Part shown: piece by piece, positions 1 to 64,000 of the stretch
Layout of the letters: every line of letters begins with the position of its first letter
How positions within the stretch are numbered: the stretch's first letter is position 1
From: Nitrospirota bacterium
GTDB taxonomy: Bacteria > Nitrospirota > UBA9217
NCBI GenBank assembly: GCA_963737155.1
Contig: CAVTRN010000002.1
Coordinates: forward strand, 168,287-232,286
Length of the DNA stretch: 64,000 bases
Reading direction: 5' to 3'
The notes under the pieces: model-generated
Seen by the model: only the letters and a program-made list of their open reading frames with translations
The model's database searches: none
What the model was told of the DNA's origin: nothing
Translations under genes and position numbers: made by a program

Positions 1-138
1 GTACTCATACCTTTGTCAATAAGACCATAGTACTGAAAATACATTTCTTCAAAAAAGCCAGAACGTGTGATTAGAAGGACACCAGAGTAGTGTTATATAA
101 TAGGTGGAGGTATCAATAATGAAAGAGTTTGTTGTCTA

Positions 139-594
139 CTATTTGCATTCGACCTCAGTCTGCGATTCCATTATGCACTTGAGGTTCCTGAGGTCGTCTT
201 TCATTTGCATGTCGGTTATGCGCTCAAGAATTTCGTTCTCCAGGAACGAGTCATGCCCAACCGGTGGATTATAGCGGAGTTCTACAGTAGCTTCGGTGGC
301 ATCGCTTCCCTCCTTTTTTTCAAGGCTCAGGGATCCGCTGTTGTTAAAGCGTGAATCCGGCATCGAACGCCACCGTATTATCTCGTTTTCCTTATCCTCG
401 ATAATTTCCGAATCCCAGCTTAGATGTCCCACAGGTGTCTTGATGGTCCAGCGGTTATGCCCTTCCCCCAAGTCTTCTACGGAGTCAAGGTGGGTGATGA
501 AACGTGGAAGATTCTCCAATTTCCGCCAAAACTTGTAGATGTCGTCGGCCTTACGGTTTATGGTGATGTTTTCCTTGACGTGTATTTCCGGCAT
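139..594 (-). CDS. SRPBCC-fold (cyclase/dehydrase-like) protein
   Basis: 151-aa ORF. The motif pattern (ADDIYKFWRKLENLPRF...HLSWDSEIIEDKENEIIRWRS...VELRYNPP) resembles SRPBCC cyclase/dehydrase proteins as I remember them. Confidence 0.65.
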   Translation of the reverse strand: MPEIHVKENITINRKADDIYKFWRKLENLPRFITHLDSVEDLGEGHNRWTIKTPVGHLSWDSEIIEDKENEIIRWRSMPDSRFNNSGSLSLEKKEGSDATEATVELRYNPPVGHDSFLENEILERITDMQMKDDLRNLKCIMESQTEVECK

Positions 595-638
595 AAAGTT
601 CGAGTTCAGACATTTTCCAACCGATTCGCGTCTACACT

Positions 639-884
639 CTAGTGCGCAGGACCCGTCACTGTGTATACTGCAAAGGGTGTTTGATTTGCCACGGGTCCAC
701 TAGAGGACATTGGTCCACTATAGGGCACAACGGGCAATGGCGAGAGTGTGCCCACAATTTGTACTTGCGTAACGGGAGGTTGGGCATGAGCCCTTGTAAT
801 GAAGGGAATATCTCTCATACAAATCCACACAAGGCATCCAGCAATAATCGTCAAAATCAGTTTTGTGTACATATCGGCTTTCAT
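639..884 (-). CDS. small membrane-anchored hypothetical protein
   Basis: 81-aa ORF with an N-terminal hydrophobic helix (LILTIIAGCLVWI) and a Pro/Val-rich tail. An AAGGGGG SD-like motif lies upstream of the ATG. Confidence 0.4.
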   Translation of the reverse strand: MKADMYTKLILTIIAGCLVWICMRDIPFITRAHAQPPVTQVQIVGTLSPLPVVPYSGPMSSSGPVANQTPFAVYTVTGPAH

Positions 885-1220
885 AGAACCCCCTTTTTAA
901 CGTGCACGTAATGTCAAACTGTTAAGCAGAGAAAACAGAGGACATCTTTAATTCAGTGAGCGAATCAGTCACTGCCATTTTCCCCCTGTATGTCTTCCTT
1001 ATTACCAGCGCTTCCGATCGTTCTCTTAATGAGTCAACTGCGAAAGTACAGACTATCTTATTGAGAAATCAGGCGCGGAATTTAACGGGCATTACTCCGC
1101 GCCCGCCTTGCTTTCATAATTGCCTCTCCGGCTTTCATGAAATTTTTGACAGTCTTCCTTGAAATCCCGCATACCGTGTGAGTGGCGGCATGCGTGGGAG
1201 ATACTATACTAAAAAGCATT

Positions 1221-1784
1221 CTACATCGGACTTATCGGTGTAAATTTGGCACCTTGTATAGAGACTCCCGCCATCAAACCCTTCTGATCAAAGACAAACC
1301 CCACAACAGGATGTTGGCTTCTGAGGGTCGCAATGGAAGCATTAGCCCCCACTTTAATAAGTGTCACTTCGGCATCCACGCCTGCCTCCCAGCCGTCAGC
1401 TTCGCGGAATTTTTTCAGTGCTTTGTTGGTCATGAAAATAATGACCACGTCGTACTGCTCGGCGCCGATCTGATAGCCTAGTGAGCCCGATATGAGGTTA
1501 TAGTACCGGACATTTATACCATCGACTTGAAGGGCTCCTTGGCCGTACTGCCCGCCGACGATGAAACCAGCTTTGGTGACGTGTGGCATGACCAGCACGC
1601 CCTTTGCCGCGCGTAGATATGCGGAGCCTCCTCTGATATCGTGGCGGAATCGGGATAGAGTAGCTGTAACGCCTGCGTTAATCTCAGCCTTTGTCAACGC
1701 GCTCGCAACAGTATCAGTGATGAAAAATGCTGCCGTGACCAGGAGCATTGAGACAAGAATTCTTAGCCTCGAATGAATATTCAT
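1221..1784 (-). CDS. secreted SYLF/Ysc84 (DUF500) lipid-binding domain protein
   Basis: Track ORF 1221..1871, started here at ATG 1784 (GGAGG 7 nt upstream). A signal peptide is followed by GFIVGGQYGQGAL...SLGYQIGAEQYDVVIIFM...VGFVFDQKGLMAGVSIQGAKF, a SYLF-type signature. Confidence 0.75.
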   Translation of the reverse strand: MNIHSRLRILVSMLLVTAAFFITDTVASALTKAEINAGVTATLSRFRHDIRGGSAYLRAAKGVLVMPHVTKAGFIVGGQYGQGALQVDGINVRYYNLISGSLGYQIGAEQYDVVIIFMTNKALKKFREADGWEAGVDAEVTLIKVGANASIATLRSQHPVVGFVFDQKGLMAGVSIQGAKFTPISPM

Positions 1785-2104
1785 GATGCTGACCTCCTTT
1801 TCGCAATACCATCTTCCTTCTCGGTTTCCCTGTATGCAGAAGGAAGAGGATACACCCTCTTCTGCTCTCAACAGGTCATAATAATAATATACCTCATATT
1901 TCGTTATAATTGATTGGAGCTAAGGGTTCGTACCAGGTAGCACAGGTAGCACAAAGTATGTAAAGAGATACTAGATTGTGCGAGATTTGCGTTTTGAAAC
2001 AGTATAGGATGAAAGTATCATTACTAGAGTTATAATTGAAAAGTGTGAAAATCTGATAAAGTAATATTTGGATCTTTATTATTATCAGAAGTGGATCCGC
2101 TTAA

Positions 2105-2848
2105 TTAATAGGTCACCACTATCGCAGCGGTTAACATTGTATCGGTTCTCTTCAGTGTTGCAGGGACCGGTTCGTTTGAATAGTTTACAATATAAGAGGT
2201 CTTGAGGGATAATTTGCCATTTAATTTAGATATGAACGCTGTTTCCGAATTAACGAAGTATTTTCGCGAATCATTTAAGTCATCAAGATATTCCAGGGAT
2301 TGGGAGAACTTGTTCGTTTTTGTAAACGCATAGTCGTATTTTACGAAGGCACGTCCAGTGGGATATTCTCTCATTGTTTTATTGGTATATTTATCGGACA
2401 CAGACATGGCGCTGAGTTCACCGATCAGAAAATTGTTCGGCCCATTCAGAAACTTGTATCCTTCACCGGCTCCCTCATACACGTGCTCGTCAACACCGGC
2501 AAATCTATTTTGCTGCCAGCCCGCATTTACAAAGGAATATAACCGCTGTGTGTTCTGATAATCCAGCTTAAGATCCGTGTAATAGCTTTCCGCTGTTTTT
2601 ACGTCATTCGCATCCGCATGCAACGCGCCGGCTTTCCAGGCCCCTAGCCATTGCTCGTTAAATTTGTATTTCGCCTGGTTTTTTACCGCAAGGCTGGTGA
2701 CGTTCGTATTACCACCAGTTTGTACGAACGCAAGATCGCCTTCGTCGCTTAATGCCTTCTTTTCTGCTACTTCCTCTGCAAACGCAATCGACACCATCGC
2801 TATTAGCCCTAGGTATGCCGCTACGATGAAGAACGTGGCTGTTTTCAT
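2105..2848 (-). CDS. DUF481/YdiY-like outer-membrane beta-barrel protein
   Basis: Track ORF 2105..2887, started here at ATG 2848 (AAGGAG-like SD). It has a signal peptide (MKTATFFIVAAYLGLIAMVSIAFA), an alternating beta-strand pattern and a C-terminal aromatic residue. Confidence 0.65.
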   Translation of the reverse strand: MKTATFFIVAAYLGLIAMVSIAFAEEVAEKKALSDEGDLAFVQTGGNTNVTSLAVKNQAKYKFNEQWLGAWKAGALHADANDVKTAESYYTDLKLDYQNTQRLYSFVNAGWQQNRFAGVDEHVYEGAGEGYKFLNGPNNFLIGELSAMSVSDKYTNKTMREYPTGRAFVKYDYAFTKTNKFSQSLEYLDDLNDSRKYFVNSETAFISKLNGKLSLKTSYIVNYSNEPVPATLKRTDTMLTAAIVVTY

Positions 2849-3264
2849 AACTGCTCCTTCCCTTGTGACCCCACTCTCGTTTAACAATGGAGACTGTTTA
2901 CAGAATACTTATGTATTCTTGGCGCCATGTAGTTCGCTGCCAACTATGCTGATGTCACATATTTATGATGTGTCTTTACATGGCCCAAAGTTAGGAGGTT
3001 ACCTACTTCAGGTCCGTATGTTCAAGTCTCAGGTGGTTTAAATATACGCGTTGGTTGACATAGGCCTGATAGCTGCTTTGGTCGAAGATGTATGGATCGC
3101 TGAAAAGGTACTCGACAGAAACGGCAATGTTGAGTTTTGAACTTGGCGAAAGAGAATAGACATAATGGTTGACAGTTGAAAAAGTGACCTGCCCCTTGTC
3201 ACCGTGGGTTATACTTGGATGCAATGGGTGTCCAAATACAGAGCCACAAACAAGGAGGCAGGTC

Positions 3265-4377
3265 ATGAAAGATTCTATCACAATCGTAGGACTCGATTCA
3301 GCAAAAAACTCCATAGCTGTAGCAACGGCCGAAATTGGCGGCAGCCAAGAGGTTCGCTACTACGGCAAAATCGGCGGCGACATGGCGTCATTGGACAAAA
3401 TGGTCAGAAAGCTTGAAAGCAAAGGCTCAGAACTGCACTTCGTCTATGAAGCCGGGCCGTGTGGTTACGAAATATACCGCCATCTAACCAAGAGAGGTTA
3501 CAAATGCACGGTTGTGGCACCATCGCTGATTCCCAAGAAAAGCGGAGATCGCGTCAAGACCGATCGTCGTGACGCGCAAAGTCTAGCCAGGCTGTATCGG
3601 GCCGGAGAACTGACTCCTGTTTACGTGCCCCAAGAGGATGATGAAGCCATGAGAGACCTGACCCGATGCCGCGAAGACGCAGTCAAGGCCCATCGCACTG
3701 CCCGGCAGAGGTTAGGCGCGATGCTCCTGCGGCATGGACACCGTTACTCTGGAGAAACCGCATGGACCCAAGCCCACATGCGCTGGTTGTCTGATATCAA
3801 GATGCCACACCCTGCACAGCAGATCACGCTGCAAGAGTACATCAACACGGTGAAGGAATGCGCAGAGCGTGTGGCCCGGCTTACGGAGCAGATTCAAACG
3901 CTTATGCCCACATGCCGAACGGCCCCTGTTGCACTCGCAATCCAATCGTTACGCGGCATCGCGGATGTAACTGCCGCGACCACCATGGCCGAGATCGGAG
4001 ACTTGGGACGTTTTGAAAATCCCAAGCAGCTCATGGGATACCTTGGATTGGTCCCTTCCGAATACTCCAGCGGCGACAGCACCAGACGGGGTGCTATCAC
4101 CAAAACCGGAAACACCCACGTCAGGCGCGCATTGATTGAAGCGGCCCAAGCCTACAGTCTGCCGGCCCGAGTGAGCCGGGTAATCCTCAAGCGGCAGGAG
4201 GGGCTGCCGAAAAATATCTGTGATATCTCCTGGAAAGCCCAGGTGCGTCTCTGCGGACGGTTCCGTAAACTCACGGCCAAAGGGAAGCCCAGGAACAAGG
4301 TGGTAACCGCCATTGCCAGGGAACTATGCGGCTTCATATGGGCAATTGCCCGGGAAGTGAATCTCCAGAGCGCATAA
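3265..4377 (+). CDS. IS110 family transposase (DEDD recombinase)
   Basis: ATG 3265 has AGGAGG upstream. The N-terminal IVGLDSAK... (RuvC-like DEDD) and C-terminal GIADVTAATTMAEIGDLGRFENPKQLMGYLGLVPSEYSSGDSTRRGAITKTGNTHVRRALIEAA (Transposase_20-like) are family hallmarks. Confidence 0.9.
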   Translation: MKDSITIVGLDSAKNSIAVATAEIGGSQEVRYYGKIGGDMASLDKMVRKLESKGSELHFVYEAGPCGYEIYRHLTKRGYKCTVVAPSLIPKKSGDRVKTDRRDAQSLARLYRAGELTPVYVPQEDDEAMRDLTRCREDAVKAHRTARQRLGAMLLRHGHRYSGETAWTQAHMRWLSDIKMPHPAQQITLQEYINTVKECAERVARLTEQIQTLMPTCRTAPVALAIQSLRGIADVTAATTMAEIGDLGRFENPKQLMGYLGLVPSEYSSGDSTRRGAITKTGNTHVRRALIEAAQAYSLPARVSRVILKRQEGLPKNICDISWKAQVRLCGRFRKLTAKGKPRNKVVTAIARELCGFIWAIAREVNLQSA

Positions 4378-4888
4378 GAAGATTAACCCAAGAACAAGGT
4401 GTCACACAAAACTTGAGGGGGTATCTTGGCATGGACTGTCTCTGGAAAATCAATCCTGGGGCATTTATGAAAGAAAAAATCAACCCTCAAAGGTAAAAAC
4501 CGCTCAAATCGTCAACATAGGCGGAAGCATCGAGCTTTCCAAAGAACAGGATCAAAAACTTGAAGTCACCCGGTAACAATGGCGACTCAAACGACTGAGG
4601 CAAAACAAAGGAGGACGCAAGCAAACAATAAACAACCTCCAAGGCATAAGCGGGGACGCGGCCACGTTTACGGAGAATCCTCGTCCAAACTATGGAATAA
4701 GGCAATGCCGAACTTCCGTTAATAGAGCGAGGCAGCTCCGCGGCGAAGAAAGGTCTTGCGGTCAAACCCGCGAATATCAGAGTGATCAAACGTCGCACAA
4801 GTCGGCCCCGTCCCTCCTTACGCCTTGGAACATATTGAAACAACGAACCCTTTGAAAAAAAGGGGCAGGAGACTATTTTCCCTATTGA
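4378..4888 (+). ncRNA. candidate bridge/seek RNA region of the IS1111-like element
   Basis: There is no credible ORF here, only an RBS-less antisense ORF at 4487..4891. Stem candidates are TTGAGGG 4413-4419 / CCCTCAA 4484-4490 and CCCTTT 4848-4853 / AAAGGG 4859-4864. The position downstream of the recombinase matches the IS1111 subgroup. Confidence 0.3.
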
Positions 4889-5188
4889 CAACTGTCAACC
4901 ATATCAGTTTAGCGACTCAACGAGTGAGTAGACGCCATCCTCAAGTTAGCTATTATCCGCGTTCCCGTACTCAGTGACTCAAGCAGAACCTTGCATCGTC
5001 AGTCCTGGCGTCTTTTTACATAAAGATGCGATATAACTTTCCGGTCATTCTCGCGACTTTCACAGGGTCGGAAGTATATTTTAACCACGTGTCGAACTCT
5101 AGATGAGTGCTGATGCGTGATTCCCGCATTTCAGTATGGCTGGCTGGTATGCTCTTTGGTTAGCCCTGTCATGTCAAAGTCGAACAGG

Positions 5189-8100
5189 CTATTTCGTGAA
5201 GCTCGCCACAACCGTGCAGTTCGCCGTGATCGCGTCCGTAGTATATTTTTTTCCGGACAGCGCGCCGCCGCAGGTACCACCCACCGAGGCGGTGTATCCT
5301 GAGGCCGGCGTTACGGTGAATACCGTCGTCTTGTTGTAGTCGACCGTCTGGGCGGTTGACGGGCTGATGGTCCCATTACTGCCGCTGACAGACGGCGTCA
5401 CGGTAAGAGTCTTGATCGAGAAGCTCGCCACAACCGTGCAGTTCGCCGTGATCGCGTTCGTCGTATACGTGTTGCCGTTCAGCGTGCCGCCGCAGGTGCC
5501 GCCCACCGAGGCGGAGTATCCCGTGGCCGGCGTTACGGTGAATGTTGTTGCTAAATCGTAGCTGACCGTCTGGGCGGTCGACGGGCTGATGGTCCCATTA
5601 CTGCCGCTGACCGACGGCGTTACGGTATACGTCTTGATCGAGAAGCTCGCGCTGATCGTGTGGTTCGTTATGACATCCGTGAATGTGTAGGAAGTCACCG
5701 CACCGGCCGAAACGCCATCAACCAGCACGCCGGCAACAGAGTACCCCGTAGCCGGGGTGATCGTGAAATTCTGGCTTGCACCATAATTCACCGCCACGGA
5801 GCCCGATGGACTGATGGACCCGCTTCCGCTGGAAACCGTCGCCGTTATGGTGTTGGTGTTGATCGAGAAGCTCGCCACAACCGTGCAGTTCGCCGTGATT
5901 GCGTTCGTCGTGTATGTGGTGCCGTTAAGCGTGCCGCCGCAGGTGCCGCCCACCGTGCCGGTGTATCCCGTGGCCGGCGTTACGGTAAATGCCGTCGTCG
6001 TGTTATAGCTAACCGTCTGGGCGGCCGACGGGCTGATGGTCCCATTACTGCCGCTGACCGACGGAGTCACGGTAAACGTTTTGATCGAGAAGCTTGCGCT
6101 TATCGTGTGATTCGCTATAACATCCGTGAACGTGTAGGAGGTCACCGCGCCAGCCGAAACGCCATCCACCAGCACGCCGGCAACAGAGTACCCCGTAGCC
6201 GGGGTGATCGTGAATGTCTGGCTTGCACCATAATTCACCGACACGGAGCCCGATGGGCTGATGGACCCGCTTCCGCTGGAAACCGTCGCCGTTATGGTGT
6301 TGCCGTTGATCGAGAAGCTCGCCACAACCGTGCAGTTCGCCGTGATCGCGTTCGTCGTGTACGTGGTGCCGTTCAGCGTGCCGCCGCAGGTTCCACCCAC
6401 GGAGGCGGTGTATCCCGTGGCCGGAGTTACAGTGAATGCCGTCGTCGCATTGTAGGTAACCGTCTGGGCGGTCGACGGGCTGATGGTCCCATTACTGCCG
6501 GTGACCGACGACGTCACCGTAAACGCGTCAATCGAGAAACTTACCGATATGGTGTGGCTCGTTGTTACATTATTGAACGCATAGGAGGTCACCGCACCAA
6601 CCGAAACGCCATCCACCAGCACGCCGGCAACAGAGTACCCCGTAGCCGGGGTGAACGTGAAGGTCTGGCTTGCACCATAATTCACCGTCATGGAGCCCGA
6701 TGGGCTGATGGAACCGCTCCCGCTGGATACCGTCGCCGTTATGGTGTTGGTGATGATTGAGAAGCTGGCGCTGATCGTATGGTTCGCCGTTACGTTCGTG
6801 AACGCGTAGGAGCTCACCGCGCCGACCGAAACGCCGTCTACCAGCACGTCCGCAATTTGATAGCCGGCATTCGGCGTGATACTGAACGTCTGGGTCGCAC
6901 CCGAGACCAGCATCACCGCTCCGGACGGCGTGATACTGCCGTTCCCCCCCGCTGTCGATGCCGTGATGATGAACGTAGCAATGGCCTCGGTAGTAAAGGA
7001 CCAGGCATACCCCCCGGACGTATTGCTGACAAGCGGGTTTCCCGCAAGGTTGGTGGCATGCGAGGTAATTTCGGCAACGTAGTTTGTACTGTATGCCAGG
7101 GGCTGCGTAGGCGTAAATACAAGCGTGGCGCCGCTGGAAGTGACCCACCCGGGGATGCTTGTTCCATTCCCGTCGACAAGCGTAAAGGTAGTGGTCGGCG
7201 TGATCGAGCTCGTAAGCACGGCTTCACTGCAGAGCGCGACCACGTCGTTGTAGATTGGCACATTGACCGCAGAGCTGGTCGGGAACGTGGAAAGGACGGC
7301 AGGCGGGACGCTGTCCGAGGCCTCTGGTTCTGTAGTAAAGCTCCAGGTATATTCGGACGACAACGAATTCAGGGACAGATCGCTGACCGCTTCGGGGATG
7401 CTGACCGTATAGAGGGTCGACGGTGCAAGGGACGTGCTTGGCATGAAAATGACCGTATTGTCGACATACATGATCGTGCCGGGAATCCCGGTCGTGCCGT
7501 TACTGACGATGATCGACGAAGGCGTGAGGCCCGTCAGGAGCATCGGTTCGCTGAAGGTAACACTGATCGGCGTGTTCACATCGGCCGCCGAGGCGGTGGT
7601 GGACGGGATGGTGAGCGCCGACATGACCATGGGAGCTGCAATGTCAGGTCCTGCTCCGGTCACAAAACTCGCTACGAAGGCGTCTATCATGGGAGTGCCC
7701 GACACGGTTTGCACCCCGGTTGTGACGTTGACGATGTAGATAGAATTGGGAGGAAGGGGACTCAGGGGTTCGAACGTGGCCGAGGCCGTCGCCGCATTAT
7801 AGTAAACATTGCCCGGAACGTTTCCAGTCGGCGTACTGAGTATTATCGTGTCCGAGGAAACCGTAGACGGGTCGACAGGCTGACTGAACATGATTGAAAT
7901 AGCGGTCGTCGTGCTGACATTTTGTGACCGGTCTTCGGGCTGGACATCGATGACCCTGAGCGGCATGGTCACCCCGGTAATGAAAGAGCTGGTGAATGCC
8001 GCGGACATGGCGATTCCGGTCGTGTCCATGACGGTATTGGCGACTGTAACCGTGTAGAGGGTACTCGGATTCAATACGACTGATGGCAAAAGAACGGCGG

Positions 8101-8398
8101 TATACTTGCCGTTCGCGTTGCTGTAGGTAACCGATGAGGGAACCGAACTCTGCTCGCCGTTATAGCAAAGCGTAATCGTTTTGTTATTGATGGTCGAAGC
8201 ATCCATTTCGTTGCTGAATGTTATCACGATACCGTTGTTTATAGTTACGGAGACATTCAGCGCCCCATCGGCGGGTGTGATGGAGGTCACGGTGGGCGGC
8301 GTTATAGGGGCCGCCGGAAGCGGCCCCTTCTGGCCGCACGTCGAAAGCAGCATGACTGCTGCCTGCAGCACCATAAGTATAATAAATCGGTTCCTCAT
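5189..8398 (-). CDS. giant surface lipoprotein with SbsA/Big_5-like Ig domains and eight InlB-B-repeat-like modules
   Basis: 1069-aa ORF with a lipoprotein signal (MRNRFIILMVLQAAVMLLSTC). The N-terminal half has Ig-like units (ITPADGALNVSV..., VQPEDRSQNVS...). The C-terminal half alternates two ~75-aa module types (ITATVSSGSGSISPSG...GYSVAGVLVDGVS and TVTPSVSGSNGTISPS...GGTCGGTLNG...NCTVVASFS). Confidence 0.85.
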   Translation of the reverse strand: MRNRFIILMVLQAAVMLLSTCGQKGPLPAAPITPPTVTSITPADGALNVSVTINNGIVITFSNEMDASTINNKTITLCYNGEQSSVPSSVTYSNANGKYTAVLLPSVVLNPSTLYTVTVANTVMDTTGIAMSAAFTSSFITGVTMPLRVIDVQPEDRSQNVSTTTAISIMFSQPVDPSTVSSDTIILSTPTGNVPGNVYYNAATASATFEPLSPLPPNSIYIVNVTTGVQTVSGTPMIDAFVASFVTGAGPDIAAPMVMSALTIPSTTASAADVNTPISVTFSEPMLLTGLTPSSIIVSNGTTGIPGTIMYVDNTVIFMPSTSLAPSTLYTVSIPEAVSDLSLNSLSSEYTWSFTTEPEASDSVPPAVLSTFPTSSAVNVPIYNDVVALCSEAVLTSSITPTTTFTLVDGNGTSIPGWVTSSGATLVFTPTQPLAYSTNYVAEITSHATNLAGNPLVSNTSGGYAWSFTTEAIATFIITASTAGGNGSITPSGAVMLVSGATQTFSITPNAGYQIADVLVDGVSVGAVSSYAFTNVTANHTISASFSIITNTITATVSSGSGSISPSGSMTVNYGASQTFTFTPATGYSVAGVLVDGVSVGAVTSYAFNNVTTSHTISVSFSIDAFTVTSSVTGSNGTISPSTAQTVTYNATTAFTVTPATGYTASVGGTCGGTLNGTTYTTNAITANCTVVASFSINGNTITATVSSGSGSISPSGSVSVNYGASQTFTITPATGYSVAGVLVDGVSAGAVTSYTFTDVIANHTISASFSIKTFTVTPSVSGSNGTISPSAAQTVSYNTTTAFTVTPATGYTGTVGGTCGGTLNGTTYTTNAITANCTVVASFSINTNTITATVSSGSGSISPSGSVAVNYGASQNFTITPATGYSVAGVLVDGVSAGAVTSYTFTDVITNHTISASFSIKTYTVTPSVSGSNGTISPSTAQTVSYDLATTFTVTPATGYSASVGGTCGGTLNGNTYTTNAITANCTVVASFSIKTLTVTPSVSGSNGTISPSTAQTVDYNKTTVFTVTPASGYTASVGGTCGGALSGKKYTTDAITANCTVVASFTK
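5192..6980. repeat. coding tandem repeat, 447-bp unit (two ~75-aa modules) plus a 222-bp half unit
   Basis: Shadow ORFs recur at 5367, 5814 and 6261 (447-bp spacing). The KLATTVQFAVIA shadow motif sits at 5199, 5421, 5868 and 6315. Units are near-identical at DNA level. Confidence 0.8.
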
Positions 8399-9064
8399 AC
8401 CCCTCGTTGATCTACACTCACATCACATGCAGGGAGTGGCTTTCTTGCTGTCAATCCGGCAGCGGACGCTCCCGGAAAGATTAAAACGCTATACTCACTT
8501 GCCCTGTGGCTTTGTTGTTCCAATAATTGTAGTTGTACTCGCCCGAAACAAATGCATATGCATTCGTATAATTGTATTCCCTTCTTATTAAGACACATGG
8601 GTATAGGATTATAGGATTTCGGAAGAAAACGGTGAAGGACAGACTGACATAAGCAGGTGGTCGTCTGGACCACAGACTACGTGCTGAGATACGTCAGTTC
8701 ACCTAGTTCATCCACGGGCATCGATGTGATCATATGCCAACATCTATACCACATGTTGACGAAATACGAATAACCATATAACAATTAAACCCAAATTCTG
8801 CGCCACTTGACAAAACATGGTGGCTCAGACAGGCAGATGGAGGATCGGTACCGATCGGAACCATGGATAGAATCAGGGAAAGAGCAAATGTGCGTTTCAT
8901 AATTGTTCCTCTAATAAAATATAGATTTTTCTCTCAGATCATGATGACCTTTCGCGAGGACTATCATACTTAAAATCGGAAAGCTTCGCTTTATCTTTTA
9001 CGCCCATCGTTATTATCAGCTATAAATACTGCTGAACAGGCTCCTTAATTCTGATAAAAACTCT

Positions 9065-9316
9065 TCAGACAACATTCTTGATCGAATTCTCGTTATTCTT
9101 GATGTAAACAGTACCGTTTAATTTATTTATAAGGTGTGCCCGTTTATGTGTTAAATGCCCGACTTCACCTGCTTGTGCATGATGCTGTATGTGAGGACAA
9201 CTATCATGTCGGGAGGTTTTGCAGTACTCTTCAAGCTCGAGCAAACTTGGCATATAAACGAATCCGTTCACTCCACAGGATAAAATACGAGATCCCCACA
9301 ACTCAGGGCATTTCAT
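9065..9316 (-). CDS. Cys/His-rich small hypothetical protein
   Basis: 83-aa ORF with AAGGAG 5 nt upstream of the ATG. Cys/His pattern is C-x10-C ... YC-x7-CPH. Family not recognised. Confidence 0.5.
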   Translation of the reverse strand: MKCPELWGSRILSCGVNGFVYMPSLLELEEYCKTSRHDSCPHIQHHAQAGEVGHLTHKRAHLINKLNGTVYIKNNENSIKNVV

Positions 9317-9374
9317 GATTTGCTCCTTTCGCGCTTCTCGATATCAAAAAGCGAAAAAAGATATACAGGAGTGA

Positions 9375-9698
9375 TTACCTCACATTTATTACAGAGTTGT
9401 TCGTTCCAAAGGGGTTATTGGTTGATTCGGCGTTTGCTGTATCCTGTATCCACGATCCATCAACAAAAAACTTATACTCGCATCTTCCCAGGGGGAGTTT
9501 CAACTTGATTTTCCATATTCCATCTTTCCCTTTTATCATGGGAGTAGACTGGGTGTTCCAATTATTGAATGATCCTGCAATGTGGACCTTTGTTGCATTA
9601 GGAGATGTAAATGATAATTCAAATTCCCGCACGCTGTCAGGGCGTAAATTGCTGATAGACTTATTTAACTGCTTTCCTGTGTCCCTCATATTGGCCAT
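9375..9698 (-). CDS. stand-alone CBM48/AMPK-beta glycogen-binding domain protein
   Basis: 107-aa ORF with a GAGGAGG SD. FELSFTSPNATKVHIAGSFNNWNTQSTPMIKGKDGIWKIKLKLPLGRCEYKFFVDGSW is the classic early-set CBM48 pattern. Confidence 0.75.
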   Translation of the reverse strand: MANMRDTGKQLNKSISNLRPDSVREFELSFTSPNATKVHIAGSFNNWNTQSTPMIKGKDGIWKIKLKLPLGRCEYKFFVDGSWIQDTANAESTNNPFGTNNSVINVR

Positions 9699-9889
9699 TG
9701 CTGTTGCCTCCTCTTTGTAGTTTTTGTTAATGTCTCATAAATATAGTAGCTTCATGTGGAGCTCTTTATTAACCATATCATATTAATAGAACCTCGGCAT
9801 GATTTATCCATTTTGTTGTAAAAAAAGTATAAGCATTTATTATTTATTGCATATGTGCACCTTGATGCATTTATAAGGCAATTATTGCT

Positions 9890-10135
9890 CTTAAGCATAT
9901 AGAATTAGAATTCGACACCAATGGGGTTTCGTTTGAACAACGTGCTTTTCTCGATCCTTACCGTATCATCATGGAGGTCCTGGAACACAGTACCGAGGAA
10001 AATAGACATTATTGCATCGGATGTGCTGGCGAAGGAATCATGACTGTTAGATTCACGTTTCGCGGAAGTGTTAAACGTCTATATGGCGCCGGATATTGGA
10101 GGAAGGAAAGAAAAAGATACGAAGATCAAAATTAA
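9890..10135 (+). pseudogene. decayed BrnT (DUF497) toxin gene; brnA-like debris follows to about 10330
   Basis: Frame translation ...IELEFDTNGVSFEQRAFLDPYRIIMEVLEHSTEENRHYCIG.AGEGIMTVRFTFRGSVKRLYGAGYWRKERKRYEDQN* matches the BrnT pattern. It lacks a start codon and about 15 N-terminal residues. Confidence 0.45.
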
Positions 10136-10409
10136 AGACACCGATGAACTGATGGGTATATTGAAAGTAACAAAGATTATCTGCCACCTCCGGATCAGTC
10201 AGTACTTAAAGAAGACAATGTCAAGGGAACGCCTGCCCTAAAAAAGTCGAGTGTTGAATCCTATAAGAAAGAGGCCAATAGGCATCACACGTCGTATAAA
10301 AAAAATGATATGTCAGCTTGTCGATTGGTACTCCTCTCGCCATCAATAGGTGGAGCTGTTAATATCTGCTCATATTATACTATACAGAATTACTGATTGA
10401 AGTATGTAC

Positions 10410-10489
10410 TGTCGGAATCTGCAGTCAGTATCCGAAACGATCGAAATTGATGTCCGAGACAAATCGGAACAATTGTCCGAAATCAATCG
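10410..10489 (+). repeat. phased direct repeats TCCGA(A/G)A(C/T)-N-ATCG, period 22-23 bp
   Basis: Units lie at 10431-10443, 10453-10466 and 10476-10489, preceded by a related TGTCGGAAT at 10410. No ORF overlaps them. Confidence 0.5.
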
Positions 10490-11355
10490 TAATGGCAGGC
10501 CGACCCTATTGGAATACGCAACAAGAATAAACTATTAAATTAACATTATCTGAATTGTTATGATGCTAATGAGGTATATTTTTACGCGTTTCACACTGGT
10601 GGTATATGCTTCATAGCTGTCATGTGAAACACTGGTAGGAATTAAATAGAGAAGGATTTGTGAATCGCTGTGAAACGGATTTAAAAGGTATCACAAGGGG
10701 CATCAATCTTCATTCGGGACTGAAAAAAGAAGGCTTATAAGTCGGAAAAGCAGAGTCGCTATCTTGCGTCTTCTACAGTATTTAAAAGTATTCAGTTCGG
10801 AGGGCAAAAATGACAAAAAAGTGTCAAGAAAGCGAATAATTCCGTTTAAGTTTTTAATCAGGAGTATTTTCTGTAGCTGTTGAAGTTTCCCTTCTCTATA
10901 CACGGCGTCAAATATAATTGCTCATATACTGCCATTTTTGGCTCGATATCTGTTATTTCGCAAAAAGGACATGCGCAACTATTTATGACGCTGAGTATAA
11001 ATACTTCAACTTATAGGCCGTATTTGTCAGTGTCCCTCCTCCATAAATACCCATCTGTATTTCTGTCTTGACAACTTCCCGACTCACTGGTATCATATAA
11101 AAAATATCATATATGTTAGGATTGGATGTTACATAATTTGGCTCGATAAATTGTCTTTTCACGCTTGGGAATGCAGCAAGGTCACGGTTTGTTAATGCCA
11201 TGGAAATCTTCATGTATTATGTAATTATTATATTTCAGTGTTTTTTATCATCATCTTCGCTGCATCAGTCGTTCATTCTTTCCTTCCACCAGAAAAGACA
11301 AAACGCATTTGATCCCATAAAAAATAGATTATTTGTAGGAAAGGAATAATCTCGC

Positions 11356-11739
11356 ATGGAAAAATTATCTATTATATTCAAGGCCCTTTCGGACGAAACT
11401 CGGCTCAGGATTGTGAAGCTTCTTGAGCACGGCGAGCTTTGCGTCTGCGATATTGTCGCCGCGCTGAACGTCGTTCAACCCAAGGCCTCGTTCCACCTCG
11501 GAGTATTGAAGGAGGCGGGTTTTATCAAGGACCGGAAGCAGGGCAAGTGGATTCATTACAGCTTGAACGAAGCCGATTTATTCAGGAGGATGCTTATGGT
11601 ATCGATATGCGAAAAGGCTGAAGGCAACTTCATAGAGGAAGACCGGAAGCGCCTTGTCCGATTTCTCATGTCGAAGAAAGCAGGCAGTGATTGCCTCCCA
11701 ACGAAAAAAATGTTGGCTTCTGCGGAGTCTAACTTATGA
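11356..11739 (+). CDS. arsR: ArsR/SmtB family metalloregulator
   Basis: SDETRLRIVKLLEHGELCVCDIVAAL... carries the ELCVCD As(III)-site motif and a winged HTH. It is the first gene of an ars cluster. Confidence 0.9.
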   Translation: MEKLSIIFKALSDETRLRIVKLLEHGELCVCDIVAALNVVQPKASFHLGVLKEAGFIKDRKQGKWIHYSLNEADLFRRMLMVSICEKAEGNFIEEDRKRLVRFLMSKKAGSDCLPTKKMLASAESNL

Positions 11740-12452
11740 GGATAGCAGTTTTTGGAGATATACACGGAAATATCGAGGCACTCAAAGCAGCCTATGATGC
11801 GGCTATGACTTTGCAGCCCGACAAGACATATCACCTCGGCGATCTCGGCGGCTATGCGCCCTTTGTGAATGAGGTCGTGTATTTCCTTGTCGAGCATGGC
11901 ATCGATGGCGTGCAGGGGAACTACGACGAGGCAATAGCGAATGACCGCGAGCACTGCGGATGCAAGGCAGAGGATCTTGTCCAGGAGGAGATGGCAAACC
12001 TGTCCTTTGCCTGGACGAAGAAACACACATCAGCGAAGAGCAAAGCCTACATGAAGAGCCTACCGATAAAGATTACATTTACTGCCGAAGGGAGGAAGAT
12101 CGTATTGTTCCACGCAACACCCCACAAAAATAACCTCTACTGGTATGAGGACCGACCGGAGAAGTTCTTTCTTGAGATGGCCGAGAAAAGCGATGCCGAT
12201 GTCATGATCTATGGGCATATTCACAGGCCGTACAGAAAAGACATCAACGGAAAAGTCTTTATCAGTGCTGGAAGCGTAGGCAAGCCCAAGGACGGTGATG
12301 CAAGAGCATGCGTTGCAGTAGTGGACATAACACCGAAGGCCGTTGATGCAAAGTTTATTCGCGTGCCATACGAATTAGAAAAGGTAGCAGGCGCCATCAT
12401 CGAAAGCAGCTTGCCTGCGTATTTCGCCGACAAGCTGAGGCGCGGGGCATGA
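11736..12452 (+). CDS. metallophosphoesterase (YfcE-like)
   Basis: Calcineurin-like phosphoesterase motifs are [22 protein letters not shown] and IYGHIH. Its start overlaps the arsR stop (ATGA). Confidence 0.85.
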
Positions 12453-12471
12453 ACCAGGACCAGTATCAGGG

Positions 12472-13563
12472 ATGAGGAATACTATGACCGACTCAGGCAA
12501 AAAGAAATTATCTTTCATCGATCGTTTTCTGACTTTGTGGATCTTTGCTGCAATGGCCATTGGGGTTGGGCTGGGGTATTTCGTTCCTGGCACTGGGAAA
12601 CTGATTAATAGCTTTCAGGTCGGCACTACGAACATTCCTATCGCCATCGGACTTGTCCTGATGATGTATCCCCCGCTTGCCAAAGTTAAGTACGAAGAAC
12701 TGGGCGAGGTCTTCCGGAACAAAAAGATTCTGATCCTATCACTCGTCCAGAACTGGATTATCGGTCCGGTCCTGATGTTTGTTCTTGCTATCATATTCCT
12801 TCGGGGCTATCCCGACTATATGGTAGGCCTCATCATGATCGGGCTTGCCCGCTGCATCGCCATGGTCATAGTATGGAACGAGCTCGCCTGCGGCGATTCC
12901 GAGTACGCGGCTGGACTCGTGGCGTTCAATTCCGTATTTCAAGTCCTCTTCTTCTCGGTTTACGCATATGTCTTCATAACCGTTCTGCCCGCCTGGTTCG
13001 GACTCAAGGGCGTCGTAGTCAATGTTACCATCGGCCAGATTGCACAAAGCGTCTTTATCTATCTCGGAATACCCTTCATTGCCGGAATGCTGACACGGTT
13101 CAGCCTCATGAGGGTCAAGGGACGACAATGGTACGAACAATCATTCATCCCCAAGATCAGCCCTTTTACTCTCGTATTTCTCCTATTCACCATTGTTGTC
13201 ATGTTCTCGCTCAAAGGCAGTTATATTATCAGGCTTCCGCTTGATGTCATCCGGATCGCAGTCCCACTGCTTATCTATTTCGTTGTCATGTTTCTGGTCT
13301 CGTTCTATCTCGGGAAAAAGATCGGTGCAGACTATCCAAAGACAGCGACGCTTTCTTTCACAGCTGCAAGCAACAACTTCGAGCTCGCCATCGCTGTTGC
13401 CGTGGCTGTTTTCGGGATCAATTCTGGATCGGCCTTTGCCGCCGTCATTGGTCCCCTGGTAGAAGTTCCTGTGCTGATCGGTCTCGTGAATGTCGCCCGG
13501 TATTTTCAAAAGAGATATTTCACGCTCGCATACTGCCGGGTAAACTCAACGACGCCAATGTAG
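12472..13563 (+). CDS. acr3: ACR3 family arsenite efflux permease
   Basis: 363-aa 10-TM protein. The N-terminal [15 protein letters not shown]... and overall pattern are typical of Acr3, and it sits in an ars context. Confidence 0.9.
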
Positions 13564-13746
13564 TAACGGTTCAGGCTAAATAATTGAGGAAAGGGGTCAA
13601 TCCCGAGCTTATCATCGGGTACCGTCATTCCGCCGAAGGACTGACTGGTACGATAAAAGAGGTTGAATTGCACGGGTCAGGTCTTTACATATAATAATTA
13701 TAGAAGCTAACCCGTCGCCTAACGCTGTATATAGGGAGGTAATGAC

Positions 13747-14397
13747 ATGAAAGTACGACACAGCATTTTAATTGCGTTATTATTGCCGGTTCTTATGGTA
13801 ATGAGTATTGTCAGCGCAGGCAGCGGCGCAAGCAACGATAACTCAATCAGGCTACCCATGACCGGTCAGACGACTTGCTATGACAGCTCAGGCATCGTAA
13901 TATCCTGTGCTAATACAGGGCAAGATGGAGACCTGCAAAAAGGCGTTGCTTGGCCCAATCCGCGTTTTACCGCGAACGCTGATGCCACGATTACCGACAA
14001 TCTTACAGGGCTTGTCTGGGCGCCCAATGGCAATCTCATGCAGACAAGAGATTCTGGTTGGAAACAGTACCGGACATTCGTCGGAGCGGTTACATGGCAG
14101 TATGCCCTTGATTATGTTGCAAAGCTGAATGCTGAAAATTATCTTGGGCATAACGACTGGCGTTTGCCGAACTTAAAAGAACTCGGAAGCCTTGTCAATA
14201 ATGCCCAGCTCGATACCGCCGAGTGGCTGAATAGCCAAGGATTCACCAATGTACAGGCTGGGGACTTCTATTGGTCATCTACCTCGTATGCCAACGATGC
14301 CGTCAAGGCATGGGTCGTCGACATGACCTACGGCAACCTGCACTACCTCAATAAGGCAAATGACCACTTTGTATGGCCTGTACGTGGGGGACAGTAG
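13747..14397 (+). CDS. secreted DUF1566 (Lcl C-terminal domain) protein
   Basis: Signal peptide, then TGLVWAPNG...WQYALDYV...NDWRLPNLKELGSLV...YWSSTSY, the DUF1566 signature. GGGAGG SD. Confidence 0.8.
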   Translation: MKVRHSILIALLLPVLMVMSIVSAGSGASNDNSIRLPMTGQTTCYDSSGIVISCANTGQDGDLQKGVAWPNPRFTANADATITDNLTGLVWAPNGNLMQTRDSGWKQYRTFVGAVTWQYALDYVAKLNAENYLGHNDWRLPNLKELGSLVNNAQLDTAEWLNSQGFTNVQAGDFYWSSTSYANDAVKAWVVDMTYGNLHYLNKANDHFVWPVRGGQ

Positions 14398-14593
14398 CTA
14401 TTCGAACATTTGAGAGTTTGTACGGGGCGCCGGGGCGCCTGCCGGCTTTAGTGCGCCGGACATTCGCTTTATCGATGACCCTTGGGGGGCCCCTCACTAA
14501 CAGGCCTTTCCTGCTACTCTTTCATCTATCTGATTTCTTGTATTAAAAGAAGTCAGTATCCCCTCTTCACCTTCTAACAGTTTCACCGGGGGG

Positions 14594-14628
14594 ATAAAAA
14601 AAGGGCTACAGCAGTTGCTGTAACCCTA
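14594..14628 (-). terminator. rho-independent terminator downstream of the tRNA-fMet remnant
   Basis: On the minus strand, hairpin GGGTTACAGCA-ACT-GCTGTAGCCC (one mismatch) is followed by TTTTTTT. Confidence 0.6.
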
Positions 14629-14637
14629 AGAATTGAT

Positions 14638-14683
14638 TGGTAGCGGGGGCCGGATCTGAACCGACGACCTTCGGGTTATGAGC
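14638..14683 (-). pseudogene. tRNA-fMet 3' half (anticodon loop to CCA), att-like remnant
   Basis: The minus strand reads GCTCATAACCCGAAGGTCGTCGGTTCAGATCCGGCCCCCGCTACCA. This is almost identical to the 3' 46 nt of E. coli initiator tRNA as I recall it. Sequence where the 5' half should be (14684+) is unrelated. Confidence 0.8.
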
Positions 14684-14745
14684 TCTTTGTGAAACTCTAC
14701 ATCCTTTTAATTACAATAAGTTTTAGTTTTTTGAACCAGTGAAAT

Positions 14746-15000
14746 ACCGTTCCTAAAAACATAGTATTTTATTTCTCATAACTATGACGGCAGCCGAACA
14801 GTGCTGCTGCCGGTTAACGTCAGGGATTCCCGCCCTGATTCGCCCAAGTCCCGTTGTTTGCTGATCGGGATTGCTTCCGGTGCCTTTTCAGTAAGACTGC
14901 TACTGGCAGGTGGCCCGGAGAATTGCGCTGTCGACGGGATGATGGCTTCTTCTGCAATTCAGCGCAGCCTGGGGAGTCCTGTAAGGACCGTCGTTGATAG
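14746..15000 (-). ncRNA. candidate TnpB guide-RNA (omega/reRNA) scaffold at the element right end
   Basis: It overlaps the 3' tail of the tnpB-like ORF and both strands are ORF-open. Hairpin CAGTA(14889-14893)/TACTG(14901-14905) becomes CAGCA/TGCTG in copy 2, a compensatory pair. Confidence 0.35.
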
Positions 15001-16191
15001 AGACTGTGATGATTGCCACAACCTCCCCGAGTCTTCATCTTGCTCCAAAACTTCCAGACGTGCTCCTCTCGATTCCTTGCAGGTAGAGGGGAGGCGGTTC
15101 TGCTTGGTATGGGAGACTCGGAATATCCTTGAACTCTTCTCGCGATCGCAAGCGCCGCTGCTTCATGCGGCGAGATGCCATGAAAAGACATATAATTGTT
15201 TCTGCCGATAGCGGATGTGTAAGCAGGATTCACGGAGAGCACACCGACGCCTGCCTTATATGCTCTGCGGTCAAGCATGTTTAAAAAGGTGGAATAGGCG
15301 AACCCGGATAGCATCCGCGCATACGTTACTCCCTGTTCTTTAAGAGATGCTTTCTTCTTTTCGAAGTCAAGAGTTTCATGAGCGACGGGTTTCCCTGTTT
15401 TAATTGACCGGTCGATAATGCCGACGCAGATATCACCGTAAGTTGCCTCGGTCTGTTCCGTGGTTCTGTCTTTTATACATGCAGCATACGTTGTGTGCCA
15501 GACAAAATTGCCGAACCGGTCAGTACGATCCCAGACAAAACGATGAAGAGCTTCGGGCAGCCTTCCAGGCAGACAGCCAGTTATTGTGGGATTTATAACC
15601 GTTTTCAGAAAGGCTAAACTGCTTGTAGAAAAGTTTTTTCGTCCCAAAGCAAATCCTGATTCGGCCTTTGTCCAAATCGTATTTCAGTTTTTCGAGTTTT
15701 TGCTCCGATGAATGGAGCTTCCGTTTTTTGTTATGGACCGCAAACCGGAGAGACTTCACCCTGGGCGTTTTCTCATGTCCGGACAATTTTTCGTCTTTGC
15801 GTATGTCAATGACATTGTTCTCTTTGGTTCTAATCCATTTTCGCACAGATTTTATTTTTTGTTCGAGCTTTCCAACCCGCAGTTTCAATATCTCAACCGC
15901 GGAACTGATATTGCCGTCAAGATCGTAGCGGATAGCGTTAAACTGCCGGGCGGTAATACCATACTTAACAAGATACTCATTTTTGAATGAAATGGGTTTG
16001 TTGCCGGAACGAACGCTGTCTTTAAAGAGAGAGCGTTTGATGTGCCCGTATGAGTCGCCGATATCGTCAAGAACATGATAAAGAGACTTCTTTGTGTCCA
16101 GGTAAGACATGTCAATCAGCAAAGTTTGAGCGGTAAAAGAAAGTGTTTCACTTTTGCCGCTCTTGCCCATTTTATCCTTATTACTTGCCAT
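14820..16191 (-). pseudogene. tnpB: TnpB-like gene with internal deletion/frameshift (track ORFs 15520..16191 and 14820..15647)
   Basis: The N-terminal ORF ends ...WLSAWKAARSSSSFCLGSY*. The C-terminal ORF resumes at ...RFGNFVWHTTYAAC. Copy 2 shows that the segment carrying the RuvC-I motif (YIGVDANEKEIAVSE) is missing here. Breakpoint is at 15524/15525. Confidence 0.75.
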
Positions 16192-16747
16192 TTTCCATGG
16201 CCTCCAGAGCTTTTTTTGCTTTATTGGCCGCTGACCGGCGTCCGTAGAGCCTTGCGCAAAACGATGTCAATACTTCAATCATGTCCTGCACCAGATCGTC
16301 CTTTAGCTCGGTCTGGTCTACAATAATAAGTTGACGACCTTGAGCTCGAAGTGCCGATTCTACATACTCAGACCCAAACCGCATAAGCCGGTCACGATGC
16401 AAGGCGACAATAATACTGACGTTGGAGTCGGCAAGCAGCTTCATGAGTTTTGGCCTGTGCCCATTAAGACCAGATCCAACCTCAGACACCGCTTTTGAAA
16501 CTGACAACCCTTTGGAAGCGGCATATACGGAAAGCCGCCCGAGCTGCCCGTCCAGGTCTTTCTTTTGGTCATGACTGGATACCCGGGCATAAATAGCAAC
16601 AGAACCTTGGGCAGTTTTCTGCTCTTTTATAATGATGGTTCCGGTAGGCATCTGCTCAGCCTCAACCGGCAGCTTGCCAGCCTTCCACCATTTCCATGCC
16701 GCTTGATAGGTTATACCTTGTTGCTTTGCCCATACGCTTAGCTTCAT
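16181..16747 (-). CDS. tnpA: IS607 family serine recombinase/transposase
   Basis: 188 aa. It has an N-terminal MerR-like HTH (LSVWAKQQGITYQAAWKWWKAGKLP) and then the resolvase catalytic core VAIYARVSSHDQKKDLDGQ. Confidence 0.9.
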   Translation of the reverse strand: MKLSVWAKQQGITYQAAWKWWKAGKLPVEAEQMPTGTIIIKEQKTAQGSVAIYARVSSHDQKKDLDGQLGRLSVYAASKGLSVSKAVSEVGSGLNGHRPKLMKLLADSNVSIIVALHRDRLMRFGSEYVESALRAQGRQLIIVDQTELKDDLVQDMIEVLTSFCARLYGRRSAANKAKKALEAMENGK

Positions 16748-16753
16748 AAATAC

Positions 16754-16762
16754 ATTATATCA
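16754..16762 (-). promoter_or_regulatory. extended -10 (TGATATAAT) ending 6 nt before the tnpA ATG; possible leaderless mRNA
   Basis: The minus strand reads TATGATATAATGTATTTATG. No Shine-Dalgarno is present. Confidence 0.4.
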
Positions 16763-16771
16763 TATAAAATT

Positions 16772-16905
16772 ATATTATACAATATAAATATTAACAGTAT
16801 TCCACCCTCTTTTCGACCAGCAACTCTTGCACCATGGATCATCGGGCGTAACGCCAAAAATTATTTGTCAGGTATGCTCTCGCCGATTATGATATTGTAT
16901 AATAT
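16772..16905. repeat. 14-bp inverted repeat ATATTATACAATAT (16772-16785) / ATATTGTATAATAT (16892-16905) upstream of tnpA
   Basis: Exact reverse complements about 106 bp apart in AT-rich DNA. Each is followed by an ATATTAACA-like motif. These are candidate recombinase-binding or left-end sequences. Confidence 0.4.
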
Positions 16906-17063
16906 TAACATTTACACCGGCTAAACCGTCATGAACGACTTTTCTTCAACAACGCAGGTTTTCTGATTGCGGAACCCCTGAGCCGGACTTTAATGTCATT
17001 GCCGCTTTTCCGTATCGTCCCCGACCGAGAGGCGGCACACTGCAAGGGGAAGTTACTATCGAC

Positions 17064-17750
17064 GTGAACACAGAGAATCAGACGATCCCTGACGCGAATG
17101 AGTGCGTGATCCTCCTGCATGGTCTGGGCCGCTTCAGACAGTCCATGCGCAGGATCGACAAGCATCTGAAAAGTCTTGGCTATACAACCATCAACCTCGC
17201 CTATCCTTCAACGACCAAATCGATCGAGACAATCGCCGAAACTCACCTTGCACGCGCTGTGCGGAGCTGTGAGACCGATGGATCGAGGAAAATCCATTTC
17301 GTCGGGCATTCCCTGGGCGGCCTCATCGTACGTCAGTACCTGCAGAGGCATTCGGTGCCCGCCGGCAGTAGGTTCGTGATGATCTCCTCGCCGAACCAGG
17401 GGAGCGAACTCGTCGACCTACTCCTGCATGTTCCCCTATACCGGTGGGTAACCGGTCCGGCCGGCCAGGAGATAGGAAGAGGACCGGAGTCCGTAGTCCA
17501 TCGCTTGAAGCCGGTAGAGGTCGAGATAGGCGTGATAGCGGGAAACCGCAGCATGAACCTACTGGTCTCCATCTTCATGGACGAGCCAGGCGATGGTATG
17601 GTTTCGGTGAAAAGCACCATGCTCCCGGAGATGCGTGACTTCATCGTAGTCCCAAGCACCCACACGTTTATCATGAATAATCCACTCGTAATGAGGCAGG
17701 TCGCGAATTTTTTCAAGTACGGGAGGTTCGACCATAGCAGGACAGGATGA
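17064..17750 (+). CDS. alpha/beta hydrolase (lipase/esterase-like)
   Basis: GTG start. VILLHGLGRF... is followed by the nucleophile elbow HFVGHSLGGLIV and then SSPNQGSELVD. Confidence 0.8.
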   Translation: MNTENQTIPDANECVILLHGLGRFRQSMRRIDKHLKSLGYTTINLAYPSTTKSIETIAETHLARAVRSCETDGSRKIHFVGHSLGGLIVRQYLQRHSVPAGSRFVMISSPNQGSELVDLLLHVPLYRWVTGPAGQEIGRGPESVVHRLKPVEVEIGVIAGNRSMNLLVSIFMDEPGDGMVSVKSTMLPEMRDFIVVPSTHTFIMNNPLVMRQVANFFKYGRFDHSRTG

Positions 17751-17956
17751 GCAAGACTGCAAGCCGGGCTGAAGGAGGATAAGCCTCGGATTTGTTCCTC
17801 GCTCTGTCTGCGGCATGCTTCTCATCTCTCCGAGTGCTCAATCCTTTTATCAATCCTTGGCGCCAACCTCCCTAACCCGGACAAGCCGGAACCAAGAGGT
17901 TTTATAAAAACCATGATACAATGAAGGCTCTACTCATTGTAGTCATGGAGGTTGCT

Positions 17957-19465
17957 ATGATGATTCCTGAACGCTACCAAGATAAAATAGCCGGTTCACT
18001 ATCCTGCTATGACCGCATGATCATGCAGGGCACGCTGCCCGGCTGGTGCTTCGATAAGGGGATGACGGCATTCCTCTATGCCCGACAGATCAAGATTTTC
18101 GATTATGCCCAGTTCGCCAAAGCGCTTCAGGAAAAAGTCCGGGAGAACGCTGAGGGCCTCGCGAATGAGAACAGCATTGAGATCGAGTTCATCCGCAAGC
18201 TGGGTGCGTTCCGTAAAGAGGCTCGGATCAAAGAAATCATCAAAGCGCGTGGCGAGCAACCCGGCCTTGTTCATATCTTCTCGGCCATGGAAGCCTGCAC
18301 CAGCTACAAACCCTGGCACGACAAAAACACCGGCAAGACCTTTCTCAAGTATGATTCCGGAAAGTGTCTCCACTATTACTTCTACTTCATCGACAAGACG
18401 TTCGGCCTGTGCTACCTCCGCGTTCCCACCTGGGCACCGTTCCGGCTCCAGTTCTATATGAACGGCCACAACTGGCTGGCGGCGAAATTGGCAAAAAAGA
18501 AAATCCCCTATGTTCTTCGGGAGAACGCGTTTCTCTCTATCGATAATTTTCCCAAAGCCCAGGAGCTTTCTGACAGCATCAAGGTGTCGGACTTACACCA
18601 TGCACTGGACAGATTCGCTAAACAATACTGCCCGGTCGGTAACGGGTACGGACTTACCTACCACTGGAGCACTATGCAGGTGGAATATGCCACCGACATC
18701 GTTTTCAAGAAGCAATCGGACCTGCACACGTTGTATGAGCAAATCGTTCGAACCGCCATTCACTCCGTGAAACCGGAGAATATCGCGACCTTTCTGGGTC
18801 GGAAGCTCCACGGCAATTATCAAGGCGAAATGGGCAACAACTTCAACACCCGAATTCAGGGAACACGGATCAAGCACCATATGGGCGCTTCATCCATCAA
18901 GATGTACGACAAGTTCGGCAGCATCCTCCGGATTGAGACCACGACCAACGACGTCTCGGAGTTCAAGCACTATCGGGAAGTCCAGTCGCGGATCGGAGAT
19001 CCTGTCCACAAGAACGCACCCATGAAGAAGAACATCTACAGCCTGTTTGACCTTACGGCGATCTTCAAGGCCTCGAACCGCCGTTATCTTGAGTTCATCT
19101 CCACGTTCGACGACCAAAGCGCGGGAATCAATAACCTTGATAAAATTTCAAAGACCGTGGAAACAGGCGACCGTTCCTACAAGGGCTTCAATCTCTTCAG
19201 CGACGATGATCTCAAACTGTTCGAGGTTCTCGCCCGCGGCGAGTTCAACATCAACGGACTTCAGAATAAATCTCTACGAAAACAGCTGCCATCCGTGACG
19301 AGCAGTACCATGACGAGAATTCTGAAACGGCTTCACGTCCACGGCATTATTCGGAAAGTCGGAAAAACATACAAGTACTACGTTTCAAAACTCGGTAAGG
19401 CTGTTATCGCTGCGGGATTGACCATCCGAAATATGTCTGTAATCCCGCAACTGGCGCATGTTTAA
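17957..19465 (+). CDS. conserved ~500-aa protein of unknown function with C-terminal winged-helix (MarR-like)
   Basis: Track ORF 17921..19465, started here at ATG 17957 (GGAGG upstream). The distinctive core is CLHYYFYFIDKTFGLCYLRVPTWAPFRLQFYMNGHNWLAAKL. The C-terminus MTRILKRLHVHGIIRKVGKTYKYYVSKLGK looks wHTH. Confidence 0.6.
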   Translation: MMIPERYQDKIAGSLSCYDRMIMQGTLPGWCFDKGMTAFLYARQIKIFDYAQFAKALQEKVRENAEGLANENSIEIEFIRKLGAFRKEARIKEIIKARGEQPGLVHIFSAMEACTSYKPWHDKNTGKTFLKYDSGKCLHYYFYFIDKTFGLCYLRVPTWAPFRLQFYMNGHNWLAAKLAKKKIPYVLRENAFLSIDNFPKAQELSDSIKVSDLHHALDRFAKQYCPVGNGYGLTYHWSTMQVEYATDIVFKKQSDLHTLYEQIVRTAIHSVKPENIATFLGRKLHGNYQGEMGNNFNTRIQGTRIKHHMGASSIKMYDKFGSILRIETTTNDVSEFKHYREVQSRIGDPVHKNAPMKKNIYSLFDLTAIFKASNRRYLEFISTFDDQSAGINNLDKISKTVETGDRSYKGFNLFSDDDLKLFEVLARGEFNINGLQNKSLRKQLPSVTSSTMTRILKRLHVHGIIRKVGKTYKYYVSKLGKAVIAAGLTIRNMSVIPQLAHV

Positions 19466-19854
19466 TGCATATTCACCAAATTGTTCTACCCATTTTGAGA
19501 AGCTTTTGATTCTTTAGTTACTAATCCCTGTTTTTGCCTCCGATATTCTGCACCGAAGTACTGCGGCTCTTTTGCCGAACAGTCGAAACCGGAAAGAGTG
19601 CACATTTCACGAAGAAGGTGCCAAAGAAGTAATCGGAAGCGTAGGGAATCGCATAGAGTAGTGCTTGCCCTGAGCTTTGTATATTGGGTGATGAGATAGG
19701 GTGCGACCAGAAACCGGAAAAAGACGATATACGCGATTATGCCGTTGTCGATTATGCACTGCCAAATTCGTGACTATAGCAAAGAATTCCGGTTGAATTA
19801 TCCATTGGAAAAAACCACTATAACCACAGTTATGAATAACCCGCAACCGGTTGA

Positions 19855-21159
19855 TTAGAACGAAAGCACCTTCCCCATAAAGAGTATCAGGCCAGTTTGT
19901 TTTTCCCGAATAAAAAATATATAGGGATGATCGATCATAAGCGTCAGTTGAGGCAGCGGCACGCTCGTCGTACTCACCGAGATGCCGGTCGCGGCTGCTG
20001 CCTCTGTCCCGGACTCGTCCACGCTGATAAAGGTTTGATGGAAGACACCGCTGATAAATAGGTCGTGGTTCCCGTCAATGCCGGAGAAGTCCGCGGTAGC
20101 CGGATTGAATGCGTCGGTCATGCCCAGAGAACTCAAAATAGGAACCATGCTTGCGGTGTAAGTAAAGGTGAATTTCGGGAGAGAAAGATCTACTTCCTGA
20201 GCGGCCAACTGACTGGTAATGTCACCCAGTATGGTCGGCGTAAGCGAGGATAGAAACGCATCGAACGTATCGGGATCCGGCATGATCATGAGCATCGAAA
20301 AATTGTTTCCGGCATAGGGGATATCGACAGCCTGACATCCATCTGCCTGCGCATAAGACACCATAAAAGTTTGGCGCATAAAGGGAACCGATGATGTGGA
20401 ACTGTTCTGATTGAAAAAGGACTGATTCGTCGTGCTCGCTTCCGAAAACGGTGACGCCCAGTTTGCCTTGAACCATAGGGCGTTCGTAAGAACGACGCGG
20501 GTATTGGGTGTTACGCCTCCCTCGGGGATCAGGTTCTGGATCCTGTTATTCGTTTGGCTTTCCACCCATGCGTTGATCGTACTTCGCGCGTCCTCCGTCG
20601 CGTTGATGAAGTCAGCGAGATAAATGCCCGCACCGTAATTTACCGCGAGGGTGTCCAAATATGCCGGGAGAATGGGAAAACCCACTTGTCCCCAGATTGC
20701 ATTGGCGTTCCTGAGCATGGGGAGTTGAGCGCCGGTTGAGGTAATGGAACCTGTGCCCTCGCTCGTGATCAATAGGTCGAGCTCATTTAGGGCCATGTTA
20801 AGGCGGTCTTGGGGAAGAGAAAACGACAGCGCCTGTTCGATCCCGCTTAAAGTATTCCCGCCAGCGCCCGGCGCTGCAAGAGCAAAGGCCTGGGTTATGC
20901 TATACGGAGAGAAAGCGGTATTGCTGTTTCCGCTCGGGTCGAGAAGGGGGAAAACCTTAAGTGCGAAATCCGTGTTGCCCGCTATGACCGCCGTGAAGTC
21001 CTCGCCAGGTACTTGCGGGTTCGTGTCACGCGCCAGGGACGACTGCGCAATCTGATATTGCGGCGGCTGCGTATTGTTTCCGGATTTACTGCACGCTATT
21101 GCGAGACCAAGCAGGCAGAAGGAAAAGAACCGTAAATTAGAGATAATTTTACTACACAT
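19855..21159 (-). CDS. serpin family protease inhibitor, lipoprotein
   Basis: Lipobox LAIAC. FSPYSITQAFALAAPGAGGNT... and the hinge/RCL region VDESGTEAAAATGISVS...IDHPYIFFIRE are classic serpin features. A TTGACA-N18-AATATA promoter lies upstream. Confidence 0.9.
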   Translation of the reverse strand: MCSKIISNLRFFSFCLLGLAIACSKSGNNTQPPQYQIAQSSLARDTNPQVPGEDFTAVIAGNTDFALKVFPLLDPSGNSNTAFSPYSITQAFALAAPGAGGNTLSGIEQALSFSLPQDRLNMALNELDLLITSEGTGSITSTGAQLPMLRNANAIWGQVGFPILPAYLDTLAVNYGAGIYLADFINATEDARSTINAWVESQTNNRIQNLIPEGGVTPNTRVVLTNALWFKANWASPFSEASTTNQSFFNQNSSTSSVPFMRQTFMVSYAQADGCQAVDIPYAGNNFSMLMIMPDPDTFDAFLSSLTPTILGDITSQLAAQEVDLSLPKFTFTYTASMVPILSSLGMTDAFNPATADFSGIDGNHDLFISGVFHQTFISVDESGTEAAAATGISVSTTSVPLPQLTLMIDHPYIFFIREKQTGLILFMGKVLSF

Positions 21160-21264
21160 GCAGTCGCCTTCCCGCGGGAGTTTAGCTTTTTCTAGAACTA
21201 TTTATATATTGGCAAAGCTTTGTAGTGTTGTCAAGTTCAAGGACTTGCAACTATGCACTTTATT

Positions 21265-21570
21265 TCATCCGCGAGTAATCTGAAAAGTGTACTTTGAATA
21301 AAATGTGACATGCAGCTGGAAGGGGTTCTTGAGGGGGATGTAAGAACACTTGGGGCACGACATTGTATGAATATCAAAGTGTGCTATGCAATTTTCATAG
21401 GGCACAATTGTCGCCCAGTGCGGGAAGGAACGTTGACCAAAACTTCGAATAAAATTCTTCACTTTTTTGTCAGGTCTGGCTGTCCGAACTTCACCTACAG
21501 TCCGCAATATCGATAAAGCGAAACAACTATCAAGTTCTGTTTGAAATATGCATCCGAATTGATTTTTCAC
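21265..21570 (-). CDS. hypothetical protein, possibly translationally coupled to the response regulator
   Basis: Its GTG start overlaps the upstream stop as GTGA. No recognisable domain. Confidence 0.3.
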   Translation of the reverse strand: MKNQFGCIFQTELDSCFALSILRTVGEVRTARPDKKVKNFIRSFGQRSFPHWATIVPYENCIAHFDIHTMSCPKCSYIPLKNPFQLHVTFYSKYTFQITRG

Positions 21571-21974
21571 CTATCAAGTGCTTTGGCATCTATCCAACGG
21601 TCTAAAATGCGTTCTAAACCTTTCTTGAATTGATCGAGGTCTGTTGCCTTATGCAGAAAACCGTCAGCCCCGGCCTTTACAGCTTTCTGTTCGTCCGAAT
21701 CCAAATTTGAGTTCGTGACCATGACCACCGGGATACTGCGCAAACTCTCGTCGTCACGTATGTTGCGTAATACTTCGATACCGTCCATCCGGGGCATTTT
21801 CAGGTCGAGCAGGATCAGCTTTGGCGGAGTTCTCTCTCTCCGGATGAGCGTGAGGCCAGTTTCACCACTTAAGGCGACTTGCAACCTGAAAGCCCGCCCG
21901 GTCTTCGATAGGGCCAATTTTGTTATGATGATATCGTCCTCGCTATCATCTATGATAAGGATTGTTGGTTGCAT
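21567..21974 (-). CDS. single-domain CheY-like response regulator
   Basis: ILIIDDSEDD...LILLDLKMPRMDGIEVL...PVVMVTNS...K receiver motifs. Started here at ATG 21974. Confidence 0.85.
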   Translation of the reverse strand: MQPTILIIDDSEDDIIITKLALSKTGRAFRLQVALSGETGLTLIRRERTPPKLILLDLKMPRMDGIEVLRNIRDDESLRSIPVVMVTNSNLDSDEQKAVKAGADGFLHKATDLDQFKKGLERILDRWIDAKALDR

Positions 21975-22036
21975 AATAATTTCCTTTGGCTGAGGACTGT
22001 AGATTGGCTGCAAAAATATCGGCAGATTGCTTCCTG

Positions 22037-22616
22037 TTAGGCCGCTTTATCCAGTTTGTAGGTTTTGAAGAATTTTCTCACGTAGTTTGCAATCACATCG
22101 CAGGCCTCTTCAAGGGCGAAATGCCCTGTAGCGAGCATATGCACTTCGATGTTCCTAAGGTCACGCATGTAGGCTTTCGCGCCCTGAGGACTGAAGATTT
22201 TGTCATTTTTCCCCCATACGACAAGTGTTGGCGGCTGGTGATTTCTGAAATAGTTATGCCATTCAGGATAACGTTTCACGTTGGAGCCGAAGTCCGACCG
22301 CAGCTCGAGCTGAATAAGTTTGTTGCCGGGCCTTTCCAGAAAATACTGATCCATATTCCAGGCATCGGGGCTAATCCTGCTCATGTCACGCACTCCGTTG
22401 CTGTATATCCACTTGGTACTCTCCATCTTGAAGGTCTTAAGCACAGGCCATTCGTTAGCTCTCGTCCTCTTTTCCCATAGTGGACTCCTGCTCTTAACCA
22501 AAGGTGTCAGCCCCTCTTCGTAGGCGTTGGTATTTTGGATGATGAGCGATTCGATCCGCTCTGGATGCTTCTCGGCAATCCTGAAGCCTACAGGCCCGCC
22601 ATAATCCTGCATATAA
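22037..22616 (-). pseudogene. alpha/beta hydrolase (haloalkane dehalogenase/epoxide hydrolase-like), C-terminal part, split by IS
   Basis: MQDYGGPVGFRIAEKHPERIESLIIQN... continues the N-terminal piece at 24200..24493 exactly (…KFSLY|MQDYGG). Confidence 0.85.
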
Positions 22617-24199
22617 GAGCCTGTTGCTCAAATGCCAGCATAGCCGTTTATGATCGCCCATATGGGATAGTGCCAGACTGCAAATGGGGTATCTCTGCGA
22701 AGCACACGGCATGAATCAGCTGTCGTTTTCGTTCTTTATACTGCCATCTGGGCCGCAATCTCTTTGCCGCTTCGCCAAAGCTTCAAGAGATTGTGCGTCG
22801 CGCAGATGAGTTTCCATTCCTGGGAGCAGGCTTCAATCCCTCGGCGCATGTAGTGCCGGATGCCGCGATTGTCTTTAATCTGGCCAAAGATCGGTTCGAC
22901 GGTCTGGCCTCGTTTCTTATAAAGCTCTCTGCCCCGCTTGGTCAGGAGCTTCCTCTCCATCCTCTGCCGGAGTGTCAGGCTTTTTGGTATCCTCCCTTGG
23001 GGCGGGGATGATGCGGCGGCCTCTTTACGTTGCTTCCAGTCTTTCTTGGTTGCGATAAGATGTTCGGGACCGTCGGGAGTGATGGCCGCAAAGTTCTTCT
23101 CACTTGCGTAGCCGGCATCGCTCAGAGATATTTCGATCTTCAGTTCTTTTTGCAGGGCGATCTCGTTTAAGTTCTCCTGGGCCTTCTGGATCATGGGATG
23201 CAGCTGGTTGATGTCGTTTTCCTGGTTCGTGACCTCGGCGGCGATGATGATCTGCTCCTTGGTGACCACGGCCTGGCTGTTGTAGCCCTGAACATATCCG
23301 CTTCGGGTTTTCATGATCCTGCTGTCCGGATCAGTCATATTGGCCTTCGCTTCCGACGATGGCGTCGGATCAGGCTCCTGAGGTTTGCGGCCCCGTTTCT
23401 TGCTGCCGGTTTCAGCCTCTTGGGCCTGTCGTTCTTCGATCTTTGACTGTTGCTCGGCTGCTGCCTCTGCAGCCTGTTCTTCCAACCGCTTTTTGCACGC
23501 GGCAAGGCGGGCTCTGCGGCTGGTTCGGTCGGCAAGTTCATCAGGAAGTTCGTCGCCCCGTTTGTTTTGGCCGTACTGCCGGTCTTCCTCGGTGTCCTTG
23601 GCCTCCGCTTCATCGAGCATCCTCTTCACTTCCTGCTCGATATGTTCGTACGTGCGGTTGGCTTCCAGGGCTGCGTTAGCCTTTATCTTGCTCCCGTCAA
23701 GGGCCACGATGCCGACTTTGACGAGCCCGGCTTCCTTGCAGAGCTTGAGCATCTGTTTGAACAGCCCCTCCAGTGCCTGGCCGTTGTCCTTCCGAAATCG
23801 GCTGATGGTGCAGTGGTCCGGAACTTGGTTGGCGGCAATTACCTTGAATCCGATGTCCCGTTCGCAAAGCTTCTCGATCTCACGGGATGATCGGATACCG
23901 AGGCTGTAGGCATATAACAGCAGGGAGACCATCATTGACGGCTCAAAAGCTGCCTGGCCTTTTCCGTCCTGACGGTATTTTCGGTAGAATGCCGTAAGAT
24001 CCATTTCTGCCACGACGTCAAGGACCATCCAAACAAGGTCCTTGGATGGCAGCCACTCCTGCAAGGTGGGCGGCATGAGATATACTTGATCTCGGTTACA
24101 GTCTTTGAAATTGTAGGCCATCCAGCGTCTCCTTATATGCGTGATGACCAATACTATACTATTCGTATATTAATGTCAAATGATTTATGCAACAGGCTC
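22617..24199 (-). mobile_element. IS1182-family insertion sequence
   Basis: Terminal inverted repeats are GAGCCTGTTGC (22617-22627) and GCAACAGGCTC (24189-24199). A 4-bp direct duplication ATAA lies at 22613-22616 and 24200-24203. Removing the element restores the hydrolase frame. Confidence 0.85.
22736..24121 (-). CDS. IS1182 family transposase
   Basis: Started at ATG 24121 (AAGGAGA SD). MAYNFKDCNRDQVYLMPPTLQEWLP...MMVSLLLYAYSLGIRSSREIEKLCERDIGFKVIAANQVPDHCTISRFRKDN is the family N-terminal signature. A charged coiled region and a DDE C-terminus follow. Confidence 0.9.
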   Translation of the reverse strand: MAYNFKDCNRDQVYLMPPTLQEWLPSKDLVWMVLDVVAEMDLTAFYRKYRQDGKGQAAFEPSMMVSLLLYAYSLGIRSSREIEKLCERDIGFKVIAANQVPDHCTISRFRKDNGQALEGLFKQMLKLCKEAGLVKVGIVALDGSKIKANAALEANRTYEHIEQEVKRMLDEAEAKDTEEDRQYGQNKRGDELPDELADRTSRRARLAACKKRLEEQAAEAAAEQQSKIEERQAQEAETGSKKRGRKPQEPDPTPSSEAKANMTDPDSRIMKTRSGYVQGYNSQAVVTKEQIIIAAEVTNQENDINQLHPMIQKAQENLNEIALQKELKIEISLSDAGYASEKNFAAITPDGPEHLIATKKDWKQRKEAAASSPPQGRIPKSLTLRQRMERKLLTKRGRELYKKRGQTVEPIFGQIKDNRGIRHYMRRGIEACSQEWKLICATHNLLKLWRSGKEIAAQMAV

Positions 24200-24493
24200 A
24201 TAAAGGGAGAATTTTCTGAGACCCAACTTCTTCAGGAATTTCCCGACTACTTCCGCCAAATGATCAAAGGTATATGTGAAAGCATCCACACGCGGGCAAG
24301 AGCTGTTTCCGAAGCCGGGATAGTCGGGCGCAATGAGATGAAAGTCGCTGGCAAGTTCCGTCATCAGATCTCTATACATGTGCGACGAAGAGGGAAAGCC
24401 GTGTAAAAGGACAATTACCGGGCTCTTGGATGGCCCAGCTTCGCGATAGAATATGTCTACATCCTCAATTTTGACCGTGTTATAGGTTGCCAT
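24200..24493 (-). pseudogene. alpha/beta hydrolase N-terminal part, split by IS
   Basis: MATYNTVKIEDVDIFYREAGPSKSPVIVLLHGFPSSSHMYRDLM...; AGGGAG SD. Confidence 0.85.
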
Positions 24494-24583
24494 AAATTCT
24501 CCCTTTCTGAAAGGGAATTTCCCCCCATGACGGTTTGCTGTTGTTCGGCCAACTGAGTGCCAAGAACGTTGCGAGTACACTGC

Positions 24584-25066
24584 TCATAATCTATTTTCCG
24601 CAAGCGTAGATTGTCCCAGGCCTCTGCATACTTCACCAGGCGCCTTGTTTACAACCAACCAGCAAAGCTTAAGCTGTTTCACGGCTTCGACCAACCCGTC
24701 AAACCCCACTGGCTTTTGAATGTAACTGTTCACGCCCAGCTGGTAGCTCTCCACCCGGTCTTTGTCCTCTGTTGATGAGGTCAGAACAACGACCGGCAGA
24801 TCTGTCGTTCTGGGGTCCGCACGTATGCGGTGCAACACTTCTATCCCGTCCATTTTAGGCATTCGGAGACCGAGCAGCACAATCTCCGGCATCTGGTTGA
24901 TACCCCGTCCCGCGTACTTTCCTTTGCCGAAAAGATAATCGAGCGCTTCTTCCCCATCCTCCGCCACGATTACATCGTTTAATATATTGTTCTTCTTGAT
25001 GGCGTGCAGGGTCAGGACCACATCGTCATCATTGTCTTCCACCAAAAGTATGATCCTGTTCTCCAT
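24584..25066 (-). CDS. single-domain CheY-like response regulator
   Basis: MENRIILLVEDNDDDVVL...IVLLGLRMPKMDGIEVL...PVVVLTSS...K; GAAGGAAA SD. Confidence 0.85.
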   Translation of the reverse strand: MENRIILLVEDNDDDVVLTLHAIKKNNILNDVIVAEDGEEALDYLFGKGKYAGRGINQMPEIVLLGLRMPKMDGIEVLHRIRADPRTTDLPVVVLTSSTEDKDRVESYQLGVNSYIQKPVGFDGLVEAVKQLKLCWLVVNKAPGEVCRGLGQSTLAENRL

Positions 25067-25685
25067 AGCGTTTTCCTTCACCCGTTCATTCTTACATAAG
25101 GCTTCCGTGCCTTAAATGTCTTTCATTACAAGGTGATCTTAAATCAAAAGAACCTTCAGAAATTCTGAACCATGCTTTTAAAATGAAACAATACAAATTT
25201 TCTCCTGTTTATATATATTGTAGCACGTGATAAGTCATAATAATATGAGCGAACAACATTCTAGCCGAAGCTAACTGCTTGTAAAATAAATATATCATGG
25301 CACGGTTGTCAATTATTTCCTTTTTGGGTCCTCACAACCAGTTTAGACGGATTATTAGCCACTCTGCCGGCGGACTGGGATCATGAGAGGAAGTAAAAGC
25401 GTGCGTTACCGATTCCTTTATTGCAGTGTGAAGTAGAAGGTTGCGCCTTTGTTCACCTCACTCTCGGCACAAATAAGGCCATATTATACTGGTAGTGTGA
25501 AATACTGAAGATTGGAACGCATATCCGCGTAATACATGGATTATTTTCTTTACTAGCAAGGGGATAGAATCTATAATTATGCCGTAATTTTTTAAAGTTC
25601 TCTCAGAATAGGCATTAGTGAAACAGACGGGTGGATTGGGGTCTATCGACCACTGACCTGTTAATAGCCGCGGAGGAAATATAAA

Positions 25686-28600
25686 TTGCATCCCGATCTC
25701 GATGACAGGCTTATCCTTAAGCGCATATCAACATGGAGCCTCTCCGTAACATTGGGTATCAGCGTTGTATCTTTGCTGGCTTGGGTATCCGGTTTGCTGA
25801 TTATAGCCAAGTTAGGTCATAATTACATTCCTATAGCTCCGAGTACTGCAGAGTGTTTCATCGTCCTAAGCGGTTCACTGCTCCTGTACGTTCGTCATCC
25901 AGAATACCCTTTTGCTCGGATGGCAGTACTATCTGGTGCAGGTCTCACGCTTTTGATTTGTTCAGTTCTCTTATTAGCTTTTTTTTGCGGGACGAGTACT
26001 GATATTGAACAATTAGGATTTACCTTCTCTGCCCAGCATGCAGCGTTCCCACTGGGTCGTATGTCCCCATTAACAGCAGCGGACTTCGTTGCGGCATCAT
26101 CAGGCATTATATGTTTAGTCTTATCCACCAAAGGGAAGCGATATATGAAACAAGTCGCGGATTTTTTCGCGGCTATAGTGGGTTTTGTAGGGTTCACCAT
26201 CAGCCTCGGTTATCTATACGGAACGCCTTTCCTGTACGGGGGAAACATAATACCGGTGGCCCTCCCCACCGCGATAACTTTCATACTTGTTGGCGTGGGT
26301 CTTTTAACCGCCTCCGAACCCGATGCGTCGGCTGTCGGCGTTTTCATGGGGCCAACAGTCCACAGCAGGCTGCTGCGGTCATTTCTGCCCACCATAATCG
26401 CATTGGTCCTGATTGACGACATCTTCTTGAAAATGACAATGTTTTCATCGAGCAATCCCGCGCTGATATCAGCATTGACCTCCCTCCTCTCCATCATTGT
26501 TTTTGGCGTTATTGTATCGAAAATCGCTTCATCGATCGGCGGTGAAATAGACCAGGTGCATAAGGAACGGGACAGGGCTGAAGCGGAGCTCAGGATCAGT
26601 GAGAAAAAATATCGTAATATATTTTCAAACGTCCAGGATGTCTTTTATCTGACGGACTTACAAGGGAACATTCTTGATATCAGTCCTTCTGTATTCAAAT
26701 ACTCCGGCTACACGCGTAAGGAGTTGCTGGGAAAATCGACTGGAAATTTCTACCATAATCCGCAAGATAGGGCTGTTATGCTGGATACACTCCAAAAAAC
26801 CGGGGAGATCGTTGATTTTGAGGTCCGAATGAAGTCAAAAGACGACCGGTTAGTAGTAGTTTCTGTAAATTCGCATTTATTATACGACGAATCTGGAAAA
26901 CCCACTGGTATCGAAGGCTCTTTAAGAGACATCACCAGGCGTAAAACAATTGAGAGAAAGATTCAGAAATACTCTGATGACCTAGAACAATTACTATCTA
27001 TTTCGCGCGAGATGACATCTACAATAAATCTGAAGAAATTAAAGCGCTTTGCCATACTTGCATCAAAGGAGCTTCTACGACTGGACTTCTCAACGATGAT
27101 GCTCCTCTCTGAAGATACGACTCGAATGACATTTGAGGATTGCATAGGCTTTCCAGAAAGCATGATCGGTCAATTCAGTCGTGTGGAAGGGCAAGGCCTT
27201 TCCACCTACGTGATAAAAAGTAAGAAATATGACGTGATGACCGACCCCAACGAAGAAAAGCGTTTTGAAGTGCCTGAACTCGTCAACAAATATAATATTC
27301 ACTCCGCAATCTGCGTACCCATGATGATAGAGGATAATGTCTTCGGGGTCCTCATCGGGCACACGACTGCAAAACGGGAATTTTCACAAGAAGAAGTGAT
27401 GCTGTACCAAAGCATCGGCAACCAGAGTGCAATTGCAATAAAAAATGCCATGAACCTGGAAGCACTCAGGATAAGCGAAAAGAAGCTTCATGATATTACG
27501 TCACATATTGCTGAGGGACTTTATGTTATGGACCTTAGCAGGCAAATTACTTATATAAACAACGAAGCGCTTCGCCTCCTGGGGTGGACCCTTTCGGAGT
27601 TAAATGAAAAAGGGATCCACGAACTGGTTCATTCACGAAAAGCGGATGGGACGCCGTATCCGGCCGAAGAATGCGGACTGCTTAGTGTTATCAAGACTGG
27701 TAAACGTTATGTGTCCTCCGACGAGGTGTTTTTGCGCAAAGACGCCGTTGCCTTCCCGGCGTTGGTTGTTTCCAGCCCGATTCTTGAGAACGGCCGAGTC
27801 GTGTCAGCCATCGTAGCGTTCAGAGATATTACGGAACAAAAAAAGAGTGAAGACGCTTTGCGGGAAAGCGAAAAACGGTTTCGCGCCCTCTTTGAAACAA
27901 TGACAGAAGGAGTCGCACTTCATGAAATGATCTACAGTAAAAGTGGAGTAGCGACGGATTATCGTATCGTGGCGGTCAATCCGGCTTTTGAAATACATAC
28001 CGGTTTGTCTGCCGGTCAAGCAATCGGTTCGCTTGCTAGTACTCTTTACGGAAATACCCCAACATACCTCGCAGAGTATGCCGCCGTAGCGAGCACTGAA
28101 AAGCCTCATCGTTTTGAAACCTTTAATGAGTCCCTGGGAAAGCATTTTCGGATTGAAGCATTTTCTCTCTCTAAGGATAAGTTCGTTACGATCTTCGAGG
28201 ACATCACCGAACGGAAAAAAACGAACGATGAACTGAAACGTCTCAATGAGGTCCTTGCTCGTCAAGCGACAACAGATCCGCTGACTGGAATATCCAATCG
28301 GGCAAAATTCAGGGAAATTATGGAAATTGAAATAACTCGGTGCAGGCGGTTCTCACTACCCCTTTCGCTCATTATGTTTGATATCGATCATTTTAAGAAA
28401 GTAAACGACACTTATGGACACAATACCGGCGATGACGTGCTTAGGGAACTTACGTCACTGGTATCAAAGCCGATACGACAGCATGACCTCTTCGCGCGGT
28501 GGGGAGGCGAGGAATTTCTGATAATGGTCACAAATACCACAAAAAGCGGTGCAGCGATTTTCGCCGAAAAGCTGCGCCACTCGATTGAAACCTATAATTT

Positions 28601-28742
28601 CCCCGCGGTCAGCCGCGTTACGTGCAGTTTCGGCGTTGGCGAATTTGAAAGAGTCGACACCATCGATTCGTTCGTACAGAAAGTGGATGCAGCCTTGTAT
28701 CGCGCAAAATCAGCAGGAAGGAACAGAGTGGAATCCGGCTGA
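25686..28742 (+). CDS. membrane sensor diguanylate cyclase (multi-TM, PAS, GAF, PAS, PAS, GGDEF)
   Basis: TTG start. About 8 N-terminal TM helices. PAS-like blocks (YRNIFSNVQDVFYLTD; ESEKRFRALFETMTEGVALHE) are followed by a GGDEF domain with an RQHD I-site and RWGGEEFL. Confidence 0.9.
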   Translation: MHPDLDDRLILKRISTWSLSVTLGISVVSLLAWVSGLLIIAKLGHNYIPIAPSTAECFIVLSGSLLLYVRHPEYPFARMAVLSGAGLTLLICSVLLLAFFCGTSTDIEQLGFTFSAQHAAFPLGRMSPLTAADFVAASSGIICLVLSTKGKRYMKQVADFFAAIVGFVGFTISLGYLYGTPFLYGGNIIPVALPTAITFILVGVGLLTASEPDASAVGVFMGPTVHSRLLRSFLPTIIALVLIDDIFLKMTMFSSSNPALISALTSLLSIIVFGVIVSKIASSIGGEIDQVHKERDRAEAELRISEKKYRNIFSNVQDVFYLTDLQGNILDISPSVFKYSGYTRKELLGKSTGNFYHNPQDRAVMLDTLQKTGEIVDFEVRMKSKDDRLVVVSVNSHLLYDESGKPTGIEGSLRDITRRKTIERKIQKYSDDLEQLLSISREMTSTINLKKLKRFAILASKELLRLDFSTMMLLSEDTTRMTFEDCIGFPESMIGQFSRVEGQGLSTYVIKSKKYDVMTDPNEEKRFEVPELVNKYNIHSAICVPMMIEDNVFGVLIGHTTAKREFSQEEVMLYQSIGNQSAIAIKNAMNLEALRISEKKLHDITSHIAEGLYVMDLSRQITYINNEALRLLGWTLSELNEKGIHELVHSRKADGTPYPAEECGLLSVIKTGKRYVSSDEVFLRKDAVAFPALVVSSPILENGRVVSAIVAFRDITEQKKSEDALRESEKRFRALFETMTEGVALHEMIYSKSGVATDYRIVAVNPAFEIHTGLSAGQAIGSLASTLYGNTPTYLAEYAAVASTEKPHRFETFNESLGKHFRIEAFSLSKDKFVTIFEDITERKKTNDELKRLNEVLARQATTDPLTGISNRAKFREIMEIEITRCRRFSLPLSLIMFDIDHFKKVNDTYGHNTGDDVLRELTSLVSKPIRQHDLFARWGGEEFLIMVTNTTKSGAAIFAEKLRHSIETYNFPAVSRVTCSFGVGEFERVDTIDSFVQKVDAALYRAKSAGRNRVESG

Positions 28743-29033
28743 CACCCTGAAAGGCGCAGTAGTTAAACTTCTGGAAGAAAGACTCATCGCAAAGATCAGG
28801 ACGATGTCGCGAGGAAAATAGTTGCTGAAAGAAATCTTTTTCACAAAATGCAATGATGCAAAATGAATTCTACATCTTCGCTAATATTATATGAATCGTT
28901 CATGAACTGACGTTCACAAGGGAAGATGTAAATTAGGCATAGATAGAGTGTTCCGCCATCAATATTCCAGGGCAGTTGTTTTTGATCAAGAGTGCTGCTA
29001 CACTTGTCAAAAAGACCCAAGGAGGATTGACCG

Positions 29034-29596
29034 ATGGACATTGTAGTAGAACGTGGAGCGGGTTTGGATGTACACCAGGAAACGGTAGTCGCAACTATTG
29101 ATGGAGTGGGTATCAAAAAAGAGACGCGAACCTTCGGCACGGTAACCAACGAATTGTATCGACTGCGGGACTGGCTCAAGGAGAACGGCATCACCCACGT
29201 GGCGATGGAGAGCACCGGGATTTACTGGAAACCGGTTTTTAATATTCTGGAAGAGGATTTTGAAGTAGTTTTGGTCAATGCCCGTCACAACCCATGGAAA
29301 CAAAGCTTTAAGAACAACGCTTACGGAATGCGGCTGGGCAGCCTCTCGAAAGAAAGATTGCTACTTTGAAAGCCAAGTACCATAGTTTTGTGGGACGCCG
29401 CGGAAAGAAACGAGCCTTGGTAGCCGTGGGTCATAAGATCCTCATCATGAGTTACGAGATGCTGAAGCACAAAACTCCGTATCGAGAGCTTGGCGCTGAT
29501 TATCTTGATAAACGGAAGAAGGATAAGATAACGCGAAGCTATATCAAACGGCTTACCGCATTGGGGTACCAAGTGACTGTAAAACAAGTTGCGTAG
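29034..29596 (+). pseudogene. IS110-family transposase with internal deletion
   Basis: ORF 29034..29369 is the N-terminal DEDD part (GLDVHQETVVATI...AMESTGIYWKPVFNIL...VVLVNA). ORF 29366..29596 is the extreme C-terminus (ALVAVGHKILIMSYEMLKHKTPYRELG). The Transposase_20 core is missing. Confidence 0.75.
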
Positions 29597-30380
29597 GAGT
29601 TTTATAAGATCTCGTGATTGAAGTAAGATTTATGTGAGATATAGGTCGAGAGTTACTGGTGGTTACGACCCCGAATATGAAACTGACCAGGCCGGTTCTA
29701 AGCACAAAGGAATGTTGCCACGAGCACGCAGGTGAAATTTTTTATCTCAAACCGGCCACTCATTTATAATCTTGAGCAAATTGCGGGATTGTTGCATCGG
29801 GAATAGAACTACAAAGTGAAGACACATCAAAGACCTCACTGCTAAAAACGGAGAGGCTATGTCCAAGTTGTGTCTTAAGAAGAGGAGGATTTACAGGTGA
29901 AACTCGACTTCACCTACTGATGTGCAATGTCAAATTTAGTGATGTAGGCGAGAAATACAGCTTGAAACATGTATCGTCCTAAAACAGCGACACGGGACAG
30001 TTACGATGGCCAAAAGCCTACCGCGGTTATCCCGGGTCGGCGGGTTTGGAAAGGTTTAAACACAGTTTCTAATGTTTTTTTCACAGTGCATTTTTCTGTG
30101 CCTCGTGAAATTATGCTCGAACGCGGCCATCTGAGAATGCCATCACTATCCCTTGAATTGCTTTTATTTCGTCTTCAATAGCGCCTTTTTCTTGCCCACG
30201 CCACCCGCATAGAAAACCGAGACAGGGAAACATACTTATCGCATCATCTCTGACAAGATAGACGAAAATCAGAAGAGAAGAGATGCACCCCTTGACTATC
30301 CTTTAAATAATATTAGGGAGGGAATCTTGCCATCACATGCCAATTCATATCGCTCGTCTCTGCTCAATCGAAAGACGAAT

Positions 30381-30424
30381 TGAAATGAAACGGGCCAGGC
30401 ATCAACGATAGAGATACCTGGCCC
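30381..30424 (-). terminator. terminator downstream of pstS
   Basis: Hairpin GGGCCAGG (30392-30399) / CCTGGCCC (30417-30424), followed on the minus strand by GTTTCATTTC. Confidence 0.55.
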
Positions 30425-30463
30425 ATATATTTCAAATTGCGGTATTGCTATGCATGCTCTTTA

Positions 30464-31471
30464 CTAGATACCGTTCGACTTCCAGTATGCTCTGATTTTG
30501 TTTTGCAGCACTTGCGGCAGGGGAACGTAAATCAGCTCTTTCGCCTTTGCTGATCCGTTTTGAAAGGCCCAGTCGTAGAATTTTACCACCTTTTTATTCG
30601 AGTCTTTTTTCTCCTTTGCAAGGAGAATGAAGGTCGCGCCTGCAATGGGCCATGCCTTCTTACCCGGGGCATTGGTAAGCATGTAGTAGAAATCATTCTT
30701 AGGATCGAACGTGCCCGTGGCGGCGGCATCTTCAAAAGTCTCCATGTTTGGTTCGACAACAGCGCCCGCTCCGTTCTTCATAAGAGTATAAGCCATATTG
30801 TTCTGTTTCGCATAGGCGAATTCCACATAACCAATCGAGTTTGCCTGCTGCAGAACGTAATTGGCAACGCCTTCGTTGCCCTTACCGCCTATTCCCACGG
30901 GCCAGCTCACGGAGGTGCCGGTCCCGACTTTTTCCTTCCACGTCGGGGAAACCTTGCATAGATAATCCGTAAAGATGGCGGTCGTTCCTGAACCATCGGA
31001 GCGATGAACAACGGTGATCTCGCTCGCCGGAAGGTTGAGGTTGGGGTTCAATCTCTTGATCTTCGGGTCGTTCCAGTTCTTGATCTCTCCTAGGTAGATT
31101 TTAGCGACCGCTTCTGAATCAAGTCTCATCGCTCCTGCTTTTATTCCATGGATATTGACCACGAGGACGTCCGCACCGATCACGGCCGGGAACTGGAACA
31201 GGTTGGCCTTGGAAAGTTCTTCCGGCGTGAGCGGCTTGTCGGAAGCGCCGAAGTCGACAGTCCGCTCTGTGATCTGCCGGATCCCACCGCCGGAGCCGAT
31301 GGACTGGTAGTTCAGCTCAATGCCCGCTACCTTGTTGTACTCATTGGCCCATGCGGAATAAACCGGGTAAGGGAAGGTGGCCCCGGCGCCGTTCAGCATC
31401 TCAGCAGCCTGCGCCTGATTGATAGACATCATTCCGATAGCAAGTAGTGCGATTGTTAAAATTAGTTTCAT
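30464..31471 (-). CDS. pstS: phosphate ABC transporter substrate-binding protein
   Basis: Signal peptide, then LNGAGATFPYPVYSAWANEY...YQSIGSGGGIRQI, the PstS signature. AAGGAGG SD. Confidence 0.9.
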   Translation of the reverse strand: MKLILTIALLAIGMMSINQAQAAEMLNGAGATFPYPVYSAWANEYNKVAGIELNYQSIGSGGGIRQITERTVDFGASDKPLTPEELSKANLFQFPAVIGADVLVVNIHGIKAGAMRLDSEAVAKIYLGEIKNWNDPKIKRLNPNLNLPASEITVVHRSDGSGTTAIFTDYLCKVSPTWKEKVGTGTSVSWPVGIGGKGNEGVANYVLQQANSIGYVEFAYAKQNNMAYTLMKNGAGAVVEPNMETFEDAAATGTFDPKNDFYYMLTNAPGKKAWPIAGATFILLAKEKKDSNKKVVKFYDWAFQNGSAKAKELIYVPLPQVLQNKIRAYWKSNGI

Positions 31472-31521
31472 GTGTTTCCTCCTTTTTGTAGTTGGAACAA
31501 GTTATAATTTACACCTCAACT

Positions 31522-31541
31522 GTTACAGAATTATTACAGAA
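31522..31541 (-). promoter_or_regulatory. Pho-box-like direct repeat upstream of pstS
   Basis: The minus strand reads TTCTGTAATAATTCTGTAAC: two CTGTAA(T/C) heptad-like repeats with 11-bp phasing, upstream of a TAAATT/TATAAC -10 region. Confidence 0.5.
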
Positions 31542-31558
31542 TGATAGGCTTTTATTAA

Positions 31559-31660
31559 ATGTTTGCCAATGGTCTGCCACGCCTATCAACACTTAAGAAG
31601 ATTGCTCAGGCTCTGGACGCGGAACTTGTTATAACGCTGAAAGCAAAAAAGACTGCGTAA
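31559..31660 (+). pseudogene. C-terminal fragment of an XRE-type HTH (antitoxin-like) gene
   Basis: 33-codon remnant MFANGLPRLSTLKKIAQALDAELVITLKAKKTA*. Confidence 0.35.
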
Positions 31661-31853
31661 TAGCGTTGAGAAAACGATGATCGATGACCGTTACGGGAAC
31701 ACAGAAAAAAGCTGAAAGTTGATCTTAGCGCTCTGCCTAGGAGATTGACCTGAGTGGTGATATCGACGTATCAGCCTATTTCGATACAGAGAATGGCGGG
31801 ATCCTAAGTATTCCAAAGGAGATTATAGTTGCTCTTGTTCTAAACCCTGCAAA

Positions 31854-32210
31854 TTATACTTTACGTCTAAGAGTTAATGAAAAGTTATGTAATCTCTTAT
31901 CAAGGGTCCACAAGGGAACGCCCGTCAATATGGCCGAAGCAAGCAGATGTACGTCAATGTAAGCCAATCCCTTGCCCATAATATGGTGAATCTCGGTAAA
32001 CTGTATAACCTCATCATGCTCCGCAACAAGCGCTGTGGGAAGTGCGCTTAAAAGAGAGAGTATCTGAAATCGATTTTTCAGATTGCCACAGGCGAGTTCA
32101 CCGACAACAAAGGGGTGGCAGACGACCTGCCCCTCGATCAATAGGGCATCTAAACCGATTTTCCCTCGCCGGAAATGTTCCAGCCAGACAGACGTATCGA
32201 CGAGCACCAT
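31854..32210 (-). CDS. vapC: PIN-domain toxin
   Basis: MVLVDTSVWLEHFR...VVGELACG...IDVHLLASA; acidic PIN residues are present. It is adjacent to the antitoxin. Confidence 0.9.
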   Translation of the reverse strand: MVLVDTSVWLEHFRRGKIGLDALLIEGQVVCHPFVVGELACGNLKNRFQILSLLSALPTALVAEHDEVIQFTEIHHIMGKGLAYIDVHLLASAILTGVPLWTLDKRLHNFSLTLRRKV

Positions 32211-32211
32211 A

Positions 32212-32409
32212 TTACCTGCTCGCTGTTCGCCTGCGCGGTATTGTCCTCAACCACTTTTCAGTTCCGCCCAAACTGGAAAGCCTCTTCCCGTTTTCTATCG
32301 CGATCAGTGATTCAAGTCCGCGCCTGACGAGCGATGTTTTTTCGTTGATCCCGGTCAATTTTGAAGCCTTTTCAAGTAATTCGTCCTCGATATTTAGCGT
32401 TGTGCGCAT
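32212..32409 (-). CDS. vapB: type II antitoxin
   Basis: MRTTLNIEDELLEKASKLTGINEKTSLVRRGLESLI, a VapB/DUF2191-type pattern. Its stop lies 1 nt before the vapC start. Confidence 0.8.
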   Translation of the reverse strand: MRTTLNIEDELLEKASKLTGINEKTSLVRRGLESLIAIENGKRLSSLGGTEKWLRTIPRRRTASR

Positions 32410-32609
32410 ATGTTTTCCTCTTCCGCCGGCATATGTTTATCTATATGTAATAATATGCATCAATAGTATGCTCTTGTCAAGATGTTTATTGTAGCTTGTA
32501 AAGCGTTATACTTGACATCCTCTTAAATCAGTCATATATTCGTGAATAGGAGGGCACGTGGGTTTAATGTCCAACGAGTCGTTAGGTTCAAACAGGAAGG
32601 AGAAAAGGA

Positions 32610-33050
32610 ATGAAGATTTCAGAAGTTACTAAAAAGCTGTTATTTGCCAAAAAGCAAAAAGGTTTGAGCTTTGCGGATCTGGAAAAGATTGTTGGCCATG
32701 ATGAAGTCTGGATCGCCGCCCTTTTTTATGGCCAAGCAAGAGCCTCACAAGAAGAAGCAACGAGCATAGCAACTGCACTTGATCTTGGATCGGATATTGT
32801 CGAGGTGCTCACCGAGTTCCCCACAAAAGGATTAGGACCTGTAGTGCCTACTGACCCACTCATTTATCGCTTCTATGAAATCATGCAGGTTTATGGGATG
32901 CCTTTGAAAGCCGTGATTAACGAGAAATTCGGTGATGGGATTATGAGCGCTATTGACTTCACCTTAGATGTGGATAAAGAACACGATCCGAAAGGTGATC
33001 GGGTACGACTTATCATGTCCGGTAAATTCTTGCCTTATAAGAAGTGGTAG
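32610..33050 (+). CDS. cynS: cyanate hydratase (cyanase)
   Basis: 146 aa; ...[13 protein letters not shown]... and the C-terminal [35 protein letters not shown] are cyanase-specific. Confidence 0.95.
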
Positions 33051-33361
33051 AGAGTCGCTTCCTGCAGCCAGAACAAATTACCTGTTTTAAGTCGGGCTAG
33101 CTTCTTCGCGGTCGCACATCGAAGCCAGCCGATTTGGATGCACACAGCAGTCCCGTTTTGTACTTTTTCATGAGAAGTGTAAATGTCAAAAACCAGGTAT
33201 GTGTCAAAGCAGAAAGTATACATTCACCCGAGTGTTTTGGGGGTGATGGGGGTTCATGAAAGAGTGTAGGTAACCCCCTGGTTCATTCTTCAGAATTAAT
33301 TTTTACAGTTTGCCCCAAATATCTTTAAGTGGTCCCACCACAACAACTCTCCGGAGGCCAT

Positions 33362-35233
33362 ATGAAATCATTTCTTTCCCTGATCCTGCTTCTTCTCTGT
33401 CTCACCTCGATCGTCCTTGCCGAACCTATGCCGGAATCCGATATCCCATACCGCTATACATACTGGGATGTCAAATATGACGTCAATGCTGATGGCTCCT
33501 TTGTCGTAACTGAGAAATGGAGCAGGACAGTCCTAAAAGAGAATTCACTTTCGAGGCTTAAAGAGGGTTCGGTAACCTTCAGCACGTCGGTCGCGAAGGG
33601 GGAGATCCTCGAGGCATATACGGTAAAGAAATCGGGACAGAGGATAGATGCCCCCAGGGATAGCTACCAGGTCAATATCCATGACGGATATAAAAAGGCT
33701 TCTCCCTTATTCTCCGATGAAACAACCATCAGCGTGGTTTTTCCTGACCTTGCTGTGGGAGATACGGTGTTCTTTTCCTCCCGGGTCACGAACTCCGTAG
33801 GGATATTCCCCAATCAATTCTCAACCAGCCACGGTTTTTCCCAGTTTATGGCTCTCGACAATGCTTCCATCGAGATCACCGCACCTGCAACAATGAACCT
33901 TAGGACGCAGTCCTATTTTCTCGATGAGCAAAAGCCGGAACTGAGGGACGGAAAACAGATTCTGCGTTGGACCTATCGGAACAAGACGCCTGAAAAATGG
34001 ACGGCTGCTGACAAAGGCATTTACAACATCGGGGACAGTCCAGCCCTCTATATCTCTACATTCAAGAGCTACAAGGAGATCGTGGACGCCTACGGTGCAC
34101 GAGCCTTGCCTAAGGCCGAAGTGACCGAGCGGGTGAAGAAGCTGGCGGCAGAGATTGTCGATGACAAAAAACCCCCTGAAATGCAAGCCCGTTCTTTCTA
34201 CGATTGGGTTGCGAAGAATATCTCCTATGGTGGGAACTGCATCGGTATCGGCGCCGTGGTGCCGCGAGATCTGTCAACCGTTCTGGACAACAGGATGGGC
34301 GACTGCAAGGACCATGCGACCCTGCTGCAGGCACTCCTTGCCTCCCGGAACATTGAAAGCGAACAGGCACTCATCAGTGCGGGCGAGACCTACCAGTTGC
34401 CGGACGTGCCCGTAGTCTCATCAGTGAACCACGTCATCAACTACATTCCGAAAATGAACCTTTTCATCGATGCAACGTCTTCTGATACACCCTTCGGCAT
34501 GCTCCCGATGAGCCTTGGTGAGAAGCCTGTGCTGCTGGTATCGCACTATCGAGAGGGGATCAAGACACCGTCCACGGCTCAGTATGGCCATGAGCAGACT
34601 ATGACGACCCGGATCACGATAAAGTCCGACGGGACTGCCACCGGAGATGTGGTATGGAGCCTTAAAGGAATACCGGCAACCATGGCTAGGGCGGTCATGC
34701 GCGTTTTCCCGAGCGGGCAGGAGGATTTTCTGGCGGAGAAGATGCTGGAGGCCCAGGGGATGCACGGTAGGGGAACACTGAAGAAGGACGATCCTGAAGC
34801 GTTGATCGATACCTACAAGCTCAGCATGTCATTCAGTCTGCAGGATTACGTGACCGTAGGTGTAGCCACAGGCATGGCCGTGAAGCCGGTGGCTGGCAGC
34901 TTCCTCCCCATCGACAGGTTCCTGGCCACGGTATATCAGCCGGAGATGAAGAGGCCGCAGACCTGCACCGGCGGAAAAAGCGTGGAAGAGTATATCGTGG
35001 AGTTCCCAGACAATATGAAAATCATGGCTGTGCCCAAGGATTACGAACTGAGCAGCGCCTTCGTAGACTACCGTTCGACCTACCGGCAAACAGGGAACAC
35101 AGTGACTGTCCACCGCGAGTTCAACGATAAGACGCCGACGAACATCTGCACACCGCAGGTGATGGCGGAATACAAAAAAGCTCTCATAAGCATTGCGCGG
35201 GATTTGAAAGCGCAGGTCCTGGTCAGCGATTGA
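33362..35233 (+). CDS. secreted DUF3857 / transglutaminase-like domain protein
   Basis: Started at ATG 33362 (GGAGG SD). Signal peptide, then a transglutaminase core RMGDCKDHATLLQALL with Cys nucleophile context. Confidence 0.85.
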   Translation: MKSFLSLILLLLCLTSIVLAEPMPESDIPYRYTYWDVKYDVNADGSFVVTEKWSRTVLKENSLSRLKEGSVTFSTSVAKGEILEAYTVKKSGQRIDAPRDSYQVNIHDGYKKASPLFSDETTISVVFPDLAVGDTVFFSSRVTNSVGIFPNQFSTSHGFSQFMALDNASIEITAPATMNLRTQSYFLDEQKPELRDGKQILRWTYRNKTPEKWTAADKGIYNIGDSPALYISTFKSYKEIVDAYGARALPKAEVTERVKKLAAEIVDDKKPPEMQARSFYDWVAKNISYGGNCIGIGAVVPRDLSTVLDNRMGDCKDHATLLQALLASRNIESEQALISAGETYQLPDVPVVSSVNHVINYIPKMNLFIDATSSDTPFGMLPMSLGEKPVLLVSHYREGIKTPSTAQYGHEQTMTTRITIKSDGTATGDVVWSLKGIPATMARAVMRVFPSGQEDFLAEKMLEAQGMHGRGTLKKDDPEALIDTYKLSMSFSLQDYVTVGVATGMAVKPVAGSFLPIDRFLATVYQPEMKRPQTCTGGKSVEEYIVEFPDNMKIMAVPKDYELSSAFVDYRSTYRQTGNTVTVHREFNDKTPTNICTPQVMAEYKKALISIARDLKAQVLVSD

Positions 35234-35306
35234 CAGGTCAATGGGTGTGGAAGCAAAACGGGAAACCGAGCGCAAATCAAGGAAATAGCAAATATGCCTT
35301 AAGCAC

Positions 35307-35353
35307 GCTCATTTACCCGAAGGTCAAATGTTCAAATCCTCTCCCCGCCAGCA
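35307..35353 (+). pseudogene. degenerate tRNA-fMet 3' half, inverted relative to 14638-14683
   Basis: GCTCATTTACCCGAAGGTCAAATGTTCAAATCCTCTCCCCGCCAGCA aligns with the 14.6-kb fragment (GCTCAT, CCCGAAGGTC, GTTCAnATCC, CCCCGC). The T-stem is broken. A homologous terminator hairpin AGGGGTTAC...GTAACCCCT follows at 35363-35390. Confidence 0.55.
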
Positions 35354-35491
35354 AATTCAATCAGGGGTTACGGCACATGCTGTAACCCCTTTGTCATCTC
35401 AGTGGGCCGGTCCTTTCTATATGTCTCCGCTTCCTAAAAATAGGTGGCCGACATGGACAACTCCGGTTTTCTATATATAGCGAAATCAGAT

Positions 35492-35656
35492 TTATTTCTC
35501 TGCAAGTTGAATCAGTTTATTGTAAGTTTCTTCAAGTATCTTTACTAATGTAATATCATTTTGCGGTGAACCCGCTGCAGCTGCTTTTGTAATTTCAGCC
35601 GCGATTTTTAACCATCCATCTTTACCAGAATCCATCAATTGGCTAGTACGGGGCAT
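35492..35656 (-). CDS. small (54-aa) helical hypothetical protein
   Basis: Below the ORF-track cutoff. ATG has AGGAG 9 nt upstream. MPRTSQLMDSGKDGWLKIAAEITKAAAAGSPQNDITLVKILEETYNKLIQLAEK. It lies in an AT-rich patch. Confidence 0.4.
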   Translation of the reverse strand: MPRTSQLMDSGKDGWLKIAAEITKAAAAGSPQNDITLVKILEETYNKLIQLAEK

Positions 35657-35770
35657 ATAGAATATTCTCCTTTGTGAAGTTGTATTTATTTACTTTGACA
35701 TCATGTGCTCATTGGCTTGTTTTTTTTAAATCTTTGTTAACTTACACGGATAAATATTTTCTTCATAAAA

Positions 35771-36088
35771 CTATCTATTTTTTTTCTTTTCGATTTCAGC
35801 TCCAACAGTTATTAAATCTACATTAAACTCACCTAAACCCTTAAATCCCCTTTTTATAGCATTTTCTTCATATTTGTTTAAAAGATACCTCAGCTTTTCC
35901 TCAAATAATTCCTTCCCTTTATTGTTTTGAATAAAAGTTTCAAGTACGAATAGCTGCGCTTCAATTTCCGTCTCTATCAAATTCGACCAATTAATCGCCC
36001 CTCCAGCACCTTTCCTTATCCTATCCATCCTGTTTTTTATTGACTGACTTATGGAAATATTTATACGCGTTTTCTTGTCTTTTTTCAT
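35771..36088 (-). CDS. hypothetical protein, possible ribbon-helix-helix N-terminus
   Basis: Started at ATG 36088 (GGTGGTGAG SD). MKKDKKTRINISISQSIKNRMDRIRKG... resembles a CopG/RHH strand-helix start. Confidence 0.5.
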   Translation of the reverse strand: MKKDKKTRINISISQSIKNRMDRIRKGAGGAINWSNLIETEIEAQLFVLETFIQNNKGKELFEEKLRYLLNKYEENAIKRGFKGLGEFNVDLITVGAEIEKKKNR

Positions 36089-36107
36089 TTTGCTCACCAC
36101 CAAAGGT

Positions 36108-36126
36108 ATACACACTAAGTGTGTAT
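36108..36126. promoter_or_regulatory. 19-bp perfect palindrome inside the predicted promoter of 35771..36088
   Basis: ATACACACT-A-AGTGTGTAT lies between TTGACA (minus strand, 36129-36134) and a TATACC -10-like hexamer. Confidence 0.4.
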
Positions 36127-36307
36127 CTGTCAAGACATTAAAAAAAGGAGCCATCAATCTCAATAATTAACAGCGCCTTTTTTTACATACACTTTATTTT
36201 TTACAAGACCATCTATTTTATTCTCTATCTCAAACTTTTCGTTTAATACAATACTACTACTGTACGAACTATTTTAAGTTACATTATTGAATTTGCACCA
36301 GAAGAAC

Positions 36308-36361
36308 GGTGCCGGCGGTCGGAATCGAACCGACATGGAGTTGCCCCCAGAGGATTTTGAG
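36308..36361 (-). pseudogene. tRNA-Leu(CAA)-like 3' fragment (anticodon loop, long variable arm, T-arm, acceptor 3' strand)
   Basis: The minus strand reads CTCAAAATCCTCTGGGGGCAACTCCATGTCGGTTCGATTCCGACCGCCGGCACC. No matching 5' acceptor strand (GCCGGCG) lies upstream. Confidence 0.65.
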
Positions 36362-36805
36362 TAATCCGCAACGAACAGCATCAGATCACTCGGTCAGGTC
36401 CAGCTACTGACATAACCCTGAAGCTCGCGAGATAGATCGAATACTGTCCATTCCGTATCTGCCCTGTTACTGTCCTGCAAAAGAAAAACGCATTTATGGG
36501 TGTCCTAAGTCTTTGAATTGGCTGGACGGAAAGAGGGGGGCAACGGACTCCCCTTGGGGTAACTCACCTAAGCAATCCATAAACTTCAGCAAATATCACT
36601 GGCCATTCCTTCATCTGCGACTTCTCCCGCATGATTGAGAACGCTAAATACATGCGTTTTACCTTATGTTGATATTTCCACCGCGGCATAAGCGTTCACG
36701 CTGAATAGCTGGTATGCTGTCATAACAGCTTACAACTTCTCGGGTAAAAAAAGTGCGCAGACGGCGTTCATTTAATTTATCGTGGCGATGGCAAAAGTCT
36801 TCGAC

Positions 36806-36845
36806 CTTAAAATAAGATGCCTCTGGCATAATGCACGCCAGAGGC
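36806..36845 (-). terminator. terminator downstream of the Big_2 lipoprotein gene
   Basis: Hairpin GCCTCTGGC (36819-36827) / GCCAGAGGC (36837-36845), followed on the minus strand by ATCTTATTTT. Confidence 0.6.
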
Positions 36846-36902
36846 TATTATCGTTGGGAATATAGCTCACCCCCCCGCAAGAAGAGGGAGTGAGCTATCC
36901 AG

Positions 36903-39900
36903 TTAAATTGTCGATGACATTTGGTTGGAATAATTACTTTCCACGCCCGATGTATCCACATCCGAGACGACAAAGTAATAGGTTCCGGGCGCCATGTTTA
37001 ATATCTCGGTGATCGTGGAGGTGCCGGGATTTGGAACACTGACTACCTGCGTGTATACTCCGGATGCGGTTCCGTAATATAGGTTGTACGACGCTATATC
37101 AGCGGGAACCAACGCAGCTCCATTTGTATACGTCGTAGGGGCGGCCCAGTTAAGTGTCACGCTAACCGTAGACGGTGCTGCCGTAATTGTCAGCGAGGCA
37201 GTTGCTGAAGCGCCTCCATAGGAACATGAAATTACCGCCGATCCTGCGGCAACGGCAGTGGCAAGCCCATTCGAGCCCGCTGCGTTGCTGACCGTTGCAG
37301 CAGTCGCGTCGGAGGTACTCCAGGTTGCCAGGGCGGTTAGGTTCTGCGTCGTGTTGTTTGAATACGTTCCGGTCGCGGTAAACTGATAGGTTGTCCCGGT
37401 TGGAATAGATACCGTGAGGGGTGATATGGCGACCGAAACCAGGGTTGCCGGAGTCACGGTCAATGCTGCCGAGCCTGATACGCTCCCTGACGTCGCAGTA
37501 ATCGTTGTCGAACCCGTGGCTACCGGGGTTACGAGCCCATTGGATCCTGCGGCGTTGCTGATTGTTGCAATTGATGCCGATGATGACGCCCAAGTCACCG
37601 TCGTTGTAAGGTTTTGTGTAGTGCCGTCGGAATAGGTGCCGGTAGCGGTGAATTGCTCGGTGGTGCCTAACGCGATGCCTGGAGCGGACGGCGATATTGC
37701 TATGGAGGCGAGGGTTGCCGGAGTGACGGTCAATGTTGCCGAGCCTGATATGCTCCCTGACGTCGCAGTAATCGTTGTCGAACCCGTGGCAACCGGGGTT
37801 CCGAGCCCATTGGATCCTGCGGCATTGCTGATTGTTGCAATGGCTGTCGATGATGACGCCCAGGTCACCGTCGTTGTAAGGTTTTGTGTAGTGCCGTCGG
37901 AGTAGGTGCCGGTAGCGGTGAATTGCTCGGTGGTGCCTAACGCGATGCCTGGAGCGGACGGCGATATTGCTATGGAGGCGAGGGTTGCCGGAGTGACGGT
38001 CAATGTTGCCAAGCCTGATATGCTCCCTGACGTCGCCATAATCATTGTCGAACCTGTGGCAACCGGGGTTCCGAGCCCATTGGATCCTGCGGCATTGCTG
38101 ATTGTTGCAATTGATGTCGATGATGACGCCCAGGTCACCGTCGTTGTAAGGTTCTGGGTAGTGCCGTCGGAGTAGGTGCCAGTAGCGGTGAATTGCTCGG
38201 TGGTGCCTAACGCGAAGCTTGGAGCGGACGGTGTTACAGCAAGAGATACGAGTGTCGCCGGCGTAACGGTCAGCGTGGTAGATCCCGAGATTGCGCCCGA
38301 TGCAGCCGTGATCGTGGTCGAACCTGCGGCTGCCGGGGTCGCCAGGCCGTTTAAGCCGGACGCGTTGCTGATGGTTGCGACCGATGTTGACGCTGAGCTC
38401 CATGTCGCTGTTGCCGTAAGATTCTGCGTTGACCCATCGGAATACACGCCGGTAGCGGTAAATTGACTGGTAGTTCCAAGCGCGATGCTCGGGTTTGTCG
38501 GCGTTATTTCAAGGGAAACGAGCGTTGCCGGCGTTATGGTCAAAAGAGTGGTGGCTGATATGCTGCCGGATGCGGCCGCGATTGTTGTGGAACCGATAGC
38601 CGCAGCGGTTGCCAGCCCGTTAGAACCTGCAGCATTGCTGATGGCTGCAGCGGATGTCGCCGATGAACTCCATGTCACCGAATTTGTCAGGTTTTGCGTT
38701 GATCCGTCGGAGTAGGTACCCGTGGCGGTAAATTGGTCGATTGAGCCATTTGTTATGCTTGGATTTGTCGGCGTTATTCCAAGGGAAACGAGCGTTGCCG
38801 GCGTTATGGTCAAAAGAGTGGTGGCCGACATGCCGCCGGATGTTGCCATGATCGTCGCCGACCCTGTTGCGACGGGAGTGGCCAGCCCGTTGGAACCTGC
38901 GGCATTGCTGATGGCTGCAGCGGATGTCGCCGATGAACTCCATGTCACCGAATTTGTCAGGTTTTGAGTTGATCCGTCGGAATAGGTGCCAGTAACGGCA
39001 AATTGTTCGGTAGTCCCCATCGCGATGCTTGGATTGGTAGGTGTTATATCCAGGGATACAAGCGTTGCAGGCGTAACCGTAAACGCAGTTGCTCCTGACA
39101 CGCTTCCCAGTGTGGCCGTGATCGATGCTGAACCTGAGGCTACCGGGGCCGCCAGTCCCATTGAGCCAGCCGTATTGCTGATGCTTGCCACGGCAGATGA
39201 CGAAGAACTCCAGACCACGCTTGTCGTCAGATTCTGCGTAGAGTTATCGGAATATGTTCCCGTTGCGACAAATTGCTGGATCATTCCCAGCGCCAGGGTT
39301 GGATTCGCCGGCGATATTGCTATGGAGACGAGCGTTGCCGGAGTCACCGCCATAGCCGTGGAGCCGGAAATGTTGCCAAACGTCGCTGTGACCGTCGCGT
39401 TGCCGGAAGATGCCGGCGTTGCGAGCCCTATGGATCCCGTTATCGTGCTGACACTTAATATGGATGGTGAGGATGAGTTCCATGTCACATTCTGGGTCAT
39501 ATTTTGAGTGGAATTGTCCGAGAAAGTTCCGGTAGCTGTAAACTGCTCCGTTGCCCCTATTGCGATGCTTGAGTTGGCGGGAGTTACCGCGATGGATTGC
39601 AAGGTAGCCGGCGTTGTTGTTAATGTCGTCCAGCCGGATATTTTCCCTCTTCTTGCAGTAATGGTGTTTCTACACGAGCCTCTGTCACCGATATTCCCTA
39701 ACCACATTATTATGGCGTTGTCTGTGTCTGACGATCCCCACGTCACCGACGATGTTATGTCCTGGGTTGAATTGTCCGAATATATTCCTGTTGCCGAGAA
39801 CTGCACGGTGGTCCCGGCCGCTATCGTTGGGTTTGTCGGCGTCACTTCAATGGCAACGAGCTGGGCTTGAGTTGAACTGCCGGTGCCGCCTGCCGAGCCG

Positions 39901-39986
39901 GACTGGGTGCCGCCTGCGCATGAGGCCAGAATTACCGCTGACAGCAAAGTCAGCACAAATGCAATAAAATCTCTGCTTTTTAACAT
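36903..39986 (-). CDS. giant surface lipoprotein with about ten Big_2 Ig-like domains and a C-terminal FN3-like domain
   Basis: 1027 aa with lipobox ILASC. Repeated units read VTPATLVS(L/I)xITPxxPSIALGTTEQFTATGTYSDGSTQNLTxxVTWSSS. The C-terminus VTLNWAAPTTYTNGAAL...YNLYYGT...GTYYFVVSDVD is FN3-like. Confidence 0.9.
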   Translation of the reverse strand: MLKSRDFIAFVLTLLSAVILASCAGGTQSGSAGGTGSSTQAQLVAIEVTPTNPTIAAGTTVQFSATGIYSDNSTQDITSSVTWGSSDTDNAIIMWLGNIGDRGSCRNTITARRGKISGWTTLTTTPATLQSIAVTPANSSIAIGATEQFTATGTFSDNSTQNMTQNVTWNSSSPSILSVSTITGSIGLATPASSGNATVTATFGNISGSTAMAVTPATLVSIAISPANPTLALGMIQQFVATGTYSDNSTQNLTTSVVWSSSSSAVASISNTAGSMGLAAPVASGSASITATLGSVSGATAFTVTPATLVSLDITPTNPSIAMGTTEQFAVTGTYSDGSTQNLTNSVTWSSSATSAAAISNAAGSNGLATPVATGSATIMATSGGMSATTLLTITPATLVSLGITPTNPSITNGSIDQFTATGTYSDGSTQNLTNSVTWSSSATSAAAISNAAGSNGLATAAAIGSTTIAAASGSISATTLLTITPATLVSLEITPTNPSIALGTTSQFTATGVYSDGSTQNLTATATWSSASTSVATISNASGLNGLATPAAAGSTTITAASGAISGSTTLTVTPATLVSLAVTPSAPSFALGTTEQFTATGTYSDGTTQNLTTTVTWASSSTSIATISNAAGSNGLGTPVATGSTMIMATSGSISGLATLTVTPATLASIAISPSAPGIALGTTEQFTATGTYSDGTTQNLTTTVTWASSSTAIATISNAAGSNGLGTPVATGSTTITATSGSISGSATLTVTPATLASIAISPSAPGIALGTTEQFTATGTYSDGTTQNLTTTVTWASSSASIATISNAAGSNGLVTPVATGSTTITATSGSVSGSAALTVTPATLVSVAISPLTVSIPTGTTYQFTATGTYSNNTTQNLTALATWSTSDATAATVSNAAGSNGLATAVAAGSAVISCSYGGASATASLTITAAPSTVSVTLNWAAPTTYTNGAALVPADIASYNLYYGTASGVYTQVVSVPNPGTSTITEILNMAPGTYYFVVSDVDTSGVESNYSNQMSSTI
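37330..39850. repeat. coding tandem repeat, about 264-270-bp unit (one Big_2 domain)
   Basis: Shadow ORFs start at 37636, 37906 and 38176 (exact 270-bp spacing, near-identical). More diverged units lie at about 38485, 38722, 38986 and 39508. Confidence 0.8.
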
Positions 39987-40017
39987 GTCTTTCTCCTCCG
40001 CTTAAAGCAACGTTATG

Positions 40018-40114
40018 CCTCGAACCTCTATCTGCTGGTTCGGAGAACACAGAGTCAAGAAACTCATTAGTTCCGTAGCTCTGTGTTTCTGGGTTTCCCC
40101 AGGTTTGCTCTGAG
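40018..40114 (-). promoter_or_regulatory. structured 5' leader of the Big_2 gene (three hairpins, first with a GAAA tetraloop)
   Basis: The minus-strand RNA reads CUCAGAGCAAACC-UGGG-GAAA-CCCA-GAAACACAGAG...CUCUGUGUU...CCGAACC-N10-GGUUCG and ends about 30 nt before GGAGGAG and the ATG. Confidence 0.4.
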
Positions 40115-40633
40115 AAGAGAAAGACTACAGCCTTTCGATTATGGATGTTGCAAATCTGTTGGAAAACCATTGATTGTCCACATACTATGGCGGACCTGAA
40201 AAAAGGATTGTGATCTGAATTACACGAATGGTGAGATAAATTGTTTACGCCAAAATGATATGATTTGAGTGAGGCGGGCAGGGAAAACGGATATGCAGCC
40301 GTGATCATTTACCGGTTATGCATAGTTTTCCAGTAGCCGCGGATCGTTTTTCCTGCGGTTGGGTGTGTTCTCATAAGGAGAAGATGCTGATGGATCTTAA
40401 CACAGACAATTCTACGACGGGGGTGAGGCATGCTCATGATCGAGTGCCAATATTGAAGACGGCATCATTCCTTTTTTCTGATTGATTCAGTATTATCTCA
40501 TGATGCAGCCGCTCAAGAGCGGTGTGAAGTGGCCAGTTTGCAGATTTCATCGGACAATACTACCATCAAATCGGCATAAGCATCGGGGCGACCGTGAGCC
40601 AAAGTCTTCTGGAAAGTAAAAATAAAACAAAAA

Positions 40634-40870
40634 CTATTCGTTCTTGAAATAACCGGAGCCCTTCTGCTTCACTTTGATCATGCGGATATCCTGTTCTGCG
40701 AGGTTGTTGCTAAACGGAATCCGAAAATCGCGCAGAAACGCGAGCACTCAGGTTTCATGCTTTTCAGGGCGATCGTGCAGGTCTTGGGCTGTTGTTTTGT
40801 TTTTTCCGTCCGCGTTCTTACGGCCCGGCAGAGGGGCAGTTTTGGGATTGGCCATTTTCAGAGTACTGAG
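40634..40870 (-). pseudogene. C-terminal fragment of an IS66-family transposase
   Basis: Minus-strand translation ...[40 protein letters not shown]. The (F/D)NN-AE(R/Q)DIRM-K motif is IS66-like. There is an in-frame stop and no N-terminus. Confidence 0.5.
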
Positions 40871-41047
40871 AATGCTTCTTAAATTCCAAAGTTCCAATCG
40901 TTAGCCGGAATCAGTTCGATATCGGTATCCTGGCCTGTATCGACGCGCGTGAAAATTATCCCTTTTCCCGACCTGCCACGTGGGATAACATTAGCGCCTC
41001 TCATCTTTGACCGTGAAGTGAGCATATCAATTTTCAAACAACCCGAA

Positions 41048-41695
41048 TTACTTCCCTGCAACCAACCTTACACCCATATCAAATGCCTTTTGGCAATCCA
41101 TAGGGAATACTTCTTCATGCCTCAGCTTCTTTTTTACCGGGTCAAAACGGGTATTAAGAACCTTGGAATAGTCATCAAACTGCAATGTGTCAAAACTGCA
41201 TATATATTCAGATTCACCAAAGATTCTTCGAAGTGCTCCATCATAGCGATTGAAATTGACTTCATACTTCCATTCGCGCATGACTTCCTCGGAGACATTC
41301 ATCGTATAGATGAATCCGGTCTTTATCTTCTTGGGGAATAGTGCACCTGGGGGATTGGTGTAGGTCATGTACTGAAACATCCACCGCTCCAAAAATGATT
41401 TCATCTCCCCTGAGATATCACCCCAATAAATGGGAGACCCCATCAAAACAGCATCAGCCTGTTCAATCCTGCTGAAGATAGAAGCCAGGTCATCCCGAAC
41501 AACGCATTTACCATAACTTTCCCCCCCGAGGGTCTTACAAGCAAAACAACTTATGCACCCTTTATAGTTGAGGTCATAGAGATGAATCAGTTCTGTTATA
41601 GCACCCTGTGAGACAGCGCCTTCGAGAGCCTTTTGTAGAAGGGTTGCCGTGTTCCATTTCTTCCTTGGACTTCCATTCAAAGCAATTATTTTCAT
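41048..41695 (-). CDS. flavodoxin-like fold NAD(P)H-dependent FMN reductase / iron-sulfur flavoprotein
   Basis: MKIIALNGSPRKKWNTATLL... and the Cys cluster YKGCISCFACK are typical of anaerobe iron-sulfur flavoproteins. Confidence 0.8.
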   Translation of the reverse strand: MKIIALNGSPRKKWNTATLLQKALEGAVSQGAITELIHLYDLNYKGCISCFACKTLGGESYGKCVVRDDLASIFSRIEQADAVLMGSPIYWGDISGEMKSFLERWMFQYMTYTNPPGALFPKKIKTGFIYTMNVSEEVMREWKYEVNFNRYDGALRRIFGESEYICSFDTLQFDDYSKVLNTRFDPVKKKLRHEEVFPMDCQKAFDMGVRLVAGK

Positions 41696-42152
41696 GGGAT
41701 AACCTCAACCGTGTGAAAAACCCCGTTTATTAAATGCCGATGTTAGAAGCAGTATAGGAGACGATGGAGAAAAAATCAAGGTAAACCGCAGGGGGCGAAT
41801 TTGACTCACAATAAATGTTACCCAAGTGAATCCTGAAATATTTCGTTGACTCACAATTCATGTTACCGGAACAATCCCCCCAAAAAGGAGGCTGGTTCCG
41901 ATGAGTCCGCGATATTGAGTGCCCCGGTTCGAGATAGACAATATTTTTGGCGAGGTGTAGAATTGTATCTGAGACATGAGGTGCGGACTCCTTCCTCATC
42001 ATGCATATGCTCTAGACTGAATGCATGTGTAGAATACATCCTGATTATTAGCATAAGGTTTGCTCGATTGCGTCCAGCATATGGAGAAAAGCCGGACGAG
42101 GCATTACCACAACCGGATCGCAAAGTAGCTGATAACAAAAAGGAGATTAATC

Positions 42153-43178
42153 ATGGAGCATTCACGTAGAACTTTTCTCAAAATAGCTAGCGCAGCGGGG
42201 ATTGCGGTTGCTGGAGGAAAATCCCCCTTGCTGGCAGCAGAGAAGCCAGCGCGGGCGACAAGATATACATCCAGCCGGGAACTTCCGAATCAGATGACGT
42301 TTTGTACTCTCCGCCGCGATGGCCGCTTTGTGCTTGGCATCCGCACTTCAAAAGGAGTCCTTGACGTGGAGAAGGCTGCAAAGTTTCTTGGCAAGAGCGC
42401 GCCGACCACAATCGACGAAGTACTGCAGGGCGTGGACCCCGAGGTCCTCCGAACCTTGGTGGATGCGGCGCTCTCATCCAACGCGGCAAAGGCGGCGTTC
42501 ATCGACGAGAACAAGGCTTCCTTCGGGCCCTGCGTGACGAACCCTGAGAAGATCATCTGCCTCGGCTATAACTACAAGAAACACGTGGCTGAGATGCACA
42601 TCCCGACACCCACTTCACCGGTCCTGTTTAATAAGTTTAACAATGCGCTCAATTTTCACAACGGCGTCATCAACCTGCCCCAAAAGGTGGCGAAAAAGTT
42701 CGATTATGAGGTCGAACTAGTGATCGTGATCGGCAGAACGACTCGCAACGTGAGCGAAGCAGACGCGCTATCGTATGTCTTTGGCTACTGCACGGGTAAC
42801 GATTTCTCTGCCCGTGACCTGCAGTTCAAGACAAGCCAGTTGATGCTAGGCAAGACCTGTGACGGATTCGCGCCCATTGGTCCATGGCTGGTCACCGCCG
42901 ACCAGGTCCCGGACCCGCAGAACCTCAAGCTCGAGTGCCGCGTGAATGGGGAATTGCGCCAATCGTCGAACACAAGCGATATGATCTTCGATTGCAAGAC
43001 CACCGTCAGCTATATCTCCCAGCACTGGACGCTCAAGCCGGGGGACATCATCTTTACGGGCACTCCCGAGGGTGTGATACTGGGCTATCCACCGGAGAAG
43101 CAGGTCTGGCTCAAACCAGGCGATCAAGTGATGACGTCGATCGAGAAACTGGGAGAGCATCGCTTCATGCTGGTGTAG
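42153..43178 (+). CDS. fumarylacetoacetate hydrolase (FAH) family protein with Tat signal
   Basis: Twin-arginine motif SRRTFLK. FAH core is IICLGYNYKKH...YEVELVIVIGR...GYCTGNDFSARDLQ...GKTCDGFAPIGPWLVT...GDIIFTGTPEGV. Confidence 0.85.
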   Translation: MEHSRRTFLKIASAAGIAVAGGKSPLLAAEKPARATRYTSSRELPNQMTFCTLRRDGRFVLGIRTSKGVLDVEKAAKFLGKSAPTTIDEVLQGVDPEVLRTLVDAALSSNAAKAAFIDENKASFGPCVTNPEKIICLGYNYKKHVAEMHIPTPTSPVLFNKFNNALNFHNGVINLPQKVAKKFDYEVELVIVIGRTTRNVSEADALSYVFGYCTGNDFSARDLQFKTSQLMLGKTCDGFAPIGPWLVTADQVPDPQNLKLECRVNGELRQSSNTSDMIFDCKTTVSYISQHWTLKPGDIIFTGTPEGVILGYPPEKQVWLKPGDQVMTSIEKLGEHRFMLV

Positions 43179-43318
43179 CCGAAGGCTCGATGGCGAACCT
43201 TGTCTGCACGGGCAGTTGGAAGGGATTAATAAACCGATTCATATTTAAACCTGCATTGCGTACGTCCTGTATCTCAATCACCGTTGCATGTTTTACGTGG
43301 AGTTGAGTTTCGTGTAAA

Positions 43319-43351
43319 ATTAGCGGAGGCGCAGATTTCATTTTGTATCAT
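43319..43351 (+). repeat. 33-nt repeat, copy 1 (ATTAGCGGAGGCGCAGATTTCATTTTGTATCAT)
   Basis: 29/33 identical to 50585-50617. Confidence 0.6.
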
Positions 43352-43435
43352 TGCATTTTGTGGTAATGTTATCTCTTATATAAACAACATCCCGTAGTTA
43401 CTGAAATTTGCATTTTAAAAGAGGAGGATCATCTC

Positions 43436-44113
43436 ATGCGTTTCATCAATCGTATCATGCTCTCTGTTGCCCTGGCGGTCTTGTTTCAGGCTGTATTCAC
43501 CATGCCGGTTCTTGCCGCTGACAAGCCTGCATTGACAATCGACAAGTCTCGAACCGCGCTTTTGATCATGGATTATCAAAACGATATCTTAAATTTCCTG
43601 CCGGAAAAAGATCGAGATCCGCTTCTGGACAAGGCAAACACCATACTGAAGGAAGCCCGCCGGGCGGGTATTCAGGTGATATACGTCGTTGTACGCTTTC
43701 GGGACGGGTACCCTGAGATAAATCCAATGAACAGGATGTTCAGCGGGCTGAAAAAAGCGGGATGGGTCCGTGAGGGGACCCCGGGGGCAGAGGTCCACGC
43801 GAAGGTAGCGCCGCAGCCGGGCGACATTGTAGTAACGAAGCGGCGCGTGGGCGCTTTTTCCACTACTGACTTGGAAACGGTCCTGCGCGCGAAGGGCATT
43901 GACACGCTTGTCTTGTTGGGTATATCGACGAGCGGCGTGGTCCTTTCCACTGTGCGGTGGGCCGCAGACATGGACTATCAACTCGTGGTCATCGGCGATG
44001 CCTGCGCCGACCTGGATCAAGAGGTCCACCGCGTGCTGACGGAAAAGGTCTTTCCCGGGCAGGCAATGGTCGTATCGACCCAGGATTTTTTGAAAGCTGT
44101 CCCAGGCAAGTAG
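43436..44113 (+). CDS. secreted isochorismatase-family cysteine hydrolase
   Basis: Signal peptide (…FTMPVLAADK), then TALLIMDYQND...VVTKRRVGAFSTTDLE..., and a GISTSGVVLSTV segment where this family usually has its catalytic Cys (no Cys there). Confidence 0.85.
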   Translation: MRFINRIMLSVALAVLFQAVFTMPVLAADKPALTIDKSRTALLIMDYQNDILNFLPEKDRDPLLDKANTILKEARRAGIQVIYVVVRFRDGYPEINPMNRMFSGLKKAGWVREGTPGAEVHAKVAPQPGDIVVTKRRVGAFSTTDLETVLRAKGIDTLVLLGISTSGVVLSTVRWAADMDYQLVVIGDACADLDQEVHRVLTEKVFPGQAMVVSTQDFLKAVPGK

Positions 44114-44598
44114 CTCGGCCAGTAAGTTTGTAGCAAAGCAGAACGCGACGTAACGATTCCAACAACGCCGCCGAGCGGATCGTTAAAACCGCGCCCACGG
44201 CGGCGGTTCATTCGCCTGATTCAACCAGTATCATGCATAGATGTTTCGTCAACACGGATGCATGACTGTAGGGGATCTTTGCAGAGTGCGCGAGATTTTT
44301 TCCCAACATTTACATCCTGTAGTCGTTGAAGTTGCTATCACTTGCAACCACACATGTTTCATCCGGAATTTTTACTTACTTTTCCAGAATCGGTTAATTC
44401 GATGTTTTTTTGTTCAAGAACTACGTTTGAACTTTCTCGCGATCAGCGGTTTCATGTGCTCTTCTTTCGGTTGTTTGTCTGCAAACAAATATACCAGAAG
44501 GAGAGCCTTCTTACTCTGTAAAACCCGCCTTTCGATCAAATAAAAGCTCTAATCCCGTGACTTTTGCAAGAGGCTCATAGCAAAATCTAAAAAAAAGC

Positions 44599-44627
44599 TT
44601 TACACAAGATTGCAAATTGGATAAAAT
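44599..44627 (+). promoter_or_regulatory. sigma70-like promoter (TTTACA-N17-TAAAAT) about 410 nt upstream of the ClC gene
   Basis: Hexamers and spacing read directly from the sequence. Confidence 0.4.
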
Positions 44628-45038
44628 TACAGCATCATTAAGTGGAACGGAGTCTTTTCCTCGAAATAATTATTGGATTGAGGATTCATGCTGGCGGGAA
44701 ATAGCGCTGAAATCTACTTCTATATTGAAGGCACAGGACAATGCGGTTTGCAGACCAAATTACTTTGCTGATCTTCATGCCTTGTTAAACAGATGATGTT
44801 CAGTAGTGTTTCGTCCCATCCGAATTCCCAAAATTTCTCCGCTTCACTATGCCGATTCTTGTCACGCCTCTGGAGTTCCTGCGTCCGAAAAAAATGTTTT
44901 GGAATTACGATTCGGCTCTGGTAATGTTCGATCCGAGATTCGCCGCACAACGCATTGTGTGAGAACCGCACATCATTTTATTGAAAGAGGCCGCGCGGGG
45001 AAGTCGCCTTCTGCCAAAGCGGGCTTCGAGGTAAAAAC

Positions 45039-46490
45039 ATGGCTTTTAAGATTTTTCACAAGATCCCCCAACTCAGACATCCCGAAACCCAGTCCAATCC
45101 TGGTCTTGATCCGATGGTCCCGATGCTTCTCGTAGCTGCAGCCGTCGGCTGCATCGGTTCCCTTGCTGTTGAACTGTTCCGCACGGCGATGTACGCGATT
45201 GTCCGTCTCTATTCCTCGCAGGAACATCTGGTCGCGGCCGCACGCTCCTTGCCGGTATGGGCACGCGTTGCGGCGCCGACGATCGCCGGCATCGCAAGCG
45301 GACTGGGCATGTGGGCGGGCCACCGCTGGATCAAGCGGCCGCGGGGGCCGGAATACATGGAGGCGGTGCACGTGGGCGACGGAGTGCTGCCGCTCGGACC
45401 GAATCTCGTCCGGACTGCTTCCTCGCTCCTTGGCGTGAGCGGCGGCATTACGATCGGTCGTGAAGGGACTATGATCCAGTTTGCGTCCGTGGCGTCCTCG
45501 CTTCTCGGGCGGATCTTTCGTGCCGATGAATCTCACCGTAGGCTGATCGTTGCCTGCGGCGCCGCAGCCGGTTTTGCGGCCGCCTATCGTGCCCCGATCG
45601 CGGGCACCCTGTTCGTCGCTGAAATCATTCTCGGCGGACTGGCCCTCCGCGAAATAAGCGCCGTTCTTGTCGCAGCCGTGATTTCCCTGCTTACTACGCA
45701 GGCGTTCTTCGTTTCCGGTCCGCTCTATATTGCGCACGCCGTGCCACCGGTTGGGTTTAACGACCTCTTTGATGCAGCCCTCGTGGGGTTGGCGGCCGGC
45801 CTGTTCGGCCCCGTGTTTCTGTGGGTGCTCCATACGACAAACCGCGGCTATCAGTCGCTGTTCACCTTTTTGCCCATGCGCATGGGCTTGGCCGGGCTTG
45901 CTATCGGGATGTTGTCGGTTCTGAGTCCCGAGGTCTGGGGCAACGGTTTCAGTGTGATGCAGTCCTTCCTGTCAACGCATTGGGCATTGGACGCGGTAGT
46001 GGCAGTGTTCCTTCTGCGGCTGATCGCCGTAATATATGCCAGTGCTGCAGGCATTCCCGGCGGTGTGCTCACCCCGACCCTGGTGACCGGCGCCGCCATG
46101 GGATTGCTCATTGGGAACACGATGCTGTCACCGTCGGCAGACCATTCCCAGACGCTCTGGATCCTGGTCGGCGCGGGTAGCCTGCTTGCGGCAACCACCC
46201 ATGCCCCCGCGATGTCCGCCATCATGGTTTTCGAGACGACGCACAACTACAATGTGGTGCTCGCAGCCCTGCCTGCGTGCGTCATCGCCTCCGTTGTCGC
46301 AAGTCTGCTGCGTCACCAGTCAGTCTACACAGAAGCTCTGGGTTTGGAGGAACACGGTCTTGCCGCCTCCGCCGCTAAGCGCAGGACAATATTACCCAGC
46401 GCTGCACCGTTTCACCTGAGGTCCTCTGCGGTCGAAGGAAAAGACGGCGAGCAGACAGAGGAAGGCGAGCAGACAGAGGACACTGATTAG
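45039..46490 (+). CDS. ClC family anion channel/antiporter with non-canonical filter motifs
   Basis: 483 aa, multi-TM. It has GREGTMIQ (instead of GK/REGP) and GIPGGVLTPTL (instead of GxFxP). No GSGIP motif is present. Confidence 0.85.
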   Translation: MAFKIFHKIPQLRHPETQSNPGLDPMVPMLLVAAAVGCIGSLAVELFRTAMYAIVRLYSSQEHLVAAARSLPVWARVAAPTIAGIASGLGMWAGHRWIKRPRGPEYMEAVHVGDGVLPLGPNLVRTASSLLGVSGGITIGREGTMIQFASVASSLLGRIFRADESHRRLIVACGAAAGFAAAYRAPIAGTLFVAEIILGGLALREISAVLVAAVISLLTTQAFFVSGPLYIAHAVPPVGFNDLFDAALVGLAAGLFGPVFLWVLHTTNRGYQSLFTFLPMRMGLAGLAIGMLSVLSPEVWGNGFSVMQSFLSTHWALDAVVAVFLLRLIAVIYASAAGIPGGVLTPTLVTGAAMGLLIGNTMLSPSADHSQTLWILVGAGSLLAATTHAPAMSAIMVFETTHNYNVVLAALPACVIASVVASLLRHQSVYTEALGLEEHGLAASAAKRRTILPSAAPFHLRSSAVEGKDGEQTEEGEQTEDTD

Positions 46491-46655
46491 GCTCCTGCAA
46501 ACAGATGAGGTTTTCCCAGTCCGCACGAAAGACCTGCAAAGCCGAACGCAGCATCAGCCCGCGCTAAAAGCTTCATGCGGACAGCCTTGGTCAGGGCAGC
46601 CGACACTTCCGCCCTGCTAATGACCGCCGTCCCTGTGTCGGTCACAGGTTTTATG

Positions 46656-47123
46656 TTACAATTTAACCTTGAGTTTCTCCAGGATCTGGAGTGTTTTACT
46701 GTCGTGTTCTCCATGGAAATACTTATCGAGAACAAGGACAAACGGGGAGCCCGGATCGGATACAAACGCAAAAAGCGTCATCGATGATTTAAGCTTAAAG
46801 TCGTCAGGGTATCCAAATATTTCCGAAACAGATCGTCCCTTAATGGACAAAACTGTTTCCGTGCATTCTGTCAACCTGGAACCCAGAATAGGGTGGTCCA
46901 GGTATTTTCGAGCTTCTTCTATGCTTTTTATTGTGTAGTATTGTGTAGTTGGACTGTGTCCCAACCCATCGATCTGCGGGAATATGAACCACATCCAATG
47001 CGTTCGTTTCGTTCCGCTTTTTAACTCTGCGAGAACATCTTTATAAACTTCGTCTTGTGCATTTACGAAGCGACTCAAGCCAAAAGGGTCTTCACGGCAG
47101 ATCGTATCATTTGCTTTAAACAT
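46656..47123 (-). CDS. DUF1810 family protein
   Basis: Started at ATG 47123 (GGAGAT SD). LSRFVNAQDEVYKDVLAELKSGTKRTHWMWFIFPQIDGLGHSPTTQYY...DDFKLKSSMTLF is the DUF1810 signature. Confidence 0.85.
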   Translation of the reverse strand: MFKANDTICREDPFGLSRFVNAQDEVYKDVLAELKSGTKRTHWMWFIFPQIDGLGHSPTTQYYTIKSIEEARKYLDHPILGSRLTECTETVLSIKGRSVSEIFGYPDDFKLKSSMTLFAFVSDPGSPFVLVLDKYFHGEHDSKTLQILEKLKVKL

Positions 47124-47176
47124 AGCTATCTCCAATTTGCTTCATTCTTATTTACTTGAGAGTACCGTGTTCTCGG

Positions 47177-47500
47177 TCATTTTATCTGACTTTGGTTGTC
47201 TAAATCCATTTTTATCTTTGAGTGCTCGATAGCAAGCGCGATCCACTTTTCGACCAACTTTTTAAACTTATTGTAAGTCTTGATTTGTTCTTTTATCTCA
47301 GCGACATGGTGCGCTCTGACATAGTTGGTCTTGCTTTTCATCTTGTGAGTATAGCTGAGTTGATAGAACTCCCATTTCTTTTCCTCGGCGTTCCGGTACT
47401 GCTTGGTCAGTGAACCGGGCCGCAACTCTCCGATTCCCATCAGCTCCCGTTTGATTCCCTCAATCTGTTGTCCAATCCTCACAAGTCTTTTGTCCGTCAT
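47177..47500 (-). CDS. DUF6788-like protein
   Basis: IGELRPGSLTKQYRN...FYQLSYTHKMKSKTNYV...IKTYNKFKKLVEKWIALAIEH fits my recollection of the DUF6788 pattern. Confidence 0.55.
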   Translation of the reverse strand: MTDKRLVRIGQQIEGIKRELMGIGELRPGSLTKQYRNAEEKKWEFYQLSYTHKMKSKTNYVRAHHVAEIKEQIKTYNKFKKLVEKWIALAIEHSKIKMDLDNQSQIK

Positions 47501-47563
47501 AACGGCTCCTCTTCGCCTATTTTACCAGATTGCGACCTGCATGCAATGCTTTCTATCATAGTT

Positions 47564-47581
47564 ATAGCATATATATGCTAT
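47564..47581. promoter_or_regulatory. 18-bp perfect palindrome ATAGCATATATATGCTAT in the divergent intergenic region
   Basis: It is centred between the 47500 (minus) and 47614 (plus) start codons. Confidence 0.45.
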
Positions 47582-47613
47582 GAAAACATAAATTCATTGT
47601 GCAGGAGGTGGTC

Positions 47614-48894
47614 ATGGACCTTTGGCTTCGATGGATGACGGTTGTGCGGGAGTTGCGGCCTGCCTGTTCACGCATGAGGACGTTTCTGTGGCTGTCGCTA
47701 TGCCTTGTCGGTATGTGTATTCGGCCGAATCTTGCCGGCGTCACCAGCATCGTAAGAGCCATCGGCCTTCAAGTAGTCTTGTATGACAAGCTCCTCGACT
47801 TCTTCCATTCACCGGCGCTCGATATTGACGCGCTTATCCGCCTAGGGGCCAATACCGTGGTCGGCATATGTTCTGGAGTCATGAAGAAAAACGACCGGTT
47901 GCTGCTCGTTGGAGATGGATTGAAGGCGCCAAAGTCTGGCAAAAAGGTGCCCGCTGTTAAGCTCCTCCATCAGGAATCGGATTCCAATACCAAGCCGGAG
48001 TATATCATGGGGCATGCCACGCAAGCGGTCGCAATCTTAGTCGGCGCGCTCAGGACCGTATTCGCCGTCCCTCTTAAAAGCCGTATCCATGAGGGAGTTG
48101 TCTTTTCCAACAGGAACAAGCTCACCCTGCTTGATAAGATGGTCCTGATGACCGAGGCTCTCGATCTTCCAGCGTTTTACTTTATCGCCGACTCGTATTA
48201 TTCCGCGCGGAAGGTTATAGCCGCGCTTCTTCAGAAGGGCAACCACCTCGTCTCTCAGGTGAGGATGAATGCCGTTGCCTATATGCCGGCTGGTGCGCAT
48301 GCGGGCACGAGAAGGAAAAGACGGCCAAAGGTGTATGGAAAGAAGGTAATACTGAGAACCCTTTTTGACGACCCTGCTGCCATGTGCGAGGCGGAAAGCC
48401 CGGTCTATGGAGAGAAAAAAGTTTTGTTGAAGTATCGCTGTGCTGATCTTCTGTTTAAAAGAATCGGCATCAGTGTGCGGTTCGTAGCCGTGAATCATCC
48501 AAACCGGGGACGGTGCATCCTGCTTTCCACAGACCTGTTCTTGTCACCTCTTGAGTTTATCGCCCTGTACGGTCTCCGCTTTAAAATTGAGGTCTCGTTC
48601 AAGCAGGCTGTCAGGACAATTGGCGCGTATGCCTATCACTTCTGGATGAAAAACATGACGCCGATTCGAAAATCCTCTGGCGATCAGTATCTCCATAGAA
48701 AGACCGATGCATACCGAACTGCGGTCAGAAGAAAACTCGATGCCTACCACAGGTTTATTCAGATCGGGCTTATCGCCCAAGGGCTTCTTCAATATCTTTT
48801 GATCTGTGTCCCCGAACTTGTATGGGCCAAGTTCGGCTCCTGGCTCCGCACCATTCGCCCTGGCATTCTCCCTACGGTTACGTCCCTCAACTGA
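47614..48894 (+). CDS. DDE transposase (IS4/IS701-like superfamily, family unresolved)
   Basis: Started at ATG 47614 (AGGAGG SD). ...LLLVGDGLKAPKSGKKVPAVKLLHQESDSNTKPEYIMGH...FYFIADSYY...RFKIEVSFKQAVRTIGAYAYHFW has a DDE-transposase flavour. Confidence 0.7.
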   Translation: MDLWLRWMTVVRELRPACSRMRTFLWLSLCLVGMCIRPNLAGVTSIVRAIGLQVVLYDKLLDFFHSPALDIDALIRLGANTVVGICSGVMKKNDRLLLVGDGLKAPKSGKKVPAVKLLHQESDSNTKPEYIMGHATQAVAILVGALRTVFAVPLKSRIHEGVVFSNRNKLTLLDKMVLMTEALDLPAFYFIADSYYSARKVIAALLQKGNHLVSQVRMNAVAYMPAGAHAGTRRKRRPKVYGKKVILRTLFDDPAAMCEAESPVYGEKKVLLKYRCADLLFKRIGISVRFVAVNHPNRGRCILLSTDLFLSPLEFIALYGLRFKIEVSFKQAVRTIGAYAYHFWMKNMTPIRKSSGDQYLHRKTDAYRTAVRRKLDAYHRFIQIGLIAQGLLQYLLICVPELVWAKFGSWLRTIRPGILPTVTSLN

Positions 48895-49463
48895 GCAACT
48901 TGTTACCGGAAATTCTGCTAAGTTCATCCAAAGAGGCTGCCTTCACGATATTCCTGTCCGAAAGAATCGATTTCAAGTTAAACAATCCCTTGGGAAAGGT
49001 GGCGTAGATGGGTTTGAAGGGGACAAAACCGTTCTCTCAAGTTGCAGAAAGCGCAAAAAAGGCGATCGGCCTTTAGTATTACCGCTTTTTGTGACAGAAA
49101 TAGAATCTCTACGTGATACTTCCGTGACCTTCTTATATGTATACATGTTATAATGTATTCATGATCAGACCCATCCAAGATAAATTTTCAACTTGCTCGC
49201 ATTAGATAGCATTTTGATTTTAAGGTCATATAGCGCTACAATTTTTAAAGTTGAAATTGCCAATTATTGAGCTTTATAAGCACTTTTATAGACAATTCGC
49301 CGGCAGAAGCGTTACTCTTTTCTCTTGGACAGCATATTATGGTTATGGGAACCTCGTTCCGATATCGTAGTGTTGTCATCGAAAAGTCAATATGTTAGCC
49401 CGTCCAAAATGCTATTTTTCACTTATCTTGGACATTAGTGATTCATGATATAGAAAAAAAGCA

Positions 49464-49549
49464 ACCTTACGGAGTTAAGGTGCAGTAAATAGGAATTAAA
49501 TGAAAAAGGAGGTGATATAAAAAGAAAATCAATCTTACGAAGTTAAGGT
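49464..49549 (+). promoter_or_regulatory. two copies of an 18-bp palindromic box upstream of the Met-rich protein gene
   Basis: ACCTTACGGAGTTAAGGT (49464-49481) and ATCTTACGAAGTTAAGGT (49532-49549), 68 bp apart, 100-185 nt upstream of ATG 49649. Confidence 0.4.
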
Positions 49550-49648
49550 TTGGAAAATTGTCAGTGGGTCTTAAATTTTTTCCATCTATTATGGCGGGTA
49601 TCTAAAAACAAGTTTTAAATTCAGTAACCAATCAAAGGAGGATTTACA

Positions 49649-50128
49649 ATGAAAAAGACATTTGCATTAGTTACAGCCGTTATCTCCTTCACAGTCCTGA
49701 TGCTCTCTATCGGGGTCAATGTAGCTCAAGCGCAAGGAAATGGTGTAACGGTTTTTCCAAAAGAGGAGGAAGAAGTGATGACTAAGTCATGCAATATGGT
49801 CATGGATAAGGGGCAGATGATACATGACGCGGGCATGATGATGAAAAAAGGCACGATGGATAATGCCACGATGATGAAACAGGGTGACATGATGATGACA
49901 GAGGGCGACAGGATGATGAAAGAGGGCGACGTTATGTCAAAACAGGGCAATATGTTGATGAACAACGGAAAGATGATGATGAAGAACGGGAAGATGATGA
50001 TGGAAGGTAAAATGGATAAAGCTATGATGATGAAAGAGGGCGATAAGATGGTGAAAGCAGGCAGTAAGACGAAAGAGGCAGGCAAGAATGGCATTACGAT
50101 TTTTACTGGCACGGCACCAACTGATTAG
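49649..50128 (+). CDS. secreted methionine-rich repeat protein (MxKDx-repeat-like)
   Basis: Signal peptide ending VAQAQG. The mature part is dominated by repeats such as MMMKKGTM, MMKQGDMMMTEGDRMMKEGDVM and NNGKMMMKNGKMMMEGKM. AAAGGAGG SD. Confidence 0.75.
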   Translation: MKKTFALVTAVISFTVLMLSIGVNVAQAQGNGVTVFPKEEEEVMTKSCNMVMDKGQMIHDAGMMMKKGTMDNATMMKQGDMMMTEGDRMMKEGDVMSKQGNMLMNNGKMMMKNGKMMMEGKMDKAMMMKEGDKMVKAGSKTKEAGKNGITIFTGTAPTD

Positions 50129-50328
50129 CAGCCTCTCAAGTTCATCAATGGAAAGTTATTTCGTTCATTTCCTGACGGAGCTAAAAGGTCTTCATTCTGT
50201 AAGTATGGATGTAAAAAAATGATAGACTAACAAAGGGTCTCCTGGAAATACAGGTCTTCGGGACCTAGACTCGCAGGATATGAAGGAAGAAACGGTGTCA
50301 TGATTACAACGCATTGAGATATACAAGA

Positions 50329-50365
50329 GAGCCTTTTGGTCCCTTTCGAAAGGCTCGCTTTTTTT
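50329..50365 (+). terminator. rho-independent terminator
   Basis: GAGCCTTT (50329-50336) / AAAGGCTC (50349-50356), followed by GCTTTTTTT. Confidence 0.6.
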
Positions 50366-50584
50366 ACCATGCTTCTTCACTTTTTTACTACCCAGTTGGC
50401 AACGAGAATCTGCACGATCTACTTACGCTTCGTCGGCGTTTTTTCCCTCTGGCCGAACAACCGCAGGATTCCCGTTTCTTGAGTTCTGTCATGATCTTGA
50501 CACATAATGTTTTGACTGGTAATCGTTGGAGTTTCAATCTATCCAAACCTGCGTACTTGTAGGTGAATCAGATATTCATATAAT

Positions 50585-50617
50585 ATTAGCGAGGGTGCAG
50601 AATTCATTTTGTATCAT
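50585..50617 (+). repeat. 33-nt repeat, copy 2 (ATTAGCGAGGGTGCAGAATTCATTTTGTATCAT)
   Basis: 29/33 identical to 43319-43351. It lies about 100 nt upstream of the IS110-like stub. Confidence 0.6.
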
Positions 50618-50714
50618 GATAATCATATAAAGGGCACCTCCGAGCATACCAGAATATTTTACATTCTGATGTGCTCTTGGAAAGAAACGCCAATTCCATT
50701 CCAGGAGGTGCTTT

Positions 50715-51098
50715 ATGAGATTGTGCCTAGGTATCGATCTACATTTAAGTAATAGTTATTCGGGTATCATCGATGAAAATGGCAAGAGAGTGTTCAAGAG
50801 GAAGCTGCCGAATGATCCGGAGAAGTTTCTGGATGCATGGATCAAACGAACGATGTATTCCCGGATCGAACCCATGAAAAAGGTAGCCCGAACGCTCCGA
50901 GATCACAAAGATCTGGTGTTGAACTGGTTTCGGGCAAAAGGGGCTGTATCCGGTGGTATGGTCGAGGGCTTAAACCTCAAAGCGAAATTGACTATGAGAA
51001 AAGCATATGGTTCTCGGAACGTAGAAACGCTACAAGTAGCTTTATATTATACACTTGGTAAGCTACTGGAACCGAAAATCTGGCACATATTCTGCTGA
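50715..51098 (+). pseudogene. chimeric ORF: IS110-family N-terminal stub fused to an ISL3-family transposase C-terminus
   Basis: Residues 1-42 (MRLCLGIDLHLSNSYSGIIDENGKRVFKRKLPNDPEKFLDAW) are IS110-like. The rest (RIEPMKKVARTLRDHKDLVLNWFRAKGAVSGGMVEGLNLKAKLTMRKAYGSRNVETLQVALYYTLGKL) is the ISL3 C-terminal signature. Junction is near 50841. Confidence 0.7.
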
Positions 51099-51302
51099 GG
51101 AGCCGAAAATCCTCATCGGTAACGACAACCGGGAAGATAAAAAGATGATATAATATGATGGAGAAAATGTCATGAGGCATTGGAAGCTGGGGAAGCGTTT
51201 GAAAGTCTACTTATGGTCGACAGAAATACTCCGGGCATGTTACTATCAGACACCCTTATGCCCATGATGAATTTCTTCGAATTTTCTGGAAGGTGATTAC
51301 TG

Positions 51303-51890
51303 ATGCGATCATTCATGATCTATGTGACGGTTTTGCTCTTTGCATCCGTTCTGTATGCCGGTGAGACACAGTTTACCGTCCCCATCGATGATTCGCCGAC
51401 AACCGGTCCCGTAAGCGCGCCGGTGACCATCATCGAGTTCCTCGATTTCCAATGACCACATTGCGTGGCGGCCGGTCCGACCGTCAAAAAGATCATGGAT
51501 GTTTACAAAGGAAAAGTGAGACTCGTTATCAAAAACTATCCTTATATCTACCGTGATTATTCCTATCTTGCCGCAGAGGCATCGCTTGCGGCGCGGGATC
51601 AGGGTAAATACTGGGAGATGCATGACCTGCTGCTGAAAAGTTCGCCAAAGCTCGATCGGGACAGTCTTGTCAAGTATGCGCGGGAGCTGGGACTTGATGT
51701 GCAAAAATTCACTGAGGCCGTCGACGGTAATAAACACTTAGCAGAAATCGAGCGCGACGAGAAACTCGCAGTTGACATGGACTTGTTCAATACGCCGACG
51801 TTTTTCATCAACGGCCGCAAGGTTATAGGAGAGCGGCCTTTCACATATTTCAAGAAAATCATCGACGAGGAATTGAGCGTTCCACGGTAA
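51303..51890 (+). CDS. periplasmic DsbA-like thiol:disulfide oxidoreductase with in-frame TGA (candidate Sec) in a U-P-H-C motif
   Basis: ATG 51303 (AAGGTGA SD), signal peptide, then ...IIEFLDFQ-TGA(51453-51455)-PHC..., in frame with track ORF 51465..51890 (thioredoxin fold, ...NTPTFFINGRKV). Confidence 0.6.
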
Positions 51891-53012
51891 ATGAAAGTTT
51901 TCAGCTCAGCGTTCATTATCGGAAAAAATAATCTCAGGGAATCTCCCATGCTGCCACGATTGATCGTGTTAACAGGAATATCGCTTTTCGTTATTACGTT
52001 TAATACTGCAGTGGCCGGCAACTTCGAACCGTTCGTGTCCGTTCCTGTCCCAGAGCAGAATCCCCAAACGTCAGACAAAATCGAGCTCGGCAAGATGCTT
52101 TTTTTCGATCGGCGCCTCTCGGGAGACGGCACCATGAACTGCGCGACCTGCCATGACCCCGAAAAAGCTTTTACCGACGGTCTCGATATATCCCTCAGCT
52201 ATCCCACGACGAAAAACTGGAGAAACTCGCCGACGCTCGTTAACGTGGCCTTCCAGAAGTATCTTTTCTACGACGGCCGCGCGTTGAGCCTTGAGGACCA
52301 GGCGCTTTTCCCCATGATGTCCGCTTTCGAGATGAATCGAAATCTTGACTTTTTAGAGGAAGTAATCCGCTCGGTGCCCGAGTATGTCAACGCCTTTAAA
52401 AAGGTGTTCAATGGAGAGCCGACGCGTGAAAGGATTGCCATGGCCATAGCCTCCTTTGAGCGTACGATCATATCCGTGAATACGCCACTTGACCGTTATT
52501 TGAAAGGTGATAAAAACGCGCTTTCCGATGACGCCAAGAAAGGGCTTGTGATTTTTATGGGAAAAGGCCGGTGCGGGGAATGCCACTACGGAGTAAACCT
52601 GTGTGATGATAAATTTCATGCTCTGGGTGTGCCGGAGAACCCGGAACACCTGTCGGACCCCCAGATAGCCGTAACGCGCCGGTTTGTTGCCAAAATTAAT
52701 CGTTATGAAGAATATCGCACTCTGGCGGAGGATCTAGGCAGATACCTGGTAACGAAGGACAAGAAAGACTGGAAGGCCTTCAGGACGCCGACGCTTCGAG
52801 AGGTAGGAAAGACCGCCCCCTATATGCATAACGGAATTTTCTCGACGCTCGACGAGGTGATCGAATTCTTTGACAGAGGAGGTGGCAAGGACAACACTGT
52901 GCTTAAGCCTCTGGGGTTGACGGATAAGGAAAAAAAATATCTTAAAACATTCCTTGTCGAAGGACTGGCAGGCTTGACGGAGAAATATCATTACCCTAGG
53001 GTGCCGCAATAA
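51891..53012 (+). CDS. di-haem cytochrome c peroxidase (CCP/MauG family)
   Basis: Two CxxCH motifs (CATCHDP, CGECHYG) and FRTPTLREVGKTAPYMHNGIFSTLDEVIEFFDRGGG. ATG 51891 directly abuts the upstream TAA. ATG 51948 is an alternative start giving a cleaner signal peptide. Confidence 0.9.
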   Translation: MKVFSSAFIIGKNNLRESPMLPRLIVLTGISLFVITFNTAVAGNFEPFVSVPVPEQNPQTSDKIELGKMLFFDRRLSGDGTMNCATCHDPEKAFTDGLDISLSYPTTKNWRNSPTLVNVAFQKYLFYDGRALSLEDQALFPMMSAFEMNRNLDFLEEVIRSVPEYVNAFKKVFNGEPTRERIAMAIASFERTIISVNTPLDRYLKGDKNALSDDAKKGLVIFMGKGRCGECHYGVNLCDDKFHALGVPENPEHLSDPQIAVTRRFVAKINRYEEYRTLAEDLGRYLVTKDKKDWKAFRTPTLREVGKTAPYMHNGIFSTLDEVIEFFDRGGGKDNTVLKPLGLTDKEKKYLKTFLVEGLAGLTEKYHYPRVPQ

Positions 53013-53503
53013 CAGGACAAAAAGTATTCGACGGTTTCATAAACATATCCCGAAGCAATGTGTTGTTCAAACTCCAGATTGACCTCCATGTTATGTCTTT
53101 GCCCCGATTTCTAATTATCAAAAAAAGATAATCATATAATAACGATAATCGGCTCTTTCGCTGAATCTGGGCCACTAAAAGAAGGATAAGTACAAAAGAC
53201 TTAGAAGAGGAAGTTAACTTTTTTTGATGACTGTATCACAAGGTGCAGAATGCAAAAAGTTATTTTCATAGCGAAAGTACAGAAATTTCACTTCTCCACT
53301 TTCCTTACTTTAAAATGCCTGATATAATCCGTCAATGAAACCACCTCCCGATAACCCCCATCCTTTTTTTATCCCGTTTCAAGTATATGCCAAAGATATC
53401 TATCTTACCAATACCGACGCAAAGCTTTATTTCAGTCCAATTATCTCTGTAGCACCATGTCTCAGAATGGGTATTCCGGGAACACAATAAGGAGAATCAT
53501 GGT

Positions 53504-54061
53504 ATGTTATGTCCTTCATGCAAAGAAGAGATCCAGGCTGGTGCTATTATGTGCAAGCACTGCGGAAGAATGCTAAGTGCAGGTTCGAGCGTGGCTCAAC
53601 TTAGCACAGTGCCAAAACAAACACAATCATTTCAAACTAAATTCAGTTTGTTGCCAAATGAAAAATTAATTATTGATGGGGTTATGACCTACAAGAAAAG
53701 CACTTTTGGAAATTACATTTGCTCGTGCTATTTGACTAATCAAAGGTTAGTTGTGTGTGGCTTTGGTTTTAAAGGTGTCGCATTGCTTGGTCCCATTGCA
53801 CAATTCATTCCATTGTTTATTAAATTAAAGAGCATTGCGTTTCAAATTCCGTGGGTCAATCTCTCAAGTCTGCAAAAAGGTAAACATGGCTTGGCGGATA
53901 AGCTAACATTTAATACGAATAATGGGGAAGAATATATACTAGTTATAGGCGCAAAAAAAGACCTATGGTATTCAGCATTAAAAAAAGTAACCGGTATCAA
54001 CCTTAAACATAATGGGTCAATTGCTCATCGTGTACGTAAAAACTTTACTAAAATGTCATAA
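53504..54061 (+). CDS. zinc-ribbon plus PH/GRAM-like domain hypothetical protein
   Basis: N-terminal CPSC-x12-CKHC zinc ribbon. The rest resembles bacterial PH-like domains (YICSCYLTNQRLVVCG). AAGGAG SD. Confidence 0.55.
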   Translation: MLCPSCKEEIQAGAIMCKHCGRMLSAGSSVAQLSTVPKQTQSFQTKFSLLPNEKLIIDGVMTYKKSTFGNYICSCYLTNQRLVVCGFGFKGVALLGPIAQFIPLFIKLKSIAFQIPWVNLSSLQKGKHGLADKLTFNTNNGEEYILVIGAKKDLWYSALKKVTGINLKHNGSIAHRVRKNFTKMS

Positions 54062-54921
54062 AACAGGCTCTGATAGCGAATATTATCATTGAAAACTGGC
54101 TGAAAAAATAGACAGTCCGTTTTATACAAAGCGCTTTATCTTTCAAAGATATTTTCGGATAGAAAGGATAGGCTGGGAGTGCATAATTCAATTAGTAAAT
54201 GAGTATCGTAGTGAGGGAAATGGTTTTATCAACCTACAATCATGCATAGTCAATTTTGTGACAAGGGCATAGATTACTGAATGAAACTTACACCATGGCA
54301 CAAACATTGGGATTGTTTTGTAGTGAGATGATCGGGGTGGTAAAAGTAGAAATTAACTCAAGTATCCGACAGGGATTGCCGGCCGACTAATAACACCGCT
54401 GCTCTCACCAGGATAAATCCCGTAATTTCTTTCATTGACGTTAACAGTCCTGCGGCAGGTTTTCATGAAATCCGTAAATCCCAACGAGTCGGAAGGTCTT
54501 CGGCGCAGTCTCCGGGGCCAGGCGACTTGCCACTACGCCGAGGTTGCACAGTTCGTAGATGGCTCAGGCAGCGGTTTTCTCGAGAAAGTTTCATCGAGCA
54601 TCTCTACCTATTTCAAGCACAGGATGGCTTGAATCTATTTGGGAGCATCCTTGCGAATCGGCAGGGGATGCAGAATTTTGACAAAGACAATATCGGGCCT
54701 CTTAGCGATGATCTGCTCTTTGGAGTTTCTATATTCGGCTTAAGGTAAATCTGCACGGCATTTCTAGCTACAATGTCACCCCCAGCATGTCCCGCACTCC
54801 CCTCTTTCTAAAAAGTCGGCACGTAAAAAGGCCACTCACTCGAAACGAAGAGCATTAAAATCACTAAGGAAATTCGAAAATATAAAATAATTATTTAGCA
54901 TCTCGATTGCGTTTGTCACCG

Positions 54922-56916
54922 TTAAACCTGGATAGGAAGAATGATTACCGGAATTCCCTGGCTATATAAGCTTCTCTGAACGGCGAAAATTGTATAGTTG
55001 TGGAATAAGCCGGACAGTACGTTTGTGCTGGGGAATACCAACTGGCCACCGAAGAGGATGGTGTTCGGGAAGCGTTCAAGAATCTGCGGGGATAGGCAGG
55101 CGATTTCGTCAACAACATCATTGCCGAACGAGGCATAGGAAGCGGAATAATATCCGTGGCACCGCATGTAGTGCACGTAGCGTTCCAGCTCTTTTTTTAC
55201 GCTTTTTTTCATATGGGACATTTCTTCCACACCCTTGAAATTCCCGGCATCCACAATGCCGACCTGGATGAAAACGAAATTATTAAAGGTTCCTCCAAAG
55301 AGACGTATGATACTGAAGAGCGTATGAAGTCCCAGACCGTTGAAGCCGTTTACGAGCAGGATCGCGGTCTTGTCCTCGGGATCGTACTTTATCTGATGTT
55401 CCGTTTCCGTATCACCGTGTTTAATTGGGCATGAGGATTCCGCCACCGTCACCAGTTCATCAAGTCGCTTGAGGACATGCAGTGTGTTCTGATAGTGGCG
55501 CCGCGTCAGCAGGGCGATACAGATTAGCGTTCCGCTAAGTATCAAGGTGATCCATCCTCCCTCGTTGAACTTGATGATGGTCACCGTGACGAGGATAAAG
55601 AAGGTAAGAGTCATACCTATCCCGTTGATGAACAGCTTCTTCTCCCAGTGTTCCTCCTGTCCCCGAACCTGCCACCAATGACGTACCATACCGAACTGGG
55701 ACAGGAAAAAGGTGATAAACACGTTGATGCTGTACAGGACGACGAGGTACGTGACGGAACCGCCGGTAAGGATCATGGTTGCGAGCGCCGCGCCGCCCAT
55801 CATCAAGATACCTTTCTGGGTCACCAGACGGTCGCTTAGCATGGCGAATTTGCTCGGGAACCAGCGGTCGAGCGCCATGTTCGCGAGTACCCGCGGTCCG
55901 TCAAGAAAACCTGTCTGGGCTGCGATAAAAAGGAGCGCCGCCTCGGACAGGAGCGTAATAAGAACGAAAATGATCCCTGACCGTCCCCAGTTTTTGGTCA
56001 TGGTTTCGAACAGCACCGCATTCAGTGTCTTTCCGGACTGGGGAACGACGCGATAGAGCAGGTAGGCCAGCATCAGTCCCATGACGACCAGAGCAAGAGA
56101 TATGGCCATGTAGTGCATTGTGCGCTTGCCGGTCTGGACCTTCGGTTCACGGAGAATCGGGAGGCCGTTGCTCACCGCCTCGATGCCCGTGTACGTGCCG
56201 GCCCCCATGCTGTAGGCGCGCAGAATGAGCAGGGCCATGCCGACGAAACCAAGTTCAGCATGCGTCTGCAACACATCGGCCCTCGTTGCTGCGGCCACAG
56301 CGCCAAAGCTTCCAAGATTCGCGAAAATCGCATAACCGATTATGAATGCGTGGGTGATTACGAAGGTGAGAAATATGGGAACTAGGGGAAGAACAGATTC
56401 CTTGACCCCGCGCATGTTCATGACCGTGAGGAGTAGGACGCCAGCGATTGCAAAAGATACCTTGTAGTGGAGCCATGACATCGGGAGAAAACTGAATAGG
56501 GCGTCAGCGCCGCTTGCCACGGATATTGTGATTGTGAGAACATAATCGATCAGGAGCGCCGAACCGGAAACCATGCCAGCCGTGGGAGAGAGAAGTTTGC
56601 TCGCCACGAGATAACCACCGCCTCCCGACGGAAAGAGCTCGATGATCTGCGAGTAGCTCGTCGCGATGATGAACACCGTAAGCCCCGACATGAGGGCAAC
56701 AAAGATACTGAGGTAGACATGACCATGGAAAGCGTTAAACGCTTCTTCGGGGCCGTAGCAGGATGATGACAGACCGTCGGCGCCCAGTCCTACCCAAGCG
56801 AAAAAAGCGATGAGCGAAAGCTTGTGAAACAGCGAGTCGTCCTCGATATTATGCTTTCCGCCGATGACAAGGGTTTTACAACGTTGCAATAGGGAAGGTT
56901 TAAGTGGCTGAACCAT
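54922..56916 (-). CDS. APC-superfamily permease with cytoplasmic C-terminal domain (KimA-like; possible K+ importer)
   Basis: 664 aa, about 12 TM (…GLGADGLSSSCYGPEEAF...FPSGGGGYLVASKLL...), plus a ~200-aa soluble C-terminal domain. The substrate assignment is inference. Confidence 0.8.
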   Translation of the reverse strand: MVQPLKPSLLQRCKTLVIGGKHNIEDDSLFHKLSLIAFFAWVGLGADGLSSSCYGPEEAFNAFHGHVYLSIFVALMSGLTVFIIATSYSQIIELFPSGGGGYLVASKLLSPTAGMVSGSALLIDYVLTITISVASGADALFSFLPMSWLHYKVSFAIAGVLLLTVMNMRGVKESVLPLVPIFLTFVITHAFIIGYAIFANLGSFGAVAAATRADVLQTHAELGFVGMALLILRAYSMGAGTYTGIEAVSNGLPILREPKVQTGKRTMHYMAISLALVVMGLMLAYLLYRVVPQSGKTLNAVLFETMTKNWGRSGIIFVLITLLSEAALLFIAAQTGFLDGPRVLANMALDRWFPSKFAMLSDRLVTQKGILMMGGAALATMILTGGSVTYLVVLYSINVFITFFLSQFGMVRHWWQVRGQEEHWEKKLFINGIGMTLTFFILVTVTIIKFNEGGWITLILSGTLICIALLTRRHYQNTLHVLKRLDELVTVAESSCPIKHGDTETEHQIKYDPEDKTAILLVNGFNGLGLHTLFSIIRLFGGTFNNFVFIQVGIVDAGNFKGVEEMSHMKKSVKKELERYVHYMRCHGYYSASYASFGNDVVDEIACLSPQILERFPNTILFGGQLVFPSTNVLSGLFHNYTIFAVQRSLYSQGIPVIILPIQV

Positions 56917-57234
56917 GAAAAAATACTCCGTTCTTTTCTGCGCCGCGGTTGATGCGGCACTTTATCAATCTGCGCCGTAAAACCCCGTAATCTCTTCAGT
57001 GCGGGGAGGTTGTCAAATGTACCGCAGGCAATAGCAATTATAAAGCAAGGTTAATACCATTAAAAGGTGAAGATCAGTTGCAGATAAAAGTATTGATTCT
57101 CCAGAAAAAATTTTGTTCAACCTTCCTCTTTTTGTTTGAAGAAATAGTGTCTTATCGATGCTTTTTTGTGCATATGCTCAAGGAATGTGCAGGGTTGAGC
57201 TCTGCCGATAGCTGATCTCCGGTTCGTTCATCAA

Positions 57235-57420
57235 GAATCAAGGTCTTGCTGGGTCTGCCTCTTGTTTATGTCTGAGCTGGGTCATATATACGCGCAGGTA
57301 CTCAACGTCATGGATATGCGCAGGCACGCTGGAGAAGCTGGTCGGGATTAGACCTGTGTTCTTCCATATACCTGTATGCTTTCAAGAAGGTACGCTGACT
57401 ATTTTTTAGTTTATATTTTT
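57235..57420 (-). pseudogene. fragment of a KdpE/OmpR-type response regulator (winged-helix C-terminus, frameshifted)
   Basis: Minus-strand frame HDVEYLRVYMTQLRHKQEADPARP* matches KdpE ...HYLRIYMGHLRQKLEQDPARP. The upstream part is in another frame. Confidence 0.5.
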
Positions 57421-57458
57421 TCATATTTCGTACGTCCTGTGTAAGTTATTTAATATAA

Positions 57459-57710
57459 GCTCCTGATGCACTAATGCCCGAGCAGCCGTTTATGATCGCC
57501 CATGTGGGATAGTGCTAGGCTAATATTAGGTATTGGGGAAACGCATGGCATGAATCAACGACAGCTATGTTTCATTATGTCGCCATCTGAGCTGCTATCT
57601 TTTTGCCATTCTGCCAAAGTTTTTAGCAGATTGTGCGTCGCGCAGATAAGTTTTCATTCCTGGGAGCATACATCAAGCTCTTGGCGCATATAGTGTCGGA
57701 TATGCCGCTT
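57459..57710 (-). pseudogene. decayed end of a second IS1182-family element (IR plus transposase 3' end)
   Basis: It aligns with 22617-22870 of the intact copy (…GCCGTTTATGATCGCCCAT(A/G)TGGGATAGTGC..., ...ATTGTGCGTCGCGCAGAT...CATTCCTGGGAGCA...). It is preceded by the same ATAA as the intact copy. Confidence 0.65.
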
Positions 57711-57950
57711 TGACTGGCGAGGTCGGAGACGGTAAGATATTCGTGCATAAGATAGCCAATGCGATACGGATAAGGACCAAGGAAAGCGACATGGCGGCGT
57801 TATGATCTGCTAATTCGACAGTTGAATAAAAACTCCAAACGGAATTATTCATTTTCTTTGTGATCCTGGTTCTCCGAACCTACAACAGTGCAATGTCAAT
57901 TTGGTGACGCAGGCGATTAATACAGATGAAACCTGTAGTGGGTAATTAAC

Positions 57951-59578
57951 TAGAGTCTGTATTTTAATGCAAAAAACGCATTGCGCGAGTGCGACCGAGG
58001 ACGCCGTAAGATGTGGTAATTCCCCCGCATTCGCGTTTATAGCCTCGCCGTTTGAGGTAGTTTCGTAATAACATAGCCATAATGCTAATTTTGAACGCAC
58101 TGGTGCTATAAGGGTTGATTGATGATTGAGTTTTCGTTACTGTCGGGCCGTTTGAATCTTGGTGATCAGCAGTCCAGTCATAACCCGAATATTATACGCA
58201 ATTGCACTCCAGTAAATTTTCGCGTTGAAGTGTGGTCGTGTCTTCCATTCGCAGCGAAACATATCGAACCCTCTTTTGAAATTCGATATGACAGCCTCGA
58301 TGCCGCTCCGCCACTTCTTAAGACGCGTTTCCAGGTTCAGGCTGCTCGTCAAATTCTTGAGCGATCCAACGATCTTGTTGAATACGATATTGACGACCCC
58401 TTTATTTTTCGCCAGTTGCTGGTTCAAGAGAGACGCATAGCCGCCGTCCGTCGTCATATCGCGCGGCACGATGCCATAGTTTTCCTTGATTCGATCAATC
58501 ACGCTGCCGTATTCCTGAGTGTCGCTGGGGTTGCCATCAAGAATCTTGCAGTCGATAATCAGCATGCTCGCACCTGTCGCCAGATTGATCTTATGCCCGA
58601 ACGTCGCTTCACGTTTGCCTTTTACGATGATATCGGTATGATCCTCAAAGATCGAAAACAGCTTGTCCTCGTTCGGCACTTTCTCTCCCAGGATCTCGTG
58701 GCGATGCGTCATGCTGTAAACCCTCTCCGCCTTCGGGAGAAGATTCTTGATTTCAGTCGCAAGAGCCAAAGCCGCATCGTCTGCGTACCGAAGCGAAGGC
58801 AACACAACAAGCGCGGCCTCAGCCTGATTAATGCTGGTTCGAAGCAATTTCGACTGTTTTTCAAAGGTTTCTTTGCGCTTCTCGCCCGGCTTCGTGTTGT
58901 TGATCTTGCCGAAATGCTTCTTGGCCTGCTTCTTGTACCGCCGCCCCGTGATCACTCCACCGGTCTCTTCAGCGAGTTTTACGAGCAGCCGGTCAAAGGT
59001 CTTGATGCAGTCCCACATCAGCGAATTGTTCGTCGGATAATGGACGTTTGTCTCGATTGCCGTGGAATCGGTTCGCGCCTTGCTGAAATCATCAAGTCCT
59101 TCCGCTTGGGCAATCTTGTTGATTGCGATCATCACTTGCTCAAGCGTTTCCGCTTTGATCATCGAGATGTACTTCTGCCAGACCGAGAAGGATATGGGGG
59201 ACCTGCCGTTAAGTTTGAGAAACAGCACGCAGATGCGAGAATCGTGTTGGGCGTACTCCAACTCCCGATATGTCAGCGTCTTCATCTCCTTATACAACGC
59301 GCCGCGCAGAATTTGCTCGATTGTGGGGGTGTCCTTTCTGCTAAGACTTTTTCCCGTGCTGCCCTTGAAGTCCCGTTTGACAAGCTCGTAAATTTCGGGA
59401 TGCAACGACAAAATCGTGTCGATAACCGCGAATTCCGTGTTGACTGCCCAGTGCGGATTCTCAAGCGTGAGTGTCAATTCGTTCAAAAGCTTCATCGTTT
59501 CCCCCTTGCTGATTTTGTTACGCCACTATACTTTTATCGTGCAGAATCAGCAAGTTAAATGATTAAATACAGACTCTA
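57951..59578 (-). mobile_element. IS5/ISNCY-like insertion sequence
   Basis: Terminal inverted repeats TAGAGTCTGTATTTTAAT (57951-57968) and ATTAAATACAGACTCTA (59562-59578). It carries a single transposase gene. Confidence 0.7.
58137..59495 (-). CDS. DDE transposase (IS4/IS5 superfamily, ISNCY-like)
   Basis: 452 aa; ...ARTDSTAIETNVHYPTNNSLMWDC..., ...DMTTDGGYAS..., ...IEAVISNFKRGFDMFRCEWK...YWSAIAYNI; AAGGGGGA SD. Confidence 0.85.
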   Translation of the reverse strand: MKLLNELTLTLENPHWAVNTEFAVIDTILSLHPEIYELVKRDFKGSTGKSLSRKDTPTIEQILRGALYKEMKTLTYRELEYAQHDSRICVLFLKLNGRSPISFSVWQKYISMIKAETLEQVMIAINKIAQAEGLDDFSKARTDSTAIETNVHYPTNNSLMWDCIKTFDRLLVKLAEETGGVITGRRYKKQAKKHFGKINNTKPGEKRKETFEKQSKLLRTSINQAEAALVVLPSLRYADDAALALATEIKNLLPKAERVYSMTHRHEILGEKVPNEDKLFSIFEDHTDIIVKGKREATFGHKINLATGASMLIIDCKILDGNPSDTQEYGSVIDRIKENYGIVPRDMTTDGGYASLLNQQLAKNKGVVNIVFNKIVGSLKNLTSSLNLETRLKKWRSGIEAVISNFKRGFDMFRCEWKTRPHFNAKIYWSAIAYNIRVMTGLLITKIQTARQ

Positions 59579-60016
59579 ACTAGTATTACTACATCGTATC
59601 CTGCTTATGGAAAGCTGGAAGGACAATTAACTAAAAACTACAAACGGAATTCTTCCTTATCCTGGCGATTATGGCTCTCCGAGCTACACCTCCCATGAAG
59701 AGGTTTGTCAAGTGCCGCCCTTGAATTTTATGTTAAATGCTACTATTGCAGTATGTTTTGTGTGAAACCGCATCAGTCTCGCCAAGTGGTCCGGTTATTT
59801 AATAAGGGAATCAGCCATCCTCTCATTCGAGCTCACCCTTCAGGTGTCTGACCTTATTGATGCTGATGGCACGCCCATTCTACAAGCTGATAACTTCAAT
59901 CAAGCGAAACAATTATCTGTTACCAGTCGAAACTTATACCTAAAACGCTCAAGGTGAGCCACGCAGAGCCGCGTCAGCGGGTCGGCGTTGGCTCGACCGC
60001 ATTGTTGGCCATTCGA

Positions 60017-60421
60017 TTACACGATTTGCTTTCCGGCGTCCGGTCCCACGGACTGGTCGTAAACGGCTTCCACCGTGATTCGGACAACGTACTGGAGTGG
60101 CGGCAACTTCATCGGCGCTTTCTTTATTTCCTCTCTCATTTGTTCGAACAGCAATCCAGACTCCAGGATTTCTGCCGATCCTTTGATCTGGTAGCCTTTG
60201 TAAGTCGTCATGTCCGCGACAGTGACCGCGACTTTGGGATTTGCCCGGAGGTTTTCACGAGTCTTCCGTGAAAACAGATCGGCAAAAATGACATACTCGT
60301 CATCAATCACCCGAACGGAGCCTTTGGGTGTCGTGTTGGGCATGCCATCGGATGCGGCTGTCGCCACCCACGCCATTTTGCCTTTCAGGAACTCCTGAAC
60401 TTCTACTGGTATTCGTGCCAT
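60017..60421 (-). CDS. pyridoxamine 5'-phosphate oxidase-like FMN-binding split-barrel protein
   Basis: ...MAWVATAASDGMPNTTPKGSVRVIDDEYVIFADLFSRKTRENLRANPKVAVTV... is the PNPOx-like pattern. Confidence 0.8.
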   Translation of the reverse strand: MARIPVEVQEFLKGKMAWVATAASDGMPNTTPKGSVRVIDDEYVIFADLFSRKTRENLRANPKVAVTVADMTTYKGYQIKGSAEILESGLLFEQMREEIKKAPMKLPPLQYVVRITVEAVYDQSVGPDAGKQIV

Positions 60422-61043
60422 TTTTCTGTCCTTTCTTTGTGTTGTTTTTAGCTACTCGTTTCGGTTTTTCAGTAAATCTCTCGAAGGCATCCTTCTTACT
60501 GGCCAACAAGAGATTGAGCCATTCTCCTCAATTGTTAAACTCAGATTTTGATTGGCAGCATAAATTATGGAAGCTGTGAGCAGAAGTGAAACTTATCAAG
60601 AAGTTAAATTTCGCTCAACATGTAAAAATTCATACTTGAGGAGTTTCGGCCAATTACGGCCAAACATGTACTTGAGAAAAGTATATAGAATTTTGTTTGA
60701 ATGATCAATAATAATCAACAGCCTGAACGAACCTGCCGCATGGGCAGATTCAAAATGGGATAGCAAATACGAAGTGAAAGATTGGATGTTGTCTAAGCAG
60801 TCTTGGGTGTGAAATACAGGAAGTACTTGTTGCCAGGAGAATCATGTCATAATATCCATGATTCAAACAGAAGATTTCACCGTCCTAATAATTCTTAACC
60901 TCCCACATCCGCCTACTGAGATAACAAATCACTCAATATCTGGTGCTATCTCAAAAGTGCTTCCCCGAAACTCTTGCTTTAGTAATGATATAATTGTGAT
61001 CGATAAGGTATTTCACCATTCTGGCACTTTTAAGGAGGGAACT

Positions 61044-61514
61044 ATGGGAGAAGTCATTCACACATCCCGCATAAGGATAGTTCGGGAAAAGGGGCCCACT
61101 CGCAAAGCTGTGATCGAGGGATTTAACGAACCAATTTATTATGGCGTGCATGGCGGAATCAAGAAATTTTACAAAGTCGAACCCGAGGAAGAGCACGCAG
61201 CCACGCTCGACCATATTGTGGCTGCAACAGCAGGCTGAATGATGGGAACACTGGCCGCGGCGCTGGCCGGAAAGAAAATACGAACGTCCGAAGAGCTTTA
61301 CTCGGCCGATGTTGAAGGAGACATTGAGAACGTAAATGGCATTCTGAAAATCACGAAGATTAGGGTAAAGTACTATCTCAAAGTACCGGCAGGGAAATCC
61401 GCTGAAGCAAGAGCGGCATTTTCCTCATACATAGTTGGATGTCCGGCGGCGCAAAGTGTCATCGGTTGTATAGATATCAGGGACGATCTTGCAATCGAAG
61501 AAATGAAAGAGTAA
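61044..61514 (+). CDS. OsmC/Ohr-family peroxiredoxin-like protein with in-frame TGA (candidate Sec) at the peroxidatic Cys position
   Basis: ATG 61044 (AAGGAGG SD). ...LDHIVAATAG-TGA(61236-61238)-MMGTLAAALAG... runs in frame into track ORF 61239..61514, which carries the second OsmC Cys (VGCPAAQSV). Hairpin CTGGCC/GGCCGG at 61251-61270. Confidence 0.65.
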
Positions 61515-61903
61515 ATGATGGATTGAGCCTTATTTCATTGCGAATGATAATGCCAACGATTTTAAAGGCCAACCTTGCGTCTTGCTCAATGCATAAGCGG
61601 TGAGGTTTGCGGGAAATAATCTCGCGTTTAACGCTCTGATCCAAAAGAGAAGGTTGTATGTAGCATCGGGGAAACCTGGTTTTGATAGTTATTTCCCGCA
61701 ACCGCATATTCAGGAAATTGCAACATGCGTTGGTTACAGGATGTAAATTACATCGTTTCAAAAAACGTAAACTCATTTGCTTCAGGAAGTTAATGTTGAG
61801 AATAAACCTATCCCAAAATGCAATGGTTCAAAGTAAAGTTGTGATCCGTTCACATAGCGGCTGTCGGGTCCAACTTTCGCGCAATTATGACCTTCTATTA
61901 CCT

Positions 61904-62347
61904 CTACACACACAAGGACCATTCGGCTGTCATAGGATCAGTGGGATGATTGTAATTATCCGGATAGAAACTATCATTCATTATTGCGCAGACAATCCAA
62001 CCCATGCTGTCCTGTGTGTTCGTGATTTTGAAGGGGCCGGGACCATATGCTCCGCCGACAAACTGACGATCCTGAGTAAGTACAAGCGTGATCGCAGACC
62101 ATTTAGGGACCTCATTAAAGATCGTATTAGAATCACCGGCAGGCCCCCAATAGGGACGGGATTTCCCAGGCGACCACTGCCCGTGAATGCTGATAGTTCT
62201 GCAATTACCGAAAGAGATTGTACCTAGATACGTTAACCCCATGGGATCCAATATCTTCGTATCAAGAATAATCTTAGGTGATGCGCCCAATAGCTTTGTT
62301 ATGTCAAGATTGGGTGCATTAAGCTCAAGCGCTTGTTTCTCGGTCAT
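61904..62347 (-). CDS. PA-IL (LecA)-like lectin domain protein
   Basis: CRTISIHGQWSPGKSRPYWGPAGD and IVCAIMNDSFYPDNYN parallel LecA's [23 protein letters not shown] and ITLIYNDVPGTYGNN (from memory). GGAGGG SD. Confidence 0.5.
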   Translation of the reverse strand: MTEKQALELNAPNLDITKLLGASPKIILDTKILDPMGLTYLGTISFGNCRTISIHGQWSPGKSRPYWGPAGDSNTIFNEVPKWSAITLVLTQDRQFVGGAYGPGPFKITNTQDSMGWIVCAIMNDSFYPDNYNHPTDPMTAEWSLCV

Positions 62348-63020
62348 TTATCCCTCCATTTGGTTTGCTGGTTTTCGCTCGCTTCATGAATCTCTTAACT
62401 AAAAATAATACCACAAACTGCATGATACAAATAGATTATGTGATCACCTGATGAGGCAGTAGTCTGTATTACATGCTTCACATGCGATTCTACACGTCTT
62501 CAAAAATTATCTTTATATCGTCACCATCTACAAGCTTGCAGAGTTGTTGACTGAAATTCAATGCACAATAACTACTTGAAAGGTATAATGTAAAGTTCTT
62601 GGCTATGTTGAGTTAGATTTGCGTTTGCCAAGCAAATATCTGTTTTCTTGTCCTATTATCCTCCTTTCATTCTGGATTACTTAACATAATAATTTCCAGT
62701 TGATCGCATTTAAATCACCGGAGGAGAGCTACGTAAGAAAAGTCATCGCCGAATAAAACTGATTCTGTGAAACGTCATGAGGAGCAAGAGAGTTCTGCAA
62801 TCATTCCCTTCGGGAATATATTAGAAAAGAGGGATACGCATCTGGTGGAATGGCAGAAAACAGCTATGCATCTGCTTCAATCAGGAGTGGATATTACCGT
62901 AATTGGAAGCGTGTGCTTCAGAAATTGTCTCTTCCGCATACCAATGCAGTCCGTTTTAAAACCGCTGACCCGCTCTTGGAGTTTCTGGAGAGTCTGTGAT
63001 TATATGTAGACTCTCTCTGA

Positions 63021-64000
63021 ACCGTTCCTAAAAACATAGTATTTTATTTCTCATAACTATGACGGCAGCCGAACAGTGCTGCTGCCGGTTAACGTCAGGG
63101 ATTCCCGCCCTGATTCGCCCAAGTCCCGTTGTTTGCTGATCGGGATTGCTTCTGGCGCCTTTTCAGCAAGACTGCTGCTGGCAGGTGGCCCGGAGAATTG
63201 CGCTGTCGACGGGATGATGGCTTCTTCTGCAATTCAGCGCAGCCTGGGGAGTCCTGTAAGGACCGTCGTTGGTAGAGACTGTGATGATTTCCACAACCTC
63301 CCCGAGTCTTCATCTTGCTCCAAAACTTCCAGATGTGCTCCTCTCGATTCCTTGCAGGTAGAGGGGAGGCGGTTCTGCTTGGTATGGGAGACTCGGAATA
63401 TCCTTGAACTCTTCTCGCGATCGCAAGCGCCGCTGCTTCATGCGGCGAGATGCCATGAAAAGACATATAATTGTTTCTGCCGATAACGGATGTGTAAGCA
63501 GGATTCACGGAGAGCACACCGGCGCCTGCCTTAAATGCTCTGCGGTCAAGCATGTTTAAAAAGGTGGAATAGGCGAACCCGGACAGCATCCGCGCATACG
63601 TTACTCCCTGTTCCTTAAGAGATGCTTTCTTCTTTTCGAAGTCAAGAGTTTCATGAGCGACGGGTTTCCCGGTTTTAATTGACCGGTCGATAATGCCGAC
63701 GCAGATATCACCGTAAGTTGCCTCGGTCTGTTCCGTGGTTCTGTCTTTTATACATGCAGCATACGTTGTGTGCCAGACAAGATTGACGAACCGGTCAGTC
63801 TCGGAAACAGCAATCTCTTTTTCGTTTGCATCTACGCCAATATATCCGATTTCTTGCGGTTTCCCGGTAATTGTTTCTCTTGGGGGGATATCAACCGATG
63901 AATACAGATACCAACCCTTCTCGCCACGGACAAACCGGTGGGTGATTGCCTGGCTGCGCAGGAGTGCCTGCTCAATATATTCCTGCCCGTAAGGATATGT
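63021..64000 (-). mobile_element. IS607-family element, copy 2 (right end plus tnpB-like 3' two-thirds; runs off the window)
   Basis: About 98% identical to 14746-15524 (about 15 substitutions). It then continues with sequence absent from copy 1. Confidence 0.8.
63095..64000 (-). CDS. tnpB: TnpB-like protein, atypical (partial; N-terminus beyond window)
   Basis: The frame is open from the window edge: ...GWYLYSSVDIPPRETITGKPQEIGYIGVDANEKEIAVSETDRFVNLVWHTTYAAC...VAHETLDF...LSVNPAYTSVIGRNNYMSFHGISPHEAAALAIARRVQGY... The track lists only 63095..63589 because no start codon lies inside the window. Confidence 0.75.
   Translation of the reverse strand, partial: TYPYGQEYIEQALLRSQAITHRFVRGEKGWYLYSSVDIPPRETITGKPQEIGYIGVDANEKEIAVSETDRFVNLVWHTTYAACIKDRTTEQTEATYGDICVGIIDRSIKTGKPVAHETLDFEKKKASLKEQGVTYARMLSGFAYSTFLNMLDRRAFKAGAGVLSVNPAYTSVIGRNNYMSFHGISPHEAAALAIARRVQGYSESPIPSRTASPLPARNREEHIWKFWSKMKTRGGCGNHHSLYQRRSLQDSPGCAELQKKPSSRRQRNSPGHLPAAVLLKRRQKQSRSANNGTWANQGGNP

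Follow-up and report, generated by a model that had tools for sequence, protein, structure and literature searches.

Selenoproteins with a UxxC motif that belong to the DsbA-like (PF01323) and DsbG-like (PF13462) families have been known since 2005 and are well catalogued (PMC1088965, PMC1794560, PMC9312934, PMC13188914), so that the Sec family discussed here is not in itself new. The original prediction for this DNA had mentioned Sec-containing DsbA-like families from selenoproteome surveys, and they are indeed already in the catalogs (PMC1088965, PMC1794560, PMC9312934), where neither an operon partner nor a function is described for the entries. The locus analyzed here lies in a 64-kb stretch of Nitrospirota DNA (64,000 nucleotides, hereafter the window; all features below are on the forward strand). 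Its clade agrees with the catalogued proteins in the Pfam families, a UxxC motif whose attacking residue is Sec, a bSECIS immediately 3' of the UGA, the existence of Cys homologs, and the anaerobic, Deltaproteobacteria-type lineages concerned; it differs from them in its U-P-H-C motif, a near-constant di-haem CCP/MauG-like neighbor and a frequent location in FDH/FdhE operons. A literature search, mostly outside subscription journals and therefore weak evidence, revealed no link between a DsbA/thioredoxin selenoprotein and CCP or FdhE, and as far as could be found the near-constant di-haem partnership is undescribed.

Among curated selenoprotein models the best match is NCBIfam NF041057, the Rcas_1661 thioredoxin-like (seleno)lipoprotein (8.7e-27, residues 32-189), which describes a thioredoxin-like (seleno)protein that is exported, as is predicted for the window protein. 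Membership in this family was rejected: the score is 94.2 bits against a cutoff of 190 bits, 80 N-terminal model positions remain unmatched, and there is no lipobox Cys. Among Cys-containing proteins, E. coli DsbA (C30-P-H-C33) and the solved DsbA-like proteins 3gyk, BdbD (3eu3) and 4pwo share with the window protein the thioredoxin fold with a helical insertion, the xPHC dipeptide, the T-P cis-Pro loop and, by prediction, periplasmic export; the dipeptide of the E. coli motif, which we take to be C-P-H-C, is identical to that of U-P-H-C. The window protein differs from DsbA in having Sec instead of the nucleophilic Cys and in the lack of a DsbB-type partner gene nearby, and it shows little sequence identity with DsbA of the E. 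coli type (E about 1e-5).

The selenoprotein gene (51303..51890) comprises 195 codons including Sec51, followed by the TAA stop, as indicated by the sequence, the Pfam matches and the PDB alignment. Direct reading bears out the frame proposed originally: the TAA at 51888-51890 ends the frame opened by ATG 51303, with TGA 51453-51455 inside it, and a Shine-Dalgarno-like AAGGTGA (51290..51296) lies 6 nt 5' of the ATG. Translation begins with MRSFMIYVTVLLFASVLYAGETQ...PVTIIEFLDFQ, meets the TGA and continues with PHCVAAGPTVKK.... A weak sigma-70-like promoter match (TCGACA-18-TACTAT with a TG extension, 51217..51246) is located 57 nt 5' of the start codon; promoter matches in the region number 6 versus 3.7 expected from shuffles, which alone is not significant. 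The predicted signal peptide MRSFMIYVTVLLFASVLYAG (51303..51362), with cleavage predicted after LYA and no lipobox Cys, shows a typical n-h-c leader visible by eye, and hydrophobic N-terminal leaders are found in all relatives.

With U written as C, the product matches Thioredoxin_4 (PF13462; 4e-26, residues 31-189, 92.5 bits vs. a cutoff of 23.2) and DSBA (PF01323; 2e-20, residues 42-186, 74 bits vs. a cutoff of 25.6), and both matches extend across the TGA. Alignment with solved DsbA-like proteins puts the TGA opposite their nucleophilic Cys (e.g. EFFDYNCPYC in 3gyk), which agrees with the claim that the stop codon stands for the attacking Cys of a U-P-H-C redox motif (51453..51464, supported by the sequence and the relatives). 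The T-P-T-F motif at residues 164-167 (51792..51803) forms invariant columns in the family, and we take T164-P165-T166-F167 to be the cis-Pro loop by analogy with other thioredoxin-fold oxidoreductases. The alignment with 3gyk and BdbD would place UxxC at the N-terminus of helix 1, together with the cis-Pro loop. Judged from these matches, the product is an oxidoreductase of the DsbA/Thioredoxin_4 fold, with predicted export to the periplasm.

A search of genome contigs with the full-length alignment ranked uninterrupted Cys-type homologs first and missed the close relatives of this gene; they were recovered by a metagenome scan with the C-terminal fragment. TGA occupies the identical codon in all 76 assessable metagenomic loci (54-87% identity), and also in seven genomic relatives from several phyla (Nitrospiraceae, Desulfoprunum, Desulfofustis, Geoalkalibacter, Vicinamibacterales, Acidobacteriota, Anaerolineales). 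In total, 84 loci with 37-87% identity, a count that includes the window itself and an identical Logan contig, carry TGA at this position (51453..51455, Sec51, in place of the nucleophilic Cys of CxxC), and within the close clade neither another stop codon (TAA, TAG) nor a sense codon ever replaces it. TGC or TGT appears at the Sec column in 52 homologs, all of them more distant. The chance conversion of a Cys codon to a stop, which the original prediction had left open, does not account for these numbers, which are far above chance.

In the relatives the frames 5' of the TGA are intact, and neither half contains further disruptions. The signal peptide and the segment VPIGDSPxxGPxxAPVTIIEFxDFQ are kept in about 80 relatives, with varying synonymous sites; over the 50 codons 5' of the TGA the protein is conserved, with about 0.9-1.9 bits at synonymous sites, and therefore this part is translated in frame with the downstream part. 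Among the 120 best database matches, 118 are C-terminal fragments of 131-143 aa that begin right after PHC, which indicates that the gene was split at this point in the annotation of hundreds of contigs. TGA also serves as a normal stop in the window, where it ends 6 of the 23 Pfam-supported genes, and a window-wide scan for TGA-interrupted genes gave 52 mechanical candidates, only two of which, the DsbA-like gene and an OsmC-like gene, look protein-like on both sides. No tRNA of any kind, and hence no tRNA-Sec, was found within the 64-kb window, and a SelA/B/D domain search of its large ORFs detected no selA, selB or selD; the two Sec-type genes of the window lend indirect support to the presence of such machinery in the genome.

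The published bSECIS model calls for a loop of 3-9 nt, an upper stem of 4-16 bp, a minimum free energy (MFE) of at most -7.5 kcal/mol, a G in the first two loop positions (N1-G-[G|U]-N-N2) and 16-37 nt between the UGA and the loop (PMC13188914). A hairpin at 51466..51486 fits this model, with a GUC apical loop (G51475 U51476 C51477, closed by G-C) 19 nt after the UGA. It has eight pairs (51466-86, 67-85, 68-84, which is G-U, 69-83, 70-82, 71-81, 73-79 and 74-78) and one C.A mismatch at 72/80 that interrupts the stem midway, and its folding energy is -8.6 kcal/mol. The original prediction had found no convincing SECIS, only 4-bp stems; this has to be revised, as the hairpin also covaries and has frozen synonymous sites, and the supposed stem at 51473-51483 is only its top. 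Across relatives, pairing is kept in 86.6% of cells, compared to 22-50% in slid controls, five pairs show double changes (e.g. GCG to GCA together with ACC to ACT, both sides synonymous), and the covariation score was reached by none of 500 shuffles. Synonymous entropy at codons +5 to +9 is 0-0.13 bits, versus a mean of 1.77 and a minimum of 0.91 bits at 47 other conserved 4/6-fold columns. Since the Gly-Pro encoded in the loop region is conserved in the protein as well, part of this nucleotide conservation is protein-driven. The corresponding segment has an MFE of -9.9 kcal/mol in Sec-type and -6.3 kcal/mol in Cys-type genes (p=9e-7).

Whole-segment folding is no better than that of shuffled sequences, either for 51450-51520 (71 nt, z=0.88) or for 61236-61300 at the second site (likewise z=0.88); the evidence for a SECIS comes from the local hairpin and the comparison of relatives rather than from bulk stability. 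A search of the whole window with Rfam at gathering thresholds gave no matches, and Rfam may hold no suitable bacterial SECIS model; permissive E-values on 51380-51580 yielded spurious snoRNA matches only, which is uninformative rather than negative. The arrangement resembles the E. coli fdhF/fdnG SECIS in being a hairpin within the coding sequence, right after the UGA, with a small apical loop starting with G-U; presumably G23/U24 of the fdhF element lie at the same distance from the UGA as the window loop. The stem sequence is unrelated, and a 1x1 C.A mismatch stands in the place of the bulged U of fdhF.

The second site is an OsmC-like gene of 156 codons (61044..61514) with the frame ...AATAG-TGA(61236-61238)-MMGTLAAAL, supported by an OsmC domain match (32.8 bits vs. 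a cutoff of 27.5) and by relatives. Its UGA falls at the catalytic Cys column, for which Cys forms exist, and is followed by a hairpin (61251-61270) with a conserved stem and a G-G-C loop at 61259-61261. TGA, upstream frame and stem are kept in 12 of 12 relatives, and UGA 61236 is a conserved Sec codon too; the earlier argument that a second redox gene with TGA favors selenocysteine therefore holds.

For the DsbA-like gene, identification of UGA 51453 as a conserved Sec codon at the attacking-Cys position is strongly supported by comparative sequence evidence, because Sec and Cys alternate at one column and the TGA is invariant across a diverged clade, because a conserved and covarying bSECIS-like hairpin has frozen synonymous sites, and because other genes of the window use TGA as an ordinary stop. 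Three other explanations of the interrupted frame can be weighed against these data. Decay of a DsbA-like gene by a chance Cys-to-stop mutation would suit the IS-rich region, with its flanking transposase genes and missing usual neighbors, and the 1-nt deletion found in the CCP gene of an independent assembly of the same DNA; we give it next to no credence, and it is effectively already refuted by the comparison of relatives, in which loci as little as 37% identical keep TGA at one codon and never replace it by TAA or TAG, constraint at the protein level acts on both halves, and the hairpin is conserved and covaries. Termination at UGA 51453, giving a 50-aa peptide, with a re-start at GTG 51465 that yields a 141-aa protein without CxxC, corresponds to the call in all databases examined, and 53 of the 83 Sec loci have GTG or ATG as codon +4; it is nevertheless very improbable, as in the remaining 30 the first 10 codons past the TGA contain no in-frame start, which excludes re-initiation as the conserved solution. 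Moreover, a product started at the GTG would be missing the signal peptide, strand beta1 and the two redox residues; the P-H-C codons that separate TGA from GTG keep their amino acids although their synonymous sites vary; and the GTG at codon +4 belongs to the base of the hairpin.

Near-cognate decoding or a reassigned code would place a standard amino acid such as Trp, Cys or Gly at the UGA, as might be suggested by database entries with W in the Sec column (P0002, several OsmC-like relatives); these entries are most simply explained as gene-caller translations under code 4/25. Such a reading is highly unlikely too, given that TGA terminates well-supported genes in the same window, that the only two read-through genes in 64 kb both combine a catalytic Cys position with a SECIS-like hairpin, and that both families are catalogued as selenoproteins (PMC1088965, PMC9312934). 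We are highly confident in the core of our interpretation, a gene decoded with Sec by means of a SECIS and placed in a conserved two-gene module.

The second gene of this module encodes a member of the di-haem CCP/MauG superfamily (51891..53012; 373 codons from ATG 51891; Pfam CCP_MauG 2e-50). Its ATG 51891 directly follows the TAA of the selenoprotein gene, as stated in the original prediction; the true start, however, may be ATG 51948, which opens a predicted signal peptide (MLPRLIVL...), because alignments with homologs begin near residue 20-40. Matches to solved structures range from 1e-52 to 1e-40 for CCPs, with 3e-39 for MbnH and 1e-17 for MauG; the best are Paracoccus 2c1u, Pseudomonas 1eb7 and Geobacter MacA 4aal and CcpA 3hq6 (1e-52 to 1e-47). 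Like the bacterial di-haem CCPs, the protein has a signal peptide (predicted), a two-domain layout and both CxxCH motifs, C84-A-T-C-H88 (52140..52154, 100% conserved in 46 clade members) and C228-G-E-C-H232 (52572..52586, 100% conserved in the clade).

Other hallmarks of the CCPs are replaced. We take the canonical roles to be those of the distal His (Paracoccus His85/Pseudomonas His71), the inter-haem Trp (Trp108/Trp94) and the axial Met of the high-potential haem (Met289/Met275). According to the alignments, the distal His corresponds to Tyr104 of the motif YPTT (52200..52202, at least 95% conserved), the inter-haem Trp to Tyr127 (52269..52271, at least 70% conserved), and the axial ligand, which is Met289 in Paracoccus CCP and Tyr294 in MauG, to Phe327 (52869..52871), a placement on which three CCP alignments and the MauG alignment agree. 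The canonical PYFHSG reads PYMHNG, and its invariant Met312-His313 (52824..52829, from clade conservation and alignments) is a candidate replacement axial ligand; an assignment of Met312 as the conserved axial haem ligand was withdrawn, as the canonical ligand position is Phe327. These differences are conserved in the clade, as is an insertion of about 21 aa relative to CCPs between residues 251 and 279. The CCP/MauG family assignment of the original prediction thus stands with respect to the domain and the two CxxCH motifs, but with three hallmark residues replaced the protein falls outside the canonical CCPs. It also scores below the NCBIfam cutoffs (TIGR03791, TIGR04039) for MauG (227 vs. 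444 bits) and MbnH (216 vs. 363 bits). With these enzymes it shares the superfamily and the arrangement of a di-haem enzyme encoded beside one specific partner protein; it differs from MauG in Phe327 at the Tyr294 ligand, and the partner is a redox selenoprotein instead of a quinoprotein precursor or MbnP. The clade alignment shows no extra conserved cysteines that could form a disulfide substrate (C238 is not conserved).

The association of the two genes is conserved: among Sec-type loci with enough sequence the di-haem gene is directly downstream in 58 of 63 and displaced by insertions in two, whereas none of 51 loci with Cys-type homologs has it as a neighbor. The adjacency is tight, often overlapping, and extends over at least two phyla; an independent pre-computed annotation gives the same gene order, and homology of the window to its relatives covers exactly these two genes and nothing beyond. 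The closest relative (L083) has kept the TGA gene and lost the di-haem gene, so that the two genes need not occur together. Many relatives have the pair inside operons for periplasmic Sec-formate dehydrogenase and FdhE, and in about 38 related loci it directly follows fdhA(Sec)-fdnH-membrane subunit; the linked FdhA is a close homolog of D. vulgaris FdhAB with both switch cysteines kept. In the window, where tblastn gave no match for FDH subunits, FdhE, Acs or ActP, the locus lies among IS elements, flanked by transposase genes or fragments (47599-48894, 50715-51098, 58137-59495), without the acs, fdhE and FDH neighbors of the relatives and with both genes intact. The lost neighbors and the IS setting are compatible with a decaying region.

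The dedicated selenoprotein/peroxidase pair proposed originally is therefore upheld as a conserved gene pair, and its biochemical meaning can be proposed as follows. By analogy with the established bacterial pathway, the hairpin at 51466-51486 would recruit SelB and Sec-tRNA(Sec), so that Sec is inserted and termination avoided. The 195-aa precursor would be exported via its signal peptide to give a mature protein of about 175 aa, whose U51-P-H-C54 center would cycle between selenol/thiol and selenylsulfide. Its gene is presumably co-transcribed with that of the exported di-haem enzyme, to which it appears evolutionarily tied. Most likely the two proteins form a periplasmic peroxide-linked redox couple, in which the selenoprotein would be the dedicated redox partner of the di-haem enzyme: H2O2 would be reduced at the haems and the U-x-x-C center oxidised or re-reduced, with either direction of electron flow conceivable. 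Direct functional coupling of the two proteins we regard as probable, with considerable reservation. In many relatives the pair may serve the periplasmic Sec/W-Mo formate dehydrogenase of the shared operon.

Sec in a UxxC thioredoxin fold can also reduce peroxides directly, and the two products might accordingly be independent, co-regulated antioxidant enzymes of the periplasm, a selenol peroxidase-like thioredoxin-fold protein and a haem peroxidase, that exchange no electrons. L083 and the distant Sec forms L030 and L037, which lack the di-haem gene, would fit such an arrangement; we consider it possible, if rather unlikely, because of the tight adjacency confined to Sec-type loci and the loss of canonical ligand and relay residues in the di-haem enzyme, which points to a partner of non-standard type. 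The di-haem enzymes MauG and MbnH each work on one specific protein whose gene lies nearby, and in the same way the di-haem enzyme of the window could instead modify the selenoprotein post-translationally, or the selenoprotein could be a maturation or repair factor, for instance one that keeps the CxxCH cysteines of the apo-di-haem protein reduced in the manner of CcmG/ResA. The absence of canonical CCP residues and the scores on the MauG and MbnH models, even though below the cutoffs, point in this direction. This explanation is quite unlikely in our view, as the protein is closer to true CCPs than to MauG and has no equivalent of the Tyr294 ligand; in addition, reductases of the CcmG/ResA type resemble TlpA and not the DsbA type with its helical insert, and CPHC-type dipeptides go with oxidising DsbAs.

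Within the peroxide-linked couple, a more specific and decidedly speculative role, to which we assign little probability, is that the pair, usually followed by FdhE, constitutes an H2O2-driven periplasmic selenylsulfide relay acting on the redox switch of FDH. In periplasmic W/Mo-Sec formate dehydrogenases a Cys845-Cys872 redox switch shields the enzyme from oxygen damage (PMC11134731, PMC13397495). With peroxide as oxidant, the di-haem enzyme would oxidise the U-x-x-C protein, which in turn would close this surface disulfide, or help to reopen it after stress; the window copy, detached from any FDH, would work on an FDH from elsewhere in the genome or on different targets. If true, the pair would be the missing in-vivo operator of the allosteric switch of FDH.

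Every gene caller and database examined splits the gene into a 50-aa ORF and a "thioredoxin domain protein" of about 141 aa that lacks the signal peptide and the active site; the error thus recurs in hundreds of entries, some of them with a probably spurious Trp at the Sec position. The clade also provides a clean and well-sampled bacterial SECIS on which SECIS models could be trained. The genome, with two genes of this kind in 64 kb, appears to use Sec for periplasmic redox defence, and the pairing with an altered di-haem enzyme, often in FdhE/FDH operons, points to a dedicated periplasmic selenol/haem module in anaerobes. A role in the FDH disulfide switch, if true, would be relevant to sulfate-reducer and syntroph physiology and to the biotechnology of CO2-reducing formate dehydrogenases.

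Read from ATG 51303, which is preceded by a Shine-Dalgarno-like AAGGTGA (51290-51296, + strand), the frame of the DsbA-like gene (51303-51890, here termed U-dsbA) gives MRSFMIYVTVLLFASVLYAGETQFTVPIDDSPTTGPVSAPVTIIEFLDFQ, then TGA at 51453-51455, then PHCVAAGPTVKKIMDVYKGK... up to TAA 51888-51890, directly abutted by ATG 51891 of the next gene. With the TGA translated as Cys, the product comprises 195 aa and matches the Pfam domains Thioredoxin_4 (4e-26, residues 31-189) and DSBA (2e-20, residues 42-186), both matches extending across the TGA. Sequence and comparison reveal a putative signal peptide, a thioredoxin fold, a U-P-H-C motif (U denoting selenocysteine, Sec) and a T-P loop. The best solved relative, 3gyk (E 8e-20), has EFFDYNCPYC opposite EFLDFQ-U-PHC, so the stop falls exactly at the position of the attacking Cys; frame reading, Pfam span and structure alignment thus confirm the original prediction of an in-frame TGA at this residue of a DsbA-like protein. 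The product shows the domains, the motif, the Sec/Cys pairing and the bSECIS element by which the UxxC selenoprotein class is recognized, and judged from these features it is a thioredoxin-fold UxxC selenoprotein of the DsbA-like or DsbG-like class. It resembles one curated NCBIfam selenoprotein family, NF041057, but falls outside it (94 bits versus a cutoff of 190). DsbA-like and DsbG-like UxxC selenoproteins, as well as OsmC-like ones, are catalogued families (PMC1088965, PMC1794560, PMC9312934, PMC13188914).

When 5.8 billion proteins were searched with the U-to-C form of the U-dsbA product, 2443 matches were obtained. Among the best 120 of them, 118 are 131-143 aa long, show 77-99% identity, extend over no more than the C-terminal 66-72% of the query and all begin with M/V-AAGPTVKK, right after PHC, i.e. 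the identical truncated gene call is found in hundreds of independent contigs. The DNA of relatives was collected in two scans, of genomes and then of metagenomes with the C-terminal fragment as query. The genome scan yielded 80 loci, of which seven have TGA at the exact column according to a motif scan: L001 (Nitrospiraceae), L002 (Desulfoprunum), L003 (Desulfofustis), L004 (Geoalkalibacter, with U-P-F-C), L030 (Vicinamibacterales), L037 (Acidobacteriota) and L078 (Anaerolineales). About 70 more distant homologues, mostly from Myxococcota and Chloroflexota, have TGC or TGT there, and these Cys forms, as the search with U replaced by C was expected to reveal, align at the column of the TGA. 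The metagenome scan yielded 80 close relatives, and in all 76 whose contigs include the position the codon is TGA, with no case of TAA, TAG or a sense codon. In every TGA relative the upstream frame is open and encodes a hydrophobic leader followed by (V/I)P(I/L)(G/D)DSPxxGPxxAPVTIIEFxDFQ, while its synonymous sites vary freely (about 0.9-1.9 bits); hence the first 50 codons, too, are translated, in one frame with the remainder.

These data bear on several other ways of explaining the TGA. A chance change of Cys to stop, which the original prediction had allowed for, or decay of the gene, is rejected by the conservation of the TGA and of both its flanks; in particular, TGC or TGT is not what the assessable metagenomic relatives carry. 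Re-initiation behind the stop could yield the C-terminal part that the databases list, but as a conserved route it is ruled out, since in 30 of the 83 Sec-type loci (those with TGA at the active-site column) none of the ten in-frame codons that follow the TGA is ATG, GTG or TTG. Reassignment of TGA in this genome is rejected as well, because TGA terminates six of the 23 Pfam-supported genes in the window, and a mechanical scan of the 64 kb found only two protein-like read-through candidates, U-dsbA and an OsmC-like gene.

The sole close Cys-form relative that we found (P0021, locus L162) is 61% identical and has TGC at about position 677, followed by a still recognisable hairpin remnant (UCGAUCGGUCCGAUCG). 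It adjoins a degenerate cytochrome-b fragment and a MarR-like gene, the latter lying 3' where the downstream partner of U-dsbA is expected, and by its sequence and surroundings this locus seems to have recently exchanged Sec for Cys and lost the partner. A full-length DsbA-like database entry, P0002, has Trp exactly at the Sec column; this Trp, like that in some OsmC-like entries, is likely a TGA read by the gene caller under code 4/25 on short metagenomic contigs.

Folding predicts a bSECIS-type hairpin at 51466-51486 (+ strand; +14 to +34 from the U of the UGA), with pairs in the order U-A, G-C, G-U, C-G, G-C, G-C, a C.A mismatch, C-G and G-C, and with G51475-U-C as the apical loop. Over 79 distinct sequences these positions are paired in 86.6% of cells, whereas shifting the 3' arm by 1-3 nt lowers this to 22-50%. 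Both sides have changed in five of the nine pairs, and none of 500 shuffles reaches the covariation score (0.108). Compensatory changes convert G-C to A-U in L117 (GCG to GCA with ACC to ACT, both synonymous) and in L126, and C-G to G-C in the distant Sec forms L030 and L037; in the column of the window's C.A mismatch, 15 sequences have C-G and 10 have U-A. Of the individual results, the codon analysis is the strongest: at the 4-fold codons +5 to +9 (GCG GCC GGT CCG ACC) the synonymous entropy across 71 sequences is 0 to 0.13 bits, versus a mean of 1.77 bits (minimum 0.91) at 47 other conserved 4/6-fold columns of U-dsbA, which indicates RNA selection on top of protein selection. The segment folds with -9.9 kcal/mol in Sec-type and -6.3 kcal/mol in Cys-type loci (TGC or TGT at the column; p=9e-7), the Cys-type genomes being the GC-richer. 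The bSECIS consensus comprises an apical loop of 3-9 nt that opens with G and then G/U, a stem of 4-16 bp, a UGA-loop distance of 16-37 nt and an MFE of at most -7.5 kcal/mol (PMC13188914, Fig. 2A). The window hairpin has G-G-U-C-C (N1-G-U-N-N2), a spacing of 19 nt and -8.6 kcal/mol; Rfam gave no match, which is uninformative. Its loop is as far from the UGA as are G23 and U24 in the E. coli fdhF SECIS. The earlier impression that there is no convincing SECIS is thus superseded by a hairpin that fits the consensus, covaries and has frozen synonymous sites. The comparisons establish U-dsbA as a single gene, predicted to be read through at a conserved UGA with a selected RNA hairpin right after it, and we regard the decoding of TGA 51453 as selenocysteine as very probable.

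The second redox gene with an in-frame TGA, noted in the original prediction at 61236, also proved real. This OsmC-like gene (61044-61514, + strand; UGA 61236-61238), most likely starting at ATG 61044 and comprising 156 codons, reads ...LDHIVAATAG-TGA(61236)-MMGTLAAALAGKK... and has a hairpin at 61251-61270 with the geometry of that in U-dsbA and a G-G-C loop at +24 to +26. Gene finders call it as pieces of 64 aa and 91 aa. Its database relatives include many fragments of 89-94 aa starting with MMGTL, while others are full-length Cys forms; W occupies the Sec column in the full-length entries P0121, P0127, P0128, P0131, P0134 and P0145. In all 12 relatives whose DNA was read, a 64-aa ORF, the TGA and directly a 91-aa ORF follow one another, and the stem is kept. 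On this comparative evidence the window is predicted to contain two genuine selenoprotein genes, and a functional Sec system is thereby implied; within the 64 kb we found no tRNA and no SelA, SelB or SelD domains. Beside the OsmC-like relatives in L165-L169 (about 2068-2874) lies a gene resembling the glycine reductase B family (GRDB), called as adjacent pieces of 175 aa and 86 aa, which may be another selenoprotein gene cut at UGA.

The gene directly 3' of U-dsbA (51891-53012) encodes a di-haem protein, and the adjacency of the two genes is borne out across relatives. Among 63 Sec-type loci in which the sequence continues for 600 nt or more downstream, the di-haem gene directly follows U-dsbA in 58 (the gap up to the first aligned residue is between -46 and about +300 nt), has been pushed away by inserted DNA in two (L093, where 2.3 kb include a PIN-toxin-like gene; L102, with 0.85 kb) and is absent from three (L083 and the distant L030 and L037), whereas a CCP-like gene within 10 kb is lacking from all 51 Cys-type loci. 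On long contigs, pre-computed annotation gives the same order, e.g. in the Nitrospirota MAG GCA_035516155.1 (DUF485 - SSF - Acs - [50 aa + 141 aa DSBA] - CCP_MauG - Zn-ribbon). This distribution supports U-dsbA and the di-haem gene as a conserved gene pair, and we consider a direct functional coupling of their products somewhat more probable than its absence. In the window, a weak promoter-like match lies at 51217-51246, and no terminator-like site was found between or after the two genes. Nucleotide homology to the nearest relatives is confined to 51284-51886 and 52014-52980, and IS remnants flank the pair (ISL3 fragment 50715-51098, DDE_5 47599-48894), so that here the pair constitutes a free-standing two-gene cassette, located between transposase elements and without the neighbours it has in relatives.

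Transposase genes and fragments are unusually abundant in the window (IS110, DDE/DUF772, DDE_5, a C-terminal fragment of ISL3 and DDE_Tnp_1; 3169-4377 (+), 22736-24151 (-), 47599-48894 (+), 50715-51098 (+) and 58137-59495 (-)). A zinc-ribbon membrane protein (window 53504-54061 (+); L175 11657-12508) holds a syntenic place 3' of the pair in the nearest Nitrospirota relatives; in L083 its gene (6607-7458) directly follows the selenoprotein gene, the di-haem gene being missing; its match to the NCBIfam 'zinc ribbon-containing (seleno)protein DG' is weak and sub-threshold (20.8 versus 130 bits). Unrelated to U-dsbA, the window also encodes a full-length bacterial serpin (19855-21159 (-); Pfam Serpin 5e-101) and two proteins of about 1000 aa with Ig-like repeats (Big_5 x4 and Big_2 x10; 5189-8398 (-) and 36903-39986 (-)).

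The di-haem protein matches Pfam CCP_MauG (2e-50) and, among solved structures, bacterial CCPs (E 1e-52 to 1e-40), then MbnH (3e-39) and MauG (1e-17). Both CxxCH motifs (C84/H88 and C228/H232) are retained and 100% conserved in the clade. Alignments with the Paracoccus CCP, Geobacter MacA and CcpA, and MauG concur on three substitutions: Tyr104 (in YPTT; conserved in at least 95% of the clade) in place of Paracoccus His85, Tyr127 (at least 70%) in place of Trp108, and Phe327 (at least 70%) in place of Met289 of CCP or Tyr294 of MauG. In the canonical enzymes His85 is the distal residue at the peroxidatic haem, Trp108 lies between the haems, and Met289/Tyr294 is the axial ligand to the second haem. 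The protein further differs from canonical enzymes in having PYMHNG, with invariant Met312-His313, instead of PYFHSG, and about 21 extra conserved residues inserted between positions 251 and 279; it scores below both NCBIfam cutoffs (MauG, 227 versus 444; MbnH, 216 versus 363). Its earlier assignment as a CCP/MauG peroxidase therefore holds for the domain and both haem-binding motifs but not for a canonical CCP, three hallmark residues being replaced, and a distinct subfamily within the CCP/MauG superfamily describes it best. An independent assembly from Logan (ERR12035941, L081) is identical to the window over 13.3 kb except for one missing T (L081 10928, window 52735), which frameshifts the di-haem gene into 286 aa and 62 aa; the window's copy has the conserved EDLGRYL motif back in frame and is the intact one.

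Clustering of the genes neighbouring Sec-type loci revealed two recurrent architectures. Type A (about 38 loci, including short contigs with only the membrane subunit visible) has the order fdhA - fdnH (4Fe-4S) - NrfD-like or cytochrome-b membrane subunit - U-dsbA - di-haem gene - FdhE-like gene; the periplasmic formate dehydrogenase (FDH) operon lies within -5.3 kb to +2.4 kb of the Sec codon in L001, L003, L102, L109, L112, L113, L123, L128, L132, L135, L147, L153 and others, and its fdhA is itself called as 201 aa and 821 aa, cut at its own Sec codon. Type B, to which the window's closest relatives belong, has DUF485 - ActP-like - acetyl-CoA synthetase - U-dsbA - di-haem gene - FdhE-like or Zn-ribbon gene. 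The window itself has no homologue of FDH, FdhE, Acs or ActP. Over its last 277 residues the linked FdhA is closely homologous to the periplasmic W-FDH of D. vulgaris and D. gigas (E 1e-100), and it retains the redox-switch pair of D. vulgaris FdhAB, Cys845 being present in 18 of 18 and Cys872 in 14 of 18 sequences. According to two papers citing Oliveira et al. 2024 (PMC11134731, PMC13397495), a surface disulfide in which Cys872 takes part serves DvFdhAB as an allosteric redox switch for activity and O2 protection. A tie between the U-dsbA/di-haem module and such a switch is speculative.

Following the established bacterial pathway, SelB with Sec-tRNA(Sec) would bind the hairpin and insert Sec, and from the chemistry of the family the U-x-x-C centre would alternate between a selenol/thiol and a selenylsulfide state. 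Compared with thiols, selenols attack faster as nucleophiles and leave more readily, and the P-H dipeptide is shared with the oxidising E. coli DsbA. Gene linkage suggests that the selenoprotein and the di-haem enzyme may cooperate in the periplasm. In the simplest coupling, the haems would reduce H2O2 with electrons drawn from, or returned via, the selenoprotein, and the outcome would be either peroxide removal or peroxide-driven disulfide formation in client proteins; that the di-haem enzyme has lost the canonical residues for relay and ligation agrees with its partner being something other than a soluble cytochrome c. The same linkage can be read differently: the two may act as independent antioxidant enzymes, the selenoprotein may be a maturation factor, or the di-haem enzyme may modify its selenoprotein partner as MauG does. 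In the di-haem protein we found no further conserved Cys pointing to it as a disulfide substrate.

In the full-text literature, most subscription journals aside, we found no published link of DsbA-like selenoproteins to CCP-like enzymes, FdhE or FDH operons, and the di-haem gene is apparently a so far undescribed conserved partner of U-dsbA. As a selenoprotein U-dsbA is ordinary; it is the module, together with its association with FDH, that deserves follow-up.

Follow-up and report, generated by a model that had tools for sequence, protein, structure and literature searches.

The question raised by this locus is whether two adjacent open reading frames, 60858..61238 and 61239..61514 on the forward strand of the 64-kb stretch of DNA that we analysed (the window), encode two polypeptides or one protein whose translation continues through a stop codon. 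The two ORFs share one frame and are separated by nothing but TGA 61236-61238, which an earlier note on this DNA had pointed out and which can be seen directly in the sequence. From ATG 61044 the frame runs on the plus strand over 156 codons to TAA 61512-61514, and according to the sequence and its translation this TGA is the sole interruption. The same ATG had been proposed as the start of a 156-codon gene, together with the Shine-Dalgarno sequence AAGGAGG (61032..61038, +, read from the sequence, 5-nt spacer to ATG 61044). Full-length homologues all begin at the equivalent MGE..., so that 61044 is the true start and the upstream ATG 60858 is unused. The predicted coding sequence of an OsmC-family selenoprotein (61044..61514, +) thus comprises 156 codons including UGA65, then TAA, and is based on translation, Pfam and codon-position diversity. 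On the plus strand the peptide across UGA65 reads ...LDHIVAATAG-TGA-MMGTLAAALAG, and the product predicted around codon 65 is ...IVAATAG-U-MMGTLAAALAGK. When TGA-joined ORF pairs were made mechanically in the window, 2 of 53 resembled real proteins, namely this OsmC-like gene and a DsbA-like gene described below.

The family to which the protein belongs was established by profile searches and by a structural model. The read-through product scored 33.8 bits with the Pfam model PF02566 (OsmC), for a gathering score of 27.5, while the C-terminal 91 residues alone reached 21.6 bits, under the threshold, and the N-terminal 64 residues alone had no Pfam match. With the NCBIfam OsmC model TIGR03562 the score was 20.4 bits, below the cut-off of 85.8, and the read-through protein gave no match to the NCBIfam model of the Ohr subfamily: the protein is inside the OsmC/Ohr superfamily but in neither of these curated NCBIfam subfamilies. 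The fold was examined on an AlphaFold model of P0006, a Cys-type homologue found in nature that shares 71% identity with the window protein (pLDDT 87, pTM 0.83). All 50 PDB matches listed for this model were either OsmC/Ohr-family entries or structural-genomics depositions described as OsmC-like or as putative redox proteins, with a probability of 1.00, TM-scores of 0.41-0.63 and identities of 8-17%. As modelled through this Cys homologue, the fold is that of OsmC/Ohr and, since the matches are all of OsmC/Ohr type at such low identity, the protein is a divergent member of the superfamily. Both the Pfam score and the fold search, whose listed matches were of OsmC/Ohr type, agree with the initial description of an OsmC-size, OsmC-like read-through protein.

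The position of the TGA within this fold is that of the catalytic residue. In HMMER alignments, the residue opposite the TGA column was the Cys of AAHAAC-FSMAL in E. coli OsmC, of AAHAGC-FSMAL in T. thermophilus OsmC and of YSAC-F in Ohr, and Cys133 (GCPAAQS) fell on the CP resolving Cys of OsmC (GCPVS) and Ohr (VCPYS). These alignments reproduced the one made by hand in the earlier note, which had paired the TGA with C59, the peroxidatic residue of E. coli OsmC, and they gave a place to the second conserved Cys that it had recognised downstream (YIVGCPAAQSV versus KAGCPVSQVL), which falls on the CP resolving Cys. The in-frame UGA (codon 65, 61236..61238, +), a predicted Sec at the peroxidatic position, aligned with the catalytic Cys of OsmC/Ohr and is TGA in 107 of 111 loci. 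In the wider family, position 65 is Cys in 44 of the 58 representatives spanning it. Alignment with Cys-type OsmC homologues, which had been suggested as a check, showed that the column holds Cys or TGA in the homologues. Judged by sequence alignment, the TGA column is a Sec/Cys pair at the catalytic position of an OsmC/Ohr-type protein. Cys133 of the C-P motif (61440..61442, +; context ...IVGCPAAQSV), the predicted resolving Cys, is conserved in 42 of the 45 representatives covering it. Two further residues are candidates for the active site. Asp56 of the LDH motif (61209..61211, +), a possible counterpart of the active-site acidic residue of Ohr/OsmC, is found in 56 of 58 spanning representatives and is invariant in the alignment of close homologues. 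Arg20 (61101..61103, +), a candidate catalytic Arg, is invariant in the close clade, and among the 58 spanning representatives 29 have R and 18 have K at this position. Profile alignments to solved structures stop short of the N-terminal region in which Arg20 and Asp56 sit. We also observed that three representatives (P0156, P0172 and P0206) carry an Arg at the catalytic column (AGR-M/L-x-G) and have a downstream part that looks degraded.

The codon found at this column in relatives was then compared with the way in which the gene is recorded. An exhaustive search of 1.84 billion representatives found 1028 relatives. Among the best 150 of these 1028, 41 stop precisely at profile position 64 and another 24 begin at position 66 or 67; going by their sequences, these part-length representatives (65 of 150) are halves made by gene callers at the UGA. 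Similarly, 98 of the best 120 database matches are C-terminal fragments of 89-94 aa that contain only the part after the TGA, and full-length matches show C or 'W' at the column, 'W' being TGA in the DNA. The relatives are present in at least 536 to 566 species-representative genomes, mostly of Syntrophales, Syntrophobacterales, Desulfobacterales and Thermodesulfovibrionales/Nitrospirota, and the nearest match to the OsmC-like protein, 87% identical, comes from a Nitrospirota MAG. Named genomes of Thermodesulfobacteriota and Nitrospirota supplied 111 distinct homologous loci, in which the codon is TGA 107 times, TGC three times and TGT once: in the close clade, Sec (TGA) forms far outnumber Cys forms. 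The Met-Met that follows the column occurs in Cys forms too. In the 107 TGA loci, codon-position diversity at third positions is 0.58 upstream of the UGA and 0.60 downstream, for 0.07-0.23 at positions 1-2. Both halves flanking the UGA are under purifying selection in the same frame, which excludes a pseudogene or a sequencing error.

The state of the public records deserves a separate remark. Under the names 'organic hydroperoxide reductase OsmC/OhrA' or 'hypothetical protein', they include hundreds of sequences of 64-117 or 89-94 residues that are halves of the selenoprotein, and the locus L001 (578-1048) is among the public-database cases of the selenoprotein being cut at the UGA or having its TGA translated as W. 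In a few representatives the column holds a G, which may be a TGA read under code 25.

A hairpin of bacterial SECIS (bSECIS) type is located directly after the UGA, at 61251..61270 (+), with its 5' arm at 61251-61257, a loop CGGCGC at 61258-61263 and its 3' arm at 61264-61270. It starts 12 nt past the TGA and is formed by 7 bp (in order C-G, U-G, G-C, G-C, C-G, C-G and G-U, the latter closing the stem) and a 6-nt loop, with 19 nt from UGA to loop and an energy of -9.7 kcal/mol. The earlier note had drawn it at the same distance as CUGGCC, an 8-nt loop and GGCCGG; its presence in the sequence stands and its structure is refined by the present description. Published criteria for bSECIS elements are a loop of 3-9 nt with a G in its first two positions, a stem of 4-16 bp, a distance of 16-37 nt from the UGA and an energy of at most -7.5 kcal/mol (PMC13188914). 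Running this SECIS model on the region, another check that had been suggested, showed that the window hairpin fits all four, the G at loop position 2 being followed by another G. We applied a strict ungapped implementation of these four criteria to several sets of sequences. Passing hairpins were obtained for 98 of 107 TGA loci, for none of the 4 Cys-codon genome loci and for none of the 8 genuine TGA stops of the window, while the null rate, taken from all UGA triplets of the window, was 67 out of 2390 (2.8%).

The conservation of this hairpin was assessed at the level of pairing and of codon choice. Over 99 distinct sequences, 98% of the cells are paired, and pairing falls to 1-53% when the partner is shifted by 1-3 columns. 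One compensatory pair was found, C-G to U-A, in 4 loci, the remaining changes being wobble-compatible; true covariation is thin and the stem is too conserved for more. Synonymous entropy is 0.2-0.8 bits at codons +4 to +11, compared with a mean of 1.77 and a minimum of 0.93 elsewhere (46 other conserved columns with four-fold or higher degeneracy), and these are the only codons where synonymous variation is suppressed. Hairpin codons are nearly fixed (CTG in 103/107, GCC in 102/107 and GCC in 88/103). As the same amino acids use all codons elsewhere in the gene, the constraint bears on the RNA and not on the protein. Folding of the single window sequence did not give an energy significantly different from that of shuffles (z = 0.24). 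No Rfam SECIS family reached its gathering threshold over the window, and the search at E <= 10 over 61150-61350 gave chance-level matches only.

Relatives with a Cys codon at this column provide a further comparison. The Cys-codon clade of Smithellaceae has a weakened stem (-4.5 versus -11.4 kcal/mol) and the stem is absent from two divergent and independent Cys forms (L151 and L152). One Cys form (L150, 1408-1869) has TGC at the catalytic codon, yet it has kept the full CUGGCCA...UGGCCGA hairpin, which is probably a fossil SECIS left by a recent Sec-to-Cys conversion; this locus demonstrates that the hairpin can persist without the UGA. Two distant TGA forms, L153 (328-798) and L154 (71-544), which read U-L-T-G-T, have a hairpin of another kind some 20 nt downstream, whose loop contains GG. 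Since it differs from the hairpin of the close clade and sits about 7 nt further downstream, the SECIS has been rebuilt within the family. On the whole, the hairpin of the window gene is conserved, constrained as RNA and fits the bSECIS model.

We next considered whether the organism decodes UGA as Sec. No selA, selB or selD was detected by Pfam among the 40 large ORFs of the window, no tRNA-Sec was detected by ARAGORN in the window, which is without any tRNA, or in the fetched flanks of relatives, and these flanks contained no sel machinery genes. Complete selABCD sets have been reported in Thermodesulfovibrio, Syntrophobacterales and Desulfobacterales genomes (PMC5389517). TGA is the ordinary stop of 8 of the 34 Pfam-supported genes of the window, which excludes genetic codes 4 and 25; the window uses the standard genetic code. 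A second predicted selenoprotein is encoded at 51303..51890 (+). Its product, a DsbA/Thioredoxin_4 protein that looks secreted, has TGA 51453-51455 as the first residue of its CxxC motif (FQ-U-PHC, UxxC), and its nearest match, 83% identical, is in a Nitrospirota MAG. The earlier note had called upon this gene as support, and the TGA is indeed kept in all 78 homologous loci, including those of cultured Desulfoprunum and Desulfopila. These loci show a conserved hairpin after the TGA (GGCGGCC-GGUCC-GACCGUC). The DsbA-like gene of the window falls outside the strict ungapped bSECIS test owing to one C-A mismatch in its stem, and relatives restore the pair. Going by its sequence and that of its homologues, the DsbA-like gene supports the same decoding trait in the organism.

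Another candidate in this region was rejected: the ORFs 51465..51890 and 51891..53012 were considered as a TGA-joined pair, but the stop between them is TAA and they belong to two genes. The second one (51891-53012, +), whose product is a di-haem cytochrome c peroxidase/MauG protein (171 bits), has its ATG directly past the TAA of the DsbA-like gene, an arrangement which suggests that the DsbA-like and MauG genes are paired in an operon.

We propose that 61044..61514 very probably encodes one 156-residue protein of the OsmC/Ohr peroxidase superfamily in which UGA65 is decoded as selenocysteine. The hairpin 61251-61270 would act as a bacterial SECIS element in the mRNA, recruiting SelB loaded with Sec-tRNA(Sec) when UGA65 occupies the A site, so that translation would go on past UGA65 in place of terminating; SelB-dependent insertion of Sec is thus what we infer for the source organism. 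By analogy with OsmC/Ohr, the selenolate of Sec65 would lie at the peroxidatic site of the long central helix and attack a hydroperoxide, the resulting selenenic acid would be resolved by Cys133 of the C-P motif to give a selenenylsulfide, and a cellular dithiol reductant would reduce the latter. Both the peroxidase chemistry and the nature of the reductant are put forward here on the basis of this analogy.

Other readings of the UGA were weighed against this one. An unlikely one is that the codon is recoded through the same hairpin as Cys, or as Sec or Cys depending on selenium supply, by a selC* tRNA(Cys) with a UCA anticodon acting together with SelB*. Mukai et al. described selC* tRNA(Cys) genes, in some cases with selB* and cysS* behind them, in Thermodesulfovibrio, Nitrospirae, Syntrophobacterales, Desulfobacterales and Smithella, and showed in E. 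coli that a tRNA of this type inserts Cys at a natural Sec-UGA codon (PMC5389517). The lineages with selC* are the very taxa that carry the OsmC-like gene, and a Cys at position 65 is functional, as seen from its frequency among the wider-family representatives. However, the UCA anticodon is found in only a subset of selC* tRNAs, SECIS-guided and SelB*-dependent insertion of Cys is undemonstrated and neither selC* nor selB* was found in the window. Moreover, 96% of the loci have kept TGA and not a Cys codon, which argues that Sec itself is selected.

The chance that the TGA is a genuine stop is smaller still. The locus would then be a pseudogene, or else a split gene with polypeptides of 64 and 91 residues and a restart at AUG-AUG. 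AUG AUG does follow the UGA directly, the gene calls of most databases show two ORFs here and other genes of the window do end in TGA. A pseudogene is excluded by the purifying selection on both halves and by the TGA itself, which 107 distinct loci of two phyla retain at the same column. As for a split gene, it would lose exactly the catalytic residue and leave the constrained downstream hairpin without a role. The Met-Met is a feature of the protein, being present in Cys forms, and in L153 and L154, the distant TGA forms, the UGA is followed by CUG or CUA, which leaves no restart codon. Codons -12 to -1 are synonymously free (1.5-1.95 bits), arguing against a conserved ribosome-binding site before the AUG. 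Least credible in our opinion is that the hairpin is a by-product of the peptide (L-A-x-x-L/M-A-G) and of GC content, with a UGA that is leaky or a TGA that is a sense codon (Trp or Gly). In its favour, single-sequence folding is no better than shuffles, and some gene callers do translate the codon as W, possibly as G. Against a sense codon stand the window genes that end in TGA; against a by-product, the synonymous choice that is nearly fixed in the hairpin codons and free in the rest of the gene, the stem changes that preserve pairing and the loss of the stem in Cys-codon relatives.

Selenocysteine at the catalytic Cys of an OsmC-type protein is already known since 2005, so that the window gene adds a member to a known kind of selenoprotein and is in this respect an ordinary finding. 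The OsmC-like selenoprotein family was described by Zhang, Fomenko and Gladyshev in 2005 in Sargasso Sea data (PMC1088965) and is still listed in reviews of 2022 and 2026, as PF02566 / COG1765 YhfA with the motif UxxT (PMC13188914); published representatives are MBR72571.1, MCS5647933.1 and AACY01145085. In common with them, the window gene belongs to PF02566, has a single Sec, shows a Sec/Cys pair in homologues and bears, directly past the UGA, a SECIS-type hairpin whose small apical loop contains a G. Several features differ. The UxxT motif of the published family is not found in the window clade, which has U-M-M-G-T (UxxxT, with Thr at +4 and not +3). The published family comes from oxic marine surface metagenomes, whereas the hosts of the window clade are anaerobic Thermodesulfobacteriota and Nitrospirota. 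The window clade is also nearer in sequence to OsmC/Ohr than to YhfA, whose structure 1ML8 had the lowest query-normalised TM-score (0.41) of the 50 matches listed and was not found by the profile search with the window family. On the basis of motif, hosts and the comparison with YhfA, and taking the published sequences by their description, the window clade may be separate from the published UxxT family. A bolder proposal, which we regard as unlikely, is that of a Sec-dominant OsmC clade apart from the marine UxxT family in which UGA would be decoded facultatively via the same hairpin, as Sec with selenium and as Cys without it. Such facultative decoding is possible because the lineages that keep the UGA (about 96% of more than 100 species-level genomes) also carry selC*/SelB*.

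Comparison with better known systems places the gene as follows. The window protein has in common with the E. coli OsmC/Ohr two-Cys peroxidases its fold, its aligned peroxidatic and C-P Cys positions and a length of about 140-160 residues; it differs from them by its 8-17% identity to solved members, by the predicted Sec in place of the peroxidatic Cys and by the N-terminal signature of its own family (HGGIKKFY, LDH). A stem-loop in the coding region directly past the UGA is common to the window gene, the E. coli fdhF-type SECIS and the bSECISearch consensus, but in sequence the window hairpin resembles neither fdhF nor any Rfam model. The DsbA-like, thioredoxin-fold UxxC selenoproteins have another fold and chemistry and are relevant only to the Sec trait.

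The genomic surroundings of the gene were examined as well. The divergent neighbour that the earlier note had reported as PNPOx-like is present at 60017..60421 (-), as a PNPOx-type protein with a Pfam score of 71.6 bits, but a link between the two genes is unsupported, as the neighbourhood is not conserved: across the 111 loci no conserved neighbourhood or partner emerged, the commonest neighbour family being present in 9 of them and PNPOx not being conserved. Scans for promoters and terminators around the gene gave nothing above shuffle expectation. The window also contains many mobile-element genes, at 3169-4377, 16181-16747, 47599-48894, 50715-51098 and 58137-59495, their kinds being an IS110-family transposase, a resolvase, DDE_5 and DDE_Tnp_1 transposases and an ISL3 fragment. 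One of these mobile-element genes is about 1.5 kb away from the OsmC-like gene, whose surroundings differ from those of its relatives. At 22037-24580 (-), an alpha/beta-hydrolase gene is apparently split by an insertion sequence, with its N-part at 24185-24580 (Abhydrolase_1 positions 1-71), its C-part at 22037-22612 (positions 77-243) and a DDE transposase at 22736-24151 between them. A bacterial serpin (19855-21159, -; Pfam Serpin 339 bits) and a cyanate lyase (32610-33050, +; 124 bits) are also encoded; both are unrelated to the selenoprotein.

These results bear first on annotation. A single 156-residue selenoprotein is the appropriate gene call, while databases contain fragments of 64 aa and 91 aa, or a W at the TGA, for hundreds of species, and no NCBIfam model covers the window clade. 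Many records could be repaired with a simple rule that combines the motif LD[HY]-x8-TGA-[ML]-x-G-T with the CUGGCC...GGCCGG hairpin. The OsmC-like selenoprotein opens no new kind of mechanism. Together, the OsmC-like and DsbA-like genes mark the source organism, probably a member of Nitrospirota, as a selenocysteine user, and the OsmC-like gene adds to its selenoproteome what is, by family, an antioxidant enzyme. With Sec forms far more numerous than Cys forms among close relatives, an unusual feature, this clade offers a convenient natural system for studying the contribution of Sec to an OsmC/Ohr-type active site.

Follow-up and report, generated by a model that had tools for sequence, protein, structure and literature searches.

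Two copies of a mobile element, both on the minus strand, lie in the window, the 64,000-nucleotide stretch of Nitrospirota DNA (contig CAVTRN010000002.1) that was analysed here. Copy 1 is contained in full and consists of the following features.

14746..16807, minus strand: copy 1, IS607-type element, 2,062 bp; left end GGGTGGAATACTG at 16807, right end ...AGGAACGGT at 14746
16181..16747, minus strand: tnpA, IS607-family serine recombinase, 188 aa (NF033518, PF00239)
15520..16191, minus strand: N-terminal tnpB fragment, residues 1-222, 92% identical to residues 1-222 of homologue P0002
14820..15524, minus strand: C-terminal tnpB fragment, out of frame with the N-terminal one; RuvC-I is deleted
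14746..14842, minus strand: predicted right-end module (3′ part of the omega-RNA; model R1, 100.1 bits)

The tnpA product matches NF033518 at 197.8 bits (cut-off 110) and PF00239 at 66.5 bits, and the last 11 nt of its gene overlap the start of a tnpB-like open reading frame (ORF). Profile and overlap together bear out the IS607 organisation that a sequence-only reading of this DNA had proposed. An internal deletion has taken about 315 nt (about 105 codons) out of the tnpB gene of copy 1. Copy 2 is the better preserved of the two, as had also been proposed, because this deletion removes RuvC-I from copy 1; over the shared part, 14746..15524 is 98% identical to 63021..63799 of copy 2. Within the window tnpA is seen with copy 1 only, the corresponding position of copy 2 falling outside it; 66 of the 81 related loci carry a tnpA homologue immediately upstream.

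Homology between the two copies ends at 63021, which is the element boundary. The element begins |GGGTT (GGGT..) on the left and finishes ...ACGG| on the right, with neither inverted repeats nor a target duplication visible at its ends. IS607 elements are known to terminate at GG without inverted repeats or target duplication, and repeat units occur in their ends (PMC13565253). Intact relatives are found as within-genome pairs in several phyla, 2,266-2,409 bp long and 99.3-99.96% identical, and the flanks of eight such pairs are unrelated; near-identity among multiple copies points to recent transposition. Judged from its genes and termini, the element is an IS607-type insertion sequence. Like IS607 and IS1535, it places a MerR-HTH serine recombinase TnpA upstream of and overlapping tnpB, has GG ends, and measures about 2.3-2.4 kb, but it differs from both in that its tnpB partner belongs to the histidine-bearing clade described below rather than to typical TnpB.

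The nuclease core and its third catalytic position

The protein-coding features of copy 2 are listed below, with residues numbered from the start of the partial protein.

63095..64000, minus strand: 3′ part of the tnpB-like gene (from translation), with the TGA stop at 63095-63097
63830..63832, minus strand: RuvC-I aspartate Asp57, motif GVDAN, within YIGVDANEKEIAV
63650..63652, minus strand: RuvC-II glutamate Glu117, motif KPVAHETLDF
63488-63505, minus strand: LSVNPAYTS block (copy 2 translation)
63443..63487, minus strand: short, Cys-free linker (predicted helix) in place of the C4 zinc ribbon/TNB
63440..63442, minus strand: His187 at the RuvC-III position, motif SPHEAAALAIARR, within IGRNNYMSFHGISPHEAAALAIARRVQGY

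The ORF stays open for 301 codons from the window edge at 64000 to the TGA, its N-terminus lying beyond the window. Alignment to P0002 places the fragment from about residue 262 to the end of a protein of about 560 aa, with 94% identity to P0002 residues 262-487. The RuvC-I, VAHETLDF, LSVNPAYTS and IGRNNYMSFHGISPHEAAALAIARRVQGY motifs quoted in the sequence-only reading are all present in the translation. Not one Cys occurs from YTS to His187. Downstream of Glu203 follow 98 residues, among them 12 Ser, 12 Arg and 9 Pro, and 74 nt separate the stop codon from the element end at 63021.

Curated profiles return the fragment below threshold: 44.9 bits against NF040570 (cut-off 100), 24.9 bits against TIGR01766 (cut-off 32), and 14.9 bits against PF07282 (cut-off 26.3). 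For the fragment and six full-length relatives, the sub-threshold TnpB matches in Pfam and NCBIfam span only RuvC-II to YTS, and a search of PDB sequences with the family profile gave nothing better than E = 0.1. The relationship to TnpB that had been proposed, although below every curated cut-off, is upheld by hhalign, which aligns the family with the validated AmaTnpB at a probability of 93.4% (E 2.4e-7), pairs Asp57 with the RuvC-I Asp, Glu117 with the Glu of ALEDL, and YTS with its counterpart, and ends at the zinc finger. His187 aligns with the AmaTnpB RuvC-III Asp (PADTIAAVNI) only after in silico removal of the zinc finger, which is a contrived test. There was no hhalign match between the family and a "Typical" TnpB (ortholog 45).

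The family is large: at least 325 close homologues were found, the clusters at 50% identity (E <= 1e-30) number 1,651 or more, and it occupies at least 533 genomic loci. Conservation was counted over 265 homologues, with 257-261 counted per catalytic column. The RuvC-I position is Asp in 255 of 257 homologues and the RuvC-II position Glu in 260 of 261, while the RuvC-III position is His in 244 of 260 (94%) and Asp in 14 (5%); the two homologues with neither His nor Asp at the third position have lost the RuvC-I Asp too. Among 260 homologues there is no case of two or more Cys in the stretch that joins YTS to the His, and the distance from YTS to the His is one fixed length in 254 of 265. As read from these homologues, the missing RuvC-III Asp and the missing zinc ribbon are a family trait and not a frameshift. 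The alignment also gives evidence of exchange between His and Asp in the third catalytic place among proteins of otherwise the same architecture.

AlphaFold2 models (pLDDT 86.6 and 80.1) have RNase-H topology. Asp57 sits in strand 54-58, Glu117 ends strand 114-117, the linker forms helix 170-182, and His187 is among the first residues of helix 186-198, downstream of strand 162-165. As modelled, His187 begins the helix equivalent to the one that bears the RuvC-III Asp in canonical TnpB. Foldseek matches to the models comprise RuvC resolvases (TM 0.62-0.70), Cas12f, ISDra2 TnpB and Fanzor2. Glu203 (Glu440 in P0006 numbering), invariant in the family, is a candidate alternative third acid.

These data largely agree with what had been seen in the letters of copy 2. 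The absence of a zinc ribbon and of a RuvC-III Asp holds throughout the homologues, no mis-aligned RuvC-III Asp was found, and no frameshift occurs after YTS as far as the HIW motif. The proposed His-Glu pair fares less well: a homologue survey confirms the His but not the Glu, since the residue after the His varies (Gln 89, Glu 46, His 35; n = 260), leaving only a His and no His-Glu dyad. Among the three readings offered at the time, that of a divergent clade whose third catalytic residue has been re-wired fits best, given the near-invariant Asp and Glu and the prevalence of His.

A covarying RNA module beneath the C-terminal tail

The 3′ end of copy 2 and its flank hold three further features.

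63118..63259, minus strand: distal tail codons, residues 248-294, probable omega-RNA scaffold, with no confident protein structure
63021..63117, minus strand: right-end module, predicted 3′ end of the omega-RNA scaffold (R1 100.1 bits, E 1e-20; covariation)
63001..63020, minus strand: flank outside the right end, predicted guide, 5′-TCAGAGAGAGTCTACATATA (homology between copies ends at 63021)

The right-end module consists, in order, of hairpin A (loop GCGGGAAUC), hairpin B (loop AGCACUGUUCG), a variable hairpin C, and then UUUUUAGGAACGGU. Its 97 nt cover the last 7 codons and the stop of the copy 2 ORF, and of the 81 related loci 80 carry it at the gene's 3′ end. Paired cells make up 99.3% and 97.9%, versus about 71% after shuffling; compensatory changes occur in 11-12 of 13 pairs, and the stems covary while the loops are fixed. 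The helices contain 56 G.U versus 10 A.C pairs. Hairpin C, whose MAFFT alignment was inconsistent, was checked by folding each sequence individually. Single-sequence folding of the copy 2 tail is no better than that of shuffles (z = +0.74), and Rfam gave no match over the whole window at gathering thresholds or over 62900-64000 at E <= 1. Since the single-sequence folding energy is not unusual, the argument for RNA is drawn only from covariation, which shows the last 97 nt of the element, as predicted from aligned relatives, to be a conserved sense-strand RNA structure ending exactly at the transposon boundary. This covarying three-hairpin module is new here.

Across relatives, ORFs traverse the module in any of the three frames or stop ahead of it. 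The close homologues P0001, P0003 and P0004 shift to frame -3 at 63209, so that the stretch of the last ~38 codons of copy 2 is read there in another frame. RNAalifold predicts hairpins across 63118..63259 in the Nitrospirota subgroup, and model confidence falls below pLDDT 50 for residues 248-301. Because the distal tail is frame-independent, disordered by pLDDT, and overlies the RNA module, it is best read as translated omega-RNA scaffold. Most of the odd C-terminal tail, then, is a translated predicted guide-RNA gene and not a protein domain, and only its first third or so behaves as protein. The sequence-only reading had described a tail of about 100 residues, rich in Arg, Ser and Pro, running to within 75 nt of the element end; the composition and the 74-nt distance stand, but a protein extension does not, as the frames differ and RNA structure lies beneath.

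Omega-RNAs are laid out as scaffold followed by guide (PMC10278001). A 3′ hairpin near the scaffold end is the one feature that TnpB omega-RNAs share. By analogy, the flank at 63001..63020 is predicted to be the guide portion of the omega-RNA.

The RIIIr-4 clade and other known systems

The RIIIr-4 clade of TnpB is defined by two traits, a His in place of the RuvC-III Asp and a lost C4 zinc finger (Altae-Tran et al. 2023, PNAS, PMC10691335), and the present family shows both the Asp-to-His replacement and the absence of the C4 zinc finger. The clade's single tested member is ortholog no. 39, from Nocardiopsis dassonvillei (Nety et al. 2023, PMC10278001), which hhalign matches to the family at a probability of 99.6% (E 9.6e-24, 329 columns) and whose C-terminus reads DPAYTS...SRHDAASIAVGRR. 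By these sequence comparisons, the gene is a member of the TnpB family and most likely of the RIIIr-4 clade already described; the finding is genuine without being a new one, and the novelty that the earlier reading had implied falls away, the clade having been named and one member tested in those two studies.

The window family shares with RIIIr-4, ortholog no. 39 included, a length of about 500-530 aa and a motif order of GVDxN, ExLDF, PAYTS, a short Cys-free linker, and S-x-H-x-AA-x-x-I-x-x-RR. Common to ortholog no. 39 and the window family are, moreover, a long omega-RNA region that overlaps the 3′ part of the ORF and a scaffold terminus ...CACTGTTC..AGGAACGGT. The differences are that the window protein and ortholog no. 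39 share only about 19% identity over the aligned part, that the window family, unlike that ortholog, has three hairpins between the CACUGUUC motif and the AGGAACGG terminus, and that about 5% of the family, unlike the RIIIr-4 definition, has Asp instead of His. In a cell-free system, ortholog no. 39 gave a clear omega-RNA processing site, with a scaffold of 466 nt, and was negative in a double-stranded DNA (dsDNA) TAM screen in which 32 of 59 orthologs from all clades were negative (PMC10278001). DNA cleavage has been reported for no RIIIr-4 member and omega-RNA processing for one. In AmaTnpB, omega-RNA processing requires the RuvC site.

Canonical TnpB (ISDra2 TnpB, PDB 8EXA; AmaTnpB; NF040570) and the window family have the same domain order and RuvC fold, are both borne by IS605/IS607 elements, and have the omega-RNA encoded at the 3′ end/right end. 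The window family departs from the canonical form in lacking the zinc ribbon/TNB between RuvC-II and RuvC-III, in its RuvC-III His where canonical TnpB has the Asp of DRDxN or NADxN, in an N-terminal half about 100 aa longer, and in a Foldseek match of only E ~1e-3. The best structural match of the nuclease core is to the RuvC Holliday-junction resolvases (PDB 7W8D, 4LD0, 1HJR), the TM values given above being normalised to the resolvase. Resolvases and the window family both have an unbroken RNase-H fold with no zinc-ribbon insertion, but resolvases act as dimers on their own, carry a DEDD site, use no RNA guide, and have no detectable sequence similarity to the family. The TldR/Ri-type branches, Cas12k and Cas12m depart, like the window family, from the canonical RuvC triad; unlike it, they have shed catalytic residues and are either immobile or exapted beside host genes. 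A TldR-like, nuclease-dead exaptation was rejected, since the Asp and the Glu do not vary and the element moves and occurs in multiple copies. A Cas12/type V CRISPR effector was likewise rejected, there being no CRISPR array near either copy.

Proposed working of the element and rival explanations

Taken together, the accessory gene of this IS607 element probably encodes an RNA-guided nuclease of the RIIIr-4 branch of TnpB, in which a helix replaces the zinc ribbon and His replaces Asp. The tnpB transcript would be processed into a long omega-RNA, with a scaffold that here may span roughly the NPAYTS codons to 63021 and with the 3′ flank just past 63021 serving as guide. After TnpA has excised the element, the complex of TnpB and omega-RNA would recognise the vacated donor site beside a G-rich (GG) motif, and the putative Asp-Glu-His RuvC centre would cut it, so that homologous repair restores the element.

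The protein might instead be an RNA-guided binder, whose Asp-Glu-His centre matures the omega-RNA while dsDNA cleavage has been lost or the substrate is now single-stranded DNA (ssDNA) or RNA. We regard this as unlikely, and give as little credence to its corollary, that the transposon is helped by the binding or marking of a site and not by homing cleavage. The sole tested RIIIr-4 ortholog behaves as such a binder would, processing its omega-RNA and failing the TAM screen; its authors speculate on alternative substrates for such orthologs, and the zinc ribbon, which binds the target nucleic acid, is absent from the whole family. One negative cell-free screen is nonetheless weak evidence when more than half of the orthologs were negative. 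The Asp, the Glu and the His/Asp are under strong purifying selection, Asp and His swap at one column as expected of a working metal site, and in their mobility and copy number the elements resemble ordinary TnpB-bearing IS607, all of which argues against the binder.

That the gene is a decaying, nuclease-dead passenger or pseudogene, its odd C-terminus a frameshift relative to intact relatives, is very improbable. Copy 1 is indeed broken by a deletion that removes RuvC-I, P0001, P0003 and P0004 read the stretch of the last ~38 codons in a different frame, and the N-terminal 261 residues of copy 2 lie outside the window; but hundreds of homologues, at 37-94% identity, run colinear with the protein between YTS and the HIW motif and keep the same conserved residues, the frame differences are family-wide and confined to the part over the RNA module with the upstream protein kept, and near-identical copies attest to recent transposition. 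A further idea, that the right-end hairpins serve the TnpA recombinase as DNA signals, or act as a transcription terminator, and are not guide RNA, appears extremely improbable. The hairpin B loop ACTGTT recurs near the left end and co-varies with it between lineages, repeat units are known in IS607 ends (PMC13565253), and a U-run follows hairpin C. Serine recombinases, however, act on double-stranded DNA and have no need of hairpins, the excess of G.U over A.C pairs points to a sense-strand RNA, covarying stems with fixed loops suit an RNA, and a 3′ hairpin near the scaffold end is what TnpB omega-RNAs have in common. A DNA-signal role and a guide-RNA role for these hairpins are not mutually exclusive.

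In genome annotation, ORF callers carry these genes too far, into the predicted guide-RNA gene, and curated TnpB models miss the window family. In construct design, the evidence speaks for trimming the C-terminal tail at about residue 247 of the copy 2 fragment. Should the protein prove to be a binder, a mobile IS607 would carry an RNA-guided binder or an ssDNA/RNA nuclease and would be maintained without homing cleavage; it is a doubtful but conceivable outcome that the RuvC centre has been retuned to cut RNA, so as to mature a very long omega-RNA, and no longer makes double-strand DNA breaks. With a homing nuclease as the preferred reading, the element speaks to a clade that is among TnpB's five main branches and whose biochemistry rests on one ortholog. 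To that clade the present analysis adds a predicted 3′ omega-RNA module, supported by covariance, in which scaffold and guide meet at a sharp boundary, ...AGGAACGG.

A zinc-ribbon-free RuvC protein and its family

The tnpB-like gene at the window edge (copy 2, 63095..64000, minus strand) is open for 301 codons from 64000 to a TGA at 63095-63097, and the remaining two minus-strand frames are crowded with stops. All of the motifs quoted in the sequence-only reading are found in its translation, numbered here on the partial protein, whose N-terminus lies beyond the window.

Motifs in the translation of copy 2
63830-63832, minus strand: Asp57 of the GVDAN motif (RuvC-I)
63650-63652, minus strand: Glu117 of the KPVAHETLDF motif (RuvC-II)
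63488-63505, minus strand: VNPAYTS motif
63440-63442, minus strand: His187 in SPHEAAALAIARR, after a Cys-free linker

A protein search retrieved 325 homologues, mostly of 490-525 aa, none bearing a precomputed Pfam domain. When a profile was run against 1.84 billion cluster representatives, at least 1,651 clusters matched at E <= 1e-30, and scanning a single genome for each species recovered at least 533 loci for the family, with loci from Nitrospirota, Chlamydiota, Verrucomicrobiota, Bacillota, Proteobacteria, and Dehalococcoidia.

Residue counts among 265 members aligned to the family HMM
RuvC-I position: Asp in 255 of 257
RuvC-II position: Glu in 260 of 261
His187 position: His in 244, Asp in 14, other in 2
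Residue directly after the His: Gln in 89, Glu in 46, His in 35

Copy 2 indeed lacks the RuvC-III Asp, at a position that is predominantly His across the family; the proposed His-Glu pair did not survive the comparison, only the His being conserved. The YTS-to-His spacing has one fixed length in 254 sequences; with the conserved residues, it shows that copy 2 has neither a frameshift nor an overlooked Asp here. None of 260 homologues has two cysteines between YTS and His, so the absence of a Cys pair and zinc ribbon reported for copy 2 stands and is family-wide. Asp replaces His in 14 of the 260 homologues (P0027, P0035, P0040, P0042, P0043, P0073, P0080, P0087, P0097, P0208, P0225, P0229, P0239, and P0257), still without the ribbon, so ribbon loss can be separated from the Asp-to-His change. 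Both sequences with another residue at this position also lack the RuvC-I Asp. Further along, 257 of 258 homologues carry the I-A-R-R arginine, Arg196 (63413-63415), and 252 of 257 carry Glu203 (63392-63394), within G-x-S-E-x-P and 16 residues past the His (Arg433 and Glu440 in the numbering of homologue P0006). Glu203 may serve the active site as an additional acid or as a substitute one.

Relationship to RIIIr-4 and to canonical TnpB

TnpB has been split into five major clades, and RIIIr-4 was defined by a RuvC-III Asp mutated to His, described as a group that 'lacks the C4 zinc finger', and argued from conservation to be active (Altae-Tran et al., 2023, PMC10691335). One RIIIr-4 ortholog, no. 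39 from Nocardiopsis dassonvillei (529 aa), has been assayed: in a cell-free system its omega-RNA showed a clear 5' processing site and a 466-nt scaffold, and the dsDNA TAM screen was negative; omega-RNA processing by the canonical AmaTnpB requires the RuvC site (Nety et al., 2023, PMC10278001). Part of the ortholog no. 39 sequence matches our family profile with 99.6% probability (E 9.6e-24, 329 columns), and its published scaffold, when translated, reads VDPAYTSRWG...SRHDAASIAVGRR, the same C-terminal layout as in the window protein. By homology, then, the window protein is a member of the published clade RIIIr-4 and hence not a new kind; the finding is real, and the sequence-only reading was correct in outline. 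Our literature search found no later papers on RIIIr-4.

Curated models cover only the RuvC-II-to-YTS stretch, well under cut-off (NF040570, 44.9 bits vs. 100; PF07282, 14.9 bits vs. 26.3), and against solved structures the family profile gave no match stronger than E = 0.1. Compared with the experimentally validated AmaTnpB (probability 93.4%, E 2.4e-7), it pairs both acidic residues and YTS, the alignment ending at the start of the AmaTnpB zinc finger; deleting that finger in silico, a contrived though informative test, extends the alignment, so that the family His falls opposite the PADTIAAVNI Asp (80%, E 1.3e-5). Whereas AmaTnpB has both the zinc finger and this RuvC-III Asp, the window family has neither the ribbon nor, mostly, the Asp. 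Confident AlphaFold2 models of a full-length relative (pLDDT 86.6, pTM 0.78) and of the window fragment (pLDDT 80.1) share the RNase-H strand/helix order. The predicted fold has Asp57 in strand 1, Glu117 where strand 4 ends, a short helix where the zinc ribbon would be and, by order of elements, His187 at the start of the helix that follows. The best Foldseek matches are RuvC resolvases (TM 0.62-0.70), followed by Cas12f, ISDra2 TnpB, Fanzor2, Cas12m, and IscB.

The IS607 element and its right-end RNA

The right end of copy 2 lies at 63021, the rest of the element continuing past the window; 63021..63799 is 98% identical to 14746..15524 of a second element, copy 1.

Copy 1
14746..16807, minus strand: element running from 16807 (GGGTGGAATACTG) to 14746, 2,062 bp

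The tnpB-like ORF of copy 1 is preceded by a 188-aa protein that matches the IS607 transposase model NF033518 (197.8 bits, cut-off 110) and whose tnpA-type gene shares its final 11 nt with the ORF start; match and overlap bear out the IS607 organisation. The length of copy 1 is that of a ~2.38-kb element less a clean internal deletion of ~315 nt at 15524/15525, which removes residues ~223-328, RuvC-I included, and spares tnpA, both ends, and the RNA module, leaving a derivative that looks non-autonomous regarding TnpB. Copy 2, 94% identical to homologue P0002 and colinear with it from residue 262 on, is the better-preserved copy as claimed, ~105 codons being absent from copy 1. Of 81 fetched loci, 66 have a same-strand tnpA homologue just upstream. 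Eight within-genome pairs with unrelated flanks are 85-99.96% identical over 2,266-2,409 bp (six at >= 99.3%); their homology starts at GGGTT... and finishes at ...AGGA(A/G)CGG(T/C), ends that fit the pattern described for IS607, with termini at GG and the target left unduplicated (PMC13565253).

At the left end of copy 1 (16746..16807, minus strand) lies a ~20-nt AT-rich tandem repeat (16746-16793). A subterminal AACTG(T/C)T at the left end equals the loop of right-end hairpin B, and its T/C variant shifts together at both ends between loci L002/L003 and L021; this change in step between lineages suggests a putative protein-binding site common to both ends, possibly for TnpA. A 514-aa ORF (17921..19465, plus strand), ~1.1 kb from the copy 1 left end, has no Pfam match. 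Near copy 2 is a second, unrelated mobile element, an IS4-type DDE_Tnp_1 transposase (452 aa, 58137..59495, minus strand; PF01609, 39.3 bits), mirrored by a probably spurious 479-aa opposite-strand ORF. An OsmC-like gene (60858..61514, plus strand) is interrupted by a single in-frame TGA (61236-61238) exactly at the conserved catalytic Cys of OsmC proteins (..AATAG-TGA-MMGTLAAALAG..). Joined with Cys at the stop, its halves score 33.8 bits with PF02566 (cut-off 27.5); taken separately, the C-terminal half reaches 21.6 bits and the N-terminal half gives no match. The TGA is a candidate selenocysteine codon, or the gene a pseudogene; a hairpin ~15 nt downstream is statistically not unusual.

A common architecture marks the final ~110 nt of the elements.

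Right-end module, in order
Hairpin A: loop GYGNGAWUC
Hairpin B: loop A(A/G)CACUGUUCG
Hairpin C: variable
Terminus: UUUNAGGAACGG, then unrelated flank

In 21 sequences, 99.3% of cells are paired, vs. 70.9% when shuffled and 32-47% with partners slid, and 11 of 13 pairs show compensatory changes. The covariance model built from them has no match in the window beyond copies 1 and 2 (100.1 bits each); outside it, the model matches 80 of 81 related loci, each at the 3' end of the gene and on its strand; these 80 distinct matches have 97.9% of cells paired and 244 double-sided changes. Module helices hold 56 G.U cells vs. 10 A.C cells, an imbalance indicative of a sense-strand RNA. In 96% of 75 sequences the hairpin C segment is more stably folded than its shuffled versions (mean z = -3.2); the single-sequence folding energy of the window tail is unremarkable, and no Rfam family matches the module. 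According to its RT primer, the ortholog no. 39 scaffold ends ...CACTGTTCAGGAACGGT, the same terminus as that of the window element. RNAalifold suggests further hairpins upstream of the module in the Nitrospirota subgroup. Extra modules detected off the queried gene at two loci, L059 (8463..8568, minus strand) and L053 (464..592, plus strand), are probably additional or solo element ends.

Of 54 loci, 27 read hairpin A in frame 0, nine in frame 2, and five in frame 1, and in 13 it lies past the stop; the stop falls anywhere from 48 nt ahead of the module start to 89 nt within the module. P0001, P0003, and P0004, which are three of the five closest homologues, change frame at ~63209 and read past the window's stop codon to ~63060. 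Because the frame is not conserved over the module and pLDDT stays < 50 across residues 248-301 of the window protein, the last ~40-55 residues are translated omega-RNA scaffold and no domain, most of the tail being guide-RNA gene. The ~100-aa Arg/Ser/Pro-rich tail was thus described correctly in composition (98 Ser-, Arg-, and Pro-rich residues) and mistaken as protein over this final part; only the stretch through an HIW..W motif and the helices after it behaves like a protein.

A proposed TnpB cycle

In the literature, TnpB cuts its own mRNA to omega-RNA via the RuvC site, takes as guide the flank past the right end, and, as a complex, cleaves the empty donor site next to a TAM, whereupon repair restores the element. 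The window element would run this cycle with an Asp-Glu-His centre, a G-rich TAM (GG) set by the IS607 target, and the predicted guides TCAGAGAGAGTCTACATATA (copy 2) and ATTTCACTGGTTCAAAAAAC (copy 1). The interchange of His and Asp at one column and the joint loss of residues in two degenerate sequences argue for the Asp-Glu-His centre as a working site. Because the sole tested relative was negative in the TAM screen, a protein that is instead a binder, or a nuclease with an alternative substrate, is a live but improbable reading. DNA-level activity of RIIIr-4 is directly testable, and the RNA module would aid the design of such a test.
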